Below, piece after piece: positions 1-64,000 of a stretch of DNA of 64,000 nucleotides. Within the stretch, counting starts at the first letter, position 1. Every line of letters starts with the position of its first letter. The DNA is taken from NCBI GenBank assembly GCA_045863395.1, contig BTVJ01000026.1:11593-75592 (forward strand), read 5' to 3'. The position numbers and the translations under genes are program-made. The notes under the pieces are model-generated. The model was not told where the DNA came from and ran no database searches. It saw only the letters and a program-made list of their open reading frames with translations. The stretch comes from Myxococcales bacterium (lineage in GTDB: Bacteria > Myxococcota_A > UBA9042 > JABWCM01 > BTVJ01).

Positions 1-300
1 TCTCCCTGGATAACAACACCTCGGAGAGAAGTCTCCAGATCACCGCCCTCGGACGCGACAACTTCCGCTGGGTCGGACACGACGAGGCCGGCGAACATCT
101 CGCCATCCTCCAGACCCTGGTCAGCACCTGCGTCTCCTACGGCGTCAACCCACATGCCCACCTCACCGACGTCCTCCTCCGTGTCACCACCCACCCGGCC
201 TCCAAGCTCGACGAGCTGCTCCCGATGAACTGGCAGCCCCCTGGCTGAGCCTCCGGAGCCTCGCGCCCCGCCGACCAGCGACCCCGCCACCACCGTACCT
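1..300 (+). mobile_element. IS66-family insertion sequence, 3' portion truncated by the window edge; right boundary not resolved
   Basis: Contains the C-terminal end of an IS66-type transposase (next feature). The terminal inverted repeat was not identified, so the end coordinate is approximate. Confidence 0.5.
3..248 (+). CDS. IS66-family transposase TnpC, C-terminal fragment (5' end outside window)
   Basis: Frame beginning at nt 3 reads SLDNNTSERSLQITALGRDNFRWVGHDEAGEHLAILQTLVSTCVSYGVNPHAHLTDVLLRVTTHPASKLDELLPMNWQPPG, stop TGA at 246-248. This matches the conserved IS66 transposase C-terminal pattern (DNN-x-ER, ALGR-x-N, S/T-L-I-x-T-C, G-x-N/D-P, HP-x3-L-D/E-ELLP-x-NW), recalled from memory. 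Absent from the ORF track because it has no start codon in the window. Confidence 0.7.
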   Translation, partial: SLDNNTSERSLQITALGRDNFRWVGHDEAGEHLAILQTLVSTCVSYGVNPHAHLTDVLLRVTTHPASKLDELLPMNWQPPG

Positions 301-608
301 GCAGCATGCACGCCTCCGCGCTCACTGTAGCACGGCTGTGGATGTCCGCCCGACGGGGGAGCTCGGACGAGGCCTCGGTCATCGTTTCGGCCACCCGGGT
401 CTGTGGACCGAGCGGGCCGGCCTCCTGTGGGGGCCGCAAGGTCGACCGCCGGCCGGCCGAACGGCTCGTGCGCCCCTCGGTTCTGGCCAGGCATTGGACG
501 AGACGATGACCATGGCCTCGGACGATTACGAAGTTGTCGCGTCCGGGAGTGGTGACCTGAAAGTAGCGCACCGGCTCGAGCATCTCCGCGGAGTGGTGGT
601 AGAGGTAT

Positions 609-977
609 GTGAGCGTGTTTGTCGCCCTCCTCGACTTCCTCGGGCAGCGCCTCCCCCGGGTCGCCAACGACATCGGCCGCGAAGACGTCCCAAGCACCCA
701 CAAGCTCACCGAGCGCGCTATCAAGGCATTCCAGCGCCACTACCGAAGATTGGCCGGCTTCGAGTCCATCGAGACCGCGCGAACCACGATGACCGTGCTC
801 AGCTTCTTCTATCGGATGACACCCTGGCCGAACGCCATCGCCCCGGACGACTGCGGCAAGTGCCCCGTGGAGCGGGCCGGGTGGCAAGTCCGCGGCGTCC
901 CCGTGGCCGACTCCCTCCGCGGCTTCACAAAACCGGAGGATCCCGGCGACCCTCACGGCGACTCGCCCAAAGCCTGA
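609..977 (+). other. Protein-like ORF of unknown family in otherwise non-coding-looking DNA; possibly a decayed gene or mobile-element remnant
   Basis: Translation (…LTERAIKAFQRHYRRLAGFESIETARTTMTVLSFFYRMTPWPNAIAPDDCGKCPVERAGW…) has balanced composition, unlike the Arg/Pro/Gly-rich overlapping ORFs around it. No family recognised, and an upstream frame (…DDYEVVASGSGDLKVAHRLEHLRGVVVEV) suggests possible frameshifts. Confidence 0.2.
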
Positions 978-1619
978 TCCGGCGACGCCGAACCGCGGCT
1001 CGACCCGACCGGACCCTGACGCTGCGGAGCCCCGGCGCCGGGCCTCCTGCGTCGAACCGGGCACCCGCGCGCCCTGCGCTCCCGCGCCCTTGCACCCGTC
1101 CACCGCCTCGCGCCCCAACCGCCTCAGCCGGCGCCGCCCCCGGAGAGCAACGAGGCTCTTGCGAGGGGAGCTCGCGGAACGCTCTCTCACACGGAGAGGT
1201 CACTGGCGCCGAGAATCGGTTGACAGCGCATGGGGATGGGCGCACACTGCCATCGGGAAACACTTATGAGACATTCAATGTGTGACAGTGCCCTTCGAAC
1301 CGCAGCCAGGACCCGGCAACAGCAGCCGGATGAGAGTTCGATGAGCGCCGAGACGGGCGCTGGCGTGCGACTGGATGCCCGATCACTGTTCCTCTGCGAG
1401 ACATGGGAAGGTCTGGGGGATCGACCCCGCGAGAGTGGGACAACTCCGCGGCATGGCGCGACGAGCAGGTCCAACCTCGGTCTGCACGCCAGGAGCGGAG
1501 ACCAGAGACATGCGAGTCGTACCAAATGGTCAGTCGAAGCATCGTCGCCAGAGAGGTCTGCCGCGGAGGCGGTCCCCTCGACGTTATGTGGTTCGTGGTG
1601 TTCGTCTAAGGTCCCGTGG

Positions 1620-1758
1620 AGGAATAACCTGACCCACCGAGAGCGCCGAATCGCCCCGCTGGCGGTCTGCCGAGACCGCAGGCAGGGTGGGGCCCTTCCA
1701 CGGTCTCGGCAGGCCGCCAGCGGGGATGCAGCGGCGCTCGAATGGACAGGTTATTCCT
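1620..1758 (+). ncRNA. Candidate structured RNA, or imperfect palindromic DNA element, of unknown class
   Basis: Three nested, perfectly complementary helices separated by asymmetric internal loops: 1620-1631 (AGGAATAACCTG) with 1747-1758; 1641-1648 (GAGCGCCG) with 1732-1739; 1654-1678 with 1701-1725 (25 bp including one G-U); apical loop 1679-1700. About 45 bp paired within 139 nt, in a 1.7 kb stretch without a convincing CDS. Strand is undetermined. Confidence 0.3.
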
Positions 1759-1860
1759 GTACGGGCCCTAAACACATCGGAGTGAGTTCGGCCCGCAGGT
1801 GCTATTTACAGAGGAGTAATTGAGATGAGGATGCAGTCCAGTGGCTCGACAGAGCCCCAA

Positions 1861-1870
1861 CCCCCCCCCC
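1861..1870. repeat. Homopolymeric C10 tract (preceded by CCCCAA) about 90 bp upstream of the subtilase-like gene
   Basis: Read directly: agagccccaa cccccccccc gacc. Confidence 0.9.
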
Positions 1871-1958
1871 GACCACCCGCCCCAGAGCATCTGGTTGCGC
1901 AGCGCAGCCGCCCTTCCGGCTTATCAGTGTAGCTGTTTCAGCGCTTCTCCTGTTTGAC

Positions 1959-3935
1959 GTGTCGGTCACCGTTCGAGCCGATGGATTGATGAACCCTTCC
2001 AGTTCCCCAACCCTGGAGTGGGGTGAAGGTGTGGCAAGCGACGGAGGAGGGCTCTACTCGACCTTCGATTCCTCCAGCCTGATGGACGCTCCCCCAAAAG
2101 ACGCATCCTACAATGCCTTTAAAGAGACACAGATTGAGATGGCAGGCATGGGTGAATCGCTCAATGTTCGAGTCTACGCGAAGCTTCTAGATACTCCACC
2201 CGACGAAGTCATTGGGGTCACACTTCTCCTGAAGGAAATTGACTTCGAGTGGGGTAGCTTCGCAGGGGCGGGAGCAGTTGCTCGACATGCTCTCGTCGCC
2301 TCGCGGAAAGCCCAGCTCCAGCCGAGCCAGTACTCTGTGATCAAGGAGCTCGTGAATATTGGTGCCATCGAAATTTCTCCGAACTGGCTCGTCAACCAGA
2401 TTGACGTACAGGTCCATGCGCTGGCTGCAATCGACCTGGCTGCAATCCCTGGAGTCGAAGGCACTCGCTTGAACGCCGATACGAACACCGGCCGAGCTTA
2501 CGGAGGCAGCGAGTCGCAGGACGGAACATTGATTGCCCAGTTCTACGCCCAGAGCCTGGACGGCCGATACGGAGGTCGATCAAACAGCAGGATCCGAGTA
2601 GGTGTAATTGAACCAGGGCCATTGGCGCGGTACCATGCAACCTGGGACTACTCGACAGGCACCGGCTCGCGTGTAACCCGCTACCGCGAGTGTACCGCCA
2701 GCGGGTGCATTGACTCACCCAACAACGCAACCGTGTCTTCGCATGGGACCTGGGTGTCATGGGTGGCAACCGGTAGCATCGAGGCCGGACAGGATCCCGA
2801 CTTCCCGGGAACCTATACAGTCGACCAACGCAACCGCAGTGGCCACCTCAAGGAGTCACTGCTGTACTACTATCAGGCAACCGAGAATTGTGCATCAGGG
2901 AAGCGGGCAATCGAGCAGGCGGTGCTCGACGGGATCGATGTCATCAACTTGTCGCTAGCGTGGGGCGGATCCGAGTCCAACTGCAACTCGGAATATGATT
3001 GCTCGGGACTGAATGCCGCCATTGCCACGGCCCTAGACAGCGGAATTCTGACAGTGGCCTGTGGTGGGAACGCTCCCGACACGTCCGTCTGCCACGTTTG
3101 GTACCCTGGTCTCAGGACCGAAACTGTGGCCGTTGTTGCGCTTCTCAGCGATCCCTCGACGAGCCCGTATGACAGCCTCGGTCTACGCCCCGACGCTTCC
3201 GCGGGAGGGCTTCCGATCAGAACTTTCTTGGGTGCCGGCACGACGACACCAGCCATCGACTTGGCTGCTCCCGGCACATTCACAATGTATGCAACCGTGG
3301 CTCCACACGCCAATGGCTCCAGCACGATTGGAGGATGCTCATTCGCGACGCCTGTCATCACTGCGTCTGCGGGCGCTCTTCGCAACGCGTTTGCAGTGAT
3401 TGGCTGGTCCAACACCAACGCGAAGATGCTCATGGTGAATCTATTGCTGCTCGGCGACGGCTGGAGCGGAAGCGGAGTCCCGGGGTCGTATCCGCCAACT
3501 ACAGTATCGAGCCGCAGTGGATTCGGCCGGGTCCGCGCGCACTGGCCAGACGACGAGAGCATGGCCGGCGATTGGGGCTGGGGCTGGCGTGCCTTCACGA
3601 TCTACGAGGGGCAGACGGTAACGTGGAACGTGGGTACCTCGGGCCCTGAGAGCACCAGCATCACGGAGTGGAAGTGGGCTACGCTCTGGTTCGAGCCCGA
3701 TCTGCAGAACGTCGCCGACATCGACTTCGAGGTATGGGACATGTGCGCGCCAGGAGGCCCTGTCATGCTCCACGCTGACTGGTCGCTGAGCTTGCGCTCT
3801 CGGTTCAACCTCCTCGGACCCAGCATTGGAGGGAAGTGTCTGCAAATGCGAGCATACGGCTACAGGGTTCCTGCACAAGGAAGAGTGATCTATAGTGCCG
3901 ACTACTACCATTCGGGCACTCCGTCTATGTACTAG
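1959..3935 (+). CDS. Subtilase-like (peptidase S8 family) protein without a signal peptide, with about 200 aa of N-terminal sequence of unknown function
   Basis: 658-aa ORF starting at GTG 1959 (first ATG at 1989). S8-like motifs in order: RVGVIEPG (Asp-region position, Glu in place of the usual Asp), SSHGTWVSWVATGS (His motif), INLSLAWGGS, VACGGNAPDTS (Asn motif), GGCSFATPVITASAGAL (Ser motif). No N-terminal hydrophobic signal. G+C visibly lower than the flanking genes. RBS not obvious. Confidence 0.75.
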   Translation: MSVTVRADGLMNPSSSPTLEWGEGVASDGGGLYSTFDSSSLMDAPPKDASYNAFKETQIEMAGMGESLNVRVYAKLLDTPPDEVIGVTLLLKEIDFEWGSFAGAGAVARHALVASRKAQLQPSQYSVIKELVNIGAIEISPNWLVNQIDVQVHALAAIDLAAIPGVEGTRLNADTNTGRAYGGSESQDGTLIAQFYAQSLDGRYGGRSNSRIRVGVIEPGPLARYHATWDYSTGTGSRVTRYRECTASGCIDSPNNATVSSHGTWVSWVATGSIEAGQDPDFPGTYTVDQRNRSGHLKESLLYYYQATENCASGKRAIEQAVLDGIDVINLSLAWGGSESNCNSEYDCSGLNAAIATALDSGILTVACGGNAPDTSVCHVWYPGLRTETVAVVALLSDPSTSPYDSLGLRPDASAGGLPIRTFLGAGTTTPAIDLAAPGTFTMYATVAPHANGSSTIGGCSFATPVITASAGALRNAFAVIGWSNTNAKMLMVNLLLLGDGWSGSGVPGSYPPTTVSSRSGFGRVRAHWPDDESMAGDWGWGWRAFTIYEGQTVTWNVGTSGPESTSITEWKWATLWFEPDLQNVADIDFEVWDMCAPGGPVMLHADWSLSLRSRFNLLGPSIGGKCLQMRAYGYRVPAQGRVIYSADYYHSGTPSMY

Positions 3936-4012
3936 TCTCGACTCGGTAACCCAGTGGAGAGGGACAGTTCAGGACGAGGTACGCGGCCTGGTGGTACCAG
4001 ACAGGAGAAGTC

Positions 4013-4738
4013 ATGAAGAGTGTGAGGCATCTCGTGTTGACGGTGCTGGCATTGGTCGCCTGTGACGGCGCTCCGGAGTCCAGCTCCGCCGACAAGTCCG
4101 CAGTGGCGGACGGTTTGGACGCGGGCGCCACCGGCTGCGACGTGTGTGTGGCGGCTGAGACCCTGAACCCGACTCTCGGTCCGTGCGCGTCAGGTACGCT
4201 GCCAACCACGGGAAGGTTGTACGACCAGGCTGCTGACTGCGTGTCGCCGGAGACCACCGTGCTGGCATGCTACCCCGATATAAGTCCCGACGCCTACGCT
4301 ACGCAGGGCAGTGGCTGCTACGTGCACGAGCCAACGGGCGTTGCCTTCATCGCCGTCTGGGACGGTCCGGAACTCTCCGGGGAGTACCATCGCTGCGACG
4401 AGAAGTATTGGCAGATCCGTGAGGCGGCCGCCGAGGCGGAGCCCTGCGTGGACGGTGCTCCCGCTCAAGCATGTGGGAGTCCCGACGGGGCCGGTGAGTG
4501 TGGTGCCGGCTGCACTCCGGTCTACGGCGCGCCGTGGAACGTGGGTGAGGGCTGCGCTCAGGGGAAGGTGGAGTTGGGCTGGTGTACCTATTTGTATAGC
4601 GACGCTCCTCCCCACTGGTGCGTGGTGGATGAAGCAACAGGTACTGTCTACCTAGGCGTCAACGGAGTGCCTCACGGCCACCGACAGTGCACGGAGGCGG
4701 AGCTACCGGCTGCCTCGGCGGTGCAGTGGTGTCCTTGA
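4013..4738 (+). CDS. Cys-rich lipoprotein, function unknown
   Basis: AGGAGA RBS 6 nt upstream of ATG. N-terminus MKSVRHLVLTVLALVAC has a signal peptide with lipobox L-V-A-C. Mature part has many Cys, probably disulfide-bonded. Confidence 0.7.
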   Translation: MKSVRHLVLTVLALVACDGAPESSSADKSAVADGLDAGATGCDVCVAAETLNPTLGPCASGTLPTTGRLYDQAADCVSPETTVLACYPDISPDAYATQGSGCYVHEPTGVAFIAVWDGPELSGEYHRCDEKYWQIREAAAEAEPCVDGAPAQACGSPDGAGECGAGCTPVYGAPWNVGEGCAQGKVELGWCTYLYSDAPPHWCVVDEATGTVYLGVNGVPHGHRQCTEAELPAASAVQWCP

Positions 4739-5023
4739 AGTTGCGCTGCATGCCCAGTGTCGCACCCCGTTGCACGCAAGCTGTCCGAGAACTCCGTAGT
4801 GAATCCCGGAACGGAACGTCGTCATGATCGAGCCGAGGTCCGGGCTGTCGTTCCGTTGTTCCAGTGAGCGAGAGCCAGCGCGCTGAGAGGGTGGTGCCAC
4901 CCGGGCTGTGGCGGGGGGCCGACAAGCGGCGACAACTTCGTCGACGACCCGGGGATGTCCACACGCCGATCTTGCGTCCCGTGGTGCCCCCGGCTATGGT
5001 GCCCCCCTTCCCGGAGCCGACCG

Positions 5024-7357
5024 ATGACGCCCGCGACGGACCGCACACCCTGGGTGCTCGCCAGCCTGCTCGGCGCCGTCGCCGCGGGGCTCGTGCTGGT
5101 GGTGCATGCGGTCGTGACGGGCGACGGGGCGCTCGACGTGCCGGGCGCCGGGGACACGGCCGCTGCCATCCTCTTCCTCTTCGGTACGACGTGGGCCGTC
5201 GCTCTGACCTGGGGCCTGGCCGTGGGAGTGGTGACCGGGGCCGTCCACGCGACCTTGCATGGGTGGTGGCAAGGCTTCCGCGCCCGCCTCGCCGACCCCG
5301 AGCGCGACGTCTCCACCGCCGCCGGCCTGCTCGCTGCGGCGCTGGCTGCAGCGGTCTGGATGGTGCTCTTCGTGCGCCTCTACGCGAGCCGCGACGAGGA
5401 GTTCCTCATCAAGGTGGGCACGGCGTCCCGCTTCTTCGCCGTCGGGACGGCCGCGCTCCTCGCCGTCGCCGTGGCTGCCTGGTTCCCGGTCCACCGCCTG
5501 CTCCGGTGCGCCCTCGTCTGGCGCATCGACCGCCTCCGCTCCGCCGCGTGGCCCCTGACGCGGCGCCTCACGGTGGCTGCCCTGGCGTGCGCCGCGCTCG
5601 CCGTCGCCGCCGCCGTGTGGCTCATGGAGTCCAACGAGGAGTTGGCCAATGTGCGGCGCCTCCCGCTGTACCTCCTCACGTTGGCGCTGCTCCACGGGGT
5701 GGCGACCGCCGCCCTGCGCCGCCTCCACCTGCGCCACGGGTGGGCGCTCCTCGGGGCGCCTGTCATCGTCGTGATCCTCACCGTCCTGGGCATTGACCGG
5801 GTGCCCGCCGCCCACGAGGCCGCCGAGACGCGCTCCGACGTGCAGGCCATGCTCTTGCGCTTGCTCCGAGGCCCGCTGGACCTCGACGGGGACGGCTACG
5901 CGGCGCTGCTCGGGGGCGGCGACTGCGACGACTGGGACGCGGCGGTGGGGCCGCACGCCGGTGAGGTGGCGGGCAACGGCGTCGACGACGACTGCCAGGA
6001 CGGGGACGCGGACCCGACGGCCGCCGCCGCGTGGGAGGCCGACCCGTCGCTGCTCGCCGAGGACGAGCCGCCGAGCGCCCCCGTCGACACGCCCAGGCCC
6101 ATCCACGGGACCGACGCGCCCGCCGCCCCAGTCACCGCCGACGCGCCCGCGGGGCCCGGGACCGTCGAGGCCCCCACGCCCCGCCCGGACGCGCCCCCGC
6201 CCCTGCCGCGCAAGGGCCTGAACGTGCTCTTCATCGTCGTCGATACGCTGCGCGCCGACCATGTCGGCTTCTACGGCTACGAGCGGGACACGACCCCGGC
6301 CATCGACGCGCTGGCGCGCCAGTCGGTGGTGTTCCGCTACGCCTACGCCCAGGCCAACAACACGCCCCGGTCCATGCCGTCGCTCCTGACGTCGCGCTTC
6401 CCGAGCGCCATCCGGTGGGTGCGCCTCGACCGCAACTACCCCCAGCTCAAGGACGCCGAGCACACCGTCGGGGAGTCCCTGGCGGATGGGGGCTACCGGG
6501 TCGAGGCGGAGACGTCGCACTACTACTTCGTGCCCAAGCGCAGACTCGACCAGGGCTTCCACGAGTGGAGCAACCCCGGGGCGGGCACCATCGCTGAGGC
6601 CAACGAGGCGGTGACGGCGCCCAAGCTGCTGCCCCGGGCCATGGCGCGCCTGGAGAAGCTGTCACAGCGCGAGGAGCCCTGGTTCCTGTTCGTGCACTTC
6701 TTCGAGCCCCACGCCTCGTACATCCCGCACAAGCCCCCGGCGGACTTCGGGCGCACGCTGAAGGACCGCTATGACGGCGAGATCCGGTTCACCGACGACC
6801 ACGTGGGCCAGCTCCTGGCGAAGCTGGACGCGCTGGGGCACCGGGAGGACACGCTCGTCATCCTGACCTCGGACCACGGGGAGGCCTTCCGCGAGAAGGG
6901 CTACTTCTTCCATGGCCACTCGGTCTACAACGTGGAGCTGCGGGTCCCGCTCGTCATGCGCCTGCCAGGCGTCGACCCGCGGGTCATCGACGAGCGGGTG
7001 GCGCTGCTCGACGTCGTCCCGACCATGCTGTCCGCCATCGGGCTGCCCATCGCCCCGACCATGCAAGGTGTGGACCTGGTCCCTACCATCCTGCACGGCG
7101 AGCGGCGCGGCCTGCCCATCTACGCGGAGCTGCTGCCCTACCCCAACTGGCCGGAGGACCAGCGCGCGTTGATCCTCGGCCACCACAAGGTGCTCTACAC
7201 GAAGAAGGGCAACGTCTGGGAGCTCTACGACATCCAGGCCGACCCCTTCGAGAAGGAGAACCTGTTCCGCACCCACTCGAAGGCGCAGACCTACAAGAAG
7301 GCGCTGCTCGACTGGATGGCGCTCCACGCCCACCCGAAGGCCATGCGCGGGCCGTGA
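5024..7357 (+). CDS. Polytopic membrane protein with C-terminal sulfatase-fold (alkaline-phosphatase superfamily) domain and a central DGDG/DDDC putative metal-binding motif
   Basis: ORF 4955..7357; preferred start ATG 5024 (GGAG 9 nt upstream). Several N-terminal hydrophobic helices, then DLDGDGYAALLGGGDCDDWDAAVGPHAGEVAGNGVDDDCQDGDAD, a Pro/Ala-rich linker, then sulfatase-like motifs LNVLFIVVDTLRADHVGFYGY, NNTPRSMPSLLTS, TSDHGE. The signature position normally Cys/Ser before TPxR is Asn. Confidence 0.8.
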   Translation: MTPATDRTPWVLASLLGAVAAGLVLVVHAVVTGDGALDVPGAGDTAAAILFLFGTTWAVALTWGLAVGVVTGAVHATLHGWWQGFRARLADPERDVSTAAGLLAAALAAAVWMVLFVRLYASRDEEFLIKVGTASRFFAVGTAALLAVAVAAWFPVHRLLRCALVWRIDRLRSAAWPLTRRLTVAALACAALAVAAAVWLMESNEELANVRRLPLYLLTLALLHGVATAALRRLHLRHGWALLGAPVIVVILTVLGIDRVPAAHEAAETRSDVQAMLLRLLRGPLDLDGDGYAALLGGGDCDDWDAAVGPHAGEVAGNGVDDDCQDGDADPTAAAAWEADPSLLAEDEPPSAPVDTPRPIHGTDAPAAPVTADAPAGPGTVEAPTPRPDAPPPLPRKGLNVLFIVVDTLRADHVGFYGYERDTTPAIDALARQSVVFRYAYAQANNTPRSMPSLLTSRFPSAIRWVRLDRNYPQLKDAEHTVGESLADGGYRVEAETSHYYFVPKRRLDQGFHEWSNPGAGTIAEANEAVTAPKLLPRAMARLEKLSQREEPWFLFVHFFEPHASYIPHKPPADFGRTLKDRYDGEIRFTDDHVGQLLAKLDALGHREDTLVILTSDHGEAFREKGYFFHGHSVYNVELRVPLVMRLPGVDPRVIDERVALLDVVPTMLSAIGLPIAPTMQGVDLVPTILHGERRGLPIYAELLPYPNWPEDQRALILGHHKVLYTKKGNVWELYDIQADPFEKENLFRTHSKAQTYKKALLDWMALHAHPKAMRGP

Positions 7358-7364
7358 CGCCGCC

Positions 7365-8207
7365 TCACCGCGACCCGAGCAGGAAGGGCAGGAGCCACGG
7401 CGCATAGCGCTTGATGGCGCGGCGGGCCGCGATGTTCTCGGGGCCGCGCCCACCGGCCATCAGCACTCCGGCGACGAGGCGCGCCCGGTCCTCGGGGGGA
7501 GCCATGACGCCCAACAGATCCGGCTCCACCTCGAGCTGCCCCGTGGCGTGGAACACGCCGCACGCGAGCCCCAGCGCAACTACCCAGAGGCGCGGGTCGC
7601 CGTCGTCGTCCGGGACGAGCTCCTCCGCCTGGTCGAAGAGGTCCAGCACGGTCTGGTCGGGGATGGCGTCGGGCTCGACGCCGAGGGGGTCATGCCAGAG
7701 CGCGAGCATCCACGCCTCACGGGCCGCGTCCCGCTCGCCCGCCTGGTGGTGCGCCATGCCCAGGAGCAGGCGGGACTCCGTGTCGTCGGGGCGGGCGTGG
7801 ATGGTGGCGGCCAGCGAACGCACGGCCTCGTTGGTCGCGCCGGCCTCGAGCCACAGGGAGCCCGCGGTGACGCCGTCCTGGGCGCCCCCCTCCCCGCGGG
7901 CGGTCTCCAGGGCCGCCGCCGCCCCCGCGAGGATCTTCGAGCGGAGCCACGGCTCCCCCTCGACGCCCTCCACGGCGGCGCACGCGAGCAGGTGCTCATA
8001 GGCGCCGAGCTTGCTGCGCTTGCGCGGGACCGCGGCCAGCGCCCTGGCCAGCGGCAGGACCCCCTCGTACAGCGCCCGACCCTCCAGGAGACGCACCGCG
8101 TCGGTGAACCGCAGCTCGGCCATCAGGGCCCGCGCGGCCCGGTGCACCTCGGCGTCCGCCGAGAACAGGTCGAGCTGATCGGCTTGCCTCTGCCCCGGGT
8201 CCTCCAT
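7365..8207 (-). CDS. Hypothetical protein (helical repeat-like)
   Basis: ORF 7365..8348 on minus strand; start chosen at internal ATG (MEDPGQRQADQLDLF…) because the upstream 47 residues are Arg/Ala-rich. No family recognised. Confidence 0.5.
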   Translation of the reverse strand: MEDPGQRQADQLDLFSADAEVHRAARALMAELRFTDAVRLLEGRALYEGVLPLARALAAVPRKRSKLGAYEHLLACAAVEGVEGEPWLRSKILAGAAAALETARGEGGAQDGVTAGSLWLEAGATNEAVRSLAATIHARPDDTESRLLLGMAHHQAGERDAAREAWMLALWHDPLGVEPDAIPDQTVLDLFDQAEELVPDDDGDPRLWVVALGLACGVFHATGQLEVEPDLLGVMAPPEDRARLVAGVLMAGGRGPENIAARRAIKRYAPWLLPFLLGSR

Positions 8208-8441
8208 GGCACCACCTCCACGTCCATGGTAGCACGAGCGGAGCGCCGCCGTGCGCTGCTTGTCTCTGCGCGCTGCCGCTGACAAATTGGCGCGCGCGTC
8301 TCGACGATCTGTGTCAAACTGGCGCTGCTGGTCGGCGGCGCCCTCCAAGGTGCCGCAGATTCAAGCAGATCCGCCGTGGCACCCTTCTTGCGTCGGCAAG
8401 CGCGCCCCCCGACGCTCGGAGGGGCCACCGCGGAGGAAGGC

Positions 8442-9854
8442 ATGGCGTCGAGCGCACTGGCAGAGCGGCTCCCCTGGAGCCCCGTCGAGGAGGTCATGGA
8501 GCGGAGCGGGCTCACCGGGCGACCGGTCATCCTCGTGGTCGACGACGACACGTCCAACCTGGCGTCGCTGCAGCGGGTCTTCGAGCGTGAGGAGCTGGAC
8601 GTCATCGCGGCGGAGGACGGGCGGGCGGCCCTCGACATCCTGCGGCGGCAGCGGGTGGACGTGGTCCTCACGGACGTCATGATGCCGGGCATCACGGGCA
8701 TGGACCTGCTCAAGACCGTCCGCACCGTGTCGCCGGAGGCCGAGGTGATCCTCATGACCGCCTTCGGCACCATCGAGACGGCGGTCGAGGCCATGAAGGA
8801 CGGCGCCTACGACTTCATCACCAAGCCCTTCAAGCGCATCCAGGTCGTACGCTCCGTGCGCCGCGCCCTGGAGAAGCAGTCCCTGCTGACAGAGAACCGC
8901 GCGCTCCGCGAGCGCCTGGAGACCATGCTCCAGGAGAAGGACATCATCGGCTCCAGCGTGGCCATCCGGAAGGTGGTCGACATGGTCCACCAGGTGGCGC
9001 CGAGCGCCGCCACGGTGCTGCTGCAGGGCGAGAGCGGCACGGGCAAGGAGCTGTTCGCGCGAGCCATCCACCGCCACAGCGCCCGGTCGGGCGGCCCCTT
9101 CGTCGCCATCAACTGCGCCGCCATCCCCGAGAGCATCCTGGAGAGCGAGCTGTTCGGGTATGAGCGCGGGGCGTTCACCGGGGCGGCGCAGCGCAAGGAG
9201 GGGCGGTTCAAGCTCGCCGACGGCGGCACGCTGCTCCTCGACGAGATCGGGGAGGTCGCTCCGGCGGTCCAGGTCAAGCTGCTGCGGGTGCTCCAGGAGG
9301 GCGAGATAGAGCGCCTCGGCGGGACCCAGCCGGTCAAGGTGGACGTGCGCATCGTCGCGGCGACCAACAAGAACCTGGCCGAGGAGGTGAAGCGGGGACG
9401 CTTCCGCGAGGACCTCTTCTACCGGCTGAACGTCATCGCCATCAACCTGCCGCCTCTTCGGGAGCGCCGGGACGACATCCCGCTTCTGGCCACTCACTTC
9501 CTGCGGATCTTCTGCGACAAGAACCGGAAGGAGATCCGTGGTTTCCAGCGGGACGCGCTGGAGGCGCTCGCCGGCTGGGACTGGCCGGGCAACGTGCGGG
9601 AGCTGGAGAACACCATCGAGCGGGCCGTGGTGCTGTGTCGCGGCGATACGGTGCGGCGCGAGGACCTGCCCGAGCACATCGCGGAGTCGGACAATGCCCC
9701 GCTGCCGCACATCACGGTGGCGCTGGGCACCCCCCTGGAGGACGTGGAGAAGCAGCTCATCCGGGAGACCCTGCGGATGACGAACGGCGACAAGCGCCTG
9801 GCCGCACAGCTCCTGGGCATCGCCACGCGGACCATCTACAGGAAGATCGACTGA
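8442..9854 (+). CDS. Sigma-54-dependent Fis-family response regulator (NtrC-like: receiver + AAA+ + HTH)
   Basis: GGAGGAAGG RBS before ATG 8442. Receiver (VILVVDDD…DVVLTDVMMPG), sigma54-interaction AAA+ motifs (LLQGESGTGKELFARAIH, ESELFGYERGAFTGA, GGTLLLDEIGE, FREDLFYRLNV), C-terminal HTH (LLGIATRTIYRKI). Confidence 0.9.
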   Translation: MASSALAERLPWSPVEEVMERSGLTGRPVILVVDDDTSNLASLQRVFEREELDVIAAEDGRAALDILRRQRVDVVLTDVMMPGITGMDLLKTVRTVSPEAEVILMTAFGTIETAVEAMKDGAYDFITKPFKRIQVVRSVRRALEKQSLLTENRALRERLETMLQEKDIIGSSVAIRKVVDMVHQVAPSAATVLLQGESGTGKELFARAIHRHSARSGGPFVAINCAAIPESILESELFGYERGAFTGAAQRKEGRFKLADGGTLLLDEIGEVAPAVQVKLLRVLQEGEIERLGGTQPVKVDVRIVAATNKNLAEEVKRGRFREDLFYRLNVIAINLPPLRERRDDIPLLATHFLRIFCDKNRKEIRGFQRDALEALAGWDWPGNVRELENTIERAVVLCRGDTVRREDLPEHIAESDNAPLPHITVALGTPLEDVEKQLIRETLRMTNGDKRLAAQLLGIATRTIYRKID

Positions 9855-9872
9855 GCACCGAAGCTGGTGCTC
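9853..9872 (+). terminator. Possible stem-loop overlapping the regulator stop codon (7-bp stem GAGCACC/GGTGCTC, 6-nt loop); no T-tract
   Basis: Inverted repeat read directly; weak terminator candidate only. Confidence 0.2.
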
Positions 9873-9925
9873 CACGGCGCCGCGGATGCCAGATTGGCAC
9901 CGGCGGCCGGACCCCGCGGGTTCTT

Positions 9926-9953
9926 TTGACAAAATGACCCGCTCGGCTATGAT
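9926..9953 (+). promoter_or_regulatory. Near-consensus sigma-70-type promoter candidate (TTGACA-N16-TATGAT) about 275 bp upstream of gspC
   Basis: ttcttTTGACAaaatgacccgctcggcTATGATgcg read directly. Promoter preferences of this organism are not known to me. Confidence 0.3.
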
Positions 9954-10226
9954 GCGCGCGGGCCAGGGTCCAGCCGAGCCGCGGCGGGGCGTGCAGATCG
10001 GAGCTCCCGCGAGGGTCCGGCGCTCTGCACCCCCGGGGCCGCGGTGACCATGACGCGCGACGGGCGGTCCGTGGCGCGGTTGTTGCAGTCAGGGGCTACG
10101 CCCTAGCCCTCGCCGCTCGGCATGCGGGGGGCGACTGCTGGCTTCCATCCTGGACGACGACTCCGAGCGAGTGGGTGGGGGCTCATCCACTCACGCTCCG
10201 GATCGGGCATGGTGTGACGCGGCCTC

Positions 10227-11210
10227 ATGGAGACCCTGTTCAAACGGTACTTCTGGGTGATCAACCTGCTCGCGCTGGCGGCGGCCGCGTGGATGCTGGC
10301 GACCACCATCAATGAGTACGTGAGCAGGAAGCTCCTCGCGGTGCCGGCGGCGGAGCTCTCTGCCGACAAGAGCAAGGGCGGCGCCCTGTCCCCCCGAACC
10401 CTGTGGGCGGACAACATCTCAGACGAGCTCAAGTCGCGGCGGCCGTTCAACTCCGACCCGCCCGCCGAAGAGAAGGTAGACGAGGGAGGCCCCGTCGACG
10501 AGGATCCCGTGGAGGAGGCGCCGGAGGAGGAGCAGGTCATCGAGTGCGACCAGCTCGGCGTGAACCTCATCGGCACGATGATCTCGCCGGAGCCCTCCAT
10601 GTCCATGGCGACCATCGAGGCGGAGGGCGCCACCAAGCTCATCCGCCTTGGCACGTCCGTCCTCGACAAGGCGGAGGTCAGAGAGATCTCGCGGCGCTAC
10701 ATCCGCCTCTCGCAGGGCGACAAGGACTGCGTCGTGCGCCTCTGGGGCGAGAAGGCCCCCCCGGGGATGCGCCCTGGCGCCCGCCCGGGCATGCCGCCCA
10801 TGCCCGTCGCGCGGCCCGCCCAGAACCCGGCGGCGGCAGCCCCCCGGCAGCCCACCCAGGACTACGCGGCGGGCGTCAAGCAGAAGAGCGAGACGGAGTT
10901 CGAGATCAGCCGCGCCATGATCGACCAGAACCTGGAGGACCTGAGCACGCTCGGAATGCAGGCCCGCATCGTGCCCAACTACCGCAACGGCAAGTACGAG
11001 GGGTTCAAGCTGGTCGGGGTGCGCCCGAACAGCCTCTACCGGGCCATCGGGATCCGCAGCGGCGACGTCATCAAGAGGATCAACGGGCGTGAGATCAACA
11101 GCCCGAACAAGGCCATCGAGCTCTTCGAGAGCCTCAAGAACTCGAGCAACATCGCCCTCGACATCGAGCGCCGGGGGCAGCTCTCGACGATGCAGTACAC
11201 GATCAAGTAG
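10227..11210 (+). CDS. gspC: Type II secretion system protein GspC-like (N-terminal membrane anchor, C-terminal PDZ)
   Basis: N-terminal hydrophobic helix (YFWVINLLALAAAAWMLATTI), Pro/Ala-rich linker, C-terminal PDZ-like segment (GIRSGDVIKRINGREINSPNKAIELFESL). First gene of the gsp operon. Confidence 0.75.
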   Translation: METLFKRYFWVINLLALAAAAWMLATTINEYVSRKLLAVPAAELSADKSKGGALSPRTLWADNISDELKSRRPFNSDPPAEEKVDEGGPVDEDPVEEAPEEEQVIECDQLGVNLIGTMISPEPSMSMATIEAEGATKLIRLGTSVLDKAEVREISRRYIRLSQGDKDCVVRLWGEKAPPGMRPGARPGMPPMPVARPAQNPAAAAPRQPTQDYAAGVKQKSETEFEISRAMIDQNLEDLSTLGMQARIVPNYRNGKYEGFKLVGVRPNSLYRAIGIRSGDVIKRINGREINSPNKAIELFESLKNSSNIALDIERRGQLSTMQYTIK

Positions 11211-11274
11211 ATGCACGTGGCCCGGCCGCGGCCCGCTCCGGCGCGGCCCGCCTCAACACGAACTCGGAGTCCCT

Positions 11275-14031
11275 GTGCGCGTCTCACTGTCCAACATCTC
11301 GGCGTCTGCCCGCTCAGTCGCACGCCTGCTTGCGGCGCTGATCGTCCTGGCCGCGTCCGTCGCCCAAGGGCAGCAGCCGGTGCCCGTGCGGCCCGCGCCC
11401 GTCAACCCCCCGGTCGATCCCGGCGGGGGCGCGGGGGTGATCAACAAGGGCGGGGCCCAGCCGCTGCCCTTCGACCCCAAGCAGCTCGGGCAGCCCGGCG
11501 TCGGTGAGGCGCCCATCGCGGGAGAGGCCGGCTCGGACGTCTCCCCCACGCCCGTCGATGACATGATCACGTTCAAGTCCAACTACGAGAAGGACGTGAA
11601 GTGCATCAAGCTGCCGCTGAACGCCAAGATCAACATCGACTTCGAGGACGCGGACCTGCTCTCCGTCGCCAAGTTCATCGGGTGCATCACGGAGCAGAAC
11701 TTCATCCTGGCGGGTGGCCTGAAGGGCAAGACGATCACGATCATGAGCCCCAAGCCGGTGACCGCCTATGAGGCGTACCGGGCGTTCCTGGCGGCCCTCG
11801 AGATCAACCAGATGACGATCGTTCCGACGGGCAAGTTCCTCAAGATCGAGGACGTCGGCAAGGCCAAGCAGGACACCCTGCCCATCTACGGGCCGCGCCA
11901 GAGCGTGCCCGGGGACGAGCGCTTCGTCACGCGGCTCGTCCAGCTCGAGCACATCGGCGCCGACGAGATGTCGCAGGTGCTGATGAAGTTCAAGACCGCC
12001 CAGGGCGACATCTCCACCTACCCGCCGACCAACACGCTCATCGTCACGGACACGGGCGTGAACATCAAGCGCATGCTCGGGCTGCTCAAGGAGCTGGACG
12101 TCCCGACGGGCAAGGAGCGGGTGTGGATCCGCCAGGTCGAGTACGCCCAGGCGACGGAGCTGGTCGACAAGCTCATGCAGGTGTTCGGCGAGCAGCAGGG
12201 GGCAGCGGCGAAGGCGTCGGCGGCGGAGGCAGCCCGGCGGCGCCTCGAGGCGCGGCGGGCGGCCCAGGCGCGCGGGGCGCAGCAGCCAGCAGCGGCGAGC
12301 GCCCCGATGGCGGGCGAGCAGGGGCTGGAGCCCGGCGCCGTGTCCGTGTCGAAGATCCTGGCCGACGAGCGCACGAACCAGCTCATCATCGTGGCCAACC
12401 GCACCAGCTACTTCAAGCTCGACAAGCTGATCCGCAAGCTGGACGTGCCGATCCCCGGGGAGGGGCAGATCCACATCCACTACCTGGAGAACGCCGACGC
12501 CGACGAGATCTCCAGCACCCTGTCCTCGCTCACGCAAGGGGGGGCGGCCGGTGGCGCGCGAGGCGCAGGTGCCCGCCCGCGGACGGGCGCCCCCGCGGCG
12601 GCGGGCGCTCCCGCGGGCGCAGCGGGCGGCGCGGGCGGCTCGGCCGCGCTCTTCGAGGGCGAGGTGAAGATCACGGCCCACAAGGAGACCAACTCCCTCG
12701 TCATCGAGGCGTCGCTCAAGGACTACCTGAACCTGAAGAAGGTCATCCAGCGCCTGGACGTGCGCCGCAAGCAGGTCTACGTGGAGGCGGTGATCATGGA
12801 GATCACGTCGTCCAAGGACCAGAAGCTCGGCATCAGCGGGTCGGCGGGGACCACGTTCGACATCGACGGCAACGAGGTGCCGCTGCTGTTCGGGCTCGGC
12901 GGCCTGGGCATCTCGTCCTTCGACCTGCAGCAGCTCCAGAAGGGCGGCATCGCGGCCGGCATGCAGGGGCCGCTGGTCGATGTGGATCCGGGCTCGGCCG
13001 CGCGCTCCGGCGCCCTGTCGCTGCCGACCTTCGGGTTCCTGATCCAGGCGCTGCACTCGAACTCCGACGTCAACATCCTGTCGACGCCGCACATCCTGAC
13101 CACGGACAACGAGGAGGCGGAGATCCAGGTGGGCAAGCAGATCCCGTACCGTGCCTCCGGGGTTGGGGGCGGGCTCGGCTCCCTGGCGTCGCTGGCCGGC
13201 CTCGGCGGCGGCCTGACCCAGAACGCGGGCAGCGCCTTGGGCGGCCTCGGCGGCCTCGGCGGGCTGGGGGCCCTCGGCGCCCTGGGCGGCCTCGGTACGA
13301 CCCAGTACGTGGACGTGGACCTGACCCTGAAGATCACCCCGCACATCAACGAGAGCGACTTCGTGCGGCTGGAGATCGACCAGGAGATCGAAGACGTCGA
13401 GAGCATCCAGGCGGATCTGGGGCCGACGACCAGCCGCCGGAAGGTCAAGAACACCGTGGTGGTGAAGGACCAGCAGCCCGTGGTCATCGGTGGCCTGATC
13501 CGCGACACCGAGACCGAGGGCGTGGACAAGGTGCCCTTCCTCGGCGACATCCCCGTGCTCGGCTACCTGTTCCGCAAGAACGTGCGGACGACGGAGAAGA
13601 AGAACCTGCTGATGATCATCGTGCCGACCATCATCAGCGATCCGAGCGACCTCAAGCGCATCCACGAGAACCGCATGCAGGAGATGCGGGACTTCGGCGA
13701 CCAGCTCGCAACCAAGAAGAAGGAGTACATGGGCCAGGTGGACTACCGCAAGAAGAGCGGAATCCTGCAGCACATGAACTCGGTTGTCTCCAGAGCGCGC
13801 ACGGATCGCGAGCTGTTGGAGAAGACCACCTTCGACCAGTCGGAGCTGGACCTCATCGGGCCGCCGGAGACCCACGACATCGAGTACGACCCCTACGAGG
13901 CGGAGAAGGAGCGCCGGGCCCGCGCCCGTGGGGCGGCGAAGCCCGCCGCGACGGAGCCTGCCGCGCCTGCGCCTGCCACCGTCCGGCCCGAGACGGACTC
14001 CATCGAGATCGATCCGGACGACGGGCCATGA
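11275..14031 (+). CDS. gspD: Type II secretion system secretin GspD
   Basis: Start set at in-frame GTG 11275 (GGAG 8 nt upstream), giving signal peptide VRVSLSNISASARSVARLLAALIVLAASVAQG. The ORF-track start 11089 would overlap gspC by 120 nt with an Arg/Ser-rich N-terminus. N-domains, a Gly/Ala-rich insert and the secretin domain (IPVLGYLFRKNVRTTEKKNLLMIIVPTII) are present. Confidence 0.85.
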   Translation: MRVSLSNISASARSVARLLAALIVLAASVAQGQQPVPVRPAPVNPPVDPGGGAGVINKGGAQPLPFDPKQLGQPGVGEAPIAGEAGSDVSPTPVDDMITFKSNYEKDVKCIKLPLNAKINIDFEDADLLSVAKFIGCITEQNFILAGGLKGKTITIMSPKPVTAYEAYRAFLAALEINQMTIVPTGKFLKIEDVGKAKQDTLPIYGPRQSVPGDERFVTRLVQLEHIGADEMSQVLMKFKTAQGDISTYPPTNTLIVTDTGVNIKRMLGLLKELDVPTGKERVWIRQVEYAQATELVDKLMQVFGEQQGAAAKASAAEAARRRLEARRAAQARGAQQPAAASAPMAGEQGLEPGAVSVSKILADERTNQLIIVANRTSYFKLDKLIRKLDVPIPGEGQIHIHYLENADADEISSTLSSLTQGGAAGGARGAGARPRTGAPAAAGAPAGAAGGAGGSAALFEGEVKITAHKETNSLVIEASLKDYLNLKKVIQRLDVRRKQVYVEAVIMEITSSKDQKLGISGSAGTTFDIDGNEVPLLFGLGGLGISSFDLQQLQKGGIAAGMQGPLVDVDPGSAARSGALSLPTFGFLIQALHSNSDVNILSTPHILTTDNEEAEIQVGKQIPYRASGVGGGLGSLASLAGLGGGLTQNAGSALGGLGGLGGLGALGALGGLGTTQYVDVDLTLKITPHINESDFVRLEIDQEIEDVESIQADLGPTTSRRKVKNTVVVKDQQPVVIGGLIRDTETEGVDKVPFLGDIPVLGYLFRKNVRTTEKKNLLMIIVPTIISDPSDLKRIHENRMQEMRDFGDQLATKKKEYMGQVDYRKKSGILQHMNSVVSRARTDRELLEKTTFDQSELDLIGPPETHDIEYDPYEAEKERRARARGAAKPAATEPAAPAPATVRPETDSIEIDPDDGP

Positions 14032-14049
14032 CCAGCGGCTTCAGCAGAC

Positions 14050-15834
14050 GTGAGGATGGGTGACGTGGTGCTGTCCGCGCACATGGACATGGCCCCGAGG
14101 CGCCTCGGCGAGATCCTTCTCGAGCGCGGCAAGGTGACCCGCTCGCAGCTCGACGCGGCGCTCCAGTCCCAGGCCGACAAGGGGGGGCGCCTCGGCGAGG
14201 TGCTGATCGCGATGCGCTCCTGCCAGGAGGAGGACGTCCTGGAGGCCCTGTCCGTGCAGCTCGGGATCCCCATGATCACGGGCATCCAGCTCGACCAGAT
14301 GGACCCGGCCATCGTCGCGCCGCTGTCGATCACCTACGCCAAGCAGCACGTCTTCCTGCCGATCGAGCGCACGGACGACGCGCTGATCGTCGCGGTCAAC
14401 GATCCCCTCGAGATCTACGCCCTCGACGATCTGCGCACCATCTACGACCGTCCCGTGGAGCCGCGCATCGCCTCGTCGACCGTCATCCTGGAGGCCATCA
14501 ACAAGATCTTCGACCGGCGCGCCGGCGCCGATCAGGTCATGGACGAGCTCGAGACCCAGGACCTGGACAAGGTCGCCCACGATCTGGAGGCCGAGGCCCA
14601 GGACATCCTCGACGCCGACGACGAGGCGCCGATCATCCGGCTCGTCAACTCGGTCCTGAACCAGGCGGTCAAGGAGAAGGCCAGCGACATCCACATCGAG
14701 CCCTTCGAGAAGTTCGTCAGCGTGCGGTTCAGAAAGGACGGCGTGCTCCACGACATCATCCACGCGCCGAAGCGCTTCCAGTCCTCCATCACGAGCCGCA
14801 TCAAGATCATGGGGGACTTGAACATCGCCGAGAAGCGGCTTCCCCAGGACGGCCGCATCCGCATCAAGGTGGCCGGGCGCGACATCGACATCCGCCTCTC
14901 CACCGTCCCGACCAGCCACGGCGAGCGGCTCGTGCTCCGGCTCCTCGACAAGACCAACACGGTGCTCGATCTGCGCCGCCTCGGGTTCTCGAAGGAGAAC
15001 TTCGAGAAGATGGAGCAGCTCCTCAAGCGACCGCACGGCATCCTGCTCGTGACCGGCCCGACGGGAAGCGGCAAGACGACCACCCTGTACGCCGCGCTGA
15101 CCAGCATCAACTCGCCGGACAAGAACATCCTGACCGTCGAGGATCCGGTGGAGTACCAGATCCACGGCATCGGGCAGATGCAGGTCAACCCGAAGATCAA
15201 CTTCACCTTCGCCTCGGGGCTCCGCGCCATCTTGCGCCAGGACCCGGACGTGGTGCTCGTCGGCGAGATCCGCGACCTGGAGACGGCGGAGATCGCCGTC
15301 CAGGCGTCGCTGACCGGCCACCTCGTGTTCTCGACGGTCCACACCAACGACTCGGCGAGCACGTTCACGCGGCTCATCGACATGGGGGTCGAGCCGTTCC
15401 TCATCGCGTCGTCCGTGGCCGCCTGCGTGGCCCAGCGCCTCGTGCGGCGCATCTGCAAGCACTGTCGCGAGCCATACACGCCCGCCGACGCGGAGCTGGA
15501 TCAGCTCGGGCTGCTGGGGCCCACGGCGAGGTTCGCGCCGCTCCTGCGGGAGCGCTTCGGGGCCGAGCGGCCCATGTTCTTCCGCACGGTGGGCTGCAAG
15601 GAGTGCGCGGGCACGGGGTACTCGGGGCGCGCCGCCATCTATGAGATGCTGGTCGTCAGCGACGAGATCCGCACGCTGGTCATGCAGAACGTCTCGTCCA
15701 CGGAGATCAAGAAGAAGGCCGTGGCCTTGGGCATGTTGTCGCTCCTCGACGACGGGGCGCTCAAGGTCATCGACGGGGAGACCACCGCCGAGGAGGTCTT
15801 CCGCGTGGCCAGCGTTCGGGACGAGGTGTTCTAG
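14050..15834 (+). CDS. gspE: Type II secretion system ATPase GspE
   Basis: Walker A GPTGSGKTT, Asp box, Walker B VVLVGEIRD, His box, tetracysteine CKHC…CKEC. Start ambiguous between GTG 14050 and ATG 14056 or 14083. Confidence 0.95.
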   Translation: MRMGDVVLSAHMDMAPRRLGEILLERGKVTRSQLDAALQSQADKGGRLGEVLIAMRSCQEEDVLEALSVQLGIPMITGIQLDQMDPAIVAPLSITYAKQHVFLPIERTDDALIVAVNDPLEIYALDDLRTIYDRPVEPRIASSTVILEAINKIFDRRAGADQVMDELETQDLDKVAHDLEAEAQDILDADDEAPIIRLVNSVLNQAVKEKASDIHIEPFEKFVSVRFRKDGVLHDIIHAPKRFQSSITSRIKIMGDLNIAEKRLPQDGRIRIKVAGRDIDIRLSTVPTSHGERLVLRLLDKTNTVLDLRRLGFSKENFEKMEQLLKRPHGILLVTGPTGSGKTTTLYAALTSINSPDKNILTVEDPVEYQIHGIGQMQVNPKINFTFASGLRAILRQDPDVVLVGEIRDLETAEIAVQASLTGHLVFSTVHTNDSASTFTRLIDMGVEPFLIASSVAACVAQRLVRRICKHCREPYTPADAELDQLGLLGPTARFAPLLRERFGAERPMFFRTVGCKECAGTGYSGRAAIYEMLVVSDEIRTLVMQNVSSTEIKKKAVALGMLSLLDDGALKVIDGETTAEEVFRVASVRDEVF

Positions 15835-15900
15835 TCCGCGCCCGTGTGCCTCCGCTGACCCACGCACGTACAAGGCGACCGCCGGAGATCGGGAGAGAGC

Positions 15901-17163
15901 ATGGCTGTCTTCGAGTACAAGGGGCTGAACGCGAAGGGGAAGCCCGTCACGGGCGTCCTGGATGCGGACAACCCGCGCGTGCTGAAGATGAACCTCCGCA
16001 AGGACGGCATCTTCCTCACGGAGTACGCGGAGACCGACAAGGGGGGGGCGAAGAAGGCGGTCGTCAAGGGCACCCTCAAGACGGCCGGGTCCAAGGACGT
16101 CGAGCTCGGGCGCATGTTCCAGCGCGTCAAGCTCATGGACGTCGCCATCGTGACCCGCCAGCTCGCAACGCTGATCAAGGCGGGCATCCCGGTGGTTGAC
16201 TCTTTGTCAGCGACCATCGACCAGACGGAGAACCCCAAGCTCAAGTCCGTGCTGACCGCGGTGCGGCAGCAGATCAACGAGGGCTCCTCGCTGGCCAACG
16301 CGCTGGCCCAGCACCCCAAGACGTTCAGCGAGATGTTCGTGAACATGGTCCGCGCCGGCGAGTCGTCGGGCACCCTGGACCTGGTGTTCCTGCGCCTGGC
16401 GGACTTCATCGAGGGCCAGGTCAAGCTCCGCACCAAGCTCATCGGGTCCATGATGTACCCGGTGATCATGGTCGTGCTCGGCTTTGTCATTGTGTCACTG
16501 ATGATGGTCTTCGTGATCCCGAAGATCACCGAGATGTTCGCCGAGATGGGCGCGACGCTGCCCTGGCAGACCCGCATGCTCATCGGGGCCAGCGACTTCT
16601 TCCGCTCCTGGTGGTTCCTGATCTTCGGCGCAATGGGCGGCGCGGCCTGGTGGTTTCGCAAGTGGAAGGCCGGTGAGGCGGGGCGCGCGCGCTGGGACGG
16701 GATGATCCTCAAGTTCCCGATCTTCGGCGAGCTCAACCGGATGATCGCCATCACCCGCTTCTCGACGACCTTTGGCACGCTTCTGGCTAGTGGAGTCCAG
16801 CTCCTCGTGGCGCTCGACATCGTCAAGAGCGTGCTCAACAACGTGGTGCTCGCCCAGGTCATCGACGACGCGCGCACCGGGATCCGCGAGGGAGAGAGCA
16901 TCGCCGGCCCGCTGAAGCGGTCCGGGCAGTTCCCGCCGATGGTCACGCACATGATCGCCATCGGAGAGAAGTCCGGGCAGCTCACGGAGATGCTGACCAA
17001 CGTGTCGAGCGCCTACGAGGCCCAGGTGGAGAGCCGTGTGGGCCAGCTCACCGCCGTCCTGGAGCCGGTGATGCTCGTGCTGATGGGTATCGGCGTCGCG
17101 TTCCTCGTGTTCGCGATCCTCATGCCCATGCTCCAGATGAACGAGGCGATCTCGGGCGGCTGA
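15901..17163 (+). CDS. gspF: Type II secretion system inner-membrane platform protein GspF
   Basis: 420 aa with two GspF-type repeats and three TM segments; GGGAGAGAGC RBS before ATG. Confidence 0.9.
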   Translation: MAVFEYKGLNAKGKPVTGVLDADNPRVLKMNLRKDGIFLTEYAETDKGGAKKAVVKGTLKTAGSKDVELGRMFQRVKLMDVAIVTRQLATLIKAGIPVVDSLSATIDQTENPKLKSVLTAVRQQINEGSSLANALAQHPKTFSEMFVNMVRAGESSGTLDLVFLRLADFIEGQVKLRTKLIGSMMYPVIMVVLGFVIVSLMMVFVIPKITEMFAEMGATLPWQTRMLIGASDFFRSWWFLIFGAMGGAAWWFRKWKAGEAGRARWDGMILKFPIFGELNRMIAITRFSTTFGTLLASGVQLLVALDIVKSVLNNVVLAQVIDDARTGIREGESIAGPLKRSGQFPPMVTHMIAIGEKSGQLTEMLTNVSSAYEAQVESRVGQLTAVLEPVMLVLMGIGVAFLVFAILMPMLQMNEAISGG

Positions 17164-17220
17164 GCCGCCCACGGCACTTGGGTCCACATTGGCAGGCCCC
17201 CGGGCGGGGCGGAGGAGAGC

Positions 17221-17628
17221 ATGAGGAAGTTCTGGGATCGGACGGCGGCGCGCACGCTCCGCAATCAGCGCGGCATGACGCTCATCGAGATCATGGTGGT
17301 CATCGCGATCATCGGAATCCTGTCGACGGCCATCGGCTACGGCGTCGTGACCTACCTGCAGAAGGCGAAGATCGACTCCTGCAAAGCGCAGCTCCGCACC
17401 ATCGCCAACGCCATCGACATGTACGCCGCGTCGGATGACTACCCCAATGACCTGGGGTCGCTGACCGAGGGGAACAACGCCCCGCTCAAGGAGAGTCAGC
17501 TCAAGGACCCGTGGAAGCAGGAGATCACCTACAACCACCCGGCGCAGCGCGGGGGGGGGGAGTTCGACCTGTGCTCCAAGGGGCCCGACAAGAAGCAGAA
17601 CACCGACGACGACATCTGCCACGAGTAG
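17221..17628 (+). CDS. gspG: Type II secretion major pseudopilin GspG
   Basis: Prepilin leader and cleavage site RNQRG|MTLIEIMVVIAIIGIL, GspG core; GGAGGAGAGC RBS. Confidence 0.9.
   Translation: MRKFWDRTAARTLRNQRGMTLIEIMVVIAIIGILSTAIGYGVVTYLQKAKIDSCKAQLRTIANAIDMYAASDDYPNDLGSLTEGNNAPLKESQLKDPWKQEITYNHPAQRGGGEFDLCSKGPDKKQNTDDDICHE
17551..17560 (+). repeat. G10 homopolymeric tract inside gspG (encodes GGG in AQRGGGEF)
   Basis: gcgc gggggggggg agttc read directly; longest G-run noticed in the window. Confidence 0.9.
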
Positions 17629-17637
17629 GGCGACGGC

Positions 17638-18303
17638 ATGGTTCACGAGGCGCGCGCGCGGTCCACATCGAGGGGCTTCACGCTCATCGAGCTGCTCGCG
17701 ACCATCGTGATCATCCTGGTGATCACCGTCGCCGTCACCATCGCCATCGGCAACATCCAGCGAGCGGACCTGCCGGCCCAGTCGGGAAAGCTGGCCGCTG
17801 CCGTGCGGTACCTCTACAACCTGGCCGTGATCAACAACCAGAGCTACCGGCTGGTCATCGATCTCGGTGCCCGGGAGTACTGGGGTGAGGAGCTGCCCGC
17901 CGAGTCGCCGTGCGACGTGTTCCTGCTGGAGTCGGAGGGGGACCCGAAGGCCGCGGCCAAGCTGCAGACGCAGAAGGGCAAGAAGCGCAAGAAGGGGGAC
18001 GGGGACGAGGAGGCGGCCGCGCAGACAGCGGCCTTCGACGCGGTGAAGGACAACCTGCTCACCAAGCGCACCCTGGACACGAAGATCGAGTTCCGGGGGG
18101 TGATCACGTCGCACCACGCCGAGCTCCAGGAGGACGGACGGGTGGAGGTCAACTTCTTCCCGTCGGGCTACGTGGAGAAGGCGTACATCTATGTCGGGAC
18201 CGGCGAGCAGACCTTCACCATCGAGACGCGGCCCCTGCTCGGGACGGTGAGGATCCACAAGGAGAAGCTCAACCCCTCGAACCTGTTCAAGAAGGAGACC
18301 TGA
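17638..18303 (+). CDS. gspH: Type II secretion minor pseudopilin GspH-like
   Basis: Prepilin-type N-terminus SRG|FTLIELLATIVIILVI; position after gspG. Confidence 0.75.
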   Translation: MVHEARARSTSRGFTLIELLATIVIILVITVAVTIAIGNIQRADLPAQSGKLAAAVRYLYNLAVINNQSYRLVIDLGAREYWGEELPAESPCDVFLLESEGDPKAAAKLQTQKGKKRKKGDGDEEAAAQTAAFDAVKDNLLTKRTLDTKIEFRGVITSHHAELQEDGRVEVNFFPSGYVEKAYIYVGTGEQTFTIETRPLLGTVRIHKEKLNPSNLFKKET

Positions 18304-19127
18304 TGAGGCGCCCCTCGTCGGGCGGCTTCACGCTGCTCGAGGTGATGATCGCGATGGGGATCCTGGCCATGGCCTTCGTCGCCATCGGGACCACCACGTC
18401 GACGTCCGTCGTCGGGTCGGCCAAGGTCTATCGCATGACGACGGCCGCGCTGCTGCTGCGCGGCATCGTGCTGGACATCGAGGAGGAGTACAAGATCGAG
18501 GGGTTCCCCACCAACGACCTGACCGGGCGTGACTGCGACCTGCCGTCACCCTTCGACCGTGACTTCCAGTGCGAGTACGACCTGGAGGGCATGCTGTTCG
18601 AGGAGGGCCAACTGGAGATGGTCGCGCAGGAGGCGCTCGCACAGCTCACCGGCGGGCAGGACCCCATGCAGTACATGCAGTCGCTCAAGCAGCAGGGCGG
18701 CCGCGGCGGCGCGGAGGGGGGCCTCCCGGGCATGGAGGCGGTCCAGAGCCAGTTCTCGTCGTTCTCCGCGCTGGCCATGCTGATGACGCCGGAGGGGCAG
18801 CAGCTCGGCGAGATCTGCGGCGTGAACCTGGCCGGGATCATCATGGGCGTGGTGGGAGTGACCCAGTTCTTCCCCGTGATCGTGCAGAAGGCGGCGGAGC
18901 AGACCCGAAAGCTGACCGTGCGGCTCACGTGGAAGGAGGGGCGCCGCAAGGACCGGAAGCTCGAGATCGAGACGTTCATCGTCGTGACCCCCGAGGAGCA
19001 GGACGAGCTGATGAAGGCGCTCGGCCGCGCGGAGGAGGGGGGGATGCTCGACGGCCAGGCGCTGCCGGGTGACGGGCGGGGAGGCCAGCCCGCGCAGCCT
19101 GTCCAGCCTGCCGGCGGGGGGCGCTGA
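18303..19127 (+). CDS. gspI: Type II secretion minor pseudopilin GspI-like (long, low-complexity C-terminus)
   Basis: ATG 18303 overlaps the gspH stop (ATGA). N-terminus MRRPSSGG|FTLLEVMIAMGILAMAFVAI is prepilin-like. The ORF-track start 17910 gives an implausible Gly/Arg-rich extension. Confidence 0.65.
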   Translation: MRRPSSGGFTLLEVMIAMGILAMAFVAIGTTTSTSVVGSAKVYRMTTAALLLRGIVLDIEEEYKIEGFPTNDLTGRDCDLPSPFDRDFQCEYDLEGMLFEEGQLEMVAQEALAQLTGGQDPMQYMQSLKQQGGRGGAEGGLPGMEAVQSQFSSFSALAMLMTPEGQQLGEICGVNLAGIIMGVVGVTQFFPVIVQKAAEQTRKLTVRLTWKEGRRKDRKLEIETFIVVTPEEQDELMKALGRAEEGGMLDGQALPGDGRGGQPAQPVQPAGGGR

Positions 19128-20023
19128 TGGTCCCCCGCTTTGGCCGGCGCGGCTTCACGATGATCGAGATCCTGGTGGCGGTGGGCCTGCTCGCCGTCAT
19201 GACGGCGATCATCTACCAGGCCTACCGCATCACCATCCGTGCGCAGACGGAGACGGACAAGCTCCAGGAGCGCTACCACACGGCGCGGGTCGCGCTGATG
19301 CACATGACCCGTGAGATCTCCATGGCCTTCCTGTCCAAGCACATCAACGCCGACGAGGGGCGCAGCAAGACGCTGTTCGATGGGGGGCGAGAGAAGCTGA
19401 CGTTCACCTACCTCGGGCACCAGCGACGGGTGAAGGACGTCAAGGAGAGCGATCAGGGGGTCGTCGAGTACTACTTGCGCTCGTGCAAGGACAGCGCGCG
19501 GCCCGGCAAGTGCCTGTTCCGGCGGGGGAAGCCCATCGTCGACGCAGACCCGGAGAAGGGCGGCACGGTGGACGTGCTCGCCGAGGGGGTCAAGAGCCTC
19601 AAGTTCGAGTACTGGGACCGCGAGAAGGAGGACTGGAAGAGCGAGTGGGAGGTCAGCAGCGACGACTTCGAGGTGGCGCCCGGGCAGATGCTCGACGAGG
19701 AGATCACCGACGAAGAGAAGTCCATGCAGCTCCCGTGGAGGGTGAAGATCCGACTCGTGCTGGTCGACGACGACAAGGATGAGCACACCTTCGAGACGCA
19801 GACCGCGCTCATGCTGCGGGAGCCTCTGGACTTCACGCTCGGTGGGGTGGTCACCAACCTTCGCGGGGCCCTCGGTGGCCGCGACGGAGGCGCGCAGCCT
19901 GCCGGCGCCGGGTTTGGGATCCCCGGGCAGCCCGGAGTGCCCGGGCAGCCCGTCCAACCGGCTGGCGGTCATGGCGGAGGCGCTCAGCCCCTGGCGGCGC
20001 CCAACCCGGGTGGGGGGCGGTGA
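19127..20023 (+). CDS. gspJ: Type II secretion minor pseudopilin GspJ-like
   Basis: ATG 19127 overlaps the gspI stop. N-terminus GRRG|FTMIEILVAVGLLAVMTAI. Confidence 0.7.
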   Translation: MVPRFGRRGFTMIEILVAVGLLAVMTAIIYQAYRITIRAQTETDKLQERYHTARVALMHMTREISMAFLSKHINADEGRSKTLFDGGREKLTFTYLGHQRRVKDVKESDQGVVEYYLRSCKDSARPGKCLFRRGKPIVDADPEKGGTVDVLAEGVKSLKFEYWDREKEDWKSEWEVSSDDFEVAPGQMLDEEITDEEKSMQLPWRVKIRLVLVDDDKDEHTFETQTALMLREPLDFTLGGVVTNLRGALGGRDGGAQPAGAGFGIPGQPGVPGQPVQPAGGHGGGAQPLAAPNPGGGR

Positions 20024-21270
20024 TGGGTGGGCGCACCAGGGACGAGCGTCCCCTGCGCGACGGGTGGGACCGGATCCGACCGCTGCTCGCCGCGGACGTG
20101 GCGCGCCGCGGGCGAGGCGTGGCGCTGCTCATCGTCATGGTCATGGTGGCGGTGCTCGCGGCCTTCAGCGCGGAGTTCAGCTACAACACCCGGGTCAACC
20201 TGCGCATGGCGTCGAACCTGGAGCGCGACGTCCAGGCCTACTACCACGCTCGCAGCGCCATCGAGGTGGCGCGCATGGTCATCCGCGGGCAGGCGATGCT
20301 CAACCAGGTGCTCAGCCTGATGGCCGCCGGGGGCGGCGGCGCGCAGAACATCGAGCTGTGGAGCTACGCCTGCAAGTTCGCAGAGATCTACAACACCGGC
20401 AAGGTGGACCTCTTCGGCAAGGAGATGTTCGACCTGTCGGGTCAGGCGGGCATCGGCGTGAAGAACGGGAGCTTCACGTGCACGGCCGACGCGGAGGACG
20501 GTCGGGTCAACGTGAACTTTGGCGAGACGGTCGAGGCGAAGAAGGCCATGTTCGCGGAGCTGTTCGGGTTCCTGCGGGGCCCGCGCATCGAGGGCCATGG
20601 CCTGACGGACGACGACGAGGAGATCATCGACACCCTGCTCAACATCATGGACTGGGTCGACCCGGACGAGGTGAGGACGGACTTCAACCCCCTCGATGGA
20701 TCGTTCCAGGAGGGTGGCGGCTCGGGGGAGGACTTCGACTACTCGAAGTACGACTATGGGGCCAAGAACGCCAAGTTCGATTCGGTGGAGGAGCTGCGCC
20801 TCGTGGAGGGCATGGACGACGAGATGTTCTGCAAGCTGCGGGACAAGGTGACCGTCTACTCCACGGAGAAGCTCAACGTGAACACGGCGGACATGGGGCT
20901 GATCAATGCGGTGCTGTGCCAGTCGCTGCCGACGGACCAGCAGCTCACCATGTGCCTGCCGAACGCGGCGCTCGGGGGCATCACGCCCATGGACGCCGTG
21001 GGCGCCGTCGTGGACCAGTGCCGCGAGATCAAGAAGATGCTGATGATGACGCCCTTCAACAACACGCAGAAGTTCCAGCAGGTGGTCAATGGGGTGTCCG
21101 CGTACCTGCAGGCGCCCATCCAGGTGCCGGCGACGGCGCTCCAGCACTTCGGGACCAAGAGCCGCGTCATCCGCATCTCTGCGTCGGGCACCGTCGGGCA
21201 CACCACCAAGACCTTGACCGGCGTGATCGACACTGGGAGCGGCAAGTATGTATATTGGCGCGAAGACTGA
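20023..21270 (+). CDS. gspK: Type II secretion protein GspK-like
   Basis: ATG 20023 overlaps the gspJ stop (GTG 20020 also possible). N-terminal TM helix GVALLIVMVMVAVLAAFSAEF and GspK-like length (about 415 aa). Confidence 0.75.
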   Translation: MGGRTRDERPLRDGWDRIRPLLAADVARRGRGVALLIVMVMVAVLAAFSAEFSYNTRVNLRMASNLERDVQAYYHARSAIEVARMVIRGQAMLNQVLSLMAAGGGGAQNIELWSYACKFAEIYNTGKVDLFGKEMFDLSGQAGIGVKNGSFTCTADAEDGRVNVNFGETVEAKKAMFAELFGFLRGPRIEGHGLTDDDEEIIDTLLNIMDWVDPDEVRTDFNPLDGSFQEGGGSGEDFDYSKYDYGAKNAKFDSVEELRLVEGMDDEMFCKLRDKVTVYSTEKLNVNTADMGLINAVLCQSLPTDQQLTMCLPNAALGGITPMDAVGAVVDQCREIKKMLMMTPFNNTQKFQQVVNGVSAYLQAPIQVPATALQHFGTKSRVIRISASGTVGHTTKTLTGVIDTGSGKYVYWRED

Positions 21271-21324
21271 CGGTCAGGCATGCTCGGGCGGGTGCGTGGC
21301 CACGGGCAGCAGGCAGGGCAGGGC

Positions 21325-23502
21325 ATGAGTCAGAGGATCCTCGGGCTGGACATCGGTTCCTCCTCGGTCAAGGCCGTGGTGCTGGAGACGTCGTTCCGGT
21401 CGTTCCAGCTCGTCAGCTTCGCCGAGCGGAGCGTCCGCGACGTCCCGGACGAATCGGAGCGGGACGCACGCAAGGAGGTGCTGCGGCAGATGGTCGCCAC
21501 GGGCGAGGCGCGGGCCGAGGTGGTCATGTGCGCGCTCCCCGGCGACAAGGTCATGAGCCGCATCCTGACGTTGCCGTTCGGTGAGCCCAAGCGCATCGAG
21601 GCGGTGCTCGGCTTCGAGCTGGAGTCCTTCCTGCCCATGGGCGTGGACCAGATGGTCTACGATTACCAGATCCTTCATCGGGGGGAGGACAAGACCACGG
21701 TTCTGGCTGCGGCGGTCCAGCGGACCTTCCTGTCCGAGTTCTTGGAAGACCTGAAGGAGATCGGCCTCGATCCGAAGATCGTCAGCCTGGACTCACTGAG
21801 CTACCTGAACCTCTGGGAGCACCTCAAGCGGACCGCTCCGGGCCCCGTTGCCATCGTCGACGTCGGGGCTCGCACGACGCAGGTGTGCGTCTTGGAGGAC
21901 GGCCGCGCCCAGCTCGTGCGCACCATGCGCGTCGCGGGGGACGCCGTCACGGCGGCGCTCGCGCGGAGCCTGGAGGTGGAGTGGGCCGAGGCGGAGCGCA
22001 TCAAGTGCGACCGGGGGCTGCTGCCGGCGAGCGGCATGGCCCTGTCCCCCGACGACCGGCGCATCGCCGACGCCTGTGCGGAGGGGGTGAAGCCGCTGCT
22101 CCGCGATCTGCGCCAGACGTTCCAGGCGTACCTTGCCCAGTCGGGGCGAGAGGGCATCGGGCGGGTCCTGCTGTGCGGCGGGAGCTCGCGCCTGTTGGGG
22201 GTCCAGGAGCACCTGGAGGAGCAGCTCGGCGTCGACGTGGAGCTGCTCGACGTAGCCTCCACGGACTTCAACAAGCTCGCCGACCCCACGGCGGGCGCCG
22301 GTATCATCCAGAAGGCGTTGGCGCTGTCACTGCGGGCCGTGGGCGGGCGCTCGCACTCGGATCTCAACTTCCGGCAGGGGCCCTACGCCTACCAGGGCGA
22401 CTTCCAGTTCCTGCGGGACAAGACCTTCTACCTGATCGCCCTCGCCTTGATGCTGATGGGCGTCGCGGGCTTCAAGGCATACGCGCGCTATCGCGTCCTC
22501 GATGACCGCCGCCAGGCGCAGGTGGTGGAGCTGGCGAAGTTCTCGAAGGAGGTGCTCGGCAAGGAGCGCGACGACTACGACGCGGTCTTGCGGACCCTCG
22601 GTGACGTGCCGGACGTGGAGGACCTGCGCATCTTCCCCGAGGTGTCTGCGACGCAGGTGTTCTACGACATCACGTCGGCGCTCCAGAGCGTCAACTATAC
22701 GTCGAAGGCGGACCTGGCGCAGGCGGTGGTCGGCGGGAAGGCTGCCTCGCGCCCGGCTGCTGGCGCGCTCCCGGGCGCCGAGGGAGACGAAGGGAGGGCG
22801 CCTGCCCCCATTCGGCCTCCCGGTCCAGCCCAGGCGGACCTGCCGATCAGCGTGGAGGACCGCGCGGCGCGCCTGGAGCGGCTGCGGGAGGCCCGGGATG
22901 CGGCCGAGGCGACGGGGCGCCTCCACACGACGCGTGGGCCGGACCTGGAGCGGCTGCGCGCCGAGCGTCTCCAGCAGCTCCGCGGTGGTCAGGTCGGGAC
23001 CGGGGTCGGCGGCATGGCGGCGCCCGCGCGGGGCGTGGTGCTCCCCCCGACGCCGACGGTGCTTCCGCCCGCTCCGGCGATCCCTGGGGCGAGCGTCCGA
23101 GCCAACCGCGACGCGGTCCGCGTAGCGGAGGAGCCCCGGGGTGCCCTTGCCGCGCCGGGCGCCATGCCGCGCGATGGTGAGGTGCGTCCCGAGGGGGAGG
23201 CGCCGCCGGCAGAGGGCGGCGCGCCTGCGAATGACAACCTCCAGGTGGAGCTGGAGGAGGTCCGCATCGAGGAGTCCTCCGCCTACGTCAAGGGCCAGGC
23301 CAACACCATCGAGGCGCTGGAGCTCTTTGCGCAGCGGCTCGAGGCGCACCGGTGCTTGCGGGACGTGGTGACGGCGGACACGGACAAGGTGACCTTCGCG
23401 CGGCACCAGGGCTGGCTGATGTTCAAGCTGGAGATGGCGCTCGACTGCCGAGACCCGAAGAAGGCAGCGAAGAAGGACAAGAAGACCGGGGAGGCGGAGT
23501 GA
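21325..23502 (+). CDS. gspL: Type II secretion protein GspL-like (actin-like cytoplasmic domain, TM helix, long Pro/Ala-rich periplasmic region)
   Basis: Start at ATG 21325 (MSQRILGLDIGSSSVKAVVLE, an actin/PilM-like fold motif); TM segment FYLIALALMLMGVAGF. Confidence 0.75.
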   Translation: MSQRILGLDIGSSSVKAVVLETSFRSFQLVSFAERSVRDVPDESERDARKEVLRQMVATGEARAEVVMCALPGDKVMSRILTLPFGEPKRIEAVLGFELESFLPMGVDQMVYDYQILHRGEDKTTVLAAAVQRTFLSEFLEDLKEIGLDPKIVSLDSLSYLNLWEHLKRTAPGPVAIVDVGARTTQVCVLEDGRAQLVRTMRVAGDAVTAALARSLEVEWAEAERIKCDRGLLPASGMALSPDDRRIADACAEGVKPLLRDLRQTFQAYLAQSGREGIGRVLLCGGSSRLLGVQEHLEEQLGVDVELLDVASTDFNKLADPTAGAGIIQKALALSLRAVGGRSHSDLNFRQGPYAYQGDFQFLRDKTFYLIALALMLMGVAGFKAYARYRVLDDRRQAQVVELAKFSKEVLGKERDDYDAVLRTLGDVPDVEDLRIFPEVSATQVFYDITSALQSVNYTSKADLAQAVVGGKAASRPAAGALPGAEGDEGRAPAPIRPPGPAQADLPISVEDRAARLERLREARDAAEATGRLHTTRGPDLERLRAERLQQLRGGQVGTGVGGMAAPARGVVLPPTPTVLPPAPAIPGASVRANRDAVRVAEEPRGALAAPGAMPRDGEVRPEGEAPPAEGGAPANDNLQVELEEVRIEESSAYVKGQANTIEALELFAQRLEAHRCLRDVVTADTDKVTFARHQGWLMFKLEMALDCRDPKKAAKKDKKTGEAE

Positions 23503-24146
23503 TGGCGTCCGAGGGAAGGTTCGCCGCATTTGATCGCCTGTCGACCCGCGAGAAGCTGATGGTCGGCGGACTCGGGGCCTTCTTCCTGGTCGGGGTCGTC
23601 CTCGTCGTCGTGTTGGTAGTGAGCAGCTACCTGTCGGGGATCGAGGAGGAGATTGCGGACGCCGAGGAGAAATCCAAGAAGCTCCAGGCGGCGGCCTCGA
23701 CCTACCTGGAGGTGAAGTCCAAGGAGGAGGCCCTGCTCGACCTGCTGCAGAACAACCCCATCGTCAGCCTCCGGATCCCCATCAACAACCTGGCCAAGAG
23801 CGTCACGCTGCCGGACAACACGACCCTGAGCGACGTCATCCGCTTCGAGGGCAAGACGGTGGAGACGCCCATCGCCGCGTTCGGAGACAAGAAGGGCAAG
23901 AAGAAGCCCAAGAAGAAGGGCAAGGGCGAGGAGGACACGGGGCCCCAGACCTTGAAGATCGAGCAGGACTTCGAGTTCCGGGACGTCCCGATCGCGTCGC
24001 TGTTCGACTTTCTGGAGAACATCGAGAAGAGCCCCGACCTGCTGTTCGTGACGAAGCTGGAGATCCGCCGGAAGTTCGGCGACTACGACAAGGCCCAGTC
24101 CGCCTTCGTAACGGTCTCCACGTACAAGCGGACGGGGACGCCATGA
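23502..24146 (+). CDS. gspM: Type II secretion protein GspM-like
   Basis: ATG 23502 overlaps the gspL stop (ATGA). Single N-terminal TM helix (LMVGGLGAFFLVGVVLVVVLVV), about 214 aa, position after gspL. Confidence 0.65.
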   Translation: MASEGRFAAFDRLSTREKLMVGGLGAFFLVGVVLVVVLVVSSYLSGIEEEIADAEEKSKKLQAAASTYLEVKSKEEALLDLLQNNPIVSLRIPINNLAKSVTLPDNTTLSDVIRFEGKTVETPIAAFGDKKGKKKPKKKGKGEEDTGPQTLKIEQDFEFRDVPIASLFDFLENIEKSPDLLFVTKLEIRRKFGDYDKAQSAFVTVSTYKRTGTP

Positions 24147-25879
24147 GCAGCATCTGGAAGACCATCGCCAGGGGCTTCGGCTACCTGATCTTCTTCGTCG
24201 TGGCGCTGGTCTTCTTCGTCTACGTCACCTTCCCCATGGAGCAGGTGCGCGGCTACGTGGAGTACCAGGCGCAGAAGCGCCTGAAGATGGACGTCCGAAT
24301 CGGCGAGCTGGCGCTGAAGGGCCTCGGTGGGGTGGAGCTCTGGGACGTCGTCGTCGTGCTCCCCGAGAAGCCGAAGGAGCCGTCGGCGGCGGAGGAGGCG
24401 GGTGTGACGCGCCCCGGCGGCCCGGCGACCGAGGCGCCGCCAGCCGCTCCGAGGGCGCCGGCCGCGGCGAAGCCGGTCGATGCCGCCAAGGCGGGCGCTA
24501 CGCCCAAGGCGCCCCCCAAGGCGCTCCCCAAGGATGCCGCCGCTTCCGAGGGAGACGCCAAGACGGACAAGAAGCCCAAGGGCCTGCGGGTGAAGATCGA
24601 CCACGTGGACGTCAGCGTCAGTCTCCTCGACGTGCTCTTCGGCAAGGAGCCGGACGTGCGCATCGACGCGGAGCTGCTGGGCGGGTCCATCTCGGACGCT
24701 CACGTCAGGAAGGATGGAAAGAAGATCCGCATCGAGGCCAAGGAGGTGAGCGGCCTCGATCTCACCGCGACGCCGCTGCTCGGCTACGTCGGTCCCTTCG
24801 ACGTGCGGGGCAAGCTGTCCGGGAGCATCGACTTCACCTGGGGCGGGAGCCTGTGGGACAGCGCAGGCACCATCGAGCTGGCCCTGGCCCAGTCGTCCAT
24901 CCGCCAGCCGGAGCTCAAGTCCAAGGCGTACGGGGACTTCAAGCTCACGGACGTCAAGACCGGCGCCCTCGCCGTGAAGGTGGCGGTCGGGAAGAAGGCG
25001 GACATCGCGACGCTGCGCGCGGCCCCCGGCCCCAAGGACGCCACGGTCGTTCACCTGGAGAAGGTGGAGTCGAGCGGCGAAGACGCGGAGCTGGTCACCG
25101 AGGAGCGGAGCGTGTTCGTGCTGCGCAAGGGCAAGCCGTTTGGAGACGCGTCCATGACCGTGGAGATCGCCTTCGCCCTGTCGGAGCCCTTCTTCGAGCG
25201 GGAGGTGGTGCGCCAGGGGGAGAAGGAGAAGCCCAACAAGTTCCTGAAGTACCTCCTCGAGCACGACGCCAAGTGGAAGAAGGCAGAGAAGAACGGGTTC
25301 TATGGCCTCCGGTGCACCGGCGTGGTCAAGCGGCCCGAGTGCCTCCCGGTGCGGCCCACGATGCGCGTGGGCTTTGCGAAGGCGCGCACCGATGGCGGAG
25401 AGGAGCCCGCCAAGGACGCCCCCGAGAAGGGCGACGCGTTGGACACGAAGCGTCCCGAGACGCCGGCGCCGAGCGCCCGCGGGGACCAGCGGGAGCCGGG
25501 GGCGCGACCGACGCTGGGGACGGTGCAGGACCTGCCGCGGGAGCGCCCGACCCAGGTCGAGGCGGAGCCCGTGGATGAAGGGCCGCAGCCGAAGGTGCCG
25601 CGCATCCGCACGCCGGCGACCGGCGTCGACCCCAAGGTGCGCATCGAGCAGCTCAAGGCGGAGCGGGAGCAGCGGCTGCAGGAGATGCGCGCCGCCCGGG
25701 GGCTGCCCCCGGAGCCCGTAGCCGAGCCTCTGCCCGAGGACGCGCCGCTGCCTCTGGACGAGGAGCTGGTCGACGAGGTGCCACTGGACGAAGTGCCTCT
25801 GGATGACGCTCCCCACGTGGAGGGAGCCATCGACGAGCTGCCCTTGGACGAAGACCCCAACTTCGACCCGGACCGCTGA
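24143..25879 (+). CDS. gspN: Type II secretion protein GspN-like with long Pro/Ala/Lys/Glu-rich insert
   Basis: ATG 24143 overlaps the gspM stop. N-terminal TM helix (GYLIFFVVALVFFVYVTF); last gene of the operon. Confidence 0.6.
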   Translation: MSSIWKTIARGFGYLIFFVVALVFFVYVTFPMEQVRGYVEYQAQKRLKMDVRIGELALKGLGGVELWDVVVVLPEKPKEPSAAEEAGVTRPGGPATEAPPAAPRAPAAAKPVDAAKAGATPKAPPKALPKDAAASEGDAKTDKKPKGLRVKIDHVDVSVSLLDVLFGKEPDVRIDAELLGGSISDAHVRKDGKKIRIEAKEVSGLDLTATPLLGYVGPFDVRGKLSGSIDFTWGGSLWDSAGTIELALAQSSIRQPELKSKAYGDFKLTDVKTGALAVKVAVGKKADIATLRAAPGPKDATVVHLEKVESSGEDAELVTEERSVFVLRKGKPFGDASMTVEIAFALSEPFFEREVVRQGEKEKPNKFLKYLLEHDAKWKKAEKNGFYGLRCTGVVKRPECLPVRPTMRVGFAKARTDGGEEPAKDAPEKGDALDTKRPETPAPSARGDQREPGARPTLGTVQDLPRERPTQVEAEPVDEGPQPKVPRIRTPATGVDPKVRIEQLKAEREQRLQEMRAARGLPPEPVAEPLPEDAPLPLDEELVDEVPLDEVPLDDAPHVEGAIDELPLDEDPNFDPDR

Positions 25880-25888
25880 TCAGGGTCC

Positions 25889-26653
25889 TCAGGGCTTGCG
25901 GTCGTGCCGCACTGTCCCGTCTGTCTCCGTCGCGCCTTGACCCGAGCGGGCGAACTCCCGGCGGTGCACTGCCTCCACCTCCACCGTCCCCGTCTCCAGA
26001 TCGAAGTGGAGCTGACGCACCGCGTGTGACGCGATGGCGAGCAGCGGGGTGCCGTCCAGCGCCTCGGTGCGCGTCGTCGAGCGCACGTCGGCCTCGATGA
26101 CGCCCAGCGTGCGCTCGCCTGCGTTGAGCGTGCCCAGGAAGGTGACCGTCTCCGACTGCTTGCCGGTCGTCTTCGTGCCGTCTCCGCCCAGCCGGACGAC
26201 GGGGTTCTCGCTCGACCAGCTCTCGCCCGGAGCGAGCGCCCGCTTGGGCGCGTCGAGGGCCGTCTTGTCCAGGCGGTAGTCCTGGAGCAGGGCCCGCTTC
26301 GCGTCGTCGGCGAGAGGCTGAGGCTTGCCGTCGAGGGTGGCCTTCGCATCCATGGACACGACCTTCCAGGACAGCGAGCCGTCGGGCCCCTTGGCGATCT
26401 CGGAGGTGGCGTTCGCCGTGACCGCCCACACCTGGTGGGACGGCTGGAGGCGCGTGACCGTGCCCGTGAGCTGTGTCGCGTAGCTGCCGTGCAGTGGGAA
26501 CCGAGGGGACGGGACCACGAGCGGGGAGCCGGAGGTGACCAGGCCGGCGGGGGGCGGGAGCGACGCGTCCAGCTCGGAAGGGGAGGGCACCTTCAGGGTC
26601 GCGCAGGCGCCCAGAAGCGCGCACGCGACGAGCGCCGGGAGTGCGCGAAGCAT
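25889..26653 (-). CDS. Lipoprotein, function unknown
   Basis: AAGGAG RBS; N-terminus MLRALPALVACALLGAC (lipobox L-G-A-C). Downstream of the Cys-rich lipoprotein gene on the same strand. Confidence 0.6.
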   Translation of the reverse strand: MLRALPALVACALLGACATLKVPSPSELDASLPPPAGLVTSGSPLVVPSPRFPLHGSYATQLTGTVTRLQPSHQVWAVTANATSEIAKGPDGSLSWKVVSMDAKATLDGKPQPLADDAKRALLQDYRLDKTALDAPKRALAPGESWSSENPVVRLGGDGTKTTGKQSETVTFLGTLNAGERTLGVIEADVRSTTRTEALDGTPLLAIASHAVRQLHFDLETGTVEVEAVHRREFARSGQGATETDGTVRHDRKP

Positions 26654-26674
26654 CGGGGGCTCCTTGGTGGCGAC

Positions 26675-27625
26675 CTACTGGCCGCCGCAGTACTTCTTGC
26701 CGGCGTTGTTTTCGTTGCAGCTCGTGTAGTCGGGCGAGATGGTCTTGCAGCCGTCCAGGCCGCCAAGTCCGGTGGAGCTGTCGCAGCGGATTGCGCAGTG
26801 GTCGATCTGGCCCTTGCTGCCCTCCGGCTTCACGCACGTGAAGTACAGCTTGGCGGCCGGGTCGTCGTCCTTGGAGCACTCGGGCGTGAATCCCGGACAG
26901 CCTCCGCACCGCTTCGCGCACACCTTGAACTTGCCACCGGTGACGTTGGGGTTGGTGTCCGTGCACAGCCCGTGGATGCAGTCACCGTTCTCCTGGCAAG
27001 GCTCGCCCGGGAGCAGGCCGTCAGGGTTCGGCGCGTCTTCGGTGTTGTAGCAGCCCGCGCCCGGGTTCACGGGCGTGACGCCGCCGTCGCCCCCGGACGC
27101 ATCGGACCCACCCCCGCCCGACCCGTCCCCTCCTCCGCTGCCGCTGCCGTCCGCGCCGCCCCCGTTGAGCGCGCTGTTCACGCAGATCTTGCTGGCTCCG
27201 ATCCCGACGTTCTTGCACGCGTCGTAGCCGAGCTGCGCCTTGGTGCAATCTGAATCGGAGGTGCAGGAGATGACGCACCGCCGGAGCTGCTGCCCCAGGT
27301 CGTTCTTGTAGGGCAGGCACGTGTAGAACACCCCCTCCGCCTCGAGATCCAGGGTCTTGCACTCGATGGGCAGGGGGCACACGCCGGAGCACGAGCGGAT
27401 GCAGATCTTCTTCGTCGGAGACGCGAACTTGTCGGTGCCGCAGACATTGCTCTGGCACTCCTCGTTCTTCTCGCACGGCACGCCGGCGACCTTGCCCGAC
27501 TCCTGGGGGGCGGGTGAGTCGCAGTAGTCGGCCGTCCCCCCGCCCGACGAGCTGTCACACGCAGCGCTCGGCCCGAGCAGCGCGAAGGCGGCCACGGCGA
27601 GGGCCCAGGTGCAGGTTGGCTTCAT
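26675..27625 (-). CDS. Cys-rich lipoprotein with two tandem Cys-rich domains separated by a Gly/Ser/Asp linker
   Basis: True start is the ATG at 27625 (GGAGAT RBS; MKPTCTWALAVAAFALLGPSAAC, lipobox S-A-A-C). The 824-aa track ORF 26675..29149 is real only in this 3' third; the rest is antisense to the CorC gene. Confidence 0.7.
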   Translation of the reverse strand: MKPTCTWALAVAAFALLGPSAACDSSSGGGTADYCDSPAPQESGKVAGVPCEKNEECQSNVCGTDKFASPTKKICIRSCSGVCPLPIECKTLDLEAEGVFYTCLPYKNDLGQQLRRCVISCTSDSDCTKAQLGYDACKNVGIGASKICVNSALNGGGADGSGSGGGDGSGGGGSDASGGDGGVTPVNPGAGCYNTEDAPNPDGLLPGEPCQENGDCIHGLCTDTNPNVTGGKFKVCAKRCGGCPGFTPECSKDDDPAAKLYFTCVKPEGSKGQIDHCAIRCDSSTGLGGLDGCKTISPDYTSCNENNAGKKYCGGQ

Positions 27626-27754
27626 GATGATCTCCTCTTCGTTCGGGGGTGCCACGGCGTCGTGGTGCGGGAGTATAGCCCACGGGTCCGCTCCACGACA
27701 ATCGCCGCGTAGGCCCACGCCGCGGAACGCTCCCGCCGGCCCCCATTTTCCTTT

Positions 27755-29140
27755 GTGCGAGCGAACGACCTGCGCTATCATCGCGGCTCGCGTGCCTCGA
27801 AGGTCCTCAGGAGTGCATCGGGCTTGGAGCCTCCCAACGAAGCCATACTGATCGCCATTCTGATCGTCCTCTCGTCCCTCTTCTCCGGCTCGGAGACGGC
27901 GCTCACCTCGTTTGGGGAGACGCGCATCGCCCGCATGTTGGAGACGCTCAAGGCGAAGGGACGCCGGCACCGCATCCTGGAGCTGTGGCACACGAACCCG
28001 AACCGCGTGCTCACCGCCGTCCTCGTCGGCAACAACCTCGTGAACATCGCCGCGTCCGCCCTCGCGACGGACCTCAGCTACCAGCTCGTGACCGGGGGCG
28101 ACCCGGGGCACGGGGGGGAGGCCGCCCTCGCCCTCGCCGTGGGCGTCATGACCTTTGTCACGCTGGTGTTCGGCGAGATCGTCCCCAAGACCTTCGCCAA
28201 GCACAACCCGGAGCGCTTCGTGGGGCTCCTGCACGTCCTGACCTTCTTCTACTGGCTCCTCTACGTGCCGACCGTGATCCTGGAGCGCCTCTCGCGCTTC
28301 ATGGTGCACATGGTCGGCGGGTCGGTGGCGAAGGAGGGGCCGTCCGTCACCGACGAGGACATCGAGGACCTGATCAAGCTCGGCGGGCGCGAGGGCGCCT
28401 TCGACGAGCACAAGGGGGAGCTGCTCAACAGCGTGCTCGACTTCGCGGACACCCTCGTCCGGGAGGTGCTCGTCCCGCGCACCGACGTCATCGGCTTCGA
28501 GGTCAACGACCCCTTCGAGAAGGTGGTCGCCGTCACCAAGGAGCAGCAGTTCTCGCGCTACCCCGTCTACGAGGAGACCGTGGATCACATCGTCGGGGTG
28601 TTCCACGTCAAGGACATGCTGGACAAGCTCGAGGGCGACCAGATTACGCAGTTCAACCTGCGGGACCTGATGCGGGCCCCCATCTACGTGCCGGAGACGA
28701 AGCGCATCAGCGAGCTGATGCGGGAGCTCCAGCGTAACAAGGTCCACCTGGCGGTCGTGGTGGACGAGTTTGGAGGGACCGCGGGCATCGTGACCATCGA
28801 GGACATCATCGAGGAGATCTTCGGAGAGATCTACGATGAGACCGACGACGAGGAGGAGCCCGAGATCCAGGAGATGCCCGACGGGACGTGGGTCGCGGAC
28901 GCGCGCATGAGCATCAAGGACCTGGAAGACATGATGGGCCTCGACTTCCCGGACGAGTCGGACTACGAGACACTCGGTGGCTTCATCATCATGCACGCGG
29001 GCAAGGTGCCGGAGGTCAGCGAGGTGGTGCGCTGGAATGGGCTCCTCTTCACCGTGGCCGATGGTGACAGCACCAGGGTGTCCCGCGTCGTGATCTCTCG
29101 CTACGAGGGCGAGGGCAGCGGAGCCGATCCTACCGTTTGA
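27755..29140 (+). CDS. CNNM/CorC/HlyC-family membrane protein (DUF21 transmembrane + CBS pair + CorC_HlyC)
   Basis: N-terminal TM region (NEAILIAILIVLSSLFSGSETALTS), CBS-pair region, C-terminal transporter-associated domain (IEEIFGEIYDETDDEE…). Exact start uncertain. Confidence 0.9.
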   Translation: MRANDLRYHRGSRASKVLRSASGLEPPNEAILIAILIVLSSLFSGSETALTSFGETRIARMLETLKAKGRRHRILELWHTNPNRVLTAVLVGNNLVNIAASALATDLSYQLVTGGDPGHGGEAALALAVGVMTFVTLVFGEIVPKTFAKHNPERFVGLLHVLTFFYWLLYVPTVILERLSRFMVHMVGGSVAKEGPSVTDEDIEDLIKLGGREGAFDEHKGELLNSVLDFADTLVREVLVPRTDVIGFEVNDPFEKVVAVTKEQQFSRYPVYEETVDHIVGVFHVKDMLDKLEGDQITQFNLRDLMRAPIYVPETKRISELMRELQRNKVHLAVVVDEFGGTAGIVTIEDIIEEIFGEIYDETDDEEEPEIQEMPDGTWVADARMSIKDLEDMMGLDFPDESDYETLGGFIIMHAGKVPEVSEVVRWNGLLFTVADGDSTRVSRVVISRYEGEGSGADPTV

Positions 29141-29277
29141 CAGGTCCACGGCTCAAGGGTAACATCGCGCGCCGGCTTTCCGGAAGGGCCCGATCCGTCA
29201 AGAGCAGCGCCGGTCTTCGGCGCGCGGAGCGGCACGGGACAGCAAGGCCGGAAAGCACACCCGAGATGGAGGCTCTC

Positions 29278-31218
29278 ATGAAGGCGATGACGAAAAGGAG
29301 CGTGGTGCGTTGGTGCCTCGCGGCCCTTCTGACCGCGGCATTGGCGGTCGGTGGATGCAAGAAGGACCCGCCCGCCGCGCCTGCCGAGGCGCCCAAGGCG
29401 GGGGAGACCAAGGCGCCTGAGAAGGGCGGTGAGGCCAAGGCCCCCGAGAAGGGCGGCGAGGCCAAGGCCCCCGAGAAGGGCGGCGAGGCCAAGGCCCCCG
29501 AGAAGGCCCCTGACAAGGCCGGCGACGAGCGCCCCGCGGTGCCCGCCACGGTGTCGGTCCCCGATGGAGTGATCCTCTACGGTGGCATCAAGAGCCTCGA
29601 CGATCTGACCGCCCGCATCTCATCCGTCGTCGACAAGGTCAAGCCCATGCCCGGTCTGGGCATGGTGATCACCGGCGCCCTGAGCAAGGAGCTCGGCCTG
29701 TCGAGCATGGACTGGCTCGACACGTCCAAGCCCGCGCGCTTCGCGGTGTGGAACCCGAAGGAGGGCGGCCAGCCGCTGGTGATGGCCTTCCCCATGAAGT
29801 CACGGGAGGCTTTCGAGAAGGCGCTCCCGGAGGCGCGCGAGTCGGGAGCCGAGGGCAACGCGTTCAAGTACCAGGCTGGCATGAAGGACGCCTTCGTGAA
29901 CTTCGCCGGGGACTACGCGCTCCTGGCCCGGGACGCCAAGGCGTATGACCGCCTCAAGGGCTTCGCCGAGGGTGGCCTTGCGGCCTACAAGCCCAACGAC
30001 GCCTTCGAGATCACCATCGCGGTGGGCAACCTGACCCGCATCTTCAGCGACGAGCTCAAGCAGGCTCGCGGCGAGATGGCGAAGCTGATGGCCAGCGACA
30101 TGGCCATGTCACCCTTCGCCGGCTCGGCGGCGAGCATGAACACGCAGATCGATCTGATGTTCGACCTGCTCGACCAGCTCGACCAGGCGACCATCTCTGC
30201 CCGCATCGACGGTGACCACGTCAAGATGCCGTTCGCGCTGAAGGCGAAGGACGGCTCCTCCATGGCGAAGTTCTTCGACGCGACCCGCGACCGCAAGCTG
30301 ACGCTGCTCGACTACGTGCCTGCCGGCTCCTACCTGGTGGTCGGGGCGAGCATGGACCCCGCGGGCTTCGGCGAGTGGAACGAGCTCGGCATGAAGATGA
30401 TCGCGGAGATGTTCAAGCTGACCGGCGAGGAGAAGGCCAAGCTCGACACGCTCATGAAGGGCGCCATGGCGGCGCAGACGGGCGAGTCGGTCTTCGCGCT
30501 CTACAAGGACGGCGCCCTGGCCCTGTCCATGCTCGCGGTCGGCGGTGCGACGGACGGCAAGAAGCTCCGTGACCTGTCCTACGAGATGTATGGCATGCTC
30601 TGGACCAAGGTCGTCGACCTGATCAAGGCCGAGGCCGGCGCCGAGCTGCCCCCGGAGTTCGACCTGTCGAGCTTCAGCAAGGCCATCGAGAGCCTGGCCG
30701 CCGTCGCGGAGCCCCTCGGCGTCACCGTGAAGGTGGCGACCGAGGAGTACAACGGCGCCACCATCGACAGCATCGCGATCACTATCGACTATGCGCGGTT
30801 CCCCCTGGCTCAGGAGGACGCCGAGGCTGCCGCGGTCATGAAGGCCATCGTCGGCGACAAGATCGTGCTTGCGGCAGGCTACGGCAAGGAGCGCTACGGC
30901 ATGGCCATGGGCCCCGACGCGGTCGCGCGGGTCAAGGACGTCGTCGACGGCAAGAAGGGCGCCACGCCGGTCGCCATCAAAACCGCCGTGGAGCACGGGG
31001 TGCCCGGGGCGTCCATGCTGTTCTACCTGTCCGCGGTGGACGGCCTCAAGGCGTTCGCGGCCCTGCCCCAGCTCCAGCCCATGAGCGACACCATCCGCGG
31101 CATGTCTGCGGCGAGCGGCGCGGCGTTCAGCTTCGGCTCGGCGAGCGGCGGTGGCCTGTCCGCGGTCATCGACGTGCCGATGAGCCACGTGCAAGAGGTC
31201 CTGAAGCTCCAGCGCTAG
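29278..31218 (+). CDS. Lipoprotein with KAPEKGGEA tandem repeats, function unknown
   Basis: GGAGG 8 nt before ATG 29278; MKAMTKRSVVRWCLAALLTAALAVGGC (lipobox V-G-G-C). Confidence 0.65.
   Translation: MKAMTKRSVVRWCLAALLTAALAVGGCKKDPPAAPAEAPKAGETKAPEKGGEAKAPEKGGEAKAPEKGGEAKAPEKAPDKAGDERPAVPATVSVPDGVILYGGIKSLDDLTARISSVVDKVKPMPGLGMVITGALSKELGLSSMDWLDTSKPARFAVWNPKEGGQPLVMAFPMKSREAFEKALPEARESGAEGNAFKYQAGMKDAFVNFAGDYALLARDAKAYDRLKGFAEGGLAAYKPNDAFEITIAVGNLTRIFSDELKQARGEMAKLMASDMAMSPFAGSAASMNTQIDLMFDLLDQLDQATISARIDGDHVKMPFALKAKDGSSMAKFFDATRDRKLTLLDYVPAGSYLVVGASMDPAGFGEWNELGMKMIAEMFKLTGEEKAKLDTLMKGAMAAQTGESVFALYKDGALALSMLAVGGATDGKKLRDLSYEMYGMLWTKVVDLIKAEAGAELPPEFDLSSFSKAIESLAAVAEPLGVTVKVATEEYNGATIDSIAITIDYARFPLAQEDAEAAAVMKAIVGDKIVLAAGYGKERYGMAMGPDAVARVKDVVDGKKGATPVAIKTAVEHGVPGASMLFYLSAVDGLKAFAALPQLQPMSDTIRGMSAASGAAFSFGSASGGGLSAVIDVPMSHVQEVLKLQR
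29410..29508 (+). repeat. 27-bp tandem repeat, 3 full copies plus 1 partial, in frame (KAPEKGGEA) inside the lipoprotein gene
   Basis: aaggcgcctgagaagggcggtgaggcc followed by two near-identical copies and a truncated copy. Confidence 0.9.
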
Positions 31219-32074
31219 CCCGCCCCGCCCACCAGACGACCCCCGCCCCGACCAGGGCGGCCAGCGCCACCCACTGGGAGGTCGAGAGCGGCCCCCAGTG
31301 ACCCCGCTGGGCATCCCCCCGAAGCAGCTCGATGAGAAACCGGGCCGTCGCGTACAGGGCGACCCACGCCGCGAGCACCTCGCCGTGGAAGCGCTTGTTC
31401 GCGCGCACGCGCAGGAGCAGGCCGAACAGCAGCAGCTCCACGGCCGCCTCGTAGAGCTGTGTCGGGTGGATCGGGCCTCCGAGGAGCCAGGCCTCCGAGC
31501 CAGGCGGGAACGTCACGCCCCAGGGGAGGTCGGTCCTACAGCCGTAGCAGCAGCCCGCCAGGTAGCACCCGATGCGTCCGAAGACGTGGGCGAGGGCGAC
31601 GCTCGGGACGAGGGTGTCCGAGAGCAGCCCGAAGCCTGCCCGGTGCCGCAGTGAGAAGCGCCACAGGACCAGGGCAGCCGCCGCGACCCCGCCGTAGAAC
31701 ACGAAGCCGCCTCGCCACAGCTCCAGGGCAGCAGTGCAGTTCCGGACGGTCGCGCAGGTGCCGGCGTCGCAGACCTGCAGGTCGGGGCATGCCCCGAGCG
31801 GCGTGCATGGGATTGAGGGCAGCGCATCTTGCGGGTCGAAGCACAGGTCGTAGAAGAACTCCCATCGAACGGCCAGGAACGCGAGGCGCGAGCCGACGAT
31901 GGCGGCCATCATCAGCCAGAACATCAGGTCGATGACCGCCCCGCGGTCGAGGCCGACGCGCGGCGCCTCCCGGCCCGCCACGGAGAGGGCCGCCAGGTAG
32001 CCGAGAGCGATCATCACGCCGTAGGCGGGGAGGACGATCCCGATGCCCGTACCCGCAAGCAGGTCAGGGTGCAT
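31166..32074 (-). CDS. lgt: Prolipoprotein diacylglyceryl transferase Lgt
   Basis: Lgt signature motifs GRIGCYLAGCCYG and HPTQLYEA. Start taken at ATG 32074 (MHPDLLAGTGIGIVLPAYG). Carries a Cys-rich insert (CFDPQDALPSIPCTPLGACPDLQVCDAGTCATVRNC). 3' end overlaps the convergent lipoprotein gene by about 50 nt. Confidence 0.85.
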   Translation of the reverse strand: MHPDLLAGTGIGIVLPAYGVMIALGYLAALSVAGREAPRVGLDRGAVIDLMFWLMMAAIVGSRLAFLAVRWEFFYDLCFDPQDALPSIPCTPLGACPDLQVCDAGTCATVRNCTAALELWRGGFVFYGGVAAAALVLWRFSLRHRAGFGLLSDTLVPSVALAHVFGRIGCYLAGCCYGCRTDLPWGVTFPPGSEAWLLGGPIHPTQLYEAAVELLLFGLLLRVRANKRFHGEVLAAWVALYATARFLIELLRGDAQRGHWGPLSTSQWVALAALVGAGVVWWAGRASAGASGPLARGSSARR

Positions 32075-32193
32075 GGGGGCGACCGGGGGGCCCGGACACG
32101 TCGGGGTGGGAGACGGGGCGGACACTCCGGGCCAGGCGCATGTGCCATGGGTTGGGCAGGTGTCTCACGCCGGGAGAGGACAGCATCTGCGGC

Positions 32194-33231
32194 TCACACG
32201 CCCGTGCGCGCCACCTCGGGCTTCTCGGCCTCGCGGAACAAGGTGCTGTTCTTCTTCAAGAGCATCTCGTAGAGGAGGAAGCCGACCCCGACGGTGATGC
32301 CGATGTCCGCGATGTTGTAGGTGGGCCAGTGGGTGTTGCCCACGTAGTTGTCGATGAAGTCGATGACGTAGTTGAAGCGCATGCGGTCGATGAAGTTGCC
32401 GATGGCTCCCCCGAGGATCGCCGAGAAGGCGACGGTCGCCAGGCGCTGGTTGGGCTCCAGCCGCACCACGACGACGAGGATCACGACCGCCGCAATGAGG
32501 GAGACCAGGCCGAAGAACGTCTGGCGGAAGGTCCCATGGGCCTGGGCGAGGAAGCTCCATGCTGCGCCCGGATTCTCCGCGTAGATGAGCTGGAAGAAGC
32601 CGGGGATCACGGTGAGCTTCCGCTGCGCGAGCAGGTACAGGTCGCCCTCGTTCACCTGACGATCCGCGGTGAGGCCCTGGTTGCGCGGCGGGACGGGGTA
32701 CGTGAACTCGGCCGCCACTCGCCCGGCGTCCGATGCGGAGAGGTAGGGGACCCGATCCACTAGGAAGTCCGCCAGCTTCACGTCGGACAGCACCGCCGCC
32801 ACCGCCGCCTGGCGGTCGGAGTCTGCCACGTCCGGCCGGGCAAAGGCGAGCCAGCGCTCGGCGAGGACGTGGTCCTGTCGCAGCACGCGGCGTGGCGGCA
32901 GCTCCAGGGACGAGCGAGCGAAGACGTAGTAGCCGGGCGCCCGCGCCGCGGGGTCGGTGAACACCTTGGTCTCCCCGGTCAGGCCCTTCGGGGCTGTCAG
33001 GAGCAGGACGTCCTCTGCGATGGCGGCAGACAGCGCCTCGCCGGTCAGCTCCGGGAACCGCGCCGACAGGACCGCGCCGAGCGTGCTGCCTGCCTCGCCG
33101 CTCGAGATGACGATGGGAAGAGGGTGCTCGCCGTTGGCCAGGCTCGTCTCGGCCCAGACCTTCGTCCATTGATCCAGGCCGACGGTCACTGCGACGACGA
33201 GGACCAGGGTGACGTACTTCTTTGTGTTCAT
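32194..33231 (-). CDS. lspA: Lipoprotein signal peptidase II (LspA) with a roughly 165-aa insertion after TM1
   Basis: N-terminus MNTKKYVTLVLVVAVTVGLDQWTKVW, then core motifs FFQLIYAENPGAAWSFL, GGAIGNFIDR, VIDFID, WPTYNIADIGITVG. Total 345 aa versus roughly 160-200 aa typical (from memory). Confidence 0.8.
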   Translation of the reverse strand: MNTKKYVTLVLVVAVTVGLDQWTKVWAETSLANGEHPLPIVISSGEAGSTLGAVLSARFPELTGEALSAAIAEDVLLLTAPKGLTGETKVFTDPAARAPGYYVFARSSLELPPRRVLRQDHVLAERWLAFARPDVADSDRQAAVAAVLSDVKLADFLVDRVPYLSASDAGRVAAEFTYPVPPRNQGLTADRQVNEGDLYLLAQRKLTVIPGFFQLIYAENPGAAWSFLAQAHGTFRQTFFGLVSLIAAVVILVVVVRLEPNQRLATVAFSAILGGAIGNFIDRMRFNYVIDFIDNYVGNTHWPTYNIADIGITVGVGFLLYEMLLKKNSTLFREAEKPEVARTGV

Positions 33232-33312
33232 CGCGGGTGCGTCCTCGCGGCGTCGGGAGGGCGGTACGTTACCCGGTGAGGGCGCGGATGTCCAACGGCG
33301 GTAGGCCCCAGC

Positions 33313-33927
33313 TCACCGCGGCGGCGAGGTCTCGGCGCGGATCCTCTCCATGAGCTCCGAGTAGGACGTGTTCTCGACGATGGTGGCGATCTGGATCTGG
33401 TAGCGCTCCAGCAGGTCGGACCGCCCGCGGCGCCGGGCGTCGTCGAGCGCCTTGTGGAGCGTGATGAAGGCGCGCTCCGTGTTCACGAAGTACTCCACTC
33501 CCATCAGGGTCACGATCATGGCGCTGCCCGTGATGCTGCGCGACGAGTGGCTGAACTCGAAGGTCCGGCCCCGGGAGTTCTGCAGGCCCAGCACGACGGC
33601 GCCCACGGCATCGCTGCCCGCCCTCTCACGACGGGTGTCCAGCCGCGCCTCCACACGGAAGGTCGAGAACTGGATGCTGTTCAGCGAAGGGTACCGCTTG
33701 CCCAGCTCCTTCTGGAGGGCGTGGAAGACGGCATCGACGAAGCCCACGCCTTCTCCCCTGATCTCCAGCTGCGTCTTGGTCGGGTGCTTGTGCAGGGAGC
33801 AGGAGACGGTGCACTTGCCCGTGTCCACGTCCTCCTCCAGCACGAAGCGGTCGACGCGCAGGTCGAGGTACTGGTCTCCCAGCACCTCGCGGACGAGCTG
33901 CACTGTGGCCTCCATGGCTTGGTTCAT
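33313..33927 (-). CDS. Hypothetical cytoplasmic protein (possible small regulatory alpha/beta domain)
   Basis: AGGAGG RBS before ATG 33927 (MNQAMEATVQLVREVL…); balanced composition; no confident family. Confidence 0.55.
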   Translation of the reverse strand: MNQAMEATVQLVREVLGDQYLDLRVDRFVLEEDVDTGKCTVSCSLHKHPTKTQLEIRGEGVGFVDAVFHALQKELGKRYPSLNSIQFSTFRVEARLDTRRERAGSDAVGAVVLGLQNSRGRTFEFSHSSRSITGSAMIVTLMGVEYFVNTERAFITLHKALDDARRRGRSDLLERYQIQIATIVENTSYSELMERIRAETSPPR

Positions 33928-34279
33928 GGGGTGTTCCTCCTGGCTGTCAGGGATGCGAGAGCGAGCTGGGTGGCACCCGCCGTGGGGGGTGCCTGGTGCC
34001 CGTCGCGGAGTCGGCACAGTCACGCGGGCACGAGCCCGCACCGATCAACAGTAGCACAACGGTGGAGCGCCGGCTGTGAATTCCTGGTTCGTAAATGAGG
34101 CCACGCGCTGGCCGCCCAGACGTGGGGGAGGGCGCTCCCGACCAGCAACCACGGCGTTTTGTTGACGATTCTGGGGGATTCTGCTAGAGCGAGGGGCGCA
34201 CGTCGTGTTCCGTGCAGTTCCCGGCAATGCCTGCGCGAGCCCTCGGGTACCGGTTGCGGCAGGCGCCACAGGAGATCGC

Positions 34280-34627
34280 ATGCTGAGGTCCACGCCGATC
34301 CGTCTTCTCCGCGCTGCCCTGGTGGGTTGCCTGCTGGCCTTGGCGGCCTGCGGCCCCATCCAGTCGGCGCAGGCGATCCGGGAGGGGCAGAAGTCGCTCG
34401 AGACGGCGCGCCTCGCCGAGGCGGAGCAGCTTGCTCCCTACCACTTCCATCGGGCACTCGCGTACCTGGAGATGGCCAAGCGGAAGTCGGGCTTCTCGGA
34501 GTTCGAGGTCTCACAGGAGTACGCCAAGGTCGCCAAGGTGGCGGCTGACCAGGCGGTGGTCAACGCCAGGAAGCGCCAGGCGCTCAAGCTCATCCTGGAG
34601 CAGCGTCGCCTCAAGGGGGCCCCATGA
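34280..34627 (+). CDS. Small lipoprotein (DUF4398-like; this family is often found upstream of OmpA-family genes)
   Basis: GGAGA RBS; MLRSTPIRLLRAALVGCLLALAAC (lipobox L-A-A-C); stop overlaps the ATG of the next gene (ATGA). Confidence 0.55.
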   Translation: MLRSTPIRLLRAALVGCLLALAACGPIQSAQAIREGQKSLETARLAEAEQLAPYHFHRALAYLEMAKRKSGFSEFEVSQEYAKVAKVAADQAVVNARKRQALKLILEQRRLKGAP

Positions 34628-35679
34628 GCCGCAAGCTCATTGCCTGCGCAGTGGTGTGCGTCGTTGGCGCGCTCTCCCTCGCCGGCTGTGCGACGACCGG
34701 TGACGTCCGGGCCCGCACCGACGAGATCGAGACCTTGCTGCACAAGATCCACGGGCCTGCCTCGGTGTGCATGCCCAAGCAGCTCGCCTGGTCCGAGCTG
34801 ATGGTCGACGTCTCGCGCTACGAGTCGGATCGGGGCGAGACCGTGCTGGCTGACATCCACATGCGCGAGGCATCGGACCTCGCCGCCGAGGCATGGAAGG
34901 GGTCGCGTGGCCCCGAGTGCGAGGTGGACACGGACTTCGACGGCATCGTGGACTCGAAGGACGAGTGCATCAACGACCCAGAAGACTATGACGGCATGGA
35001 GGACGAGGACGGCTGCCCGGAGGAGGACCGCGACGGCGACGGCATCTCGGATCGGCGCGACCGCTGCCCCGATCAGCCCGAGGACCGGGACGGCTGGCAG
35101 GACGAGGACGGCTGCCCCGACCCGGACAACGACGGCGACGGCATCCTCGACGGGAAGGACCAGTGCCCCAACGAGCCCGAGGACAAGGACGGCTGGCAGG
35201 ACGAGGACGGCTGCCCCGACCCGGACAACGATGGGGACGGGATCCCGGACCTCCAGGACCAGTGCCCGAATGAGGCGGGCGACAAGGCCAACAACGGGTG
35301 CCCGAACCGGTACAAGGACATCGAGATCGAGGGCGACCAGATCAAGCTGAAGAAGAAGGTCTTCTTCGCGACGAACAAGGCGACCATCATGCCCCAGTCC
35401 TTTGACATGCTGGGCGAGATCGCCGACGTCCTGATCAAGAACCCCAAGTGGGTCGTGCGGGTCGAGGGGCACACGGACAGCCGAGGCAATGACTCGTACA
35501 ACAAGAAGCTGTCGCAGAAGCGCTCCGAGTCCGTGCGCGCGCACCTCATCGGGCGCGGGGTCAACCCGCAGGCCATGATCGCCATCGGCTACGGCGAGGA
35601 GCAGCCCATCGGTGACAACAACACCGAGGAGGGCCGCGACATCAACCGCCGCGTCGAGTTCCACATCATCGCGAAGTAA
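34624..35679 (+). CDS. OmpA-family lipoprotein with thrombospondin type-3 calcium-binding repeats
   Basis: Lipobox L-A-G-C; repeated DxDGDGIxD / DEDGCPD motifs; C-terminal OmpA domain (KVFFATNKATIMPQSFDMLGEIADVL…GHTDSRGNDSYNKKLSQKRSESV). Confidence 0.9.
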   Translation: MSRKLIACAVVCVVGALSLAGCATTGDVRARTDEIETLLHKIHGPASVCMPKQLAWSELMVDVSRYESDRGETVLADIHMREASDLAAEAWKGSRGPECEVDTDFDGIVDSKDECINDPEDYDGMEDEDGCPEEDRDGDGISDRRDRCPDQPEDRDGWQDEDGCPDPDNDGDGILDGKDQCPNEPEDKDGWQDEDGCPDPDNDGDGIPDLQDQCPNEAGDKANNGCPNRYKDIEIEGDQIKLKKKVFFATNKATIMPQSFDMLGEIADVLIKNPKWVVRVEGHTDSRGNDSYNKKLSQKRSESVRAHLIGRGVNPQAMIAIGYGEEQPIGDNNTEEGRDINRRVEFHIIAK

Positions 35680-35747
35680 GACCGCGCGCCTCTTCGGGGC
35701 CTCCCGGCTCGAAGCAGTCCCCGGCGGAGTGGCCCCGAGGTGAGTCC

Positions 35748-36860
35748 ATGGAGACCGTCGGTCTCGGCAACATCTATCCCGTGATCATGGCTGGCGGCGC
35801 TGGGACGCGCTTCTGGCCCGTCAGCCGCCAGCTCCGGCCCAAGCAGCTCCTGCGGTTGTTTGGGGAGCGCACGCTGCTGGAGGATACGGTCGAGCGGGTG
35901 CTCCCCCTGGCCGTGCCTGAGCGTGTCGTCGTCGTTACCAGTGAGGGGATCGGGGACGAGGTGCGGCGGCTGCTGCCCGCCATCCCCGCGCAGAACGTGC
36001 TCTGTGAGCCCGCCGCGCGCAACACGGCGGCTGCGATCGGGTTCGCCGCGAGCTTCGTCGCGCGCCAGGACCCCGCGGGACTCCTCGCGGTCATGCCCAG
36101 CGACCACTTCGTGGTGGATATCCCGGCCTTCCTTCACGTCGCGCGGTCTGCGGCGATCTACGCTCAGGACGGGGCCATCGTGACCCTCGGGATCACTCCT
36201 ACGCGCCCGGAGACCGGGTACGGCTATATCCGCTTCGGAGACTATGTGCCGCCGCCCGAGGGCGATTTGCCCGAGGGGCCGGTGCAGGTGGCGCGGAGCA
36301 TCGGCGCGTTCGTGGAGAAGCCGACCCAGGCCGTGGCCCTCGGTTACCTGAAGGAGGGGCGCTATCTGTGGAACGCGGGGGTGTTCTTCTTCAGGGCCGA
36401 CGTGATCCTGGGCGAGATCGCCCGGTTTCTGCCTGAGCTGGACGAGGGCCTGAAGGCCGTGCGTGCGGCGTTGGACGCCCCAGACCCGACCGAGGCGCTC
36501 CGCGGCGTCTACCCGCGCCTGTTGTCGACGTCCATCGACTATGGGGTGATGGAGCACACGGACCGCATCGTGGTCATCCCCTCGAGCTTCGGCTGGAGCG
36601 ACGTGGGGAGCTGGCAGAGCCTGGACGACTTCCGGGAGCCGGGCGCGCCCAACGCGGTGCAGGGAGAGGTCATCGCCATCGACGCCACGGACAACGTCCT
36701 CTACGGGCACGACGGGATGGTGGTCTCAGCCGTCGGCATCGAGGGCCTGGTGGTCGCTGCTTCGAGGGACGCGGTGCTCGTGTGCCCGAAGGAGCGCTCC
36801 CAGGACGTGCGCCGCGTCGTCGAGGAGCTGCGACGCCGCGGGCTCGACAGGCTGCTGTGA
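35748..36860 (+). CDS. manC: Mannose-1-phosphate guanylyltransferase (GDP-mannose pyrophosphorylase)
   Basis: N-terminal nucleotidyltransferase motif VIMAGGAGTRFWPVSR, EPAARNTAAAI, left-handed beta-helix-like C-terminus. Confidence 0.85.
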   Translation: METVGLGNIYPVIMAGGAGTRFWPVSRQLRPKQLLRLFGERTLLEDTVERVLPLAVPERVVVVTSEGIGDEVRRLLPAIPAQNVLCEPAARNTAAAIGFAASFVARQDPAGLLAVMPSDHFVVDIPAFLHVARSAAIYAQDGAIVTLGITPTRPETGYGYIRFGDYVPPPEGDLPEGPVQVARSIGAFVEKPTQAVALGYLKEGRYLWNAGVFFFRADVILGEIARFLPELDEGLKAVRAALDAPDPTEALRGVYPRLLSTSIDYGVMEHTDRIVVIPSSFGWSDVGSWQSLDDFREPGAPNAVQGEVIAIDATDNVLYGHDGMVVSAVGIEGLVVAASRDAVLVCPKERSQDVRRVVEELRRRGLDRLL

Positions 36861-36868
36861 GGGACACC

Positions 36869-39055
36869 TCAGGCGAAGGCGGCGTGGATGGCGTCCAGGG
36901 CCGGGGACGCTGAGCCCGCGGCCCTCTGCTCCTGCACCCAGGCGCGCATGGCTGGCGCGATGAGGCCGCGGGGGTCCTTTCCATACGGGGCGAGGCGTGC
37001 CTCGATCCACTCGACGAGGGCTGGCCCCGAGTGGTCCTGTGCCGCCGCGACCAGCTCCGGCACGAAGGCGTCGACCAGGTCCTGCTTGTGGGCGAGGCCG
37101 AGCAGCGGGCTCGTGCGCAGGGCCCAGGCCGGCATGGTGACCCCGAGGAAGGCGTAGGCCTGGGTCGCCACCGCGTCGGCGATGCGCTGCACCTCGGTGG
37201 CCGCTCGAGCTCGGGACGCGTCCAGCGCCTCGTCCGTCGCGCCCAGGCCGAGGGGCGGCTCGGTGACCTCCACGTACAGCTTGATCTTCGGCTCCGTGCC
37301 CGACGGGCGCACGCTGAACCGGGCCCCGCCAACAAGGCGGAACGTCAGGAAGTTGCGCGCCGAGCGGTCCGTGCCGCTCTTGTAGGCGCCGTGGGTGGAC
37401 TCGTCGAGGAAGTCGTCCTTGTGCGTGACGCCCAGGCCGGCGAACAGCCCCCCGACCTCCTGCGCTCGGAAGCCGCGCTGGATGCGAGCGATGCTCTCCA
37501 TGCCCGCGGTGCCTTCGATGACGATGGAGACCTGCGCCGTCTGGTGGACGCCTGCCTTGCGGTGGGCGTCGTCGAGGGCGTGATACAGGGTGCGACCGCG
37601 CGCCTTCTCTCTTGACGCCAACTCTGCCAGGGTCAGCGCCGCCCCCGCGGCGTCCTTGTCCCGGATGTTCGGGGTGATCAGGACGCCGTGGCTCTCCTCC
37701 ATGCCGGCGACGTAGTCGGCGAGGGTCGCTTGGAGGGGGCCGAAGTGGCCGCGCTCCTCCACGTTCGCCATTACGTCCGCGATGTACTTGCAGCCCACCA
37801 GGAGGCCATCGACGACCCGTGCGCCGTGGTACGTTGCGATGGCTGCGGGGAGCATGCTCGTGACCTCGGTCTTGACGACGAAGGCGCCGGCGGGCATGCG
37901 GCCGTCCTCCGCGAGGCACGTCAGGCGGTGGTCGAAGACCAGGGAGCCCAGCTCGTTGCCCGTGATGAAGCGCCACGTCCCTTGACGATCCGGGGCCATC
38001 ATGCCCAGGCGGTCTGCATCGGGGTCCGTCGCCATCACCAGGTCCGCGCCGACGCGCTTCGCCAGGTCGACGGCCATGCCCATGGACTCGGGCACCTCCG
38101 GGTTTGCGATGCGGAAGGGGACGTGCGTGAACTGGCCGTCGTGGGGGCGCTGCTCGGGGACGTAGTCCACGCGGAAGCCCGCGCGCTCCAGCACCTCGCC
38201 CACGTTGGTGTCGCCTGTGCCGTGGAGGTTGCTCAGGACGATGTGCGCGCCGCGTGCCGCCGGACGCAGGGTCAGGCTCAGGTTCTCCTGGACGTATGCC
38301 TCGTGAATGACCGCCGCGTCGAGGAGAGTGATCAGGCCCTGCGCGCGCCCCTCGTCCCACGGCATTCGCCCGAAGCCCTCGACCTGCTCCACGAGCTCGC
38401 TGAACAGCTCGTCGTTCGGGGGGACCTCCTGGCCGCCCCGCTCCTCATAGAACTTGCCGCCGTTGTCGTCCGGGTGGTTGTGGCTCGCGCTCACGTTCAG
38501 GCCGCCGTTGGCGCGGAGCGTCCTGATTGCGAAAGAGAGCTCCGGCGTGGACACGAACCAGTCGCCCGCCGGGTCGGGCAGGTGCACCGCGACCCCGTTG
38601 GCTGCGTAGACCTCGGCGGCCATGCGGGCGAAGTCCCGCGACGTGATGCCGTGGAGCGGACTCTGGACCCCGACGTAGCGGCCCTTCATGTCCTTGAAGA
38701 CGCGGACGTCGAAGGCGATGACCACGGACAGCGGCGCGCCCTGGCCGAACTTCTTGCGCATCCACGCGACGTGCCCCTGCACGCTGGTCGCCAGCGTCCA
38801 CGGGTTCATGGTGTTGGGGCCGACGCCGACGGGGCCCCGGCGACCACCGGTCCCGAAGGGGATGGTCTGGAAGAAGTTGTAGGCGAGGAGATCCCACGCC
38901 CCCCGCTCTGCGAGGGCGTCGATGGAGGGCCGGTAATCGGCGAACGTCTCCTCCGTGAGCCAGCGTCGAAGGTTGGCGAGGGCGCGCTCCTTCTTGTCGG
39001 GGTCGATGTCGAGGCTGGCGAAGCCGCCCTCGATGCGGCGGTAGGTCTGGTCCAT
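36869..39055 (-). CDS. Alpha-D-phosphohexomutase superfamily protein (phosphoglucomutase/phosphomannomutase-like, long form)
   Basis: Active-site Ser motif SASHNHPDDNGGKF, metal-binding loop DPDADR, sugar-binding GNELG; start at ATG 39055 (MDQTYRRIEGG). Confidence 0.85.
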   Translation of the reverse strand: MDQTYRRIEGGFASLDIDPDKKERALANLRRWLTEETFADYRPSIDALAERGAWDLLAYNFFQTIPFGTGGRRGPVGVGPNTMNPWTLATSVQGHVAWMRKKFGQGAPLSVVIAFDVRVFKDMKGRYVGVQSPLHGITSRDFARMAAEVYAANGVAVHLPDPAGDWFVSTPELSFAIRTLRANGGLNVSASHNHPDDNGGKFYEERGGQEVPPNDELFSELVEQVEGFGRMPWDEGRAQGLITLLDAAVIHEAYVQENLSLTLRPAARGAHIVLSNLHGTGDTNVGEVLERAGFRVDYVPEQRPHDGQFTHVPFRIANPEVPESMGMAVDLAKRVGADLVMATDPDADRLGMMAPDRQGTWRFITGNELGSLVFDHRLTCLAEDGRMPAGAFVVKTEVTSMLPAAIATYHGARVVDGLLVGCKYIADVMANVEERGHFGPLQATLADYVAGMEESHGVLITPNIRDKDAAGAALTLAELASREKARGRTLYHALDDAHRKAGVHQTAQVSIVIEGTAGMESIARIQRGFRAQEVGGLFAGLGVTHKDDFLDESTHGAYKSGTDRSARNFLTFRLVGGARFSVRPSGTEPKIKLYVEVTEPPLGLGATDEALDASRARAATEVQRIADAVATQAYAFLGVTMPAWALRTSPLLGLAHKQDLVDAFVPELVAAAQDHSGPALVEWIEARLAPYGKDPRGLIAPAMRAWVQEQRAAGSASPALDAIHAAFA

Positions 39056-39165
39056 GTGCGTCTCCAAGGTCAGGGGGCCACGTCCGGGCGAGCATAGCCG
39101 CTCGGGCGCCTGGCTGGAAGTGCAGTCGGGCGTCCTCGGTGCTACCATCCGCACCGGAGGTACGC

Positions 39166-40392
39166 ATGGCTGGTCTGAAGGTGGTGGCCATCGGCGGCGG
39201 GACAGGGCTGCCGGTCATCTTGCGGGGGCTGCGGGAGCTGATCCGGCGGGGCGAGCCGGAGGCGGCGCGCCTGAGCCCGGACGACATCACCGCCATCGTC
39301 AGCGTGGCAGATGACGGCGGCTCCAGCGGGCGGCTCGTCGACACCTTCGAGACCCTCCCGCCGGGGGACCTGCGCAACTGCCTGCTGGCCCTCGCGGATG
39401 AAGACGCAGCGCCCGTGCTGCACAAGTTCTTCGGGTATCGCTTCTCCGAGGGAGAGGACGGCGAGCTGGCGGGCCACTCCGTCGGCAACCTGATCATCAC
39501 GGCGCTCACGCGGCTGAACGGGAACGACTTCCGCCAGGCGATCCTGGACGTGGCGCGCATGTTGAGCCTGCGGGGGCGCATCCTGTTCCCGACCCTCGCC
39601 CGGGTCGTGCTGTGTGCCCGCCTCCTGGACGGGCAGGTGGTGTGCGGCGAGTCGCGCATCGGCCGCCGGAACAGCGCGGCGCGCATCGAGAGCGTGTACC
39701 TCGGTGCTCGGATGGCCGGTGACTTTCGGTGTGTACCACCGCCGTTCCTGCCGCCCGCGTTCCCGGAGGCGGTCGAGGCGGTCCGCGCGGCGGACGTGAT
39801 CATCCTCGGGCCGGGGAGCCTGTTCTCCAGCGTCGTGCCGAACCTGCTCGTGCCGGAGCTGGCGCAGGCGGTCGCCGAGCGCGCCGCAGAGCGCCCGCTG
39901 TTCTATGTGTGCAACATCATGACCGAGCCTGGGGAGACGGACGGCTTCAGCGTCGGAGACCACGTGCGGGCCATCCGGCGCCACGCCAACATCCCGATCC
40001 CCTGGTGCATCGCCAACCGGCAGCGGATCCCGGACGAGCTGGTGCAGCGGTACGCGCGGGCGAGCCTCCTGGCGGGCTACAGGGCGGTACGCCAGTCGCT
40101 GGACGACGTCGCCGTCAGCGCCGAGGCGGGGAGCCTGGAGCCCGGGGCACTCATCGAGCACGCGGAGTCTCAGGGGGTCCGCCTCCAGCGCCTGGCGCAG
40201 CTCATGCGTGAGGCCATGAACCTGCAGATCCAGGTGCTGCCGAGCCCCGAGCGGGACGCCAACCTCAACGGGACGGAGGTCGTCGAGGTGGACGCCGTGC
40301 AGGAGGCCGAGGTCAGCGACCAGGGGCGGCTGAAGCGGGTGATCCGGCATGATGCGCTCGCGGTGTTGCGCGCGGTGCTTGCGCGCGTCTGA
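39166..40392 (+). CDS. YvcK/CofD-like protein (gluconeogenesis-factor / UPF0052 family)
   Basis: GGAGG RBS; VVAIGGGTGL, DDGGSSGRL, LGPGSLFSSV motifs. Confidence 0.8.
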   Translation: MAGLKVVAIGGGTGLPVILRGLRELIRRGEPEAARLSPDDITAIVSVADDGGSSGRLVDTFETLPPGDLRNCLLALADEDAAPVLHKFFGYRFSEGEDGELAGHSVGNLIITALTRLNGNDFRQAILDVARMLSLRGRILFPTLARVVLCARLLDGQVVCGESRIGRRNSAARIESVYLGARMAGDFRCVPPPFLPPAFPEAVEAVRAADVIILGPGSLFSSVVPNLLVPELAQAVAERAAERPLFYVCNIMTEPGETDGFSVGDHVRAIRRHANIPIPWCIANRQRIPDELVQRYARASLLAGYRAVRQSLDDVAVSAEAGSLEPGALIEHAESQGVRLQRLAQLMREAMNLQIQVLPSPERDANLNGTEVVEVDAVQEAEVSDQGRLKRVIRHDALAVLRAVLARV

Positions 40393-40678
40393 GCGGTGGC
40401 TGGCTCACGAGGAGTCGCGCGCCCGCAGGAGCAACCCTGCTTCAGGTCGACGCAGCCGTCCGGGCAGCGGTGCGCCCACCGTTGCAGAAACGGAGGAGAT
40501 CGCGCCCTCGTCAGGCTCGCGTCGCTCCTCGCGCACAGCTACATCGCCCGTAACGCCAACGTACCTCGGGGTCCGATTGCTGTTGACGGCCTGACGAGGG
40601 GCTTGGTAGCTTTTGCCGCGCACGTGGCGGTCTTGCCGCGTCGCGTCATGGCCGGAGAAGCCAGCCCCGGAGGACATC

Positions 40679-41836
40679 ATGGACGACGTCATTTTCCAGG
40701 TCACCCAGAAGCATCTCAACACCGGGCTCCGCGGCTACCCCGTCGGCACGTGCCGGACGAGCTCCGTGGATCCGTACAAGGGCCTCCACTATGTGGGGTA
40801 CCCCATCCGGGAGCTGGCGTTCCTCGACCCGGAGGCCGTCATCTACCTCCTCTTGAACAAGAGCCTGCCCACGGCCGCCCAGGACAAGGAGTTCCGGGCC
40901 GAGCTGGCGGAGCGGTCCGCGAAGTTCCCGAAGGGGGTCTTCGACATTCTCCGCGCGCTGCCGAAGGAGGGCCACCCCATGGAGTGGTTCATGACGGGGC
41001 TCATCGGCCTCGGCATGCTCGGCAAGACCGAGAACTTCCTGGAGGACGGCAAGAACCTCATCGCGTGGGCTCCTCAGGTCGTGGCGGCGGTGTACCGCCT
41101 GCGCTCTGGCTGGGGTGAGCCCATTCCGCCGGACCCGAAGCTCGGCTACGTGGAGAACTTCGTCCACATGCTGGGCGTGCCCGGCGCCGACGAGGCCAAG
41201 CTGACGAAGCTGCTGCGGGTGTTCGACATCCTCCACTTCGACCACGGCGGTGGCAACCTGTCCACCTTCACGGGCAAGGCCATCGCATCGGGCCTCGCCG
41301 ACCAGTTCGCGTCGATGGCGGGCGCCATGGCGGGGCTGTACGGGCCGCGCCACGGTCGGGCCAACCAGGACTGCCTGAACTTCGTGCGCGAGGTGGGCAA
41401 CCCGGACCCGACGCACATCGAGAGCTACGTTCGCAACCTGCTCGCCAACGGCGGCTTGGTGTTCGGGTTCGGGCACGCAGTGCTGCGCGTCGAGGACCCG
41501 CGGGCGGACATCCAGTACGAGCTCGGCAAGCAGCTCTGCCCCGACAACCTGGAGTTCAAGACCGCCCTCGCCATGCGCGACGTGATCCCCCGCGTGCTCA
41601 AGGAGAACGAGAAGATCTCCGACCCGTACCCCAACGTGGACGCGGTCAGCGGCTCGCTGCTCAACGCCCTCGGGCTCACGGACTCCAACTTCTACACGGT
41701 GCTGTTCGGGTGGTCCCGGTGCGTGGGCATCGCCGCCCAGATCATCGACGAGCGGCTCAACCTGCGGGACGGCAAGGGCGTCGCCATCTACCGCTGCAAG
41801 TACGTGCCCGAGAACCAGCCGGAGCGCCACCTGTAG
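40679..41836 (+). CDS. Citrate synthase family protein
   Basis: GGAGGA RBS before ATG 40679; conserved GFGHAVLRVEDPRA and HGGGN motifs. Confidence 0.85.
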   Translation: MDDVIFQVTQKHLNTGLRGYPVGTCRTSSVDPYKGLHYVGYPIRELAFLDPEAVIYLLLNKSLPTAAQDKEFRAELAERSAKFPKGVFDILRALPKEGHPMEWFMTGLIGLGMLGKTENFLEDGKNLIAWAPQVVAAVYRLRSGWGEPIPPDPKLGYVENFVHMLGVPGADEAKLTKLLRVFDILHFDHGGGNLSTFTGKAIASGLADQFASMAGAMAGLYGPRHGRANQDCLNFVREVGNPDPTHIESYVRNLLANGGLVFGFGHAVLRVEDPRADIQYELGKQLCPDNLEFKTALAMRDVIPRVLKENEKISDPYPNVDAVSGSLLNALGLTDSNFYTVLFGWSRCVGIAAQIIDERLNLRDGKGVAIYRCKYVPENQPERHL

Positions 41837-41837
41837 G

Positions 41838-42194
41838 GTGCGCCGCGCCGTCGTTGCCCTCCTCGTCGCCACCGTGTCCCTCGGCGCCGGCTGCTCAGCC
41901 GCGCGCCGAGGCGCAGATCCCTGGTGGGGCCCAGACAAAGCGCAGCACCTTGCGTTGAGCACGTTCGCGGGAGCCGCGGGTGTCGGAGCGGCGACCGCCG
42001 CTTGGGGCGAGGAGCCGCTCTGGGCGCGAGGTCTGGGCGGCGCGGGCCTTGGGCTTGGCGTCGGCCTGCTCAAGGAGGCCGCCGACGCGGCGGGGCTCGG
42101 CACGCCGTCGATGCGGGACGTGGTCTGGGATCTGGTGGGCGCTGTCACCGGGGCTGCGGTCACCGCCGCGGTGCTGTGGGCGCTGGAGCCCGTG
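41838..42194 (+). CDS. Possible small YfiM/DUF2279-like lipoprotein; 3' end undetermined because no in-frame stop occurs before the frame runs antisense through the DAHP synthase gene
   Basis: N-terminus MRRAVVALLVATVSLGAGC (lipobox) followed by WWGPDKAQHLALSTFAGAAGVGAATAAWG. The frame stays open to 43247. End coordinate is nominal. Confidence 0.3.
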
Positions 42195-43226
42195 TCACTG
42201 GGGGGCGGCGCCGAGGCTCTGGCCCACGATGGGCAGGATGGCCCGCAGCTCGCCCATCATCTGGCTGAACATCTCGGGCGTGAGGGACTGGGCGCCGTCG
42301 CTCAGGGCGCGATCCGGATCGGGGTGGACCTCGACGATCAGGCCGTCGCAGCCGACCGCCGCAGCGGCGCGGGCCATGGCGGGCACGTGCCGCCGGATGC
42401 CGATGCCGTGGCTCGGGTCCACGATGACCGGCAGGTGGCTCAGGTGGCGCAGCACGGCGACCGCGTTGAGGTCGAGGGTGTTGCGGGTCATGGTCTCGAA
42501 GGTGCGGATGCCGCGCTCGCAGAGCATGATCGCCTGGTTTCCCGCGCTGAAGATGTACTCGGCCGCCATCAGCAGCTCCTTGATGGTGGCGGCCAGGCCG
42601 CGCTTGAGCAGGACTGGCACGCGCCGCTGTCCGATGGCCTCCAGAAGCGAGTAGTTCTGCATGTTTCGCGCGCCGACCTGGAGGACGTCGGTGTACTCGC
42701 AGACCATGTCCAGGGTCTCGGTGTCCTTGACCTCGGTCACGATGCGCAGGCCGGTCTCCGCCCGCGCCTTTGCGAGCAGCTCCAGGCCCTCCTTGCGGAG
42801 CCCCTGGAACTCGTAGGGGCTCGTGCGAGGCTTGAACGCGCCGCCGCGGAGGAAGGTGGCGCCGGCGGCCTTGACCGCGTGGGCGGCCGCGAGGATCTGG
42901 GCCTGGCTCTCGACGGAGCACGGGCCCGCCATGACGTGGAAGGTGCCGCCGCCGATGATGACGCCGTCGCCGAAGTCGATGCGCGTCGGCTCGGGCTGCA
43001 TCTCGCGGCTGACGAGCTTGAAGGGCTGCGACACGGGGACGCACTGGGCGATGCCGTCGAGGGAGGCGAAGACCTCCTCGGGGACCGGGCCCTTGTTGCC
43101 GGTGATGCCGATGGCGGTGCGCTGGCTGCCGGGCATGGGGTGGGCGCGGTAGCCCAGGAGCTCGATGCGCTCGACGACCTGCTGGACCTGCGCCTCGGTG
43201 GCGGATGGCTTCATGACGATGAGCAT
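42195..43226 (-). CDS. 3-deoxy-7-phosphoheptulonate (DAHP) synthase, type I-beta-like, with short N-terminal regulatory extension
   Basis: GGAFKPRTSPYEFQGL, KDTETLDMVCEYTDVLQVGARNMQN, VIVDPSHG motifs; start at ATG 43226 (MLIVMKPSATEAQVQQVVERIELLGY…). Confidence 0.9.
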   Translation of the reverse strand: MLIVMKPSATEAQVQQVVERIELLGYRAHPMPGSQRTAIGITGNKGPVPEEVFASLDGIAQCVPVSQPFKLVSREMQPEPTRIDFGDGVIIGGGTFHVMAGPCSVESQAQILAAAHAVKAAGATFLRGGAFKPRTSPYEFQGLRKEGLELLAKARAETGLRIVTEVKDTETLDMVCEYTDVLQVGARNMQNYSLLEAIGQRRVPVLLKRGLAATIKELLMAAEYIFSAGNQAIMLCERGIRTFETMTRNTLDLNAVAVLRHLSHLPVIVDPSHGIGIRRHVPAMARAAAAVGCDGLIVEVHPDPDRALSDGAQSLTPEMFSQMMGELRAILPIVGQSLGAAPQ

Positions 43227-43315
43227 GGGCGACTCTGCTCCTGGTGAGGGGCACGCCATTGTAGGCGCGGCCATCCGACCTTTCAATGGCGAGGGGGGCA
43301 TGGTAGAACGCGCGG

Positions 43316-43843
43316 GTGGGACGCCTCCTCCTCGCACTCGGCCTCGTGTGTTGTCAGGAGGCGCCCGATCCGGCGGGGTGTCGCAGCGACGGTACCCTGG
43401 GCGCGTGCTGCGATGTGGCGCCGTGTCTGGCCCCCCTTGTGTGCCGGCCGGTGGGTGACCGCGAAGCCTGCACCGTCGCTTGCGACGCGGAGAGCGGGGC
43501 GGGCTGCCCGGGCGGTAGCGTGTGCGTCGCCCAAGCGGAGGGGGCGGCCTGTGTCCCCGCTGGGGGTGTCGTCGGCCAGGGCTGCTCGTTCACGGACGAC
43601 TGCCGGCCGGGTCTGATCTGTGAGAACCGCTTCCCCGGAGGCTACTGCACCGCGCCCTGCGAGAAGGGGACGCCGTGCCCGTCCGGAGTGGGGGACGCTC
43701 GCTGCGTGCGCCTCTCGGGCGACTTCGGGGCCTTCTGCCTGGCGCCGTGCACCACGAGTGCGGACTGTGCGCCCGGCGCGGAGTGCACGGCCGTCGGGGG
43801 CTCCGGCGTCTCCGTGTGCTTTCCGAACTTCGAGGACGGCTGA
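43316..43843 (+). CDS. Cys-rich protein, probably secreted; start uncertain
   Basis: GTG 43316; short hydrophobic N-terminus (GRLLLALGLVCC), about 30 Cys in 175 aa with CxxxC-type spacing; stop overlaps the ATG of the next gene. Confidence 0.4.
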   Translation: MGRLLLALGLVCCQEAPDPAGCRSDGTLGACCDVAPCLAPLVCRPVGDREACTVACDAESGAGCPGGSVCVAQAEGAACVPAGGVVGQGCSFTDDCRPGLICENRFPGGYCTAPCEKGTPCPSGVGDARCVRLSGDFGAFCLAPCTTSADCAPGAECTAVGGSGVSVCFPNFEDG

Positions 43844-44469
43844 TGGACGGACAGAAGGACCAAGGCGCGGCGAGGACCCGCAAGCTGTTCGCGCTGGGCG
43901 TGTTCATGGTGCTCGTCGTGTTTGCGCTGTGGCGCATCCGCGCGTCCCTGGAGGAGCGCGGAGTCGACTCCAAGCTGCGGGCCCTGGCACCCCAGGTCGG
44001 CGCGGATCTGGTGCTCACGGACTTCGAGCCCGCGAAGCATGATCGCGCTCTGGAGCCTGCTCCCTGGGTCGAGGGTGGGCCGGTGCGGCTCTCGGACCAC
44101 GCGGGGAAGGTGCTCTTCCTCAACTTCTGGGCCTCCTACTGCGAGCCGTGCAAGCGGGAGCTGCCGTCCATGGCGCGCCTCGCCAAGGAGCTGGCCGGTG
44201 ACCGCTTCGTCATGGTGGCGGTGAGCTACGACGAGTCCTGGGACGCGGTGTCGAAGTTCCTCGAGCAGATCGGCGGTGTGCCCCAGAACATCGTGTTCGT
44301 GCGGGACCCCGCGGCGCAGGCGGACCCGCTTGGGACCCACTATGGCACCCAGAAGATCCCGGAGACCTACGTGATCCGGGACGGGCGCATCCTGTTTCGC
44401 TTCGTGAACGAGCGCAACTGGATCGACATGGCCATGGTCCGCTTCTTCCGCGCCCTGATCGATGGCTGA
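43843..44469 (+). CDS. TlpA-like thiol:disulfide oxidoreductase (thioredoxin fold, membrane-anchored)
   Basis: Start ATG 43843 (MDGQKD…); TM anchor LFALGVFMVLVVFALW; redox motif WASYCEPC. Confidence 0.8.
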   Translation: MDGQKDQGAARTRKLFALGVFMVLVVFALWRIRASLEERGVDSKLRALAPQVGADLVLTDFEPAKHDRALEPAPWVEGGPVRLSDHAGKVLFLNFWASYCEPCKRELPSMARLAKELAGDRFVMVAVSYDESWDAVSKFLEQIGGVPQNIVFVRDPAAQADPLGTHYGTQKIPETYVIRDGRILFRFVNERNWIDMAMVRFFRALIDG

Positions 44470-45367
44470 GTCTCCGCGGTGGCCGGTGCTTCTGGCCGGC
44501 GTCGTGTTTCTGGCGCTTGGCGGCGTCGCCGTCTGGGCGCTGTTCGACCGGCCACTGCCCGCCCCGGACTTCTCGACGACAGGGTGGCGGCCGGCGAGCG
44601 ATGAGGTCGCTGCGCAGGCTGCGGCGGACCGGGCGCTGCTCGCCCAGGGCGCCGAGGACCCGGAGCTGGATCGGGCCGTCGAGGAGTGGAACGTGGAGGA
44701 GCTGCGCACGGGGGGGCGCGGCATCGACGAGGGGATTCGCCGGGCCCAGACGCGCGTCGAGGAGGCGGCCTTGAGGGCGCTGTCCCGGGTGGGGCGGGAC
44801 GGCTACCGGGCGCTCGGGCTGGCGCACCGGGAGCGCTTTCTCGCTGCGATGGACGCGTACCTGGCGGCGGTGCGCGCGTCGGGGGAGCCGCTCACCGGCT
44901 GGGATGTCAGACACCCAGATCTCGCAGAGACTGGTGCGATGCGTCGCCTGCTCGGGACCTTCCTGCTCGACGCCCGTCGGACCGGCGTCGTCCGGGAGTC
45001 GGGCGAGGTCACCGAGGACGCGGCGACGGTCGTGCCGCTCCTGTTCATGATGCGGTGGGGGCTCTTCGTGGCGCAGGCCATGCCGGCCGAGGAGCTGCTG
45101 AGCACGTTCGAGCGCAAGACCTTGCTTGCGTGGAAGGCCTGGGCCAACCCGACGCTGAACATCAGCCGGCGCAGGGAGGTGCTCGCCCGCCTCGCCGCCA
45201 TGGACGCGCGCGCGCCGGTCCACCGCGTCCTTGCGCTGCACTACATCCGGGCGCAGGACTGGCCGTCCGCGGCGCGGGAGACGGTGCTCGCCATCCTGGA
45301 CGCCCCCGAGGACCGGACCTTGGCGGCCAACCTGGCGTGGCTCAATGAGCGACTGGAGGGGCGCTGA
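44462..45367 (+). CDS. Hypothetical membrane-anchored protein
   Basis: ATG 44462 overlaps the TlpA-like gene end; N-terminal TM (WPVLLAGVVFLALGGVAVWALF); no family recognised. Confidence 0.5.
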   Translation: MAESPRWPVLLAGVVFLALGGVAVWALFDRPLPAPDFSTTGWRPASDEVAAQAAADRALLAQGAEDPELDRAVEEWNVEELRTGGRGIDEGIRRAQTRVEEAALRALSRVGRDGYRALGLAHRERFLAAMDAYLAAVRASGEPLTGWDVRHPDLAETGAMRRLLGTFLLDARRTGVVRESGEVTEDAATVVPLLFMMRWGLFVAQAMPAEELLSTFERKTLLAWKAWANPTLNISRRREVLARLAAMDARAPVHRVLALHYIRAQDWPSAARETVLAILDAPEDRTLAANLAWLNERLEGR

Positions 45368-45454
45368 CCTCGTGAGGCGGGGGGCATGCGGGTGCGAGGG
45401 CTGAGCGGCGGGCGAGCGGCGGGCGTACCGGGCCTGCGAGATGAGATGAGAGCT

Positions 45455-45488
45455 GAGTATACCTGACCCCTAGAACGACCCCTAGAAC
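45455..45488 (+). repeat. GAGTAT-N3-TGACCCC motif followed by a 12-bp direct repeat x2 (GACCCCTAGAAC); the second copy contains the OMP gene stop codon
   Basis: agctGAGTATaccTGACCCCtagaacGACCCCTAGAACttcac; compare the related element at 55501-55603. Confidence 0.85.
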
Positions 45489-47059
45489 TTCACGCTCGCG
45501 AGCAGGCTCACTCCGAGACGGCTCGGATCCACGAACACGCGGGTGCCGATGCCGTTCTCGTCCTTGCGGATCTGGGCGCGGTCCGGGTCGTAGGTGTAGT
45601 CGACCTGGACCAGCGCCGCGAAGGTGCTCTCGTAGGTCCAGCGCAGGCCGCCGAGCGCGCTGATGATCGGCAGCGCGTCCTCTCCCTCCGGCAGGATGTC
45701 CCAGTCGCCGGGCTCCGTGCCGCGCACCACGACCTTCTGGATGCCCTGGCTTACCTTGGAGTTGTTCTGGCCGGCGGGCATGACGCCCCGGTAGGTGGCG
45801 GGGAGCTGGACCCCGATGCCCACGTAGGGGGTCAGGCCCAGCTCCGTGAACAGGTGGTCGACGGCGATGGTGCCCGAGACCTCGGGGGTGACCTCCGCAG
45901 CCTCCGGGAGCGCCGAGTAGGGGAAGTAGCCGGGCACGTTCGCCGTGATCCAGGTCATGTCGCGGAAGCCGCCGTCCAGGTGGATGCGGGTCTCCTTGAC
46001 CTTGACGCCCACCGACGCGAAGCTCGCCATGGCCAGCTCGGTCTTGGTCGAGCCGGTGAAGTCGAAGTCGGCGAGGGTCTGGGTCTGGAAGCCGAACTCC
46101 GCGGCGATGCGGTAGCTGACGTCGCCATCGTAGGGCTCCGACTCCGTCAGGTCGAAGCGGACGGGGTCCTCGCGGAACAGGTTGAGGTCGAGCCGCCGCC
46201 CCACGGGCGCCCCTCGCGAGAAGGACAACATGGCGCTGGCCCCACCGGCGACAATCGGCTTGCCGAGGACCTCCGCCTTGTTGTTGGTGCCCTTCTCGAA
46301 GACCCCGCCGTTGGCCTCGAGCCACAGGCCGTCCACGCCCAGCTCCACGCCCGCCCCGAAGAGGCCGCCGTAGAAGGTGCGCTCGACGAAGAGGGTCTCG
46401 TTGCCCTCCGAGTTGGCGAGCTTCACCTCGACCGCGCTCTTGATCAGCGCGGTCTTGAGGCCCGCGAAGGCGTAGAAGCCGCCGATGTCCACGCCCACCC
46501 GCGCCGCCGGCGCCGACGTGGTGCGGAAGTTGCGGGGGAACACGTCCGTGCCGCCCCAGGACAGCTCGTAGTGGAAGCCCATGCGCAGGCGGTCCGCGTC
46601 GACGGGGAACAGCTCGATGAAGGCGCTGTCGCCGATGCCTCGCTTGACCTTCTGGCCCGAGAGCAGCTCGCCCGTGGACCCCTGGTGCCGGTCCGGGTCG
46701 CGGTTCCAGAGGAAGTTGAGGCGCATGTATGACGCGTCGTCTCGGATCGTGCCCTTGGCGATGTCGATCTTCAGGTTGATCGCGGCCTCCGGAAGGAAGG
46801 CCTCCGTCAGGTCCAGGGCTTTGTAGAGGCCGATGTGCATGAAGGTGTCGTAGCGGTCCGGCAGCAGACGGTCGATGCTCGGGTCCGGCGTGCCACCGAT
46901 GTAGATGTCCGGGCTCGACTTGCGGTCCTCGCCGGCTCCCCGCAGCACGTTGTCGTCGGAGAACGGGAAGCTGATCTTCGCGTCCAGGTACTCGCCCGCC
47001 ATCGCGGGGGTGGCCATCGCGCCGAGGAGCAGGGCCAGGGTCGTCACGCTACGCTTCAT
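45482..47059 (-). CDS. Outer-membrane beta-barrel protein, function unknown
   Basis: Start ATG 47059 with signal peptide MKRSVTTLALLLGAMATPAMAGE; alternating amphipathic strands; C-terminal …LLASVKF (terminal Phe typical of OMPs). Confidence 0.7.
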   Translation of the reverse strand: MKRSVTTLALLLGAMATPAMAGEYLDAKISFPFSDDNVLRGAGEDRKSSPDIYIGGTPDPSIDRLLPDRYDTFMHIGLYKALDLTEAFLPEAAINLKIDIAKGTIRDDASYMRLNFLWNRDPDRHQGSTGELLSGQKVKRGIGDSAFIELFPVDADRLRMGFHYELSWGGTDVFPRNFRTTSAPAARVGVDIGGFYAFAGLKTALIKSAVEVKLANSEGNETLFVERTFYGGLFGAGVELGVDGLWLEANGGVFEKGTNNKAEVLGKPIVAGGASAMLSFSRGAPVGRRLDLNLFREDPVRFDLTESEPYDGDVSYRIAAEFGFQTQTLADFDFTGSTKTELAMASFASVGVKVKETRIHLDGGFRDMTWITANVPGYFPYSALPEAAEVTPEVSGTIAVDHLFTELGLTPYVGIGVQLPATYRGVMPAGQNNSKVSQGIQKVVVRGTEPGDWDILPEGEDALPIISALGGLRWTYESTFAALVQVDYTYDPDRAQIRKDENGIGTRVFVDPSRLGVSLLASVKF

Positions 47060-48686
47060 CGGTGGTCCCGTCACAGTCGTCGTCCACGCCATTGCCCGGC
47101 TTCTCCGCCGCGCCGGGGTGGACGCCCGGGTTGTTGTCGTTGCAGTCGCCCTGGTCGCCGGTCACGCCGTCGCCGTCGTTGTCGAGGGTCGGGTCCAGCA
47201 CGACGTCGCCGTCGTAGCGTGGGTCCACCACCCAGAACTGGAGGTCGCACTTGGTCTCGTCGGAGCTCTCTCCGCACAGGTAGATGTGCCGCAGCGAGCC
47301 GGTCATCGAGGAGACGCGGCGCGGGGGGCACACGTACTGGAGGAAGCCCTGCTCGGTCGTCTCCTTGGTGCACACGCCGTTCTTGTCCGGCTGCCCCAGG
47401 TAGTCCATGGACAGCGGCAGGAACTTCTCGGCGAGGCCCGTGGAGCCGTAGATCTTCTTCTTTCCGCCGGTCACGCCCGACCACTGGGAGTACTCGAAGT
47501 AGCCCTCCAGGTCGGCGCAATAGGGGTCGTCCTGGCACTCGCCCCGGCAGGTGTTCTCGTCGCCCTTGTCGATGAGGCCGTTGTTGTTGCGGTCGCAGGC
47601 GATGAACCGGGTCGCGACCTCCACGTCGCTGAACCGCACCAGGTTGGACTCCAGGGCCTCCAGATAGCGGCTGTTGGCGTACACGTTGGTCAGGTACTCG
47701 ACCTGGTTCGCCACCAGCTCGCTCTTCAGGTCGGCCGTGACGGCAATCGGGGCTGGAGGCTCCGCGTCGACGTCGATGCCCGGGGTCTTCGGGTTGCAGG
47801 TGTCGCTTCCCTCCCAGAGGTCGTCGTAGCTCGGGAAGGTGAGCTGCGTCATGCCCACGTGCTCGTCCACGGCTCCCGAGACCTGGCAGATGATGTCGCC
47901 GTACTCGATGAAGCGGGGCTTGGAGTAGGTGAACACGAACAGGCCGTTGAAGTAGCGGTCCTGTGCCTGATCGTCCAGGTCCACCACGTAGAAGCCGTTG
48001 GCCACCACGTTCACCACGACGAGGCGCCCCGCGTCCACGACGACCTGCTGGCCCTCCAGCGGGGAGGTGTGCAGCTTGCTCGTGAGCTGGATGTCGCGGA
48101 TGCGCGGGTTCTGGAACCACAGGGTCTCGGTCGTCCCGGTGGCGAACGTCGCCTTGGCCTCCTGGTCGTCGTCCACCGACAGGCAGCCCGGGTCTGCGAG
48201 GTCCACGAGGCCGTTTCCGTCGTTGTCCAGCCCGTCGTTGCACTGGCCGTACTTCGCCGCCTTGGGGAAGAAGCCGTCCTGCTCGATCCAGACGTGGGAC
48301 TCGCCGATGGCGCGGTTCACGAAGATCTCCAGGCCCTTGGCCTTGCCGCCCTTCACGAGGTGCCAGGACGTGGACGGCGCCACCCGCCCCGGGGTGATCC
48401 GCGCCCGCACCATGCCAGTGAACGGGAAGTGCTTGCCGTCGCGCCCCATGGCCGCCACGTCGACCACGACCCTCACGTGGCACTCGCCGTCGACACAGAC
48501 CTCGCCGTCCTCGCAGTCCGGGTCGCCGCTGCAGGGCTTGCCGCTGACGAACGGGAGGCGGTCCTTGGCGGTGCCGGCGGTGCCGGGAGTCAGGGACACC
48601 TGAAAGGACTGGAGCCCCTGGTCCAGGGCGTACTCGCTGGTGCACCCGGCGAGCAGCGCGAGCGCGACGGTGATGGAGCGTGCCAC
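47049..48686 (-). CDS. Lipoprotein with C-terminal DGDG/DDDC putative metal-binding motif
   Basis: GTG start 48686, 1 nt after the upstream gene stop; MARSITVALALLAGC (lipobox L-A-G-C); C-terminus DGDGVTGDQGDCNDNNPGVHPGAAEKPGNGVDDDCDGTTDEA. 3' end overlaps the OMP gene start by about 11 nt. Confidence 0.7.
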   Translation of the reverse strand: MARSITVALALLAGCTSEYALDQGLQSFQVSLTPGTAGTAKDRLPFVSGKPCSGDPDCEDGEVCVDGECHVRVVVDVAAMGRDGKHFPFTGMVRARITPGRVAPSTSWHLVKGGKAKGLEIFVNRAIGESHVWIEQDGFFPKAAKYGQCNDGLDNDGNGLVDLADPGCLSVDDDQEAKATFATGTTETLWFQNPRIRDIQLTSKLHTSPLEGQQVVVDAGRLVVVNVVANGFYVVDLDDQAQDRYFNGLFVFTYSKPRFIEYGDIICQVSGAVDEHVGMTQLTFPSYDDLWEGSDTCNPKTPGIDVDAEPPAPIAVTADLKSELVANQVEYLTNVYANSRYLEALESNLVRFSDVEVATRFIACDRNNNGLIDKGDENTCRGECQDDPYCADLEGYFEYSQWSGVTGGKKKIYGSTGLAEKFLPLSMDYLGQPDKNGVCTKETTEQGFLQYVCPPRRVSSMTGSLRHIYLCGESSDETKCDLQFWVVDPRYDGDVVLDPTLDNDGDGVTGDQGDCNDNNPGVHPGAAEKPGNGVDDDCDGTTDEA

Positions 48687-48687
48687 G

Positions 48688-51318
48688 TCAGCCCTCCGGC
48701 TCGTCCGGGTCGAGGTCGGGAGGCAGGTCCTCCAGGTTGGGCGGGAGGATGCGGCTGATCCGCGCGTCCGACTCGGCGCGCGGGCAGGGGAGCGTCGTGC
48801 ACTCGGTGTGCGCCTGCCACTCCACGTCCAGGTAGCACGCGGTCTCCCGGTCCGTCAGCGTGTAGCAGTCCCGGGGCATGCACCTCCCCTCGAAGCAGAG
48901 GCTGTAGGCGGGGCAGTCCTCGTTGCCGTCGCACAGCGCCCGGCAGCGCCCCTGCACGCACTGGGAGACCGGCGCGACGCAGAGGCCCCTTGCGCACACG
49001 TCGCCGCCTCCACAGTGCGCGTCCTCGCTGCACGGAGCGCAGCGCCCCTTGGCGCCCGGCTCGGCGCACCAGCCGTGGACGCACGCCTGCCCCGCGCCGC
49101 AGCCCTTCGTGGTGGTGCACTTGGTGCGCTTCGGCTCGCAGAAGCCGTTCCTGCACAGGGCGTCGAGCCCCTTGGCCACGCAGTCGGCGTTCTGCTTGCA
49201 GGTCGGCAGCGTGCCGAAGCAGGCGCGCACGCTGTCGGTACACTCGCCGTCCGCCTCACACGGGGTGGCGGTCGCCGGCAGACAGAACCCGCTGGAGTCG
49301 GTCTCGGCGAGCTTCACGCAGGCGTTCTGGCCCTTGGCGGCCTTGCTGGCGTGGCAGTCGCCGTCGCCCTGGCAGCGGTTGCGGCACCGGCCGAGCACAC
49401 AGGTGTAGGCGGGGGTCACGCAGACGCCCTGAAAACACTCCTGGCCGTCGCCGCACTCGAGGGAGTGGGTGCACGCCTTGCACTTGCCCCCGGCGCAGGC
49501 CGCGTCGAGGCGGTAGCAGTCCCCGTCGCCCTTGCACTGGCCGTCGTCCACCGCGCAGTGGTAGGGCGTCGTCAGCTCGCCGGGCGTCGTCTCGGCGATG
49601 TGCTCGCAGAACTGCCCCCGGTACTTGACCAGCGACTCCATGCAGGCGCCGTAGGTCGTACACCCCTCGAGCTGCACCTGGCCGTCCACGCGGCAGTCGT
49701 CGATGCAGCGCTGGGAGCGGATGATCTCCTCCTGCACCGCGTCGCGCAGCGGCACCCCCGAGTCCACCTGGGTGTTGTTGATCTTGAGCACCGTGAAGCC
49801 CGACCCGCCCCCGGCGATGTAGTTGTTGGTGGCCATCTCGTAGACGCCGTAGGGGTTGATGGGCGTCTCCTGGCACAGCGTCTTGTCCTTGATGTTGGAG
49901 TCACCGCAGTTGGTGATCACGACGTTCTCGGCGCGTGGCGGGCACTCGTCGCCGCAGTTGTCGCCCTCCTTCGGGAAGGTGCAGTTCATGGTGAAGCGCA
50001 GGCCCGCCACCTGGACCTGCGTGATGCAGCCGCGCCCCGCGCTGCGCCGCGTGGTGTAGTCCAGCAGGTCCTGGATGTCCTTGCCGCTCATGTACATGGT
50101 CGTGATCGTGTTCTCGAAGGGGAACACGTTGAAGAGGTCGTCCATGGTGATGGGGCCGGGGAAGATGTCGGTGCGGATTCCGAGCGTGTTCGTCAGCCCG
50201 AAGTCGGCCCAGGCGTGCTTGCGGATGGCCTCGGCCACGAAGTTGCCGAGGGGGGCGTCTCCGCCGTCGAAGCCGAAGCGGCGGATGTGGCGGTCCGCGA
50301 AGCCGTAGACGCTGGTCAGGTCGAAGATCTGGTTCATCTTCAGCCGGTACGGCTCCAGGAGGTCGAGCATGACCGGATCCTCGGGCACCGAGCTGTCGAT
50401 GGGGAAGATGGCGTAGTCGTGGTTGACCACCTCGCCGTCCCGGACGACGACGTCCAGGCGCGCGACGAACTTGGCGAAGGCGCCCGGGTGGGTCAGGATC
50501 ACGCTGCGGCCGGCCTTGTCCTTGATGACCTTCGGCGGGTTGAGGACGATGTGCAGGTGTCCGCCGAGGATGATGTCGAGGCCCTCGGTGTGCTGGATGA
50601 TCTCCTCGTCCTCGCCGAGGCCCGCGTGGCTGACGGCGACGATCAGATCCACCTGGGGGCGGAGCACGTTGATCCAGTCCTGCACGGTCTGGACGATGTC
50701 CAGCGGGACGATCTTGAGGCTGTTGCCGACTTCGGTCACCGACGAGATGGACGAAAAGTTGGCGATGCCGATGATCGCGATCTTCAGGCCGTCCTTGTTG
50801 ACGATCTCGACCGGGCGCACCAGGTCGTTCAGGGGGTTCCCCTTGATGAACAAGTAGTTGGCGGCGATCACCGGGTACGTGGCCCACGCCTTGAGCTGCT
50901 TCGCGTAGTTCGTGAGCCCCTCGTCGAACTCGTGGTTGCCGATGACCACGGCGTCCGGTTGGAGCTGGCTCATGACCCGCTGCTCCACCTCGCCCTTGAA
51001 GGCATTGAAGATCGGTGCGCCCTGGAAACAGTCGCCGCTGTCGACGAGGACGACGCGGCCCCCCCGCGCGCGCTCCCGCTTGATGACGTGCGCCATGCGC
51101 GCCGCCCCGCCGAAGGGCTCGTTGTCCTGGAGCAGGCCCATGCCCTCGTCACCAGCGCCGACCTGAGCGCGGTAGGGAATCAGGCGAGAGTGGATGTCGG
51201 AGGTGTGCAGGAAGGTGACGCGGATATCCTGGCCCGCGAGGGTCGGGTTCTCGTGTCGCTCCGTACAGGCCGCGAGAAGGGTTGTGATGGCTATAACCAG
51301 GCGAAACCATTGAGTCAT
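48688..51318 (-). CDS. Bifunctional metallophosphatase/5'-nucleotidase-like lipoprotein with long C-terminal Cys-rich domain
   Basis: GAGGGA RBS before ATG 51318; MTQWFRLVIAITTLLAAC (lipobox); metallophosphatase motifs FLHTSDIHSRL, VDSGDCFQGAP, GNHEFD, SHAGLGEDEE, GGHLH; 5'-nucleotidase C-domain; then about 350 aa with more than 50 Cys. Confidence 0.85.
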   Translation of the reverse strand: MTQWFRLVIAITTLLAACTERHENPTLAGQDIRVTFLHTSDIHSRLIPYRAQVGAGDEGMGLLQDNEPFGGAARMAHVIKRERARGGRVVLVDSGDCFQGAPIFNAFKGEVEQRVMSQLQPDAVVIGNHEFDEGLTNYAKQLKAWATYPVIAANYLFIKGNPLNDLVRPVEIVNKDGLKIAIIGIANFSSISSVTEVGNSLKIVPLDIVQTVQDWINVLRPQVDLIVAVSHAGLGEDEEIIQHTEGLDIILGGHLHIVLNPPKVIKDKAGRSVILTHPGAFAKFVARLDVVVRDGEVVNHDYAIFPIDSSVPEDPVMLDLLEPYRLKMNQIFDLTSVYGFADRHIRRFGFDGGDAPLGNFVAEAIRKHAWADFGLTNTLGIRTDIFPGPITMDDLFNVFPFENTITTMYMSGKDIQDLLDYTTRRSAGRGCITQVQVAGLRFTMNCTFPKEGDNCGDECPPRAENVVITNCGDSNIKDKTLCQETPINPYGVYEMATNNYIAGGGSGFTVLKINNTQVDSGVPLRDAVQEEIIRSQRCIDDCRVDGQVQLEGCTTYGACMESLVKYRGQFCEHIAETTPGELTTPYHCAVDDGQCKGDGDCYRLDAACAGGKCKACTHSLECGDGQECFQGVCVTPAYTCVLGRCRNRCQGDGDCHASKAAKGQNACVKLAETDSSGFCLPATATPCEADGECTDSVRACFGTLPTCKQNADCVAKGLDALCRNGFCEPKRTKCTTTKGCGAGQACVHGWCAEPGAKGRCAPCSEDAHCGGGDVCARGLCVAPVSQCVQGRCRALCDGNEDCPAYSLCFEGRCMPRDCYTLTDRETACYLDVEWQAHTECTTLPCPRAESDARISRILPPNLEDLPPDLDPDEPEG

Positions 51319-51541
51319 CGCGCACCGTCCCTCGTTGGCCCGCCGGCCCGGCGCAACAGGTATCACACGCCCACCCCCCGATCAAGCCGTGGCGCCCAAG
51401 GGGGTGAACGTAACCCGCGCGCAGATCGCGGGATGTGGGGCCGGGCGACGTGGGTTGAACCGGCGTTCGCGCTCTGGAATACTGTCGCGCGGTCCCGCGC
51501 GGGGACCTGCCGCCCACGCCCCAACTCTCCTCGGAGGCCTC

Positions 51542-52123
51542 ATGCTCCCCCGCAGAGCCATACTCTTGATGCTGCTGCTGCTTGCAGCGCCCGCGCGCGC
51601 CACCGTCGTCCTCGAGGTAGGCCTCGACGACATGAGCCGCACCTCGGACGTGATCTTCCACGGCGTCGTGACCCGGACCGACGTCGTTGCCGTCGGCGGG
51701 GACGCCACGCGACTCGTAACCGACGTCACCTTCTCGCTGACCGAGGTGCTCAAGGGGCGGGCGCTCGTGCCGGAGCCGAGCTTCACGCTCCGGCTGATCG
51801 GGGGGCAACGGGGCGGGCTCGAGCTGCGCATCCCTGGGATGCCGCGCTTCAGTGAAGGGGACGAGGTCGTCATGTTCCTGGAGCGCACCGAGGGAGGCTT
51901 CGCCATCACGGGTCTGTCCCAGGGGCGCTTCGAGGTGCGCGTCGATGCTGAGACCGGCGAGCGGGTGGTCGACCGGTCGCTCGGAAGCGTGGGGGTGGCG
52001 CGGTTCGGTGCGGGCGGCGAGTTCGAGATGACAGAGGCGCCGGCCAGCCTGGTGCGCTACCCCCTTGCGAACCTGCTCGACGAGGTGCGCCACTGGATCG
52101 CCGAGGACGGGGTGGCCCGATGA
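51542..52123 (+). CDS. Secreted hypothetical protein
   Basis: GGAGG RBS before ATG 51542; signal peptide MLPRRAILLMLLLLAAPARA; stop overlaps the next ATG. Confidence 0.5.
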   Translation: MLPRRAILLMLLLLAAPARATVVLEVGLDDMSRTSDVIFHGVVTRTDVVAVGGDATRLVTDVTFSLTEVLKGRALVPEPSFTLRLIGGQRGGLELRIPGMPRFSEGDEVVMFLERTEGGFAITGLSQGRFEVRVDAETGERVVDRSLGSVGVARFGAGGEFEMTEAPASLVRYPLANLLDEVRHWIAEDGVAR

Positions 52124-54222
52124 AGCGCGCCCTCCTGATCGTGTCGGGCCTGCTGCTCTGGGCGCCTGCTGCCTCCGCGTCCAGCATCGCCCTGTCGGAC
52201 TACTACAACAAGCTCGTCCGGTGGACCATCTCGACGGTCCCGTACCACCTGAACCCCGCCGGCTCCGACGACATCGGGGACGGCAGCGACATCCAGGCCA
52301 TCAAGGAGTCGTTCAACGACTGGATCACGCTCCCGTGCTCGTCGCTGAAGATCAACCACCTGGGGGCCGCCGGCAACACGAGCCTGCTGACGGGTGCTCA
52401 GGCCAACGGCAAGAACGAGCTCCACTTCGTGGAGAACTCGGCCTGGACCTATGGCAAGTACGTGCTGGGCGTGACCGCGCCGCTCTACGACTACAACGGC
52501 AAGATCTGGGAGTCGGACATCGCGTTCAACGGCTACCTCCAGTCCTGGTCCACGACGGGCGGGTGGGGCAAGACCGACGTGAAGGCCATCGCGATCCACG
52601 AGATCGGGCACTTCTTCGGGATCCAGCACAACCTGGGCGGCTACTCCTCCTCGTCGCCGCCGACCATGGCGCCGTCGTGGGACGGGACGCTGAAGCAGCG
52701 GACCCTGGAGCAGGACGACAAGAACTCGTTCTGCTTCCTCTACAACAACGCCAACTACACCTGCGGCACCGACGCGGACTGTCCCTACGTGGTGGGCCAC
52801 AAGTCCAACGGGCAGGAGTACTACACAGGGAAGTACGTGTGCAGCGGGGGCAAGTGCCAGCTCGGGTCGGGCTCGGGGACGGCCGGCGGCACCAAGGGGC
52901 TCGGCGAGAAGTGCAGCACGAACCAGGACTGCAAGTCACCCTACTTCTGTCAGCCCGTGTGGGGGCAGGGGAGCATGTGCTCGCAGGTGTGCAACCCGAG
53001 CTCCAGCACGAGCTGCCCGGGCGGCTTCGTGTGCGTCCCCTACGAGGGTCAGAGCTCGGGGGCGTGCATCCCCGGCGGGCCGACCACCAAGAGCGACGGG
53101 GCCGCATGTGAGGCGTCGAGCGAGTGCAAGTCGGGTTACTGCGGGACCAACCCCGTGGACGGCTCGTTGGAGTGCCGCCAGACCTGCACCGTCGGCGAGG
53201 CGGGGCACTGCACCAAGAGCCAGGTGTGCGTACCGTCCCACGGCAGCGCGTCCTCGGCGGGAGCCTGCTGGGGTGTGGATGACGTGGGGGCGGTCAACCG
53301 CGCTGACACGGATGGCTGCGACTTCGACTGGCAGTGCAAGAGCGGGCGATGCGTGCTCGACCAGGCGAGCGGGGAGCAGTTCTGCCGCGCGGCGTGCAGC
53401 CCGGCGCACCCGAGCTGCGCCGCCGGGACGTGGTGCGTCGAGCTGTCGCCGCAGGTGGGCGCCTGCATCCCTGGTTCTCCGCCTCCGCCCCCCGAGAAGC
53501 TCGAGGACGGGGCGATCTGCGCTACGAACGAGGAGTGCAAGAGCGGCGTCTGCGCCAAGCCCGCCGGGGGCACACGCACCGTGTGCGTCACGCCTTGCGC
53601 GCTCGCGGACGACGCGTGCCCCGCAGGTCAGGTGTGCGTCGGCTCTGGCGACGCGGTCTGGGGCGCTTGCCTGCCGGCGGCGCTCCCCGCGGGCGCGTCC
53701 TGTGGGGGACCTCAGGACTGCAGCAGCGGGCTGTGTCTCGATTCGGGCAGCGGGTCCGTCTGCGTCCAGGCCTGCTCGGAAGGGGGTGTCTGCCCCTGCG
53801 GGACGAGCTGCCAGTTCGCGGTAGGTGGCGACGTCTGCGTGCCCGACGCCACGGCGCCGACCTGCGCGGCGGCGGGCGTGCAGTGCGCGAGCAACCTGGA
53901 GTGCGGGAGCGGGCGGTGCCAGGGCGGGGAGTGCAGCGGCGAGGCTGGTGGCTCGGGTGGCTCGGGTGGGTCGGGTGGGTCGGATGCTGCGAGTGGCCCT
54001 GGCGGCGGCTCCGGCAGTGGCTCCGGTGATGCCGCGGGCGGAGCAGGCGGCGACGCAGCGGGCGGCGGAGTCGAGGCGCCAGGAGGCGTCGGCGGGGAGG
54101 CAGACCTCAGCGGCAGCGCAGCCGGCGGCGGCTGCGGGGCGACCAGCGGCCCGGGCGGCGGCCTGCTGGCGATGCTCGCGTTGCTCGGTTGGCTGACCGT
54201 TCGCCGGCGCGTGGCCGCCTGA
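52120..54222 (+). CDS. Secreted matrixin-like zinc metalloprotease (M10 family) with Cys-rich repeat region and MYXO-CTERM-like sorting tail
   Basis: Signal peptide MKRALLIVSGLLLWAPAASA; zinc motif HEIGHFFGIQH (HExxHxxGxxH); repeated Cys-rich units (CxSGxC…); Gly/Ser-rich spacer; C-terminus GGGCGATSGPGGGLLAMLALLGWLTVRRRVAA. Confidence 0.85.
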   Translation: MKRALLIVSGLLLWAPAASASSIALSDYYNKLVRWTISTVPYHLNPAGSDDIGDGSDIQAIKESFNDWITLPCSSLKINHLGAAGNTSLLTGAQANGKNELHFVENSAWTYGKYVLGVTAPLYDYNGKIWESDIAFNGYLQSWSTTGGWGKTDVKAIAIHEIGHFFGIQHNLGGYSSSSPPTMAPSWDGTLKQRTLEQDDKNSFCFLYNNANYTCGTDADCPYVVGHKSNGQEYYTGKYVCSGGKCQLGSGSGTAGGTKGLGEKCSTNQDCKSPYFCQPVWGQGSMCSQVCNPSSSTSCPGGFVCVPYEGQSSGACIPGGPTTKSDGAACEASSECKSGYCGTNPVDGSLECRQTCTVGEAGHCTKSQVCVPSHGSASSAGACWGVDDVGAVNRADTDGCDFDWQCKSGRCVLDQASGEQFCRAACSPAHPSCAAGTWCVELSPQVGACIPGSPPPPPEKLEDGAICATNEECKSGVCAKPAGGTRTVCVTPCALADDACPAGQVCVGSGDAVWGACLPAALPAGASCGGPQDCSSGLCLDSGSGSVCVQACSEGGVCPCGTSCQFAVGGDVCVPDATAPTCAAAGVQCASNLECGSGRCQGGECSGEAGGSGGSGGSGGSDAASGPGGGSGSGSGDAAGGAGGDAAGGGVEAPGGVGGEADLSGSAAGGGCGATSGPGGGLLAMLALLGWLTVRRRVAA

Positions 54223-54368
54223 CCTCCGTGTGAGCGCCGGGGGGGGCGCGGGGGGAGAGCTTCACCCTGGACTTGGGGCGGCATGGACTTCGACGCTCGA
54301 CCGCGGTAAGACTGGGGCGCCCGCTGGCGCTCCACCCTTACCGGGGCGCGGCGCGGCGGAGGTCCTTC

Positions 54369-55382
54369 ATGCAGAGCGCGTCCGAGCGAGACAGTATCCT
54401 CCGGTGGTCGCCAGGGTCGCCTCGTGGCCACGTGGAGTCCACCTTCCTCAAGCTGAACCTGGTGTCGCGGCGGCAGGCGCTCTGGCTCAAGTTCACCGTC
54501 TTGGAGCCACCTCCTGGTCACGGCGACGCGCAGGCCGCCGTGTGGGCGATCTTCTTCGACGTGGACCACCCGGAGCGCCGGCGCGCCGTCAAGCGCGTGA
54601 TGCCCGCGTCCGACATCTCCTGGCAGGCTGACCGATTCCTGCTGCGCTTCGGCGACTGCGAGATGGCCCGCGGTCGCAGCCATGGGAGCGTCTCTGGGGC
54701 GGGGAGCATCGCCTGGGACCTGACGTGGACCACGGGCGAGGAGAGCTTCCGGCACTTTCCTCACGACCGCATGTACGAGCTGCCCCTCCCTCGCTCCAAG
54801 GCTCTCAGCCCCACCATCGACGCGCGCTTCCAGGGCACGGTGACCGTCGACGGTGAGCGCATCGAGGTGGTCGAGGCGCCCGGGATGCACGGCCACAACT
54901 GGGGGGAGAACCACGCGCGGGAGTGGGTCTGGGCCCACTGCAACGCGTTCGCGGAGGACGGCGTCGTCTTCGAGGGACTCAGCGCGCGCGTCGCGCTGGG
55001 TCCCATCACGACACCAGCGCTGACCATACTGCACCTCAGGACCCCAGTGGAGACGGTGACGTTCAACCGGCTGCGGGATCTCGTAGCCAGCGCGAGCCGC
55101 CAGCACGGGCTGTACTGGAGCTTCGAGGCGACCGGGGGGCCCTGGCGCCTTCGTGGCGTCGTCCACGGGAGCCCTGACCGCTTCGTGGGCGTCGACTACC
55201 ACGACCCGGACGGCACAGTGCACCACTGCCTGAACTCCAAGGTCGCCGTCGCGGAGCTGACCCTGCTGCGTCGTCACGGCGCGACATGGTCCCCTTACGG
55301 CCAGTGGCGCAGCGACGACTCCTGCGCGCTGGAGATCGGGACCTGCGGCGACACCCACGGCGTCCCCATCCTGCTCCCCTGA
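54369..55382 (+). CDS. Hypothetical protein
   Basis: ATG 54369 (MQSASERDSILRW…); balanced composition; no family recognised with confidence. Confidence 0.5.
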   Translation: MQSASERDSILRWSPGSPRGHVESTFLKLNLVSRRQALWLKFTVLEPPPGHGDAQAAVWAIFFDVDHPERRRAVKRVMPASDISWQADRFLLRFGDCEMARGRSHGSVSGAGSIAWDLTWTTGEESFRHFPHDRMYELPLPRSKALSPTIDARFQGTVTVDGERIEVVEAPGMHGHNWGENHAREWVWAHCNAFAEDGVVFEGLSARVALGPITTPALTILHLRTPVETVTFNRLRDLVASASRQHGLYWSFEATGGPWRLRGVVHGSPDRFVGVDYHDPDGTVHHCLNSKVAVAELTLLRRHGATWSPYGQWRSDDSCALEIGTCGDTHGVPILLP

Positions 55383-55500
55383 ACGGTCGGCGCTGTGAGA
55401 ACCGGTGAGCGCGGCGCACTCGGCTCCGCAGGGAGGCCGCGGAGTGCGCGGTGGTCGGGGCTTGCCCAGCGGGGTCCCTGCTCGCGAGGATAGGAAATAT

Positions 55501-55603
55501 GAGTATGCTTGACCCCCAGTTTTGACCCCCAGTTTTGACCCCCAGTTTGACCCCCAGTTTGACCCCCAGTTTGACCCCCGGTTCAGTTTTCGACCCCCAT
55601 TTT
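55501..55603 (+). repeat. GAGTAT-N3-TGACCCC motif followed by short tandem repeats: GACCCCCAGTTTT x2, GACCCCCAGTTT x3, then 2 degenerate copies, in a lower-G+C intergenic region
   Basis: Units at 55511-55523, 55524-55536, 55537-55548, 55549-55560, 55561-55572, degenerate 55573-55603. Confidence 0.9.
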
Positions 55604-55857
55604 GGCGTTGCGTCACATGGTAGGTGTATTCGCGAGCTCGAACTGCATGGTCAGGTGTTACCCAATGTCTGGAATATTGGTCGTATCTTCGGTTGTGCCT
55701 TCGGCGTAGTGGAAGCGCCCGGTGGGCTCGCGGACTGAATTGGTCCTTGTTTGGCCCGCGATGTGGCGGTACGCTTCGAAGAGCAGCGCCACGTCGGCGA
55801 GGACGTGAGCCGAGCGGCGCCCCGACTGTCCTCGGAAGGGACATTCAAGGAGGTTGC

Positions 55858-56757
55858 ATGAGCCGGACCTCGGTAGCGCTCGCTCTCGTCGCCTTCGTGT
55901 CGAGCACCGCGCGTGCAGACGACCCTCCGTTCGTCCCCTGGACCTCGCTTCTGCCGGGCCTCTCCGCGGGCTACGACCCGTCGAGCGAGAACCTCTGCAA
56001 GAAGGGGCACCCGCAGTGTGTCAGCTCGGTGATCCACGAGATGGACAAGCGGTTCACCAAGCTGGCGAAGGTGTGCGACCACGACGCCCTGTTCGCCCTC
56101 GTCTATCTGCGGACCACGGAGGAGTACCAGCGGGCGAGCCTGGAGCCCGGCTTCTTCTCGGACCCGGCCTTCCTCAACCACGAGGCCGCGGTCTTCGCTG
56201 CATACTACTTCGACGCGTGGGACGCCTGGCACGGCGGCTTCAAGAGCGCCGTGCCGGCAGCCTGGAGCATCGCCTTCGACGCAGCCGGCAAGAAGCAGGT
56301 GAAGGGGCTCGGGAACATCTTCCTCGGCATGAACGCGCACATCCAGCGTGACCTCCCGTTCGTGCTCGACGCCATCGGGCTCGTGAAGCCGGACGGGAGC
56401 AGCCGCAAGCCGGACCACGACAAGGTGAACGAGTTCCTCAACCGAGTCGCCGACGAGGCCCTGCCCGAGGCCGCACGCCGCTTCGACCCGAGCATCCAAG
56501 GCACCTCCGCCCCGGGAATCCTCCTCGACGACTTCCTGAACTTTCAGGTGGTTGCCGCGTGGAGGGAGCTTGCCTGGCGACACGCCGAGCTGCTGGCCGA
56601 GGCGCCGACCCCGGCCGCCCGGGCCCTGGTGGCAGCGGAGATCGAGGCGTACGCCGCCAGCCAGGCCACCCTGCTGCGCCTGGCCTTCGGCTACGGCCTG
56701 CTGGGAGGCAGCACGTCACGGGACGCGTGGTGCGCGGTGCACAACTTTGACCCCTGA
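55858..56757 (+). CDS. Secreted hypothetical protein
   Basis: AAGGAGG RBS before ATG 55858; signal peptide MSRTSVALALVAFVSSTARA; the ORF-track start 55624 lies in the repeat-containing intergenic region. Confidence 0.6.
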   Translation: MSRTSVALALVAFVSSTARADDPPFVPWTSLLPGLSAGYDPSSENLCKKGHPQCVSSVIHEMDKRFTKLAKVCDHDALFALVYLRTTEEYQRASLEPGFFSDPAFLNHEAAVFAAYYFDAWDAWHGGFKSAVPAAWSIAFDAAGKKQVKGLGNIFLGMNAHIQRDLPFVLDAIGLVKPDGSSRKPDHDKVNEFLNRVADEALPEAARRFDPSIQGTSAPGILLDDFLNFQVVAAWRELAWRHAELLAEAPTPAARALVAAEIEAYAASQATLLRLAFGYGLLGGSTSRDAWCAVHNFDP

Positions 56758-56772
56758 CTCCGGGAGGTGGCG

Positions 56773-57453
56773 ATGGAGGCCGACGCAGAGGGGAGGGCAA
56801 AGGCGCTGGACGCGCTGCGTAACCGGGTGCTGCACGTCGTCGGCCACGCGCTCCGCTCCCCGGTGTGCACGGCCCGGGGACTCGCCCACGCCATCGATGG
56901 CGCATCGGATGCCCAGGTCCGCGCCGTCATCGCGCCCTCCCTCGTCCGCGCCCTCGACGGCTTGAGCGCGCTGGTCGACGACCTGCTGGTCGCCAGCGAG
57001 GTGACGACCGCGCTGCCCACGGGTGGATTGGTCCCGCGGAGCGTTGCTGCCACGGCCCGGGAGGCGTGGTCCGCCCGTCGGCTTGGTGGGGAGCTCCAGA
57101 TCGAGGGGGAGTGCGACGCCTGCGCCCACGATGGGGCGCTTGAGCGCATCCTGGGTCACCTCCTGACGAACGCGGCCTTCTACTGCGGGCGGCCGGTCCG
57201 CGTCGTCGCCTGTGCAGACGATGGGGTGGCTCGGGTCGTGGTCGAGGCCCCCGGGCCAGAGCCGACGGACAGCGAGCTCGAGCACGCCTTCGAGCCCTTC
57301 TATCGAAGCGAGATGGCCGTGATGTCCTCGCCTGGGCTCGGGCTTGGGCTCACGGTCGCCCGCGCGCTGGCGGAGCACGCCGGCGGCGAGCTGCGCCTGG
57401 AGCGGGTTCCGGGGTACGGAGCCCGCGCCACCCTGACCCTGCCACACTCGTGA
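56773..57453 (+). CDS. Histidine kinase (HisKA + HATPase_c, no obvious sensor domain)
   Basis: H-box LHVVGHALRSPV; G-box SPGLGLGLTVARAL; GGAGG before ATG 56773 (GTG 56767 also possible). Confidence 0.75.
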   Translation: MEADAEGRAKALDALRNRVLHVVGHALRSPVCTARGLAHAIDGASDAQVRAVIAPSLVRALDGLSALVDDLLVASEVTTALPTGGLVPRSVAATAREAWSARRLGGELQIEGECDACAHDGALERILGHLLTNAAFYCGRPVRVVACADDGVARVVVEAPGPEPTDSELEHAFEPFYRSEMAVMSSPGLGLGLTVARALAEHAGGELRLERVPGYGARATLTLPHS

Positions 57454-57460
57454 GGTGCCC

Positions 57461-57841
57461 ATGGGTGACGCACTCCGCGTCGTGATCGCCGACGACGACA
57501 GCGACCTCCTCCTCCTGCTGGGTCTACAGCTCAGCCGGGTCGACGGGATCGAGGTCGTCGGAGAGGCACGCGACGGGCAAGCCGTCCTTCAGCTCTGCGA
57601 CGAGGCGCACCCCGACGTCCTCGTCCTCGACCTGCTGATGCCGGTGATGTCCGGCGTGGAGGCCCTCCCAAAGCTCCGCGAGCGGTTCCCGGCCCTGGCC
57701 ATCGTGGCCTGCTCAGCGGTCGCCGGTCAGATGGTCCGCGAGCTGACGGACAGGCTCGGCGTTCCCCTCGTGCTGAAGTCCGGGCGCATCGAGCCCATCC
57801 TTGACGCCATCCGGGCTGCGGTGGACTCGAAGGCCGCCTGA
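57461..57841 (+). CDS. Single-domain response regulator (CheY-like receiver)
   Basis: LRVVIADDDSDL…DVLVLDLLMPVMSG…; immediately downstream of the kinase gene. Confidence 0.8.
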   Translation: MGDALRVVIADDDSDLLLLLGLQLSRVDGIEVVGEARDGQAVLQLCDEAHPDVLVLDLLMPVMSGVEALPKLRERFPALAIVACSAVAGQMVRELTDRLGVPLVLKSGRIEPILDAIRAAVDSKAA

Positions 57842-57987
57842 TCACGGCACCGCCCGCATCCCCGCCCCGCGACGGTTACATCCCTGGCGCTCGCGGTGAC
57901 GTTTGCGCTACAGTGGCGCTCTGCCGAACCGTTGTGTCGGGCGCCTTGGGAGCGGGGAGGCGGTGTGTCTCGTGACGAGGGAGCGTG

Positions 57988-59538
57988 ATGGTCGGGCTGC
58001 GAGCGAGGGTGCTGGTCGTCGACGACGAGGCGGAGGTGCGCGATATGCTGGCCCGCTCGTTGGCTTCCGACGGGTTCGAGGTAGAGACGGCGGATGGTGG
58101 GCGCGCCGCCCTGGAGGCCGCCCGAAGGCGCGCGTTCGATCTGGTAATCACTGATTTGATGATGCCGGGGATGGATGGCGCGGAGACCGCGGAGGCCCTC
58201 AGGGCGCACGATCCGTCCATTGAGGTCATCGTCGGGACCGGCTATGCGACGGTAGAGACCGCCGTCAGGTGTATGAAGAGCGGCGCCTACGACTATCTGG
58301 AGAAGCCCTACGATCTGCAGCGCCTCGCTCTCACCATGCACCGGGCCCTCGAGAAGCGCCAGCTCCAGGGTGCGGTGGCGCTCTTCGGGGCCAGCCGGGC
58401 GCTCCTGTCGGCGAGGAGCCAGATCGAGGTGAAGTCGCTCGCCGTGGAGCTCGGCAGCCGGGTCCTGCGGGCAGACAAGGCTTGCCTCCTCCTCGACGGT
58501 GCGGCCCTGTCCGATCCGCTGCCACCTGGCGCAGCCGAGGTCCTTGGCCGCGAGCTTCGAGCCGCCGCCGGCGCGTTCATCCTGCCATCCGCCGCCCGCC
58601 CGCTGCCCATCGAGTTCGCCGAGTGCGGCTTCGTCGGTGCCCTGGTCCTTCCGCTGCAGTCTGGCGAGCGATCCCTTGGGGCGCTGGTCGTGCTGCGCTC
58701 CGGCCCTCAGGGCTCATTCACCCGAGCGGAGCTGCAGCAGGGCGCCGTCCTGGCCGCGCAGGTGGCCCTCTCCCTGGAGAACGCGCGCCTCAACGAGGAG
58801 GTGGCCCAGCGAGTGGACGAGCTGGTGTCGACCCGCGAGCAGCTCGTGCGCGCAGAGAAGGTGAGCCTCGCCGCGCGTCTGGCGGGTCACGTCGCCCACG
58901 AGATCAACAACCCACTCTCGGTCGTGCTGGCGAACCTGGGCGTGCTGCAAGAGAGCCTCGGCGACCGCGGCCTGGACGGCGGCGACATCGGAGAGATCCT
59001 CGCCGACATCCAGGACGCCGTGAAGCGCGTCGCCGGCCTGGTGACCGGCTTTCGGCGCCTCACTCAGACCGCAGACCGCTCCGCACCGCGGCCCGTGCCC
59101 GTCGAACCGCTCCTCCGACGCTGTGTGGAGTCCGTCTCGGCAGAGTCCGGGCCGTCCGTGGTGCTGGACGTGGTCGGCGAGCCGACCGTCTCAACCGCAG
59201 AGGATGACGCGCGCACCGCGGTCGCCAGCGTGCTGTCCTACCTGTCGCGTTCGCACGACGGGAGGCCGCCCAGCCGCAGCATCACGGTCTTTGCGAGGCA
59301 GCCACCCAAGGCCGGCCACGTCCTCATCGACGTCACTGCGCCGGGGCTCCACCTGTCGCCCGAGGAGCGGCTGGAGGTCCTCGACCCGAAGGTCCACGGC
59401 GCCGACGGGGGGACCATGCGCATGGATCTGACCATGTCGCTGGCGTGGCAGCTCATCAGGCGCAACGCGGGCGAGCTGACCCTCGTCGACTCGCCAGCCG
59501 GCGGCACGTCGCTGCGCATCGCGCTGCCGGTGGGCTGA
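57988..59538 (+). CDS. Hybrid sensor kinase: receiver + GAF-like + HisKA + HATPase_c
   Basis: Receiver (RVLVVDDEAEVRD…DLVITDLMMPGMDG), H-box HVAHEINNPLSVV, C-terminal ATPase; GAGGGA RBS. Confidence 0.85.
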   Translation: MVGLRARVLVVDDEAEVRDMLARSLASDGFEVETADGGRAALEAARRRAFDLVITDLMMPGMDGAETAEALRAHDPSIEVIVGTGYATVETAVRCMKSGAYDYLEKPYDLQRLALTMHRALEKRQLQGAVALFGASRALLSARSQIEVKSLAVELGSRVLRADKACLLLDGAALSDPLPPGAAEVLGRELRAAAGAFILPSAARPLPIEFAECGFVGALVLPLQSGERSLGALVVLRSGPQGSFTRAELQQGAVLAAQVALSLENARLNEEVAQRVDELVSTREQLVRAEKVSLAARLAGHVAHEINNPLSVVLANLGVLQESLGDRGLDGGDIGEILADIQDAVKRVAGLVTGFRRLTQTADRSAPRPVPVEPLLRRCVESVSAESGPSVVLDVVGEPTVSTAEDDARTAVASVLSYLSRSHDGRPPSRSITVFARQPPKAGHVLIDVTAPGLHLSPEERLEVLDPKVHGADGGTMRMDLTMSLAWQLIRRNAGELTLVDSPAGGTSLRIALPVG

Positions 59539-59541
59539 CCC

Positions 59542-61470
59542 TCATCCGATACGGGCGCTGACGGCGGACCGCAGCACCTCCGGGACATAGGGCTTGTCCA
59601 CGAAGAGGTTCTTGACCTCGCTCCGAAACGTCAGGGCCCGCGGGGTGAAGGCGCCCCCGGTCAGGAAGATCATGCGGTCCGTGGCCTCCGGGTGGGTGCG
59701 GGCGAGCTCCGCGTGGAGGTCCATCCCGGTCATCTCCGGCATCATCAGGTCGCAGAGGATCACGTCGAAACGCTCGCCTCCCCGGAGCCGCTCGAGGGCC
59801 TCGGCCGCGGTGCTGACGGCGACGACCTCGTGGTGGCGTGACAGGGTGCGGGACAGCGCCCGGATCACCATGGCGTCGTCGTCCACCACGAGCACGCGCC
59901 CCCGCCGCGGCTGCTCCACGACGGTCGGGACGGGCGCCGGGTCGGGGGTGAGCGGAGCGTGGGCCGGGCGCTCGCTGGCGGCCGGCAGCAGCACGCGGAA
60001 GGTGCTCCCGTGCCCCGGGCGGCTGTCCACCAGGATCTCCCCCCCGAAGGAGCTGACGATGCGGTGGCAGATGGAGAGCCCCAGGCCGGTCCCCACCCCT
60101 GACGCCTTCGTGGTGAAGAAGGGCGTGAACAGGCGCTTGATGACCGCCGGCGACATGCCCGCGCCGGTGTCGCGGACGGAGATCTGCACCCGTCCGTCTT
60201 GCCACGGCCCGGTGGCCACCTCGATGAGGTGGTCGTCGAAGCGCCCCTCCGGGATTGCCTGGGCGGCGTTGATCAGCAGGTTGATCAGCACCTGCCCGAG
60301 CCGCGCCTCGGTCGCCAGCGCGGAAGGCGCATCCGCGTGGGTGACCATGAGGCGCCCCCGATGACGCAGCTCGCTGGCGCACATGCGCAGGGCCCCCTCG
60401 ACGACGCGGCGGAGGTCCACGGGCCTTGGCTCTGGCTCGTCGTCGCCCCGAGACAGGAGCTTCAGGTCGCGGACGATGTGTCGCACCCGATCTGCGGCCA
60501 GGCGTGCGTCGAGGAGCTGCTCCCGGAGCCTCGACACAGGCACGCTGCCGGGGCCATCTGCTTCAAGGGTCGCCAGATCGTCGAGGCTCAACGACAGGTT
60601 CCCGATCAGCCCGCTCAACGGGTTGTTGATCTCGTGCGCGACGCCCGCCGCCAGCGTCCCCATGGAGGCCATGCGGTCCGAGACGATGACCTGGGTCTGG
60701 AGCTGGCGATGCTCCGTGACGTCCGTGACCATGACCAGGGCGCCTGAGCCCTGCTCGTCGTCGACGACCAGGGCCGCGGAGAGGGTGGCCCAGAACTCTG
60801 TTCCATCGCGCCGCACGAACCGGCACTCGTGCAGAGAGTGGGCGCCGTCGCCGCACATGGCCACACAGTGTCGGAGGACGCGCCTCGACTCGTCGTCGGT
60901 GAAGTCGTCCATCAGGGCGCCGAGGAGGTCGGCTGGAGACTCCAGGCCCAGCATCTCGGCCATTCGCCGATTGGCAAACGTGGTGCGGAGGTCATGGCCC
61001 ACGACCCAGATCCCCTCCTGGGTCACCTCCACGATGGTGCGATACTTGAGCTCGCTGCGACGCAGCGCGGCCTCGGCCTCCGATTTCTCACGGCGTGCGC
61101 TTGCCTCCCGCAGCTCCCGCTGGATCGCCGGGATGAGGCGGGTCAGCCGGCCCTTGACGAAGAAGTCGTGGGCCCCCGCCCGGAGGGCCTCGACGGCAGT
61201 CTCCTCCCCGATGGTCCCCGAGATGATGAGGAACGGGATGTGCAGGCCCGTGCTGTTGAGCACCCGCAGCGCCGCGAGGCCGCTGAAGTCCGGCAGGCAG
61301 TAGTCGGAGAGGATGAGGTCCCACGGTTCGGCCAGGGCCGCGCGCATCTCCAGCTCTGTCTGCACGGTGCGATGGACGATCTGGTACGGACCCCGCCGAA
61401 GCTCCAGGAGGAGCAGCTCCTCGTCGTCGGCGGAGTCCTCGACGATCAACACGCGGAGTGGAGTCTTCAT
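59542..61470 (-). CDS. Hybrid sensor histidine kinase: REC-PAS-HisKA-HATPase_c-REC
   Basis: N-terminal receiver (RVLIVEDSADDEE…LILSDYCLPDFSG), PAS-like segment, H-box GVAHEINNPLSGL, G-box GTGLGLSICHRIV, C-terminal receiver (RVLVVDDDAMV…VILCDLMMPEMTG). Confidence 0.9.
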   Translation of the reverse strand: MKTPLRVLIVEDSADDEELLLLELRRGPYQIVHRTVQTELEMRAALAEPWDLILSDYCLPDFSGLAALRVLNSTGLHIPFLIISGTIGEETAVEALRAGAHDFFVKGRLTRLIPAIQRELREASARREKSEAEAALRRSELKYRTIVEVTQEGIWVVGHDLRTTFANRRMAEMLGLESPADLLGALMDDFTDDESRRVLRHCVAMCGDGAHSLHECRFVRRDGTEFWATLSAALVVDDEQGSGALVMVTDVTEHRQLQTQVIVSDRMASMGTLAAGVAHEINNPLSGLIGNLSLSLDDLATLEADGPGSVPVSRLREQLLDARLAADRVRHIVRDLKLLSRGDDEPEPRPVDLRRVVEGALRMCASELRHRGRLMVTHADAPSALATEARLGQVLINLLINAAQAIPEGRFDDHLIEVATGPWQDGRVQISVRDTGAGMSPAVIKRLFTPFFTTKASGVGTGLGLSICHRIVSSFGGEILVDSRPGHGSTFRVLLPAASERPAHAPLTPDPAPVPTVVEQPRRGRVLVVDDDAMVIRALSRTLSRHHEVVAVSTAAEALERLRGGERFDVILCDLMMPEMTGMDLHAELARTHPEATDRMIFLTGGAFTPRALTFRSEVKNLFVDKPYVPEVLRSAVSARIG

Positions 61471-61922
61471 CGGGTCTCGCTCGCAGGGTTGGCAGGTGGA
61501 ACCTGATTGAGCACCAGCCAGTAGAGCCCGAGCTGGCGTGCGGACTCGACGAACTCCTCGAAGGCCACGGGCTTGCGCACGAAGCTGTTCGCGCCCCGGT
61601 CGTAGGCCAGCACCAGGTCTCGTGCCTCCTGGCTGGACGTGAGGATGACCACGGGCAGGCGACGGGTCCGCTCATCGGCGCGAATCCTCCGAAGGACCTC
61701 GTGCCCGTCGATACGCGGCAGGTTCAGATCGAGCAGGACCACCTCGGGCAGATCCGGGACGCGCTCCGCATAGGGACCCGCGCAGTGGAGATAGTCGAGC
61801 GCCTTCTCGCCGTCCTCCATGACGACGATCTGGTTCGCGACGCGGCATCTCTCGAAGGCACGGAGGGTCAGCTCCACATCGTCGGGGTTGTCGTCGATGA
61901 GCAGGATCGTGCGGCCTCTCAT
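61467..61922 (-). CDS. Single-domain response regulator (receiver)
   Basis: TILLIDDNPDDVEL…VVLLDLNLPRIDG…; start ambiguous (ATG 61922 overlapping the upstream stop, or 61934 / 61961); stop overlaps the start of the downstream hybrid kinase (ATGA). Confidence 0.8.
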   Translation of the reverse strand: MRGRTILLIDDNPDDVELTLRAFERCRVANQIVVMEDGEKALDYLHCAGPYAERVPDLPEVVLLDLNLPRIDGHEVLRRIRADERTRRLPVVILTSSQEARDLVLAYDRGANSFVRKPVAFEEFVESARQLGLYWLVLNQVPPANPASETR

Positions 61923-63886
61923 GGGGGGCTCCATGGTGCGGTTGGTGGCAGTGTGAAGCAAACGGTGGCGCCGCGCCCGGGCTCGCCTTCGGCCCAGACG
62001 CGTCCCCCGTGCAGCTCGATGACCCGGTGGACGGTCGCGAGGCCTATGCCGGTCCCTGGGAAGTCCGCCATAGCGTGGAGTCTCTGGAACGGGCGAAACA
62101 GCTTGTCAGCATACTGCATGTTGAATCCGACGCCATTGTCACGGATCTGGTAGGTGGGGGAACCCTCGGATCTCTCAGAGACGAACTCAATCATCGCATC
62201 AGACTTGCGCTGTGTGAACTTCCACGAGTTGCCAAGCAGGTTCTCGAGGACGACGCGGAGCAGTCCGCGGTCTCCTCTTGCGGTCAGTCCGCGCTGCACG
62301 CGGCTCTCCACCGTCCGACCCGGGTCCCTGCGGCGCAGATCGTCGAAGACCGCCTCGGCGAGCCCCGTCAGGTCGACCTCGGTGATGCTCAGCTCCGTGC
62401 GGCCGACTCGCGACAGCTCGAGCAGATCGTCGATCAGCTCTCCCATGCGCTGCGCCGCCGCCCGTACCCGCTTGAGATGCCCGAGCCCCCTGGCATCGAG
62501 CTGGTCGCCGCAGTCCTCGGCCAGGGCCTGGCTGAACCCGTCGATGGCCCGCAGCGGGGCTCGGAGGTCGTGGGACACCGTGTAGCTGAACGCCTCCAGC
62601 TCTCTGTTCTTGCGTTCGAGCTGGGCGATCAGCGCCGCGCGGGTGTCCGCCAGCGCGCGGGCCGCGCGGGCTTCGGCTGCCTGCCGCTCTCGCTGCGCGA
62701 GCTGCTGATGCACTCTCCTCGTCTCGTCCTCCAGGTGTCTGCGCCGCACCTGGGCGCGCAGTCGCGCCTTGAGCACCTCCAGGTCGCTCCCCTTGCAGAC
62801 GTAGTCGTCGGCGCCCGCCGCGAGACCTGCGATCATGGAGTCTCGGTCTTCGAGCGCCGTCAGCATGATCAGCGGGATGTCTCTCACCTGCGGGGCGAGC
62901 TTGATCCGGCGGCAGGTCTCCGTGCCACCCAGGCCGGGCATCACCAGATCGAGGAGGATGCAGTCCACGGGCTGCACGGCGAGGAGCTCCAGGGCCTCCT
63001 CCCCGGACCGGGCGAGGACGACGTCGTAGCCGTCGCTTCTGAGGGCTGCGCCGAGGACGTCGAGGTAGGTAGGGCTGTCGTCGACCGCCAGGACGCGCTT
63101 CGGGCCGAGGGTGGTGCCCTCGCCGTCCCGCTCGTCCCACGGTGCCGGGCTCCGCAGCGCCGCGGAGATGCGCGCGAGGATGATGTCCGTGTCCTCCACC
63201 TTGCGCACGAAGGCGTCGGCGCCGGCATCCAGGGCCCGCAGCTCCGCTCCGTCGTCGTCCGATGCGGTCAGCAAGACGCAGCGAGTTCGCCAGAGCGCCG
63301 TGTCCAGGCGGACCCGCCGGATCACCGTCTGGCCGTCGATGCCTGGGAGCACGCCATCGACCAGGATGGCCGCCGGCCTGAGCTCCGCCGCCAGTCGCAG
63401 CCCGTCCTCGCCGGTCCCCGTCGTCACTACGCGGAAGCCCGCCCCCTCCAGCAGCTCCGCAAGCAGAGCCGTGAACGTCGGGCTGTCGTCGATGACCAGC
63501 ACGGAGGCGCCCGGCACCCTCACCGGACCCACGAGCTCTCGCGCCCGCGCCACCACGTAGCCCAGGTCGTAGGGCTTCCCCACGTACTCGTCGGCCCCGG
63601 TCGTGAGGCCGCGGATGCGGTCCCGGACCTCCGCGTCGCTGGACAACATGAGGACCGGGATGCGCTCACGGTTCGCGTCGCTCCGGAGCTCCGTGAGCAG
63701 GTCGGTGCCCTCCCCATCGGGGAGCATCTGGTCCAGCACGACGAGGCCGACAGGGCCCGCGCCGAGCGCCCGTCGCGCCTCGGCCAGGCTCGCGCACGGG
63801 ACCGCTCGGAGGCCTGCCCCGCCCAGGGCCTCGGCCAGGTCCATGCGGACGGTCAGGCTGTCGTCCACGACCAGCACCGTCTTCAT
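61919..63886 (-). CDS. Hybrid histidine kinase with three N-terminal receiver domains + HisKA + HATPase_c
   Basis: Three DD…D receiver signatures (VLVVDDS…, VLVIDDSPTF…, VLAVDDSPTY…), H-box VSHDLRAPLRAI, G-box GTGIGLATVHRVI. Confidence 0.85.
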   Translation of the reverse strand: MKTVLVVDDSLTVRMDLAEALGGAGLRAVPCASLAEARRALGAGPVGLVVLDQMLPDGEGTDLLTELRSDANRERIPVLMLSSDAEVRDRIRGLTTGADEYVGKPYDLGYVVARARELVGPVRVPGASVLVIDDSPTFTALLAELLEGAGFRVVTTGTGEDGLRLAAELRPAAILVDGVLPGIDGQTVIRRVRLDTALWRTRCVLLTASDDDGAELRALDAGADAFVRKVEDTDIILARISAALRSPAPWDERDGEGTTLGPKRVLAVDDSPTYLDVLGAALRSDGYDVVLARSGEEALELLAVQPVDCILLDLVMPGLGGTETCRRIKLAPQVRDIPLIMLTALEDRDSMIAGLAAGADDYVCKGSDLEVLKARLRAQVRRRHLEDETRRVHQQLAQRERQAAEARAARALADTRAALIAQLERKNRELEAFSYTVSHDLRAPLRAIDGFSQALAEDCGDQLDARGLGHLKRVRAAAQRMGELIDDLLELSRVGRTELSITEVDLTGLAEAVFDDLRRRDPGRTVESRVQRGLTARGDRGLLRVVLENLLGNSWKFTQRKSDAMIEFVSERSEGSPTYQIRDNGVGFNMQYADKLFRPFQRLHAMADFPGTGIGLATVHRVIELHGGRVWAEGEPGRGATVCFTLPPTAPWSPP

Positions 63887-64000
63887 CGTCTGCTCCCGGC
63901 GATGCGATCCCCGACGAGGCGCCCGATGTCCGCCAGGGGGACTACGCGCCGGGCTGCCCCCAGCGCTACTGCCTCCCGCGGCATCCCGTAGACCGTAGAG
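63883..64000 (-). CDS. cheB: Chemotaxis methylesterase CheB-like, C-terminal fragment (5' end outside window)
   Basis: Minus-strand frame reads …STVYGMPREAVALGAARRVVPLADIGRLVGDRIAGSRR*, resembling the conserved CheB C-terminus (VYGMPREA…LGAA…VVPL); stop overlaps the ATG of the downstream 3xREC kinase. Only about 38 codons are visible. Confidence 0.5.
   Translation of the reverse strand, partial: STVYGMPREAVALGAARRVVPLADIGRLVGDRIAGSRR

What the first reader, a model, noticed from the sequence alone, without database searches (positions are those of the whole stretch)
31166..33231. Adjacent lgt and lspA, with a roughly 165-aa insertion in LspA and a Cys-rich insert in Lgt
The first two enzymes of lipoprotein maturation sit side by side. 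The LspA homologue is about twice the usual length because of an insertion after TM1, and Lgt has a Cys-rich periplasmic insert. In a genome this rich in lipoproteins, and in a lineage where LspA paralogues are linked to antibiotic resistance (from memory), the atypical LspA deserves attention.
Basis: partly seen in the sequence, partly recalled or inferred. Interest (0 to 1): 0.5.

Follow-up and report, generated by a model that had tools for sequence, protein, structure and literature searches.

The report
Double-length LspA with periplasmic insert
An uncultured myxobacterium encodes an apparently functional lipoprotein signal peptidase (LspA) that carries a well-folded, roughly 170-residue extra domain outside the membrane, a rare lineage-specific variant of unknown function that I did not find described, next to an Lgt whose cysteine-rich loop is typical of the lineage.

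Summary
On the minus strand, lspA (32194-33231, 345 aa) is followed after 119 nt by lgt (31166-32074, 302 aa).

- The insert is not an artefact. More than 60 homologues of 310-368 aa carry it, and it evolves under purifying selection.
- It models with high confidence (pLDDT about 95) as two duplicated ~50-residue two-helix-plus-strand modules (weakly S4/LysM-like), with a hairpin and a helical pair between them.
- A profile of the insert, searched against 1.84 billion representative proteins, found essentially only long LspAs from uncultured Myxococcota. It matches no Pfam family and has no close PDB fold match.

**Context.** The lspA-lgt pairing is the ordinary housekeeping arrangement in Myxococcota. 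The window holds no antibiotic gene cluster, so the suggested link to resistance is unsupported. The six-Cys loop in Lgt is lineage-typical. It accompanied the long LspA in nearly all loci I could score.

**Verdict.** This is a new variant of a known enzyme. I infer, but have not shown, that the insert extends the substrate platform. Moderate interest.

The parts
32194..33231 (-). lspA coding sequence (345 aa plus stop): lipoprotein signal peptidase II, long form
33142..33231 (-). LspA residues 1-30: short cytoplasmic N-terminus (MNTKKY) and TM1, with the conserved D20 and K24
   Evidence: Helix 3-30 in the model. D20 and K24 are invariant in 43 homologues. The motif LDQWTK corresponds to LDQVSK in P. 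aeruginosa LspA.
32617..33141 (-). LspA residues 31-205: inserted periplasmic domain of about 170 aa
   Evidence: Not covered by PF01252. Modelled alone at pLDDT 94.9. No Pfam family. No hydrophobic segment. dN/dS 0.22-0.33. A profile of the insert finds 63 proteins among 1.84 billion, nearly all of them long LspAs.
32962..33108 (-). Insert module 1 (about residues 42-90): two helices and a strand
   Evidence: DSSP H51-58, H64-73, E75-78. Aligns to module 2 by hhalign over 49 columns, probability 77%, E 2e-5.
32788..32937 (-). Insert linker (about residues 99-148): beta-hairpin with the conserved GYYVF and PPRR motifs (P113 nearly invariant), then a helical pair
   Evidence: DSSP E100-103, E114-117, H120-131, H137-148. 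Conservation from alignment A1. The helical pair is missing in the shorter inserts with about 160-residue spacing.
32629..32784 (-). Insert module 2 (about residues 150-201): two helices and strands, ending in V-x-x-G-D-x-Y-L-L
32242..32616 (-). LspA residues 206-330: beta-cradle, extracytoplasmic loop and TM2-TM4, with the catalytic dyad D291 (32359-32361) and D309 (32305-32307)
   Evidence: phmmer alignment to 5dir/9emz over residues 203-329. N220, G275, N279, R283, V289, D291, N306, A308 and D309 are invariant in 43 homologues, and G222 is conserved in 42 of 43. The conserved-residue list comes from PMC6952399.
32075..32193 (-). 119-nt spacer between lspA and lgt. Close relatives carry an additional lgt gene (lgt1) at this position.
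   Evidence: Sequence read. No terminator-like site. Relatives have lspA-lgt(311 aa)-lgt(300 aa).
31166..32074 (-). lgt coding sequence (302 aa plus stop, from the ATG at 32074): prolipoprotein diacylglyceryl transferase family
   Evidence: Pfam PF01790 E 2.5e-51. 100% identical to NCBI AMXMBFR64_29660. Called as 302 aa on other contigs.
31736..31843 (-). Cys-rich insert in Lgt (C78-C113 in 302-aa numbering, six Cys), between TM2 and the W-x-G-G motif
   Evidence: Alignment A2 against E. coli Lgt and homologues. The segment is 55 aa with 6 Cys, against 21 aa with 0 Cys in E. coli. The same pattern recurs in many Myxococcota Lgt proteins.

Best explanation
This is the housekeeping-type lspA-lgt gene pair of an uncultured Myxococcota bacterium.

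**Shown or strongly supported**
- The LspA is a complete and probably active aspartyl signal peptidase II. It has four transmembrane helices, a beta-cradle and the catalytic dyad D291/D309.
- A soluble, independently folding domain of about 170 residues is inserted between TM1 and the first cradle strand.
- The domain is built from two duplicated ~50-residue two-helix-plus-strand modules, joined by a beta-hairpin and a helical pair.

**Inferred from LspA topology**
- TM1 runs from the cytoplasm outwards, so the insert lies in the periplasm.
- It is attached to the edge of the beta-cradle. Structural work proposes that this platform holds the part of a prolipoprotein just C-terminal to the cleavage site.

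**Proposed function (inference only)**
- The insert enlarges this extracytoplasmic platform. It would help to dock or orient the mature part of diacylglyceryl-prolipoproteins, or their hand-over from Lgt or onward to later steps.
- It does not change the catalytic chemistry.

**Lgt**
- The six-Cys loop in Lgt is a lineage-typical periplasmic mini-domain, probably stabilised by disulfides.
For: **Enzyme identity**
- Searches give the family and structure-sequence matches.
- The 14 conserved LspA residues listed in PMC6952399 map to D20, K24, N220, G222, G275, N279, D282, R283, V289, D291, Y305, N306, A308 and D309.
- The only change in the window protein is a conservative Phe-to-Tyr at position 305. 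Across the 43 homologues, D282 is Asp in 33.

**The insert is real and under constraint**
- 71 homologues were found, most of them 310-368 aa with full-length coverage.
- 43 of them were aligned; H36 and P113 in the insert are nearly invariant.
- dN/dS is 0.22-0.33 for the insert and 0.17-0.37 for the core.
- pLDDT is 94.9 for the insert alone, and pTM is 0.85 for the whole protein.
- The insert has no hydrophobic segment.
- The two halves align to each other: hhalign, 49 columns, probability 77%, E 2e-5.

**The insert is exclusive to LspA**
- The profile search found 63 hits among 1.84 billion representatives. Almost all place the domain at residues 30-210 of proteins 310-365 aa long.

**Housekeeping position**
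- lspA lies immediately upstream of lgt in most related loci, in both long and short forms.
- The same arrangement holds for M. xanthus lspA1/2-lgt (PMC8689077).
- There is no terminator between the two genes here.

**Role of the beta-cradle**
- PMC6952399.
Against: - The function of the insert is pure inference. I had no access to the model coordinates, so I could not check how close the conserved insert residues (H36, P113, the PPRR motif) come to the active site or the cradle surface.
- Canonical LspAs work without any such domain.
- I could not establish that this is the only lspA in the genome.
- The dN/dS values are rough, because GC3 is very high.
Confidence: 0.5

Rival explanations
1. 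**Partner-docking domain.** The LspA insert and the Cys-rich Lgt loop are periplasmic interaction surfaces. They would hold Lgt and LspA, or LspA and Lnt/Lol components, together so that substrates are channelled between consecutive steps.
For: - The two genes are adjacent.
- In nearly all of the roughly 37 loci with a long LspA and a neighbouring lgt, that Lgt has a 54-72-aa six-Cys segment. The two loci that differ look like parsing failures.
- Loci with a short LspA have Lgt with either 20-21 aa and no Cys, or 60 aa and four Cys.
Against: - The co-occurrence may simply reflect shared ancestry within one clade.
- About a third of long-form loci have no adjacent lgt.
- A Cys-rich Lgt loop also occurs alongside short LspAs.
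- No complex prediction could be run.
Confidence: 0.15
2. **Resistance paralogue.** The long LspA would be a self-protection or intrinsic-resistance variant against LspA inhibitors such as myxovirescin, with the insert shielding the binding pocket.
For: - M. xanthus carries extra lspA copies inside the myxovirescin cluster (PMC8689077).
- Myxovirescin binds partly under the beta-cradle (PMC6952399), which is where the insert is attached.
Against: - The gene is in the housekeeping lspA-lgt position.
- No PKS/NRPS or other antibiotic cluster occurs anywhere in the 64-kb window.
- All conserved residues that contact the antibiotics are unchanged.
- From my own reading of the LspA structures, the inhibitors approach the pocket from the membrane, which a periplasmic cap would not block.
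Confidence: 0.1
3. **Cell-wall anchor.** The modules would act like LysM domains and bind peptidoglycan or another envelope glycan, positioning LspA relative to the wall.
Against: - No LysM match appears in Pfam for any of the 29 inserts, even at E up to 1.
- By my own recollection of the two family patterns, the G-D-x-hydrophobic strand that closes each module fits the S4/RCK_C pattern rather than LysM.
Confidence: 0.08
4. **Tolerated decoration.** The TM1-to-cradle loop would simply be a permissive site that has accumulated a stable domain with no specific role.
For: The spacing at this site varies continuously across Myxococcota LspAs: 36, 48-61, 73, about 160, 180-206, 225 and 243 residues.
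Against: - Purifying selection on the insert is comparable to that on the core.
- H36 and P113 are nearly invariant.
- The domain is retained across homologues down to about 31% identity.
Confidence: 0.1
5. **Annotation artefact.** The extra length would come from a mis-called start, a frameshift, or a fusion with a neighbouring gene.
For: None found.
Against: - It is a single uninterrupted ORF with TM1 before the insert and the catalytic core after it.
- The identical protein occurs on seven independent contigs.
- More than 60 homologues share the architecture.
Confidence: 0.01

Closest known systems
Lipoprotein signal peptidase II (LspA, peptidase family A8), e.g. P. aeruginosa LspA (PDB 5DIR) and S. 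aureus LspA (6RYO/6RYP)
   Same: - Four transmembrane helices, the beta-cradle and the extracytoplasmic loop with its conserved Trp.
- The catalytic Asp dyad and the other conserved residues.
- The same predicted chemistry.
   Different: - About 167 extra residues form a folded periplasmic domain between TM1 and the first cradle strand.
- Total length is 345 aa, against 157-188 aa for the solved LspA chains.
- F-to-Y at the conserved Phe position.
M. xanthus housekeeping operon lspA1-lspA2-lgt, and the myxovirescin-cluster copies lspA3/lspA4
   Same: - lspA lies directly upstream of lgt in a member of the Myxococcota (PMC8689077).
- Related loci of the Myxococcaceae type show tandem short lspA genes followed by lgt.
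   Different: - There is a single long lspA here, not two short tandem copies.
- ileS is not adjacent.
- The gene is not in a biosynthetic cluster.
- Myxococcaceae-type LspAs have only about 60 residues between the TM1 and cradle motifs.
S4 (alpha-L) RNA-binding domain, as in RsuA, RluD, Hsp15 and ribosomal protein uS4
   Different: - No sequence-level match.
- The location is periplasmic, where there is no RNA.
- The scores are low, and LysM and RCK_C domains score almost as well.
E. coli Lgt (PDB 5AZB)
   Same: - A Pfam LGT family member.
- Residues equivalent to E. coli Y26, R143, G154, R239 and E243 are conserved (alignment A2).
   Different: - A 34-residue six-Cys insertion between TM2 and the W-x-G-G motif.
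- The region between the signature motif and the HPTQLYE motif is shorter than in E. coli.
- The signature motif reads GRIGCYLAGCCYGC, not GRLGNFINGELWGR. This Cys variant is itself widespread.

Membership tests
LspA / signal peptidase II (Pfam PF01252, TIGR00077) | Profile score above the curated cut-off | tested here: met
   PF01252 scores 127.8 bits against a cut-off of 25. TIGR00077 scores 118.9 against 73.95.
LspA / signal peptidase II (Pfam PF01252, TIGR00077) | Catalytic aspartate dyad (D124/D143 in P. aeruginosa; D118/D136 in S. aureus) | tested here: met
   D291 (VIDF) and D309 (NIAD) are invariant in 43 homologues. The dyad is defined in PMC6952399.
LspA / signal peptidase II (Pfam PF01252, TIGR00077) | The other 12 highly conserved residues around the active site | tested here: met
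   D20, K24, N220, G222, G275, N279, D282, R283, V289, N306 and A308 are present. The conserved Phe is Tyr305.
LspA / signal peptidase II (Pfam PF01252, TIGR00077) | Four-TM fold with a beta-cradle | tested here: met
LspA / signal peptidase II (Pfam PF01252, TIGR00077) | Cleavage of diacylglyceryl-prolipoproteins, and inhibition by globomycin or myxovirescin | not testable with these tools
   Needs a biochemical assay or a complementation experiment.
Antibiotic-cluster LspA paralogue (M. xanthus lspA3/lspA4 type) | Located inside or next to a biosynthetic gene cluster for an LspA inhibitor | tested here: not met
   Pfam scans of the main ORFs across the window found no PKS or NRPS genes. They found a type II secretion cluster, regulators and housekeeping enzymes.
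Antibiotic-cluster LspA paralogue (M. xanthus lspA3/lspA4 type) | An additional copy beside a housekeeping lspA in the same genome | not testable with these tools
   There is no second lspA in the 64-kb window. The rest of the genome is not available, and the genome collection holds no close relative (best 47% identity).
Lgt (Pfam PF01790, TIGR00544) | Pfam family score above the cut-off | tested here: met
   174.7 bits against 24.9.
Lgt (Pfam PF01790, TIGR00544) | NCBIfam equivalog cut-offs | tested here: not met
   TIGR00544 scores 96 against 118.9. NF000778 scores 175.8 against 334. The protein is a divergent family member.
Lgt (Pfam PF01790, TIGR00544) | E. coli-type signature G-R-x-G-N-F-x-N-G-E-x-x-G, plus Y26, R239 and E243 | tested here: inconclusive
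   - The equivalents of Y26, R143, G154, R239 and E243 are conserved.
- N146 and E151 are replaced by Cys (GRIGCYLAGCCYGC).
- This Cys variant is present in at least 90% of the 18 aligned sequences. It looks like a common subfamily signature rather than a defect.
S4 domain (PF01479) for the insert modules | Sequence profile match or strong fold match | tested here: inconclusive
LysM (PF01476) / TrkA_C (PF02080) for the insert modules | Sequence profile match or strong fold match | tested here: not met

The most novel reading that the evidence does not exclude
The LspA insert and the co-occurring six-Cys periplasmic loop of Lgt would be matching docking surfaces. These Myxococcota would then assemble a physical Lgt-LspA lipoprotein-maturation complex that passes substrates directly from one enzyme to the next. 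As far as I know, this organisation has not been described for the pathway in any bacterium.
Probability: 0.1. Interest if true: 0.7.

Novelty: new variant of a known kind. Interest (0 to 1): 0.4.

Why it matters
LspA is an essential enzyme and a validated antibiotic target. All structural and mechanistic work so far treats it as a minimal membrane enzyme of 150-200 residues.

A whole clade in which LspA carries a conserved, folded periplasmic domain at the edge of its substrate platform suggests an added layer. That layer could be substrate selection or coupling to partner proteins, in bacteria that make very many lipoproteins. The domain also has no recognisable relatives outside LspA.

If the insert turns out to bind substrates or Lgt, it would give a handle on a step that remains poorly understood: how prolipoproteins are handed between the maturation enzymes. 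If it has no such role, this remains a modest lineage-specific curiosity.

Tried and rejected
1. **Artefact or frameshift fusion.** Rejected.
2. **Pfam scan of 29 insert sequences at E up to 1.** It gave only marginal TrkA_C hits in 3 of 29 and nothing for the window's own insert.
4. **AlphaFold-database fold libraries.** Not available, so structural relatives among predicted proteins were not searched.
5. **The one non-LspA hit of the insert profile.** P0239 is a BlaR1/M56 protein with eight weak repeated matches at E 1e-4. I dismissed it as marginal helical-repeat similarity.
6. **Looking for a second, short lspA from the same lineage.** I looked up the short homologues P0063 and P0070. Both came from other organisms with an ileS-lspA-lspA-lgt arrangement.
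7. **A second lspA or lgt within the window.** None found.
8. **Xiao & Wall 2014.** Not held in the library. I relied on a review's account of it.
9. **Three literature searches.** None returned a description of an LspA with an inserted domain.
10. **Promoter and terminator scan.** Nothing found around the gene pair.


Full report
**What is there.** The window has about 69% G+C.
- Its Lgt is 100% identical to an NCBI protein from a Myxococcales metagenome-assembled genome, AMXMBFR64_29660.
- Close relatives sit in ENA bins labelled Myxococcota JABWCM01.
- On the minus strand, lspA (32194-33231, 345 aa) is followed by a 119-nt spacer with no terminator-like site, and then by lgt.
- The lgt ORF can be read from 32125. 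The ATG at 32074 gives the 302-aa product that NCBI and independent contigs call.
- Both ORFs have the high third-position G+C of real genes in this genome, 0.92 and 0.87.
- Both have strong family matches: Peptidase_A8 at E 4.7e-37 and LGT at E 2.5e-51.

**LspA is complete and probably active.**
- The Pfam match covers only residues 203-324.
- The first 30 residues form a helix carrying the TM1 motif LDQWTK. P. aeruginosa LspA reads LDQVSK at this position.
- The 14 highly conserved residues that surround the active site in the solved structures (PMC6952399) map to D20, K24, N220, G222, G275, N279, D282, R283, V289, D291, Y305, N306, A308 and D309.
- In the window protein the only change is Phe to Tyr at position 305.
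- The catalytic pair D291/D309 is invariant in 43 homologues.
- An AlphaFold2 model built on those homologues has mean pLDDT 91.6 and pTM 0.85.

**The insert is real.**
- The distance from the TM1 Asp to the Y-x-E-N-x-G-A-A-W motif is 197 residues. It is 30 in P. aeruginosa, so about 167 residues are extra.
- The insertion lies inside one ORF, between parts of the enzyme that are both needed. This rules out a wrong start codon or a fusion with a neighbour.
- The identical protein is found on seven independent contigs.
- A homology search returned 71 relatives, most of them 310-368 aa and covering the full query.
- A scan of one genome per species found the long form in dozens of uncultured Myxococcota MAGs, with a best identity of 47%.
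- Nei-Gojobori dN/dS against two relatives is 0.22-0.33 for the insert and 0.17-0.37 for the core. The insert is therefore under similar constraint, although these values are rough at such high GC3.
- H36, just after TM1, and P113, in an L-P-P-R-R motif, are each conserved in 42 of 43 sequences.

**What the insert looks like.**
- Modelled on its own from 29 sequences, it reaches pLDDT 94.9.
- It has no hydrophobic segment.
- It contains two similar units of a short strand, two helices and a strand, at about residues 42-90 and 144-193. A beta-hairpin and a helical pair separate them.
- Profile-profile alignment of the two halves matches these units over 49 columns at probability 77% and E 2e-5, which points to an internal duplication.
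- The shorter variants, with about 160-residue spacing, lack the helical pair but keep both units.
- No Pfam family matches the insert.
- Foldseek finds nothing below E 0.8.
- The AlphaFold-database libraries were unavailable.
- A profile of the insert, searched against 1.84 billion representative proteins, found 63 hits. Nearly all place the domain at residues 30-210 of proteins 310-365 aa long, which are long LspAs or fragments of them. The one outlier is a marginal repeat match in a BlaR1-type protein.
- On this evidence the domain is specific to LspA.

**Context.**
- lspA directly upstream of lgt is the rule in the 80 related loci, for long and short forms alike. Some loci have two tandem lgt genes. 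Loci of the Myxococcaceae and Archangium type have two tandem short lspA genes before lgt. This matches the M. xanthus housekeeping operon lspA1-lspA2-lgt described in PMC8689077.
- The closest relatives of this window have lspA-lgt1-lgt2. The window keeps only the lgt2 orthologue.
- The window has no second lspA or lgt.
- It contains no PKS, NRPS or other antibiotic cluster. One side holds a type II secretion cluster, and the other holds sugar-nucleotide and central-metabolism genes.
- The resistance-paralogue idea therefore has no support here. The genome-wide copy number could not be checked.

**Lgt.**
- The segment between TM2 and the W-x-G-G motif is 55 aa with six Cys, against 21 aa with none in E. 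coli.
- By homology to the E. coli structure this segment is periplasmic, so three disulfides are plausible. This is an inference.
- The same pattern is widespread in the related loci, as 54-72 aa with six Cys.
- It was present in nearly all of the roughly 37 loci with a long LspA and an adjacent lgt.
- Loci with a short LspA had either 20-21 aa with no Cys or 60 aa with four Cys.
- This co-occurrence could reflect shared ancestry or a functional link.
- The signature motif reads GRIGCYLAGCCYGC, with Cys where E. coli has N146 and E151. At least 90% of the 18 aligned sequences share this, so it is a common subfamily feature.
- The protein falls below the NCBIfam equivalog cut-offs.

**How it probably works.**
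- The catalytic part should act as any LspA does.
- The insert leaves the membrane at the end of TM1 and re-enters the enzyme at the first cradle strand. It therefore sits in the periplasm beside the beta-cradle.
- That surface is proposed to hold the residues just after the cleavage site (PMC6952399).
- My best reading is that the insert enlarges this platform and helps to bind or orient the mature part of prolipoproteins. A second possibility is docking to Lgt or another partner.
- Shielding against antibiotics, peptidoglycan binding and a neutral decoration are less likely but not excluded.
- None of these functions has been tested.

**Novelty.** Three full-text searches returned no description of an LspA with an inserted domain. 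I rate this a new variant of a known enzyme, of moderate interest.

Noticed in passing
window 32075-32193; L085 7047-8874; L087 7040-8870: The closest relatives have two tandem lgt genes after lspA, of 311-313 aa and 299-300 aa. The window has only the orthologue of the second one, and a 119-nt spacer where the first would be. This suggests a recent loss of one lgt copy.
   Followed up: partly
window 33313-33927 (-), about 204 aa from MNQAMEATV: A small protein with a weak match to the LeuA allosteric/dimerisation domain (E 4.9e-5, just below the cut-off). It is conserved directly upstream of the long lspA in relatives (L001, L007, L085, L087). Its function is unknown.
   Followed up: partly
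window 25889-26653 (-), 26675-27625 (-), 29137-31218 (+), 34205-34627 (+), 34624-35679 (+): Five flanking genes encode proteins with signal peptides ending in a lipobox-like Cys (LGAC, SAAC, VGGC, LAAC, LAGC), so predicted LspA substrates surround the gene pair. One (26675-27625) is a 316-aa Cys-rich, Gly/Ser-linked two-part protein with no Pfam match. Another is an OmpA-family protein with thrombospondin type 3 repeats, paired with a DUF4398 protein.
   Followed up: partly
window about 10200-25900 (+): A complete type II secretion-like cluster: a PDZ protein, GspD secretin (980 aa), GspE, GspF, pseudopilins, GspJ, GspK, a 740-aa PilM/GspL-like protein and GspM. A sigma-54 response regulator precedes it at 8376-9854.
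   Followed up: no
L060, L061, L067, L068, L071, L074 (lspA ORFs): In MAGs labelled Polyangiales or Myxococcaceae, a shorter LspA carries a PPPLC-x-PPPG loop, and a Cys replaces the Pro of the ENPGAAW motif (AENCGGAW). This may be a periplasmic disulfide next to the active-site loop. These LspAs are paired with an Lgt that has a four-Cys 60-aa loop.
   Followed up: no
window 31166-32074 (-), Lgt residues 166-179: The Lgt signature motif is GRIGCYLAGCCYGC, with Cys at the positions of E. coli N146 and E151, which I recall being reported as functionally important. At least 90% of the aligned homologues share this. A large Lgt subfamily therefore uses a different signature from the E. coli model enzyme.
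   Followed up: partly
L036 and L039 (lspA at 6001-7104); L030 and L033: Some marine and lake Myxococcota MAGs have even longer LspA inserts, with 225-243 residues between the TM1 and cradle motifs. The TM1-to-cradle junction appears to be a hot spot for expansion in this phylum.
   Followed up: no

Follow-up and report, generated by a model that had tools for sequence, protein, structure and literature searches.

Two short sequences, locus A and locus B, flank a 10-kb gene block in the 64-kb stretch of DNA analysed here (the window). Locus A (45455-45488) reads GAGTATACCTGACCCC from 45455 followed by two copies of GACCCCTAGAAC at 45465-45488, and its coordinates and sequence were exact on re-reading of the window. 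TRF detects the same + strand duplication with a period of 12, 2.0 copies and 100% match. Ahead of it on the + strand lies a leader patch, GCGAG ATGAGATGAGAGCTGAGTATACC T (45436-45464), recognized by alignment with locus B, with a strain variant of locus B (B') and with the sister-lineage loci. The patch is composed of short GAGAT-like repeats, near which an 11-nt repeat is found at 45398-45425. Locus A starts 88 nt past the stop of a called + strand gene of 301 aa (44462-45367; function not assigned), convergent with a - strand gene (45482-47059) for a secreted protein of 525 aa ending in VKF, as called on identical Logan contigs. The stop codon of the latter falls within the repeat, as the second copy of GACCCCTAGAAC contains its Phe codon and TAG stop (45482-45484). 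No promoter that the locus could control lies between these convergent gene ends. The label "OMP" given to the secreted protein in the original prediction is plausible from its signal peptide and C-terminal Phe, but it has no Pfam match.

Locus B (55501-55603), likewise exact in coordinates and sequence, reads GAGTATGCTTGACCCC from 55501 and starts 119 nt past the stop of a + strand Tocopherol_cycl-like gene (54369-55382; 337 aa; Pfam PF14249 on the called gene). Its leader patch, GCGAG GATAGGAAATATGAGTATGCT T (55484-55510, + strand), was identified from the sequence and from alignments with locus A and the sister loci. Five perfect GACCCCCAGTTT(T) units follow on the + strand (55511-55572), starting with GACCCCC at 55511, 55524, 55537, 55549 and 55561, the first two of 13 nt and the other three of 12 nt. 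Two degenerate + strand units, GACCCCCGGTTCAGTTTTC (55573-55591) and GACCCCCATTTT (55592-55603), complete the array, as seen in the sequence and by allele comparison. TRF reports a period of 12, 6.1 copies, 96% match and a score of 125. The gap has a G+C content of 53-58% vs 69% for the whole window. Downstream, the DUF5995 gene (55858-56757, + strand; Pfam PF19458, E = 2e-53) is the first of a DUF5995 - HATPase_c - response-regulator cluster. Its upstream region (55607-55857, + strand), with the array at its upstream edge, carries the palindrome GGACTGAATTGGTCC followed by TTGTTT (55732-55752) and differs from the sister lineage at 7 of 251 positions (2.8%). Searches beyond the window gained 88 nt on the right; an exact-sequence look-up of the protein at the left end returned no record.

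The original prediction held that A and B share the motif GAGTAT-N3-TGACCCC in the same orientation, each ending in a tandem array, and this is how the window reads. TGAGTAT occurs twice in the 64 kb, on either strand only at A and B and each time 3 nt before TGACCCC, among a total of five GAGTAT. There are two exact matches to GAGTATNNNTGACCCC in the window, and the 20-mer TGAGTATACTTGACCCCCAG matches both loci at ≤2 mismatches with 0 matches expected (100 shuffles). The homology extends over about 36 nt, GCGAG-N20-23-TGACCCCYAG, and A and B' are identical at 31 of 36 positions. Their local alignment score of 40 compares with maxima of 20 among 6362 window tiles and 25 among 20,000 shuffles. 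The likeness is beyond chance, and the two loci are truly homologous. Within each unit only the first 9 nt (GACCCCYAG) are common to both loci, and at A as at B the exact point where the homology ends falls inside the repeated unit. The proposed repeat family has at least two homologous members, but the 64-kb window holds no third copy, even at ≤4 mismatches in 17 nt.

Among contigs of the same species, 99.7-100% identical elsewhere, locus B has alleles of 3, 4 or 7 units and is a variable-number tandem repeat. Other strains carry one perfect GACCCCCAGTTT(T) unit (L067, L068 and L071) or none (L069 and L072), with units spaced by 12, 13, 17 or 19 nt across alleles. The degenerate units are found in all same-species alleles and are older copies. 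At locus A the unit count is two in 7/7 same-species contigs. In a sister lineage of about 94% nucleotide identity both loci lie at orthologous positions with the same architecture, one unit being present at A and two at B. GCGAG-N20-23-TGACCCC is kept there, but GAGTAT, which the original prediction had placed in the leader, is lineage-specific and absent. Conservation in related genomes extends to the 94% sister lineage, but nothing can be aligned at 72-82% protein identity; with the 82% relative, intergenic alignment at A and B shows no similarity past the coding part. The 10-kb gene block between the loci is conserved in relatives without the repeats, and A and B coincide with synteny breakpoints, with four relatives having four different neighbours beside the OMP-like gene.

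The leaders diverge much more than their surroundings. Between the A leader and its sister orthologue 6 of 20 positions differ (30%), against 3.4% in the adjacent gene; overall, divergence from the sister lineage is 30-45% in the leader patch vs 3-7% in flanking genes. Of 20 positions, 16 are identical between the two paralogous leaders of the source lineage, vs 14 and 11 between the orthologous pairs. In other strains the B leader is GATATGAGATATGAGTAT(A/G)CT, and 3/3 substitutions shift the B leader towards A. The leader of B' is itself a short tandem repeat, (GATATGA)x2.

We lean towards reading A and B as paralogous intergenic patches of low complexity that evolve fast and gain or lose length by slippage, with possible short-tract conversion between them. 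Under this scenario, both are copies of one short patch, non-coding and of low complexity, made up of GCGAG, about 20 nt of GAGAT/GATATGA-like repeats and TGACCCCYAG, and they sit in rapidly evolving intergenic DNA on either side of the conserved gene block. The arrays would arise by replication slippage (slipped-strand mispairing), with a unit made of the last 9 nt of the patch plus the next 3-4 nt. At A this would leave a stable duplication of two copies, and at B a variable-number tandem repeat. The leader patch would mutate far faster than its surroundings, and the leaders of the source lineage were apparently homogenized between A and B by short-tract conversion. TRF also picks out about ten further perfect two-copy duplications (9-12 nt) elsewhere in the window, which makes this kind of event a common one in this genome. 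Both loci probably lack a selected function, an argument from absence.

An unlikely reading, though one worth weighing, treats the B array as a site where Rho loads (rut), which would end the Tocopherol_cycl-like transcript and insulate the DUF5995 operon. The array lies on the same strand as the Tocopherol_cycl-like gene, 128 nt past its stop, and RNA from its + strand would be rich in C, poor in G and free of structure, with a CC dimer recurring every 12-13 nt. In 95 nt it has 37 C and 15 G, its C-minus-G skew is within the top 1.6% of 80-nt windows, and it folds worse than shuffles (z +2.7). The 12-13 nt spacing fits the descriptors of Rho-dependent terminators, [(YC)N9-13]n, a C>G bubble and low structure, which derive from E. 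coli and Salmonella Rho (PMC6144790). In these respects the B array resembles known rut sites. However, it differs from them in that its perfect repeat is hypervariable and does not keep a constant length: strains have from 3 to 7 units and the sister lineage has 2, so that a full six-site rut is not maintained. It differs also in that the shared motif occurs at A without rut properties on the same strand. On the transcribed strand downstream of a gene, the rut features, taken over about 60-80 nt, are seen in the window allele of B and not on the + strand of A, and short B alleles have 2-3 units. The + strand of locus A has hardly any skew (C-G = +5, 27th percentile) and too little length, and therefore the shared motif cannot act as rut at both loci; a rut-like stretch at A is on the opposite strand.

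The original prediction also raised a protein-binding array. The TGACCCC(C) units would then be putative regulator sites, and B would be an operator array upstream of the DUF5995 - kinase - response-regulator operon, acting as a contingency locus in which unit number tunes expression; we regard this as unlikely. The regularly spaced direct repeats that lie 255 nt before the DUF5995 start, edging a constrained region, are consistent with this, as is the presence of the TGACCCC core at A and B in both lineages. However, conservation of a 7-mer is expected anyway at 6% divergence, and the A motif lies between convergent gene ends without a promoter to control. The proposal is weakened further because unit number and spacing at B (12, 13, 17 and 19 nt) vary freely among strains, and because a relative's 74%-identical DUF5995 gene has no GACCCC array upstream, though the palindrome and hexamer GGAC..GTCC TTGTTT, together with GTACGCT, recur there. 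A promoter scan of the A and B regions gave no promoter-like site.

Some observations weigh against the slippage and conversion reading. Random slippage does not predict units straddling the exact end of the homology at both loci, which may point to a specific DNA transaction occurring at TGACCCC. The anchors available for conversion measure 5 and 7 nt, shorter than ordinary RecA recombination needs, and the conversion signal depends on few sites (16 vs 14 of 20). TGACCCC may be the site of such a transaction, as a putative nickase, recombinase or template-switch hotspot possibly with further copies in the genome, but we hold this to be improbable. Such a transaction would duplicate the junction of patch and flank and transfer copies of the 20-nt leader from one locus to the other, which would explain both the straddling units and the closer likeness of paralogues in one lineage to each other than to orthologues.

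A related proposal, in which the shared patch would be what is left of a mobile element's end, or a site at TGACCCC where a recombinase or nickase acts and repeated cleavage and repair duplicate the junction, is similarly doubtful. The position of the tandem unit across the homology end at both loci and their location at synteny breakpoints agree with it. In one population an element with 24-nt terminal inverted repeats, unrelated to the patch, is inserted in the CTAG of an A unit (45482-45485); the window and viral contigs contain no match to its 24-nt ends, nor do plasmids, whose best hits are chance matches within coding regions. Against the proposal, there is no nearby transposase or integrase, both copies are orthologously placed in the sister lineage and all strains carry the leaders of both loci. 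The miniature mobile element of the original prediction fares no better: the 64-kb window has no reverse-strand match to the motif or inverted partner near A or B, and no flanking (target) duplication occurs at either locus other than the tandem unit. The patch is at the same positions in all same-species and sister contigs, without presence/absence polymorphism, and the orthologous placement in the 94%-identical sister means that the loci have not moved recently. By BLAST, the B region has no match among plasmids. In 185,579 species genomes (the source genome being absent) the pattern GAGTATNNNTGACCCCN{6,7}GACCCC has two matches, after an RTX-like gene in Enhygromyxa salina and in a Clostridia coding region, both probably due to chance. 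TGAGTATRCYTGACCCC has 48 matches in JGI metagenomes and two in viral contigs, all with unrelated flanks and no arrays. None of the pattern matches in these three collections is a related sequence, and neither A nor B itself came up in the genome or metagenome scans, so the source genome is in neither collection. Two further ideas were rejected. The loci do not look like att sites of an integrated island, as the 10-kb block has no integrase and is conserved in relatives lacking the repeats, and a Tn3-like or tRNA-fragment reading of the reverse strand was dropped as it had no supporting match.

A very improbable reading takes B as the variable N-terminal region of a candidate small protein gene running from an ATG at 55499 to a TGA at 55736-55738; its 12-nt units would encode (DPQF)n and its 13-nt units would turn the gene off. 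A GAGGA lies 9 nt ahead of the ATG, and the frame is open in L067, L069 and the sister alleles, with one TGA interrupting the window allele. The tail of the frame is well conserved (two synonymous changes and one non-synonymous), but this follows from the DUF5995 upstream element, shared with a distant relative that lacks the reading-frame context. Third-position G+C is about 55% (hand count) vs 82-98% for the window's real genes, gene calling places no gene there on any of the contigs, and HMMER against 1.84 billion proteins matched only spurious repeat translations.

A small-RNA or terminator module, also proposed in the original prediction, finds no support: both strands of both loci fold worse than shuffles (z +2.0 to +3.3), Rfam gave nothing for A or B at the gathering score and only noise at E > 0.2 in permissive scans, and neither motif has a G+C-rich hairpin with a T-run, the only hairpin candidate near B (55732-55746) being 130 nt past the array and not above chance.

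Among known repeat classes, the mycobacterial MIRU-VNTRs are intergenic head-to-tail repeats with units of 40-100 nt whose copy number varies between close strains. Their loci share related units, a unit may overlap the stop of an adjacent gene, and replication slippage is the accepted mechanism. A and B resemble them in being head-to-tail, intergenic and strain-variable, with related units and a stop-codon overlap at A. They differ in having units of 12-13 nt, in numbering two known loci, in sharing only the first 9 nt of the unit and in the shared non-repeated leader that precedes each array. Like MITEs and solo IS terminal repeats, A and B are short non-coding repeats at separate intergenic sites that are synteny breakpoints; unlike them, they have neither terminal inverted repeats nor target-site duplication, show no insertion polymorphism or increase in copy number, and keep orthologous positions across the 94%-identity split. 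Simple-sequence contingency loci are the phase-variable repeats of Neisseria and Haemophilus. As in these, the repeat number at B varies between strains beside or inside a possible reading frame or promoter, but 12-nt units keep the frame, no evident switching of a linked surface or restriction gene is seen, and there is no known on/off phenotype.

If A and B are indeed slippage-prone intergenic patches, the practical value is modest. The finding would be weightier if termination or expression of the adjacent DUF5995/two-component operon were tuned by the number of units, or if the complete genome held many copies evolving in concert. Strains of this uncultured myxobacterium of anammox reactors (Myxococcota JABWCM01) could readily be typed by locus B. 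The repeat arrays would also be the reason short-read assemblies break at A and B; several short-read contigs end exactly at the arrays.

Loci A and B lie 10 kb apart, and in each a leader patch is followed by tandem units. At locus A, the leader GAGTATACCTGACCCC starts at 45455 on the plus strand and two copies of GACCCCTAGAAC occupy 45465-45488 (TRF period 12, 100% match). The locus lies between the convergent ends of a 301-aa gene (plus strand) and the 525-aa OMP-like gene (minus strand, 45482-47059), whose Phe codon and TAG stop (45482-45484) fall within the second unit. At locus B, the leader GAGTATGCTTGACCCC starts at 55501 on the plus strand and the array extends to 55603; GACCCCCAGTTT(T) is present in five perfect copies, two being 13 nt long and three 12 nt, and two degenerate units complete the array. 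The gap holding it has a G+C content of 53-58%, versus 69% for the window, and is flanked by plus-strand genes, a Tocopherol_cycl-like gene and then a DUF5995 - HATPase_c - response-regulator cluster. Coordinates, units, orientation and repeats are exactly as in the original prediction, as are the overlap with the OMP-like stop and the lower G+C around B.

The relation between A and B is real and non-random: they are two related intergenic repeats, both hypervariable, and belong to a well-known kind. The 64 kb has just two copies of TGAGTAT, counting both strands, and each lies 3 nt ahead of TGACCCC. A 20-mer across the motif matched both loci with at most two mismatches and had no such match in 100 shuffles. 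While an 18/20 match alone is unremarkable for 64 kb, these two share their orientation and each runs right up to the first unit of a tandem array. Given this rarity, the shuffle test and the shared orientation and abutment, the likeness is beyond chance. Aligned with B', the B leader variant of other strains of the species, A has 31/36 identities with one 2-nt gap (local score 40 versus a background maximum of 20-25).

Contigs of a sister lineage from other samples, about 94% identical in DNA, keep the gene order at both loci. Their locus A reads GCGAG CGAACATGAGAACTGAGTCAGCT TGACCCCTAGAAC, with one unit, and their locus B GCGAGG AGCTGTGAAGTGCGCATGCC TGACCCCCAATTT TGACCCCCAGTTGG, with two. 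The presence of both loci shows that GCGAG-N20-23-TGACCCC plus units is older than the split and has not changed position, while GAGTAT belongs to the source lineage alone. Between the lineages the leader patch, 20 nt long, differs by 30-45%; divergence is 3-7% in the flanking genes, 2.8% downstream of B (55607-55857), 13% in the intergenic DNA upstream of B and about 25% or more in that upstream of A. When alignments are anchored on TGACCCC, the source-lineage paralogues share 16/20 patch positions and the orthologue pairs 14/20 and 11/20. These identities, with few sites behind them, fit the pattern of concerted evolution.

Locus B is a variable-number repeat within the species. Short-read contigs from other samples match the window at 99.7-100% of DNA positions, with no difference in the encoded proteins; among them L067, L068 and L071 have four units and L069 and L072 have three, versus seven in the window. 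Of the B units, the longer GACCCCCAGTTCAGTTT and GACCCCCGGTTCAGTTTTC are older than the rest. Locus A has two units in 7/7 same-species contigs, and several contigs terminate inside B or A arrays. The other strains have GATATGAGATATGAGTAT(A/G)CT as their B leader, which differs from that of the window by three substitutions, each of them toward A, and contains a short repeat, (GATATGA)x2. The A leader likewise consists of short repeats (GAGAT), and A also has an 11-nt repeat at 45398-45425. Since 9-12 nt sequences are often found duplicated in the window, the leaders are made of short repeats and B units change between near-identical strains, slippage is the simplest account. We therefore lean, if only slightly, toward paralogous slippage-prone patches with occasional copying and no demonstrated function. 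Replication slippage and point mutation would drive the evolution of two low-complexity intergenic patches, and short tracts would occasionally be copied between them; we infer both slippage and conversion from sequence comparison. Two small features are left over, the junction-straddling units and the signs of concerted evolution. Separately, SNP clusters between otherwise 99.7%-identical strains at 52324-52488 and 44382-44713 (in the matrixin-like gene, for example, 165 nt contain 11 SNPs) point to recombination tracts of imported DNA.

Alternatively, the B array on the plus strand may be a Rho loading site. With 37 C and 15 G in 95 nt, no structure, CC dimers at 12-13 nt and a same-strand gene before it, the array fits the descriptors of such sites (PMC6144790). 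However, its length is not kept between strains, and A on the same strand lacks these properties. The 3' flank of the OMP-like mRNA (45372-45452, minus strand; 44 C, 16 G, unstructured) ranks in the top 0.05% of 80-nt stretches for C>G skew and is a candidate Rho loading site of its own.

That the units form a regulator-binding array is a weakened possibility, as their spacing varies and no GACCCC array precedes a 74%-identical DUF5995 gene. What does recur there (L089, about 890-930) is GGAC-N7-GTCC, then TTGTTT and GTACGCT, likely a conserved regulatory element of the operon; in the window it is a palindrome at 55732-55746, within the little-diverged 55607-55857 stretch upstream of DUF5995. 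An ORF from ATG 55499 to TGA 55736-55738 crosses the B array; three alleles keep it open, and one TGA breaks it in the window allele. It was discounted as a gene: its codon usage is atypical, third-position G+C, counted from the sequence, is about 55% versus 82-98% for genes in the window, no contig calls it, and its database matches are spurious repeat translations. The palindrome element, shared with the 74%-identical gene where the array is absent, better explains the conservation of the ORF tail.

There is a low probability that A and B are a relic element end or recombination site; in its favor, the homology boundary falls inside a unit at each locus, and A and B are both rearrangement hotspots. 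The 10-kb block between them (OMP-like gene, MopE-motif lipoprotein, 5'-nucleotidase, 193-aa gene, matrixin-like protease and Tocopherol_cycl-like gene) has the same order in two relatives labelled Myxococcota JABWCM01 with contigs covering it whole (protein identity 82% and 72%), and its OMP side is on a third relative's contig. Outside the block each relative has different genes, placing A and B at synteny breakpoints. The neighbor of the OMP-like gene differs among the source, L008, L009 and L088 (in the latter three acetyltransferase/Wzy; spermine-synthase-like, RRM and DUF6335; MazE/PIN toxin-antitoxin and helicase); its 3' flank is a rearrangement hotspot in the clade. In these relatives, intergenic DNA at A/B is unalignable and the motif absent. 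The predicted motif family holds as a related pair within the window whose architecture the sister lineage shares; GAGTAT is missing from that lineage, and nothing of the family is found at 72-82% protein identity. Scans of genome and metagenome collections, which lack the source genome, returned neither A nor B. Island att sites were rejected, as no integrase is encoded in the block and relatives without the repeats still have it.

The other proposed identities fell away. A small-RNA or terminator module is contradicted by RNA folds whose stability at both loci falls below that of shuffled controls (z +2.0 to +3.3), the lack of a hairpin plus T-run at either motif and no Rfam match at A or B; promoter-like sites were likewise absent from both. 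A miniature mobile element is not supported: neither locus has an inverted partner or a target duplication, and there is no transposase and no polymorphism for insertion.

Two samples' contigs (L079, L080) break at the same point in a response-regulator coding region, at about position 64088 and so shortly past the end of the window, probably a paralogue-induced assembly break; the motif is absent there. In Enhygromyxa salina (NZ_JMCC02000003.1; L010 1827-1854, minus strand), GAGTATTAGTGACCCCAACATAGACCCCTCTCTAGAAGCCCTAGAAG sits between two tandem paralogues, immediately downstream of an RTX-like calcium-binding gene; its likeness to locus A exceeds the demands of the search pattern, yet is probably chance. 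The contig break at A in sample SRR36015677 is explained by an inserted element, unrelated to A, in the CTAG of the second unit (45482-45485). Its terminal inverted repeats are imperfect and span 24 nt or more (TAGGGCGTCGC[CG/AT]AAGTAATGATG), its ends lie on L062 (2986-3009) and L004 (10036-10059), and CTAG (or TA) is duplicated. The window has 13 CTAG sites in 64 kb versus about 180 expected from rough base composition, two in the A units and five in a low-G+C island (2187-4652). The low-G+C stretch at about 1240-3940, with no high-GC3 frame and a 658-aa Peptidase_S8 (subtilase) ORF at 1959-3935, is probably acquired DNA.

Follow-up and report, generated by a model that had tools for sequence, protein, structure and literature searches.

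Does the metalloprotease gene at this locus of a Myxococcales bacterium encode a self-sufficient surface enzyme, or one member of a co-encoded pair in which a small secreted neighbor holds the enzyme latent until it has been exported? An earlier note on the 64,000-nucleotide stretch of DNA analyzed here (the window) had described the gene by itself, as an M10 matrixin-like metalloprotease with cysteine-rich repeats and a MYXO-CTERM-like sorting tail. We find that the protease gene is the second gene of a two-gene operon (Table 1), and the operon matters more than the protease alone. On balance, and with slightly more belief than doubt, we favor a reading in which this operon encodes a surface-anchored matrixin-like protease together with an upstream TIMP-fold partner that serves as its periplasmic latency factor.

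Table 1. Features of the partner–protease operon, in window coordinates
Feature	Position	Strand	Basis or remark
GGAGG Shine-Dalgarno, 4 nt before partner ATG	51533..51537	+	Sequence reading
Partner gene, 193-aa secreted protein, no Cys	51542..52123	+	Predicted NTR/TIMP-type OB fold
Partner signal peptide, residues 1–20 (...PARA)	51542..51601	+	Rule-based prediction, AxA site before T21
Predicted mature N-terminus of partner, TVVL	51602..51613	+	Family consensus [T/M]-T-V-L directly after cleavage site
ATGA overlap, partner TGA stop / protease ATG	52120..52123	+	Sequence reading
Protease gene	52120..54222	+	ATG start, 700 aa + stop
Protease signal peptide MKRALLIVSGLLLWAPAASA	52120..52179	+	Sequence inspection
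Matrixin-like catalytic domain, residues ~21–210	52180..52749	+	PF00413, AF2, Foldseek, PDB profile
Zinc-binding motif HEIGHFFGIQH (H160, E161, H164, H170)	52597..52629	+	Invariant in 16/16 aligned homologues
Met-turn PPTMAP, residues 180–185	52657..52674	+	M183, P185 invariant
Cys-rich region, residues 205–605, 51 Cys	52732..53934	+	Sequence, module analysis
Gly/Ser/Ala-rich low-complexity linker, residues 606–670	53935..54129	+	Sequence composition
MYXO-CTERM sorting signal, residues 671–697	54130..54222	+	TIGR03382, TIGR03901

A matrixin-like protease with a MYXO-CTERM tail

The open reading frame has exactly the start, length and stop that the earlier note gave it, and it is the coding frame because its GC3 (0.91 overall and 0.97 in the catalytic part) lies far above the 0.52–0.69 of the overlapping frames. 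Gene callers report the same 700-residue gene on four public contigs, and the exact protein sequence is absent from the protein collection that we searched. A first homologue search returned 15 relatives only; a genome scan finds the family to be common in metagenome-assembled genomes (MAGs), with the closest loci in Myxococcota. This locus search was based on a 7-sequence alignment (A2), the 16-sequence alignment (A1) being too diverse. The region matching the predicted signal peptide is hydrophobic in all homologues of the alignment, and the zinc motif, the Met-turn and the tail of cysteine, hydrophobic stretch and arginines were all found again in dozens of relatives. A promoter and terminator scan of positions 51200–54500 gave nothing useful, and an Rfam search of the whole window gave no matches.

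The metzincin signature HEIGHFFGIQH is present at residues 160–170, as previously noted, and H160, E161, G163, H164, G167 and H170 are invariant among 16 homologues. Three lines of evidence agree with the matrixin-like M10 assignment. The Pfam model PF00413, an HMM test for M10 of the kind that the earlier note had called for, scores 26.3 bits against a cut-off of 24, a marginal pass in which the match spans only model positions 84–158 of 159. When compared with PDB sequences, the family profile retrieved only matrix metalloproteinases (MMPs) and karilysin (best E 1.6e-6), aligning PPTMAP, downstream of the third histidine, with the MMP Met-turn and also aligning the N-terminal MMP block. Finally, the AF2 model of the catalytic domain (pLDDT 85.6, pTM 0.85) retrieved only MMP catalytic domains or karilysin (8b2q_A) among its top 50 Foldseek matches, with target TM values of 0.70–0.78, two full-length MMP-1 chains excepted, and with 17–23% identity to the catalytic-domain chains. 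All catalytic residues are in place, including M183 of the Met-turn.

Our enzyme is nevertheless not a canonical matrixin, because it is without a cysteine-switch prodomain, a serine after the third histidine and conserved structural-zinc ligands. A search of the N-terminus for the cysteine switch (PRCGxPD) found none, the only cysteines before position 215 being C73 and C205. In the alignment and the AF2 model, the first strand occupies residues 22–25 and the first conserved tryptophan is W35; the catalytic domain thus begins directly after the signal peptide, and for this reason we regard the protease as prodomain-less. A serine directly after the third zinc-binding histidine is a signature of the matrixin subfamily; the corresponding residue here is Asn171, and members of the family carry N, M, V, Y, P, A or S at this site. 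We also looked in the S-loop for the three His and one Asp that bind the structural zinc, and the family has no conserved ligands of this kind: no histidine is invariant apart from the three catalytic ones, and the family profile gives no alignment to MMPs over the S-loop. D133 and N137, both invariant, might form a calcium site.

The cysteine-rich repeats described in the earlier note resolve into five tandem eight-cysteine modules (residues 258–575) with a half-module at each end, and the region that contains them holds all but two of the 53 cysteines of the protein. An HMM of this module finds between one and nine copies in each of 59 relatives. No curated Pfam or NCBIfam family reaches threshold on the modules, with Dickkopf_N, colipase, Lustrin_cystein, DUF7107 and TIGR04201 rejected as identities after sub-threshold matches only, and no PDB sequence relative was found. 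Kinship with the cysteine-rich C-terminus of the neighboring 5'-nucleotidase was rejected as well, since the modules differ; the blastp matches between the two, obtained with composition correction off, probably reflect shared Cys/Gly bias.

MYXO-CTERM proteins are defined by an invariant-cysteine motif, a transmembrane helix, an arginine cluster and an N-terminal signal peptide (PMC11980579). The C-terminus of the protease, GGGCGATSGPGGGLLAMLALLGWLTVRRRVAA, contains GCGATSGPGGG with G671-C672, the hydrophobic helix LLAMLALLGWLTV, the arginines RRR695–697 and a final VAA, so that the cluster ends three residues short of the stop codon; the signal peptide is MKRALLIVSGLLLWAPAASA. TIGR03382 scores 17.9 bits on the whole protein (residues 671–697) and 23.7–25 bits on the isolated tail (cut-off 15.85), and TIGR03901 scores 21.2–21.7 bits on the isolated tail (cut-off 20). 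Both curated models therefore bear out the proposed sorting signal and, because PF00413 also exceeds its cut-off, neither the motif nor the tail is a chance resemblance. The tail pattern matches 41 extracted relatives, most of the others look similar by eye, and the tail cysteine is kept in most relatives; within the window, only the protease has a tail of this type. The protease is a further member of the already known class of MYXO-CTERM-anchored hydrolases of Myxococcota. Myxosortase-dependent metalloproteases of M. xanthus (NF041905, MXAN_2677/MXAN_2678) are likewise Myxococcota proteins with a metzincin domain between a signal peptide and a MYXO-CTERM tail, and ZnMc-domain proteins are among the 35 MYXO-CTERM proteins listed for that species (PMC11980579, Table S1 legend). 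NF041905 is the best NCBIfam match of the protease (E 1.2e-14, residues 108–214 only), which is not a member of that equivalog family because it scores 54 bits against a cut-off of 250. In contrast to the NF041905 family, it carries a five-fold array of eight-cysteine modules that matches no curated model.

By analogy with the published MYXO-CTERM pathway (PMC11980579), the protease would reach and stay on the cell surface in several steps. The Sec-exported, prodomain-less zinc endopeptidase would be kept in the inner membrane by its tail during folding, and the invariant Cys672 would be lipidated. A myxosortase would then remove the transmembrane helix, and a type II secretion system (T2SS) would carry the folded enzyme outward. 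At the surface, the five disulfide-rich modules and the flexible Gly/Ser linker could space the lipid-anchored enzyme from the membrane. A complete-looking T2SS cluster lies at positions 10945–23502, and lgt is in the same window. A search of the 64 kb for a myxosortase or other CPBP-family gene found none, the multi-pass membrane ORFs encoding a sulfatase-family protein, GspF, a CNNM-family protein and Lgt.

A conserved pairing with a secreted upstream partner

The upstream gene, which the earlier note had missed, tells more about the locus than the protease gene does. Its product is 100% identical to NCBI GMV41266.1, a hypothetical protein from a Myxococcales MAG. Among 42 partner sequences, alanine occupies the −3 position of the predicted cleavage site in 34 and the −1 position in 39, and none has a lipobox cysteine. 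The residues that follow are also conserved, with Thr (26) or Met (10) at position 1, Thr at position 2 (34), Val at position 3 (38) and Leu at position 4 (29); in a separate 26-sequence alignment (A5), every sequence has A20, and conservation of T21 is 90% or more. From these features, the mature partner is predicted to be a soluble periplasmic protein of 173 residues.

The ATGA stop/start overlap indicates translational coupling of partner and protease, and many related loci share this 4-nt overlap. A partner gene is adjacent and on the same strand in 49 of the 73 protease loci with enough upstream sequence, and the pairing occurs in bins assigned to Myxococcota, Acidobacteriota, Verrucomicrobiota, Planctomycetota, Latescibacterota and Bdellovibrionota. 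In the reverse direction, partner homologues led independently to ten loci; in every one of them a PF00413 gene follows directly, with an overlap of 1–4 nt. There is also a natural fusion protein (P0191) in which two partner domains precede an M10 domain. Because the linkage is carried by these counts, by short overlaps across phyla and by the fusion, it is independent of how the partner folds. The arrangement is that of co-encoded inhibitors, in which a small secreted protein is encoded next to, in the same orientation as and usually overlapping the protease gene.

The other 24 of the 73 proteases have neither a partner nearby nor a prodomain, and the family can therefore do without a cis-encoded inhibitor. 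We considered whether the partner replaces the missing prodomain. The partner-less proteases are also without an N-terminal extension (median HExxH position 168.5 without a partner versus 171 with one), and the contrast gives this idea no support. An extra upstream ORF in Acidobacteria loci was ruled out as a partner paralogue.

In its predicted structure, the partner has the OB-fold β-barrel of the NTR-type N-domain of TIMPs. Confidence in this model, which was built on seven sequences, is moderate (pLDDT 71, pTM 0.66, with the N-terminal segment below pLDDT 50), and the Foldseek E-values are modest (6e-4 and weaker). Two different structure-comparison methods rank NTR/TIMP domains above generic OB folds. 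The partner is thus predicted to match the fold of the animal TIMP inhibitors. At the sequence level, Pfam gave no match, its TIMP (PF00965) and NTR models included, for the partner and 120 relatives listed; a partner profile run against PDB sequences gave chance matches only; and hhalign against a verified N-TIMP-1 returned a probability of 3%. With both profile comparisons insignificant, sequence homology between the partner and TIMP is not supported, and the register that places T21 opposite Cys1 in the alignment with N-TIMP-1 carries no weight.

TIMPs have a Cys1-x-Cys3 motif at the mature N-terminus and three conserved disulfides in the N-domain (PMC9409782). In contrast, the window partner has no cysteines and none is conserved across its 42 homologues; it thus has no Cys1-x-Cys3, and the three disulfides by which the inhibitory ridge of TIMP is stapled are missing along with it. 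The conserved [T/M]-T-V-L segment behind the AxA site would suit a TIMP-like N-terminus that enters the active site and binds the zinc. The fusion protein retains the N-terminal motif although its second partner domain has no free N-terminus, which speaks against an obligatory α-amino zinc ligand.

Proposed latency, its precedents and competing roles

In the reading we favor, the partner would be translated first, coupled to the protease through the overlap, and would bind the catalytic domain at a ratio of about 1:1, so that the enzyme stays latent in the periplasm up to its export. The mode of action may be TIMP-like, with the conserved mature N-terminus of the partner serving as a wedge. 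Co-encoded metzincin inhibitors have precedents in the potempins, in AprI and in the Mtz-Tim pair of Listeria.

Karilysin (Tannerella forsythia, PDB 8b2q), from which bacterial MMP-like enzymes are mainly known, is likewise an MMP-fold protease and ranks fourth in our fold search and third in the sequence-profile search. Potempin ORFs are small, lie upstream of a protease, have a stop codon that overlaps the protease start or is within 5 bp of it, and are co-transcribed with it; the potempin protects the cell's own surface proteins (PMC9890683). Potempins, however, are outer-membrane lipoproteins of 98–132 residues, whereas the window partner is predicted to be soluble, longer and of NTR/TIMP fold, and potempin A (PotA), the inhibitor of karilysin, works by a bilobal mechanism rather than an N-terminal wedge. 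Karilysin also differs in its prodomain and in its C-terminal domain for type IX secretion, where the window protease would rely on MYXO-CTERM and the T2SS. The serralysin systems (AprA/AprI in Pseudomonas; Inh in Erwinia and Serratia) likewise place a Gram-negative metzincin beside a small, soluble, signal-peptide-bearing periplasmic inhibitor, which protects the producing cell before export. The N-terminus of AprI-type inhibitors enters the active site much like that of TIMP (PMC8235301). By contrast, these inhibitors are eight-stranded β-barrels of ~100 residues, and serralysins belong to subfamily M10B, with RTX repeats and type I secretion.

NTR folds are also found in domains that bind without inhibiting, among them agrin NtA and that of PCOLCE, and the partner could be a helper rather than an inhibitor: a trans-acting folding chaperone, a periplasmic escort, a T2SS pilot or an enhancer that provides an exosite or recruits substrate, as the PCOLCE NTR domain does with BMP-1. 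We consider this unlikely, given that the 24 proteases without a neighboring partner apparently fold and function and that strict conservation immediately after the signal-peptide cut is typical of N-terminus-dependent inhibitors. Moreover, chaperone and inhibitor roles are compatible, many prodomains serving as both. The partner could instead be a substrate or pro-factor of the protease, a model in which it would resemble Tim of Listeria monocytogenes, whose cleavage by Mtz is proposed to release an active TIMP-like fragment with a downstream effect of its own. In the literature we searched, Mtz-Tim is the one bacterial pair of a metzincin and a TIMP-like protein that has been studied by experiment, and many Gram-positive bacteria have conserved it; Tim, assigned its fold by Phyre2, is cleaved by Mtz and is not shown to inhibit it (PMC8235301). 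Nevertheless, Tim is a lipoprotein from which an N-terminal stretch of ~50 residues is removed, and its gene lies downstream of mtz, is prophage-associated and is under a CI/Cro switch (PMC8235301), whereas the window partner is without a lipobox, its domain is not preceded by an N-terminal extension and its gene lies upstream of the protease gene. A link to this phage-borne pair was sought as well, and neither the partner nor the catalytic core had a tblastn match among 50,697 phage records. A substrate role thus strikes us as scarcely probable.

Two further alternatives leave the partner aside. The protease could be a stand-alone surface-anchored M10 enzyme. In that case the upstream ORF would be an unrelated operon neighbor, and its apparent TIMP-like fold would come from a generic OB fold that was modelled with mediocre quality. 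The frequency of the pairing in both search directions, the conserved short overlap and the fusion all run counter to this idea, as does the agreement of two structure-comparison methods in preferring NTR/TIMP domains, and we hold it to be very unlikely. Equally improbable in our judgment is an active but shed protease, in which the tail and disordered linker would form a transient inner-membrane tether for a soluble extracellular or predatory enzyme. The 65-residue Gly/Ser/Ala linker immediately before the tail would suit such release. Against it stand the passes of the tail with both curated models, the cysteine conserved in most relatives and the finding in M. xanthus that anchoring was lost only upon removal of the tail (PMC11980579).

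More broadly, if the partner inhibits the protease as we favor, the operon could explain in general terms how bacterial matrixins that have no prodomain do no harm in the periplasm before T2SS export, and protein engineering would gain TIMP-like scaffolds free of disulfides. How the MMP/TIMP partnership arose would also become directly testable. TIMPs and the NTR module are treated as metazoan families in the literature we searched (PMC4860685, PMC9409782, PMC10755359), where the only other bacterial TIMP-like record is one Gram-positive, prophage-linked case. It is possible, but in our view doubtful, that the bacterial matrixin/NTR-TIMP pairing is an ancient, widespread operon module rather than an invention of animals, one in which the cysteine-free partner is a true but very distant TIMP/NTR homologue inhibiting through the same N-terminal wedge, and from which the metazoan MMP/TIMP pair descends or with which it shares an origin. 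The animal proteins (MEROPS M10A and I35) differ from those of the window in several respects: the partner has no detectable sequence homology to them, the protease is without the cysteine-switch prodomain, hemopexin domain and conserved structural-zinc ligands of animal MMPs, and the window genes form an operon. The partner family itself, with ~14,800 representative clusters at E ≤ 1e-10, has no Pfam or NCBIfam model, and its members are named only 'hypothetical protein'; it is a very large unmodelled family with a predicted TIMP/NTR fold, systematically coupled to M10 genes in several phyla.

The protease and its sorting tail

The frame at 52120..54222, read by an earlier note as an M10 matrixin-like metalloprotease carrying the motif HEIGHFFGIQH, runs from an ATG through 700 codons to a stop, exactly as described. 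This is a real coding frame, with a GC3 of 0.91 overall and 0.97 in its N-terminal 230 codons (overlapping ORFs reach 0.52–0.69), and its 700-residue product is also called independently on four public contigs. The matrixin-like identity is borne out by two comparisons. A profile from the close protease family (A2, a seven-sequence alignment), run against 177,635 PDB sequences, matched MMPs and karilysin only (best E 1.6e-6), aligning to the MMPs in the ‘W..Y...AF..W’ N-terminal block and in the zinc site with its Met-turn and leaving the S-loop unaligned. The AF2 model of residues 1–249 is confident (pLDDT 85.6, pTM 0.85), and in the PDB its best 50 matches by Foldseek consist entirely of MMP catalytic domains and karilysin, at 17–23% identity for catalytic-domain chains and a target TM of 0.70–0.78 except for two full-length MMP-1 chains.

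The protease is nonetheless a non-canonical matrixin: it has no prodomain and no cysteine switch, and Asn follows the third His of its zinc motif where Ser is expected. The structural-zinc site is probably missing, because the protease homologues conserve no His outside the catalytic triad. Judged from sequence, the enzyme should be active, since its catalytic residues are invariant in 16 homologues, as part of the set D133, N137, H160, E161, G163, H164, G167, H170, M183 and P185. The best NCBIfam match, ‘myxosortase-dependent metalloprotease, MXAN_2677/MXAN_2678 family’, reaches 54 bits where the cut-off is 250, which makes the protease, by this score, a relative rather than a member of that family.

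The Cys-rich repeats of the earlier note resolve into five tandem eight-Cys modules, spaced C-x5-C-x4/5-C-x8-10-C-x3-C-x5-7-C-x5-C-x8-12-C with an irregular last module; most open with G-x-x-C-x3-[ED]-C-[KS]-S-G-x-C, and one half-module lies on each side of the array. The modules match no Pfam or NCBIfam family at threshold and have no relatives among PDB sequences. An HMM built from them detects a variable number of copies, 1–9 per protein, in 59 relatives. Two further Cys-rich secreted proteins, divergent and adjoining the operon, have modules that differ from these. One is a 5'-nucleotidase/metallophosphatase of 892 aa and 55 Cys in total, Cys-rich over a C-terminal stretch of ~300 aa (weak DUF7107 match); its synteny is kept in only 5 related loci. 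The other resembles MopE (PF11617 in the public contigs).

The C-terminus reads GGGCGATSGPGGGLLAMLALLGWLTVRRRVAA. TIGR03382 scores 17.9 bits on the whole protease (cut-off 15.85) and 23.7–25 bits on the tail alone, and TIGR03901, the canonical MYXO-CTERM model, scores 21.2–21.7 bits on the tail alone (cut-off 20), bearing out a MYXO-CTERM-like tail, the sole one in the window. Relatives from genomes span 480–885 aa with 23–83 Cys, and most end in a Cys/hydrophobic/Arg tail. In the published sorting model, Sec export is followed by inner-membrane anchoring through the tail helix during folding; the invariant Cys is lipidated (Lgt is the leading candidate for this step); myxosortase MrtX, a CPBP protease, cuts the tail, with experimental evidence for TraA; and the folded protein reaches the surface via the T2SS, or type II secretion system (PMC11980579). 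The legend of Table S1 in that paper places ZnMc-domain proteins among 35 M. xanthus MYXO-CTERM proteins, and the architecture of protease plus MYXO-CTERM is therefore already known. Together, the HMM scores, the sorting model and this known architecture support the interpretation of a surface-anchored M10 protease.

No myxosortase gene was found within the 64-kb window. The T2SS cluster lies ~30 kb from the protease, a co-location that may be coincidence, and lgt is a housekeeping gene whose presence in the window thus carries no inference.

Features of the window and of related loci
Feature	Position	Strand	Detail
T2SS cluster	10945-23502	+	
GspD secretin	10945-14031	+	
GspE ATPase	14032-15834	+	
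GspF	15859-17163	+	
GspG pseudopilin	17164-17628	+	
Further pseudopilin	17629-18303	+	
GspK-like gene	19783-21270	+	
PilM/GspL-like gene	21271-23502	+	
lgt, prolipoprotein diacylglyceryl transferase	31166-32164	-	PF01790, 175 bits
Two Cys-rich neighbours	47049-51366	-	
Partner gene	51542..52123	+	193 aa with signal peptide
Protease gene	52120..54222	+	53 Cys in whole protein
Protease signal peptide	residues 1-20		MKRALLIVSGLLLWAPAASA
Protease catalytic domain	residues ~21-210		
Zinc motif HEIGHFFGIQH	residues 160-170		
Protease Cys-rich region	residues 205-605		51 Cys
Protease Gly/Ser/Ala linker	residues 606-670		
Protease sorting tail	residues 671-697		
Tocopherol-cyclase-like gene	54273-55382	+	PF14249, 29.9 bits
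P0191 partner domains	residues 87-218, 233-350		
P0191 M10 catalytic domain	residues 430-561		then C-terminal extension
Third ORF, locus L085	2917-3504		
Third ORF, locus L087	2872-3504		
Third ORF, locus L088	2884-3462		
Third ORF, locus L092	1989-2504		
Third ORF, locus L093	1896-2504		

A partner gene linked to M10 proteases

Chief among the new results is a widespread pair formed by an M10 protease gene and a gene for a protein of predicted NTR/TIMP-type fold. In the window, this partner gene has a GGAGG 4 nt ahead of its ATG, and its stop codon (TGA) and the ATG of the protease overlap in the sequence ATGA. GMV41266.1, which comes from a Myxococcales MAG, matches the protein at 100% identity, and neither Pfam nor NCBIfam recognises it.

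Three lines of evidence tie partner to protease. A family HMM for the partner was applied to the 73 related protease loci whose upstream sequence was long enough; it places the partner adjacent and on the same strand in 49, usually with a gap of −4 to +60 nt; among them are bins carrying the labels Acidobacteriota, Verrucomicrobia, Planctomycetaceae, Latescibacterota and Bdellovibrionota, whose proteases have no MYXO-CTERM tail. In the reverse direction, all ten partner homologues examined (26–44% identical to that of the window) have a PF00413 gene directly downstream, overlapping by 1–4 nt, and the C-terminal accessory domains of these proteases vary. Finally, in the 707-aa database protein P0191 an M10 catalytic domain is fused to a tandem of two partner domains, detected at E 1e-27 and 2.6e-24.

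Some loci are atypical. The partner is downstream of the protease in L060 (7890-9841), and in L057 (2102-4765) its frame runs in frame from the MYXO-CTERM-like tail of the protease, in the order …GCGCS…LLRRRR, second signal peptide, ATVIA…. Acidobacteriota-type loci have a third ORF of 171–210 aa immediately upstream of the partner, and in four of five its end overlaps the partner start by 4 nt; the three translated have a Gly-rich linker and the Cys of a lipobox. This ORF is not a partner paralogue, as it does not match the partner HMM; perhaps it is a third component specific to this lineage. Directly 3' of the window protease is a tocopherol-cyclase-like gene, which is also downstream of the protease in 7 related loci.

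A possible latency factor

As modelled, the partner fold is TIMP-like, yet the partner is outside the TIMP family. Its profile gave chance matches only among PDB sequences, hhalign against N-TIMP-1 (sequence checked beforehand as identical to 1d2b_A) returned a probability of 3%, and homology to TIMP has no support at the sequence level. The hallmarks of the TIMP N-domain are a Cys1-x-Cys3 motif and three disulfides (PMC9409782); the partner has no cysteines and so has neither.

Among 42 partners, Ala occupies position −3 ahead of the domain in 34 and −1 in 39, and none has a lipobox, a pattern that predicts cleavage by signal peptidase I and a soluble product in the periplasm; after this cleavage the mature protein would start with a conserved [T/M]-T-V-L. 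Under the published sorting model, the prodomain-less protease would fold while tethered in the inner membrane, ahead of T2SS export; we propose that the partner, co-translated stoichiometrically, would hold it latent in the periplasm as an inhibitor, possibly by a TIMP-like N-terminal wedge. The serralysin inhibitors AprI/Inh are precedent for a co-encoded protease inhibitor. A second precedent is the potempins, inhibitors of karilysin and other proteases whose ORFs are upstream, overlapping and co-transcribed (PMC9890683). The latency role is favoured because the protease lacks a prodomain, would fold before export and there are precedents of both kinds; inhibition by the partner is plausible, and we lean slightly towards it. 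The operon could then be a variant on the theme of a protease with a co-encoded inhibitor.

Several observations argue against this role. No partner is nearby for 24 of the 73 proteases, which have no prodomain either; their median HExxH position is 168.5, versus 171 with a partner. In P0191 the second partner domain retains the [T/M]-T-V-L motif with an N-terminus that is not free, which speaks against any strict need for an alpha-amino zinc ligand. Binding functions other than inhibition are also known for NTR domains. The only bacterial TIMP-like protein studied so far, Listeria Tim, undergoes cleavage by its metzincin (PMC8235301). The authors of that study reported finding no previous account of TIMP-like proteins in bacteria, and theirs was the sole relevant match for bacterial or prokaryotic TIMP in the literature searched here, in which work on TIMP evolution concerned metazoans only. 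The Gram-negative partner family is undescribed in that literature, most subscription-journal papers being outside the search.

Distribution and other window features

When one genome from each species was scanned with the protease catalytic domain, relatives turned up at 87 or more loci, nearly all in uncultured Myxococcota; the best, L001, is 62% identical and also shares three upstream genes with the window. Searched exhaustively against 1.84 billion cluster representatives, the partner HMM gave 25,455 matches at E<=1e-3, of which 14,774 reach E<=1e-10. Of the best 150, 149 are single-domain proteins of 152–286 aa, and no Pfam domain occurs among 120 listed relatives. One partner, with a 1560-aa M10-like protein, lies on a contig whose bin is assigned to a Woesearchaeota archaeon (L065, JAHFLT010000015.1, 7225-12512), reflecting either mis-binning or transfer across domains of life.

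Just past the T2SS cluster, 23534-25879 holds long overlapping ORFs of 781 aa (+) and 598 aa (-) with intermediate GC3, the former without a Pfam match. At 1959-3935 (+), a 658-aa subtilase-family peptidase (PF00082) lies in the window's single stretch of low GC (0.595 at 2001-4000 versus ~0.69 elsewhere) and may have been horizontally acquired.
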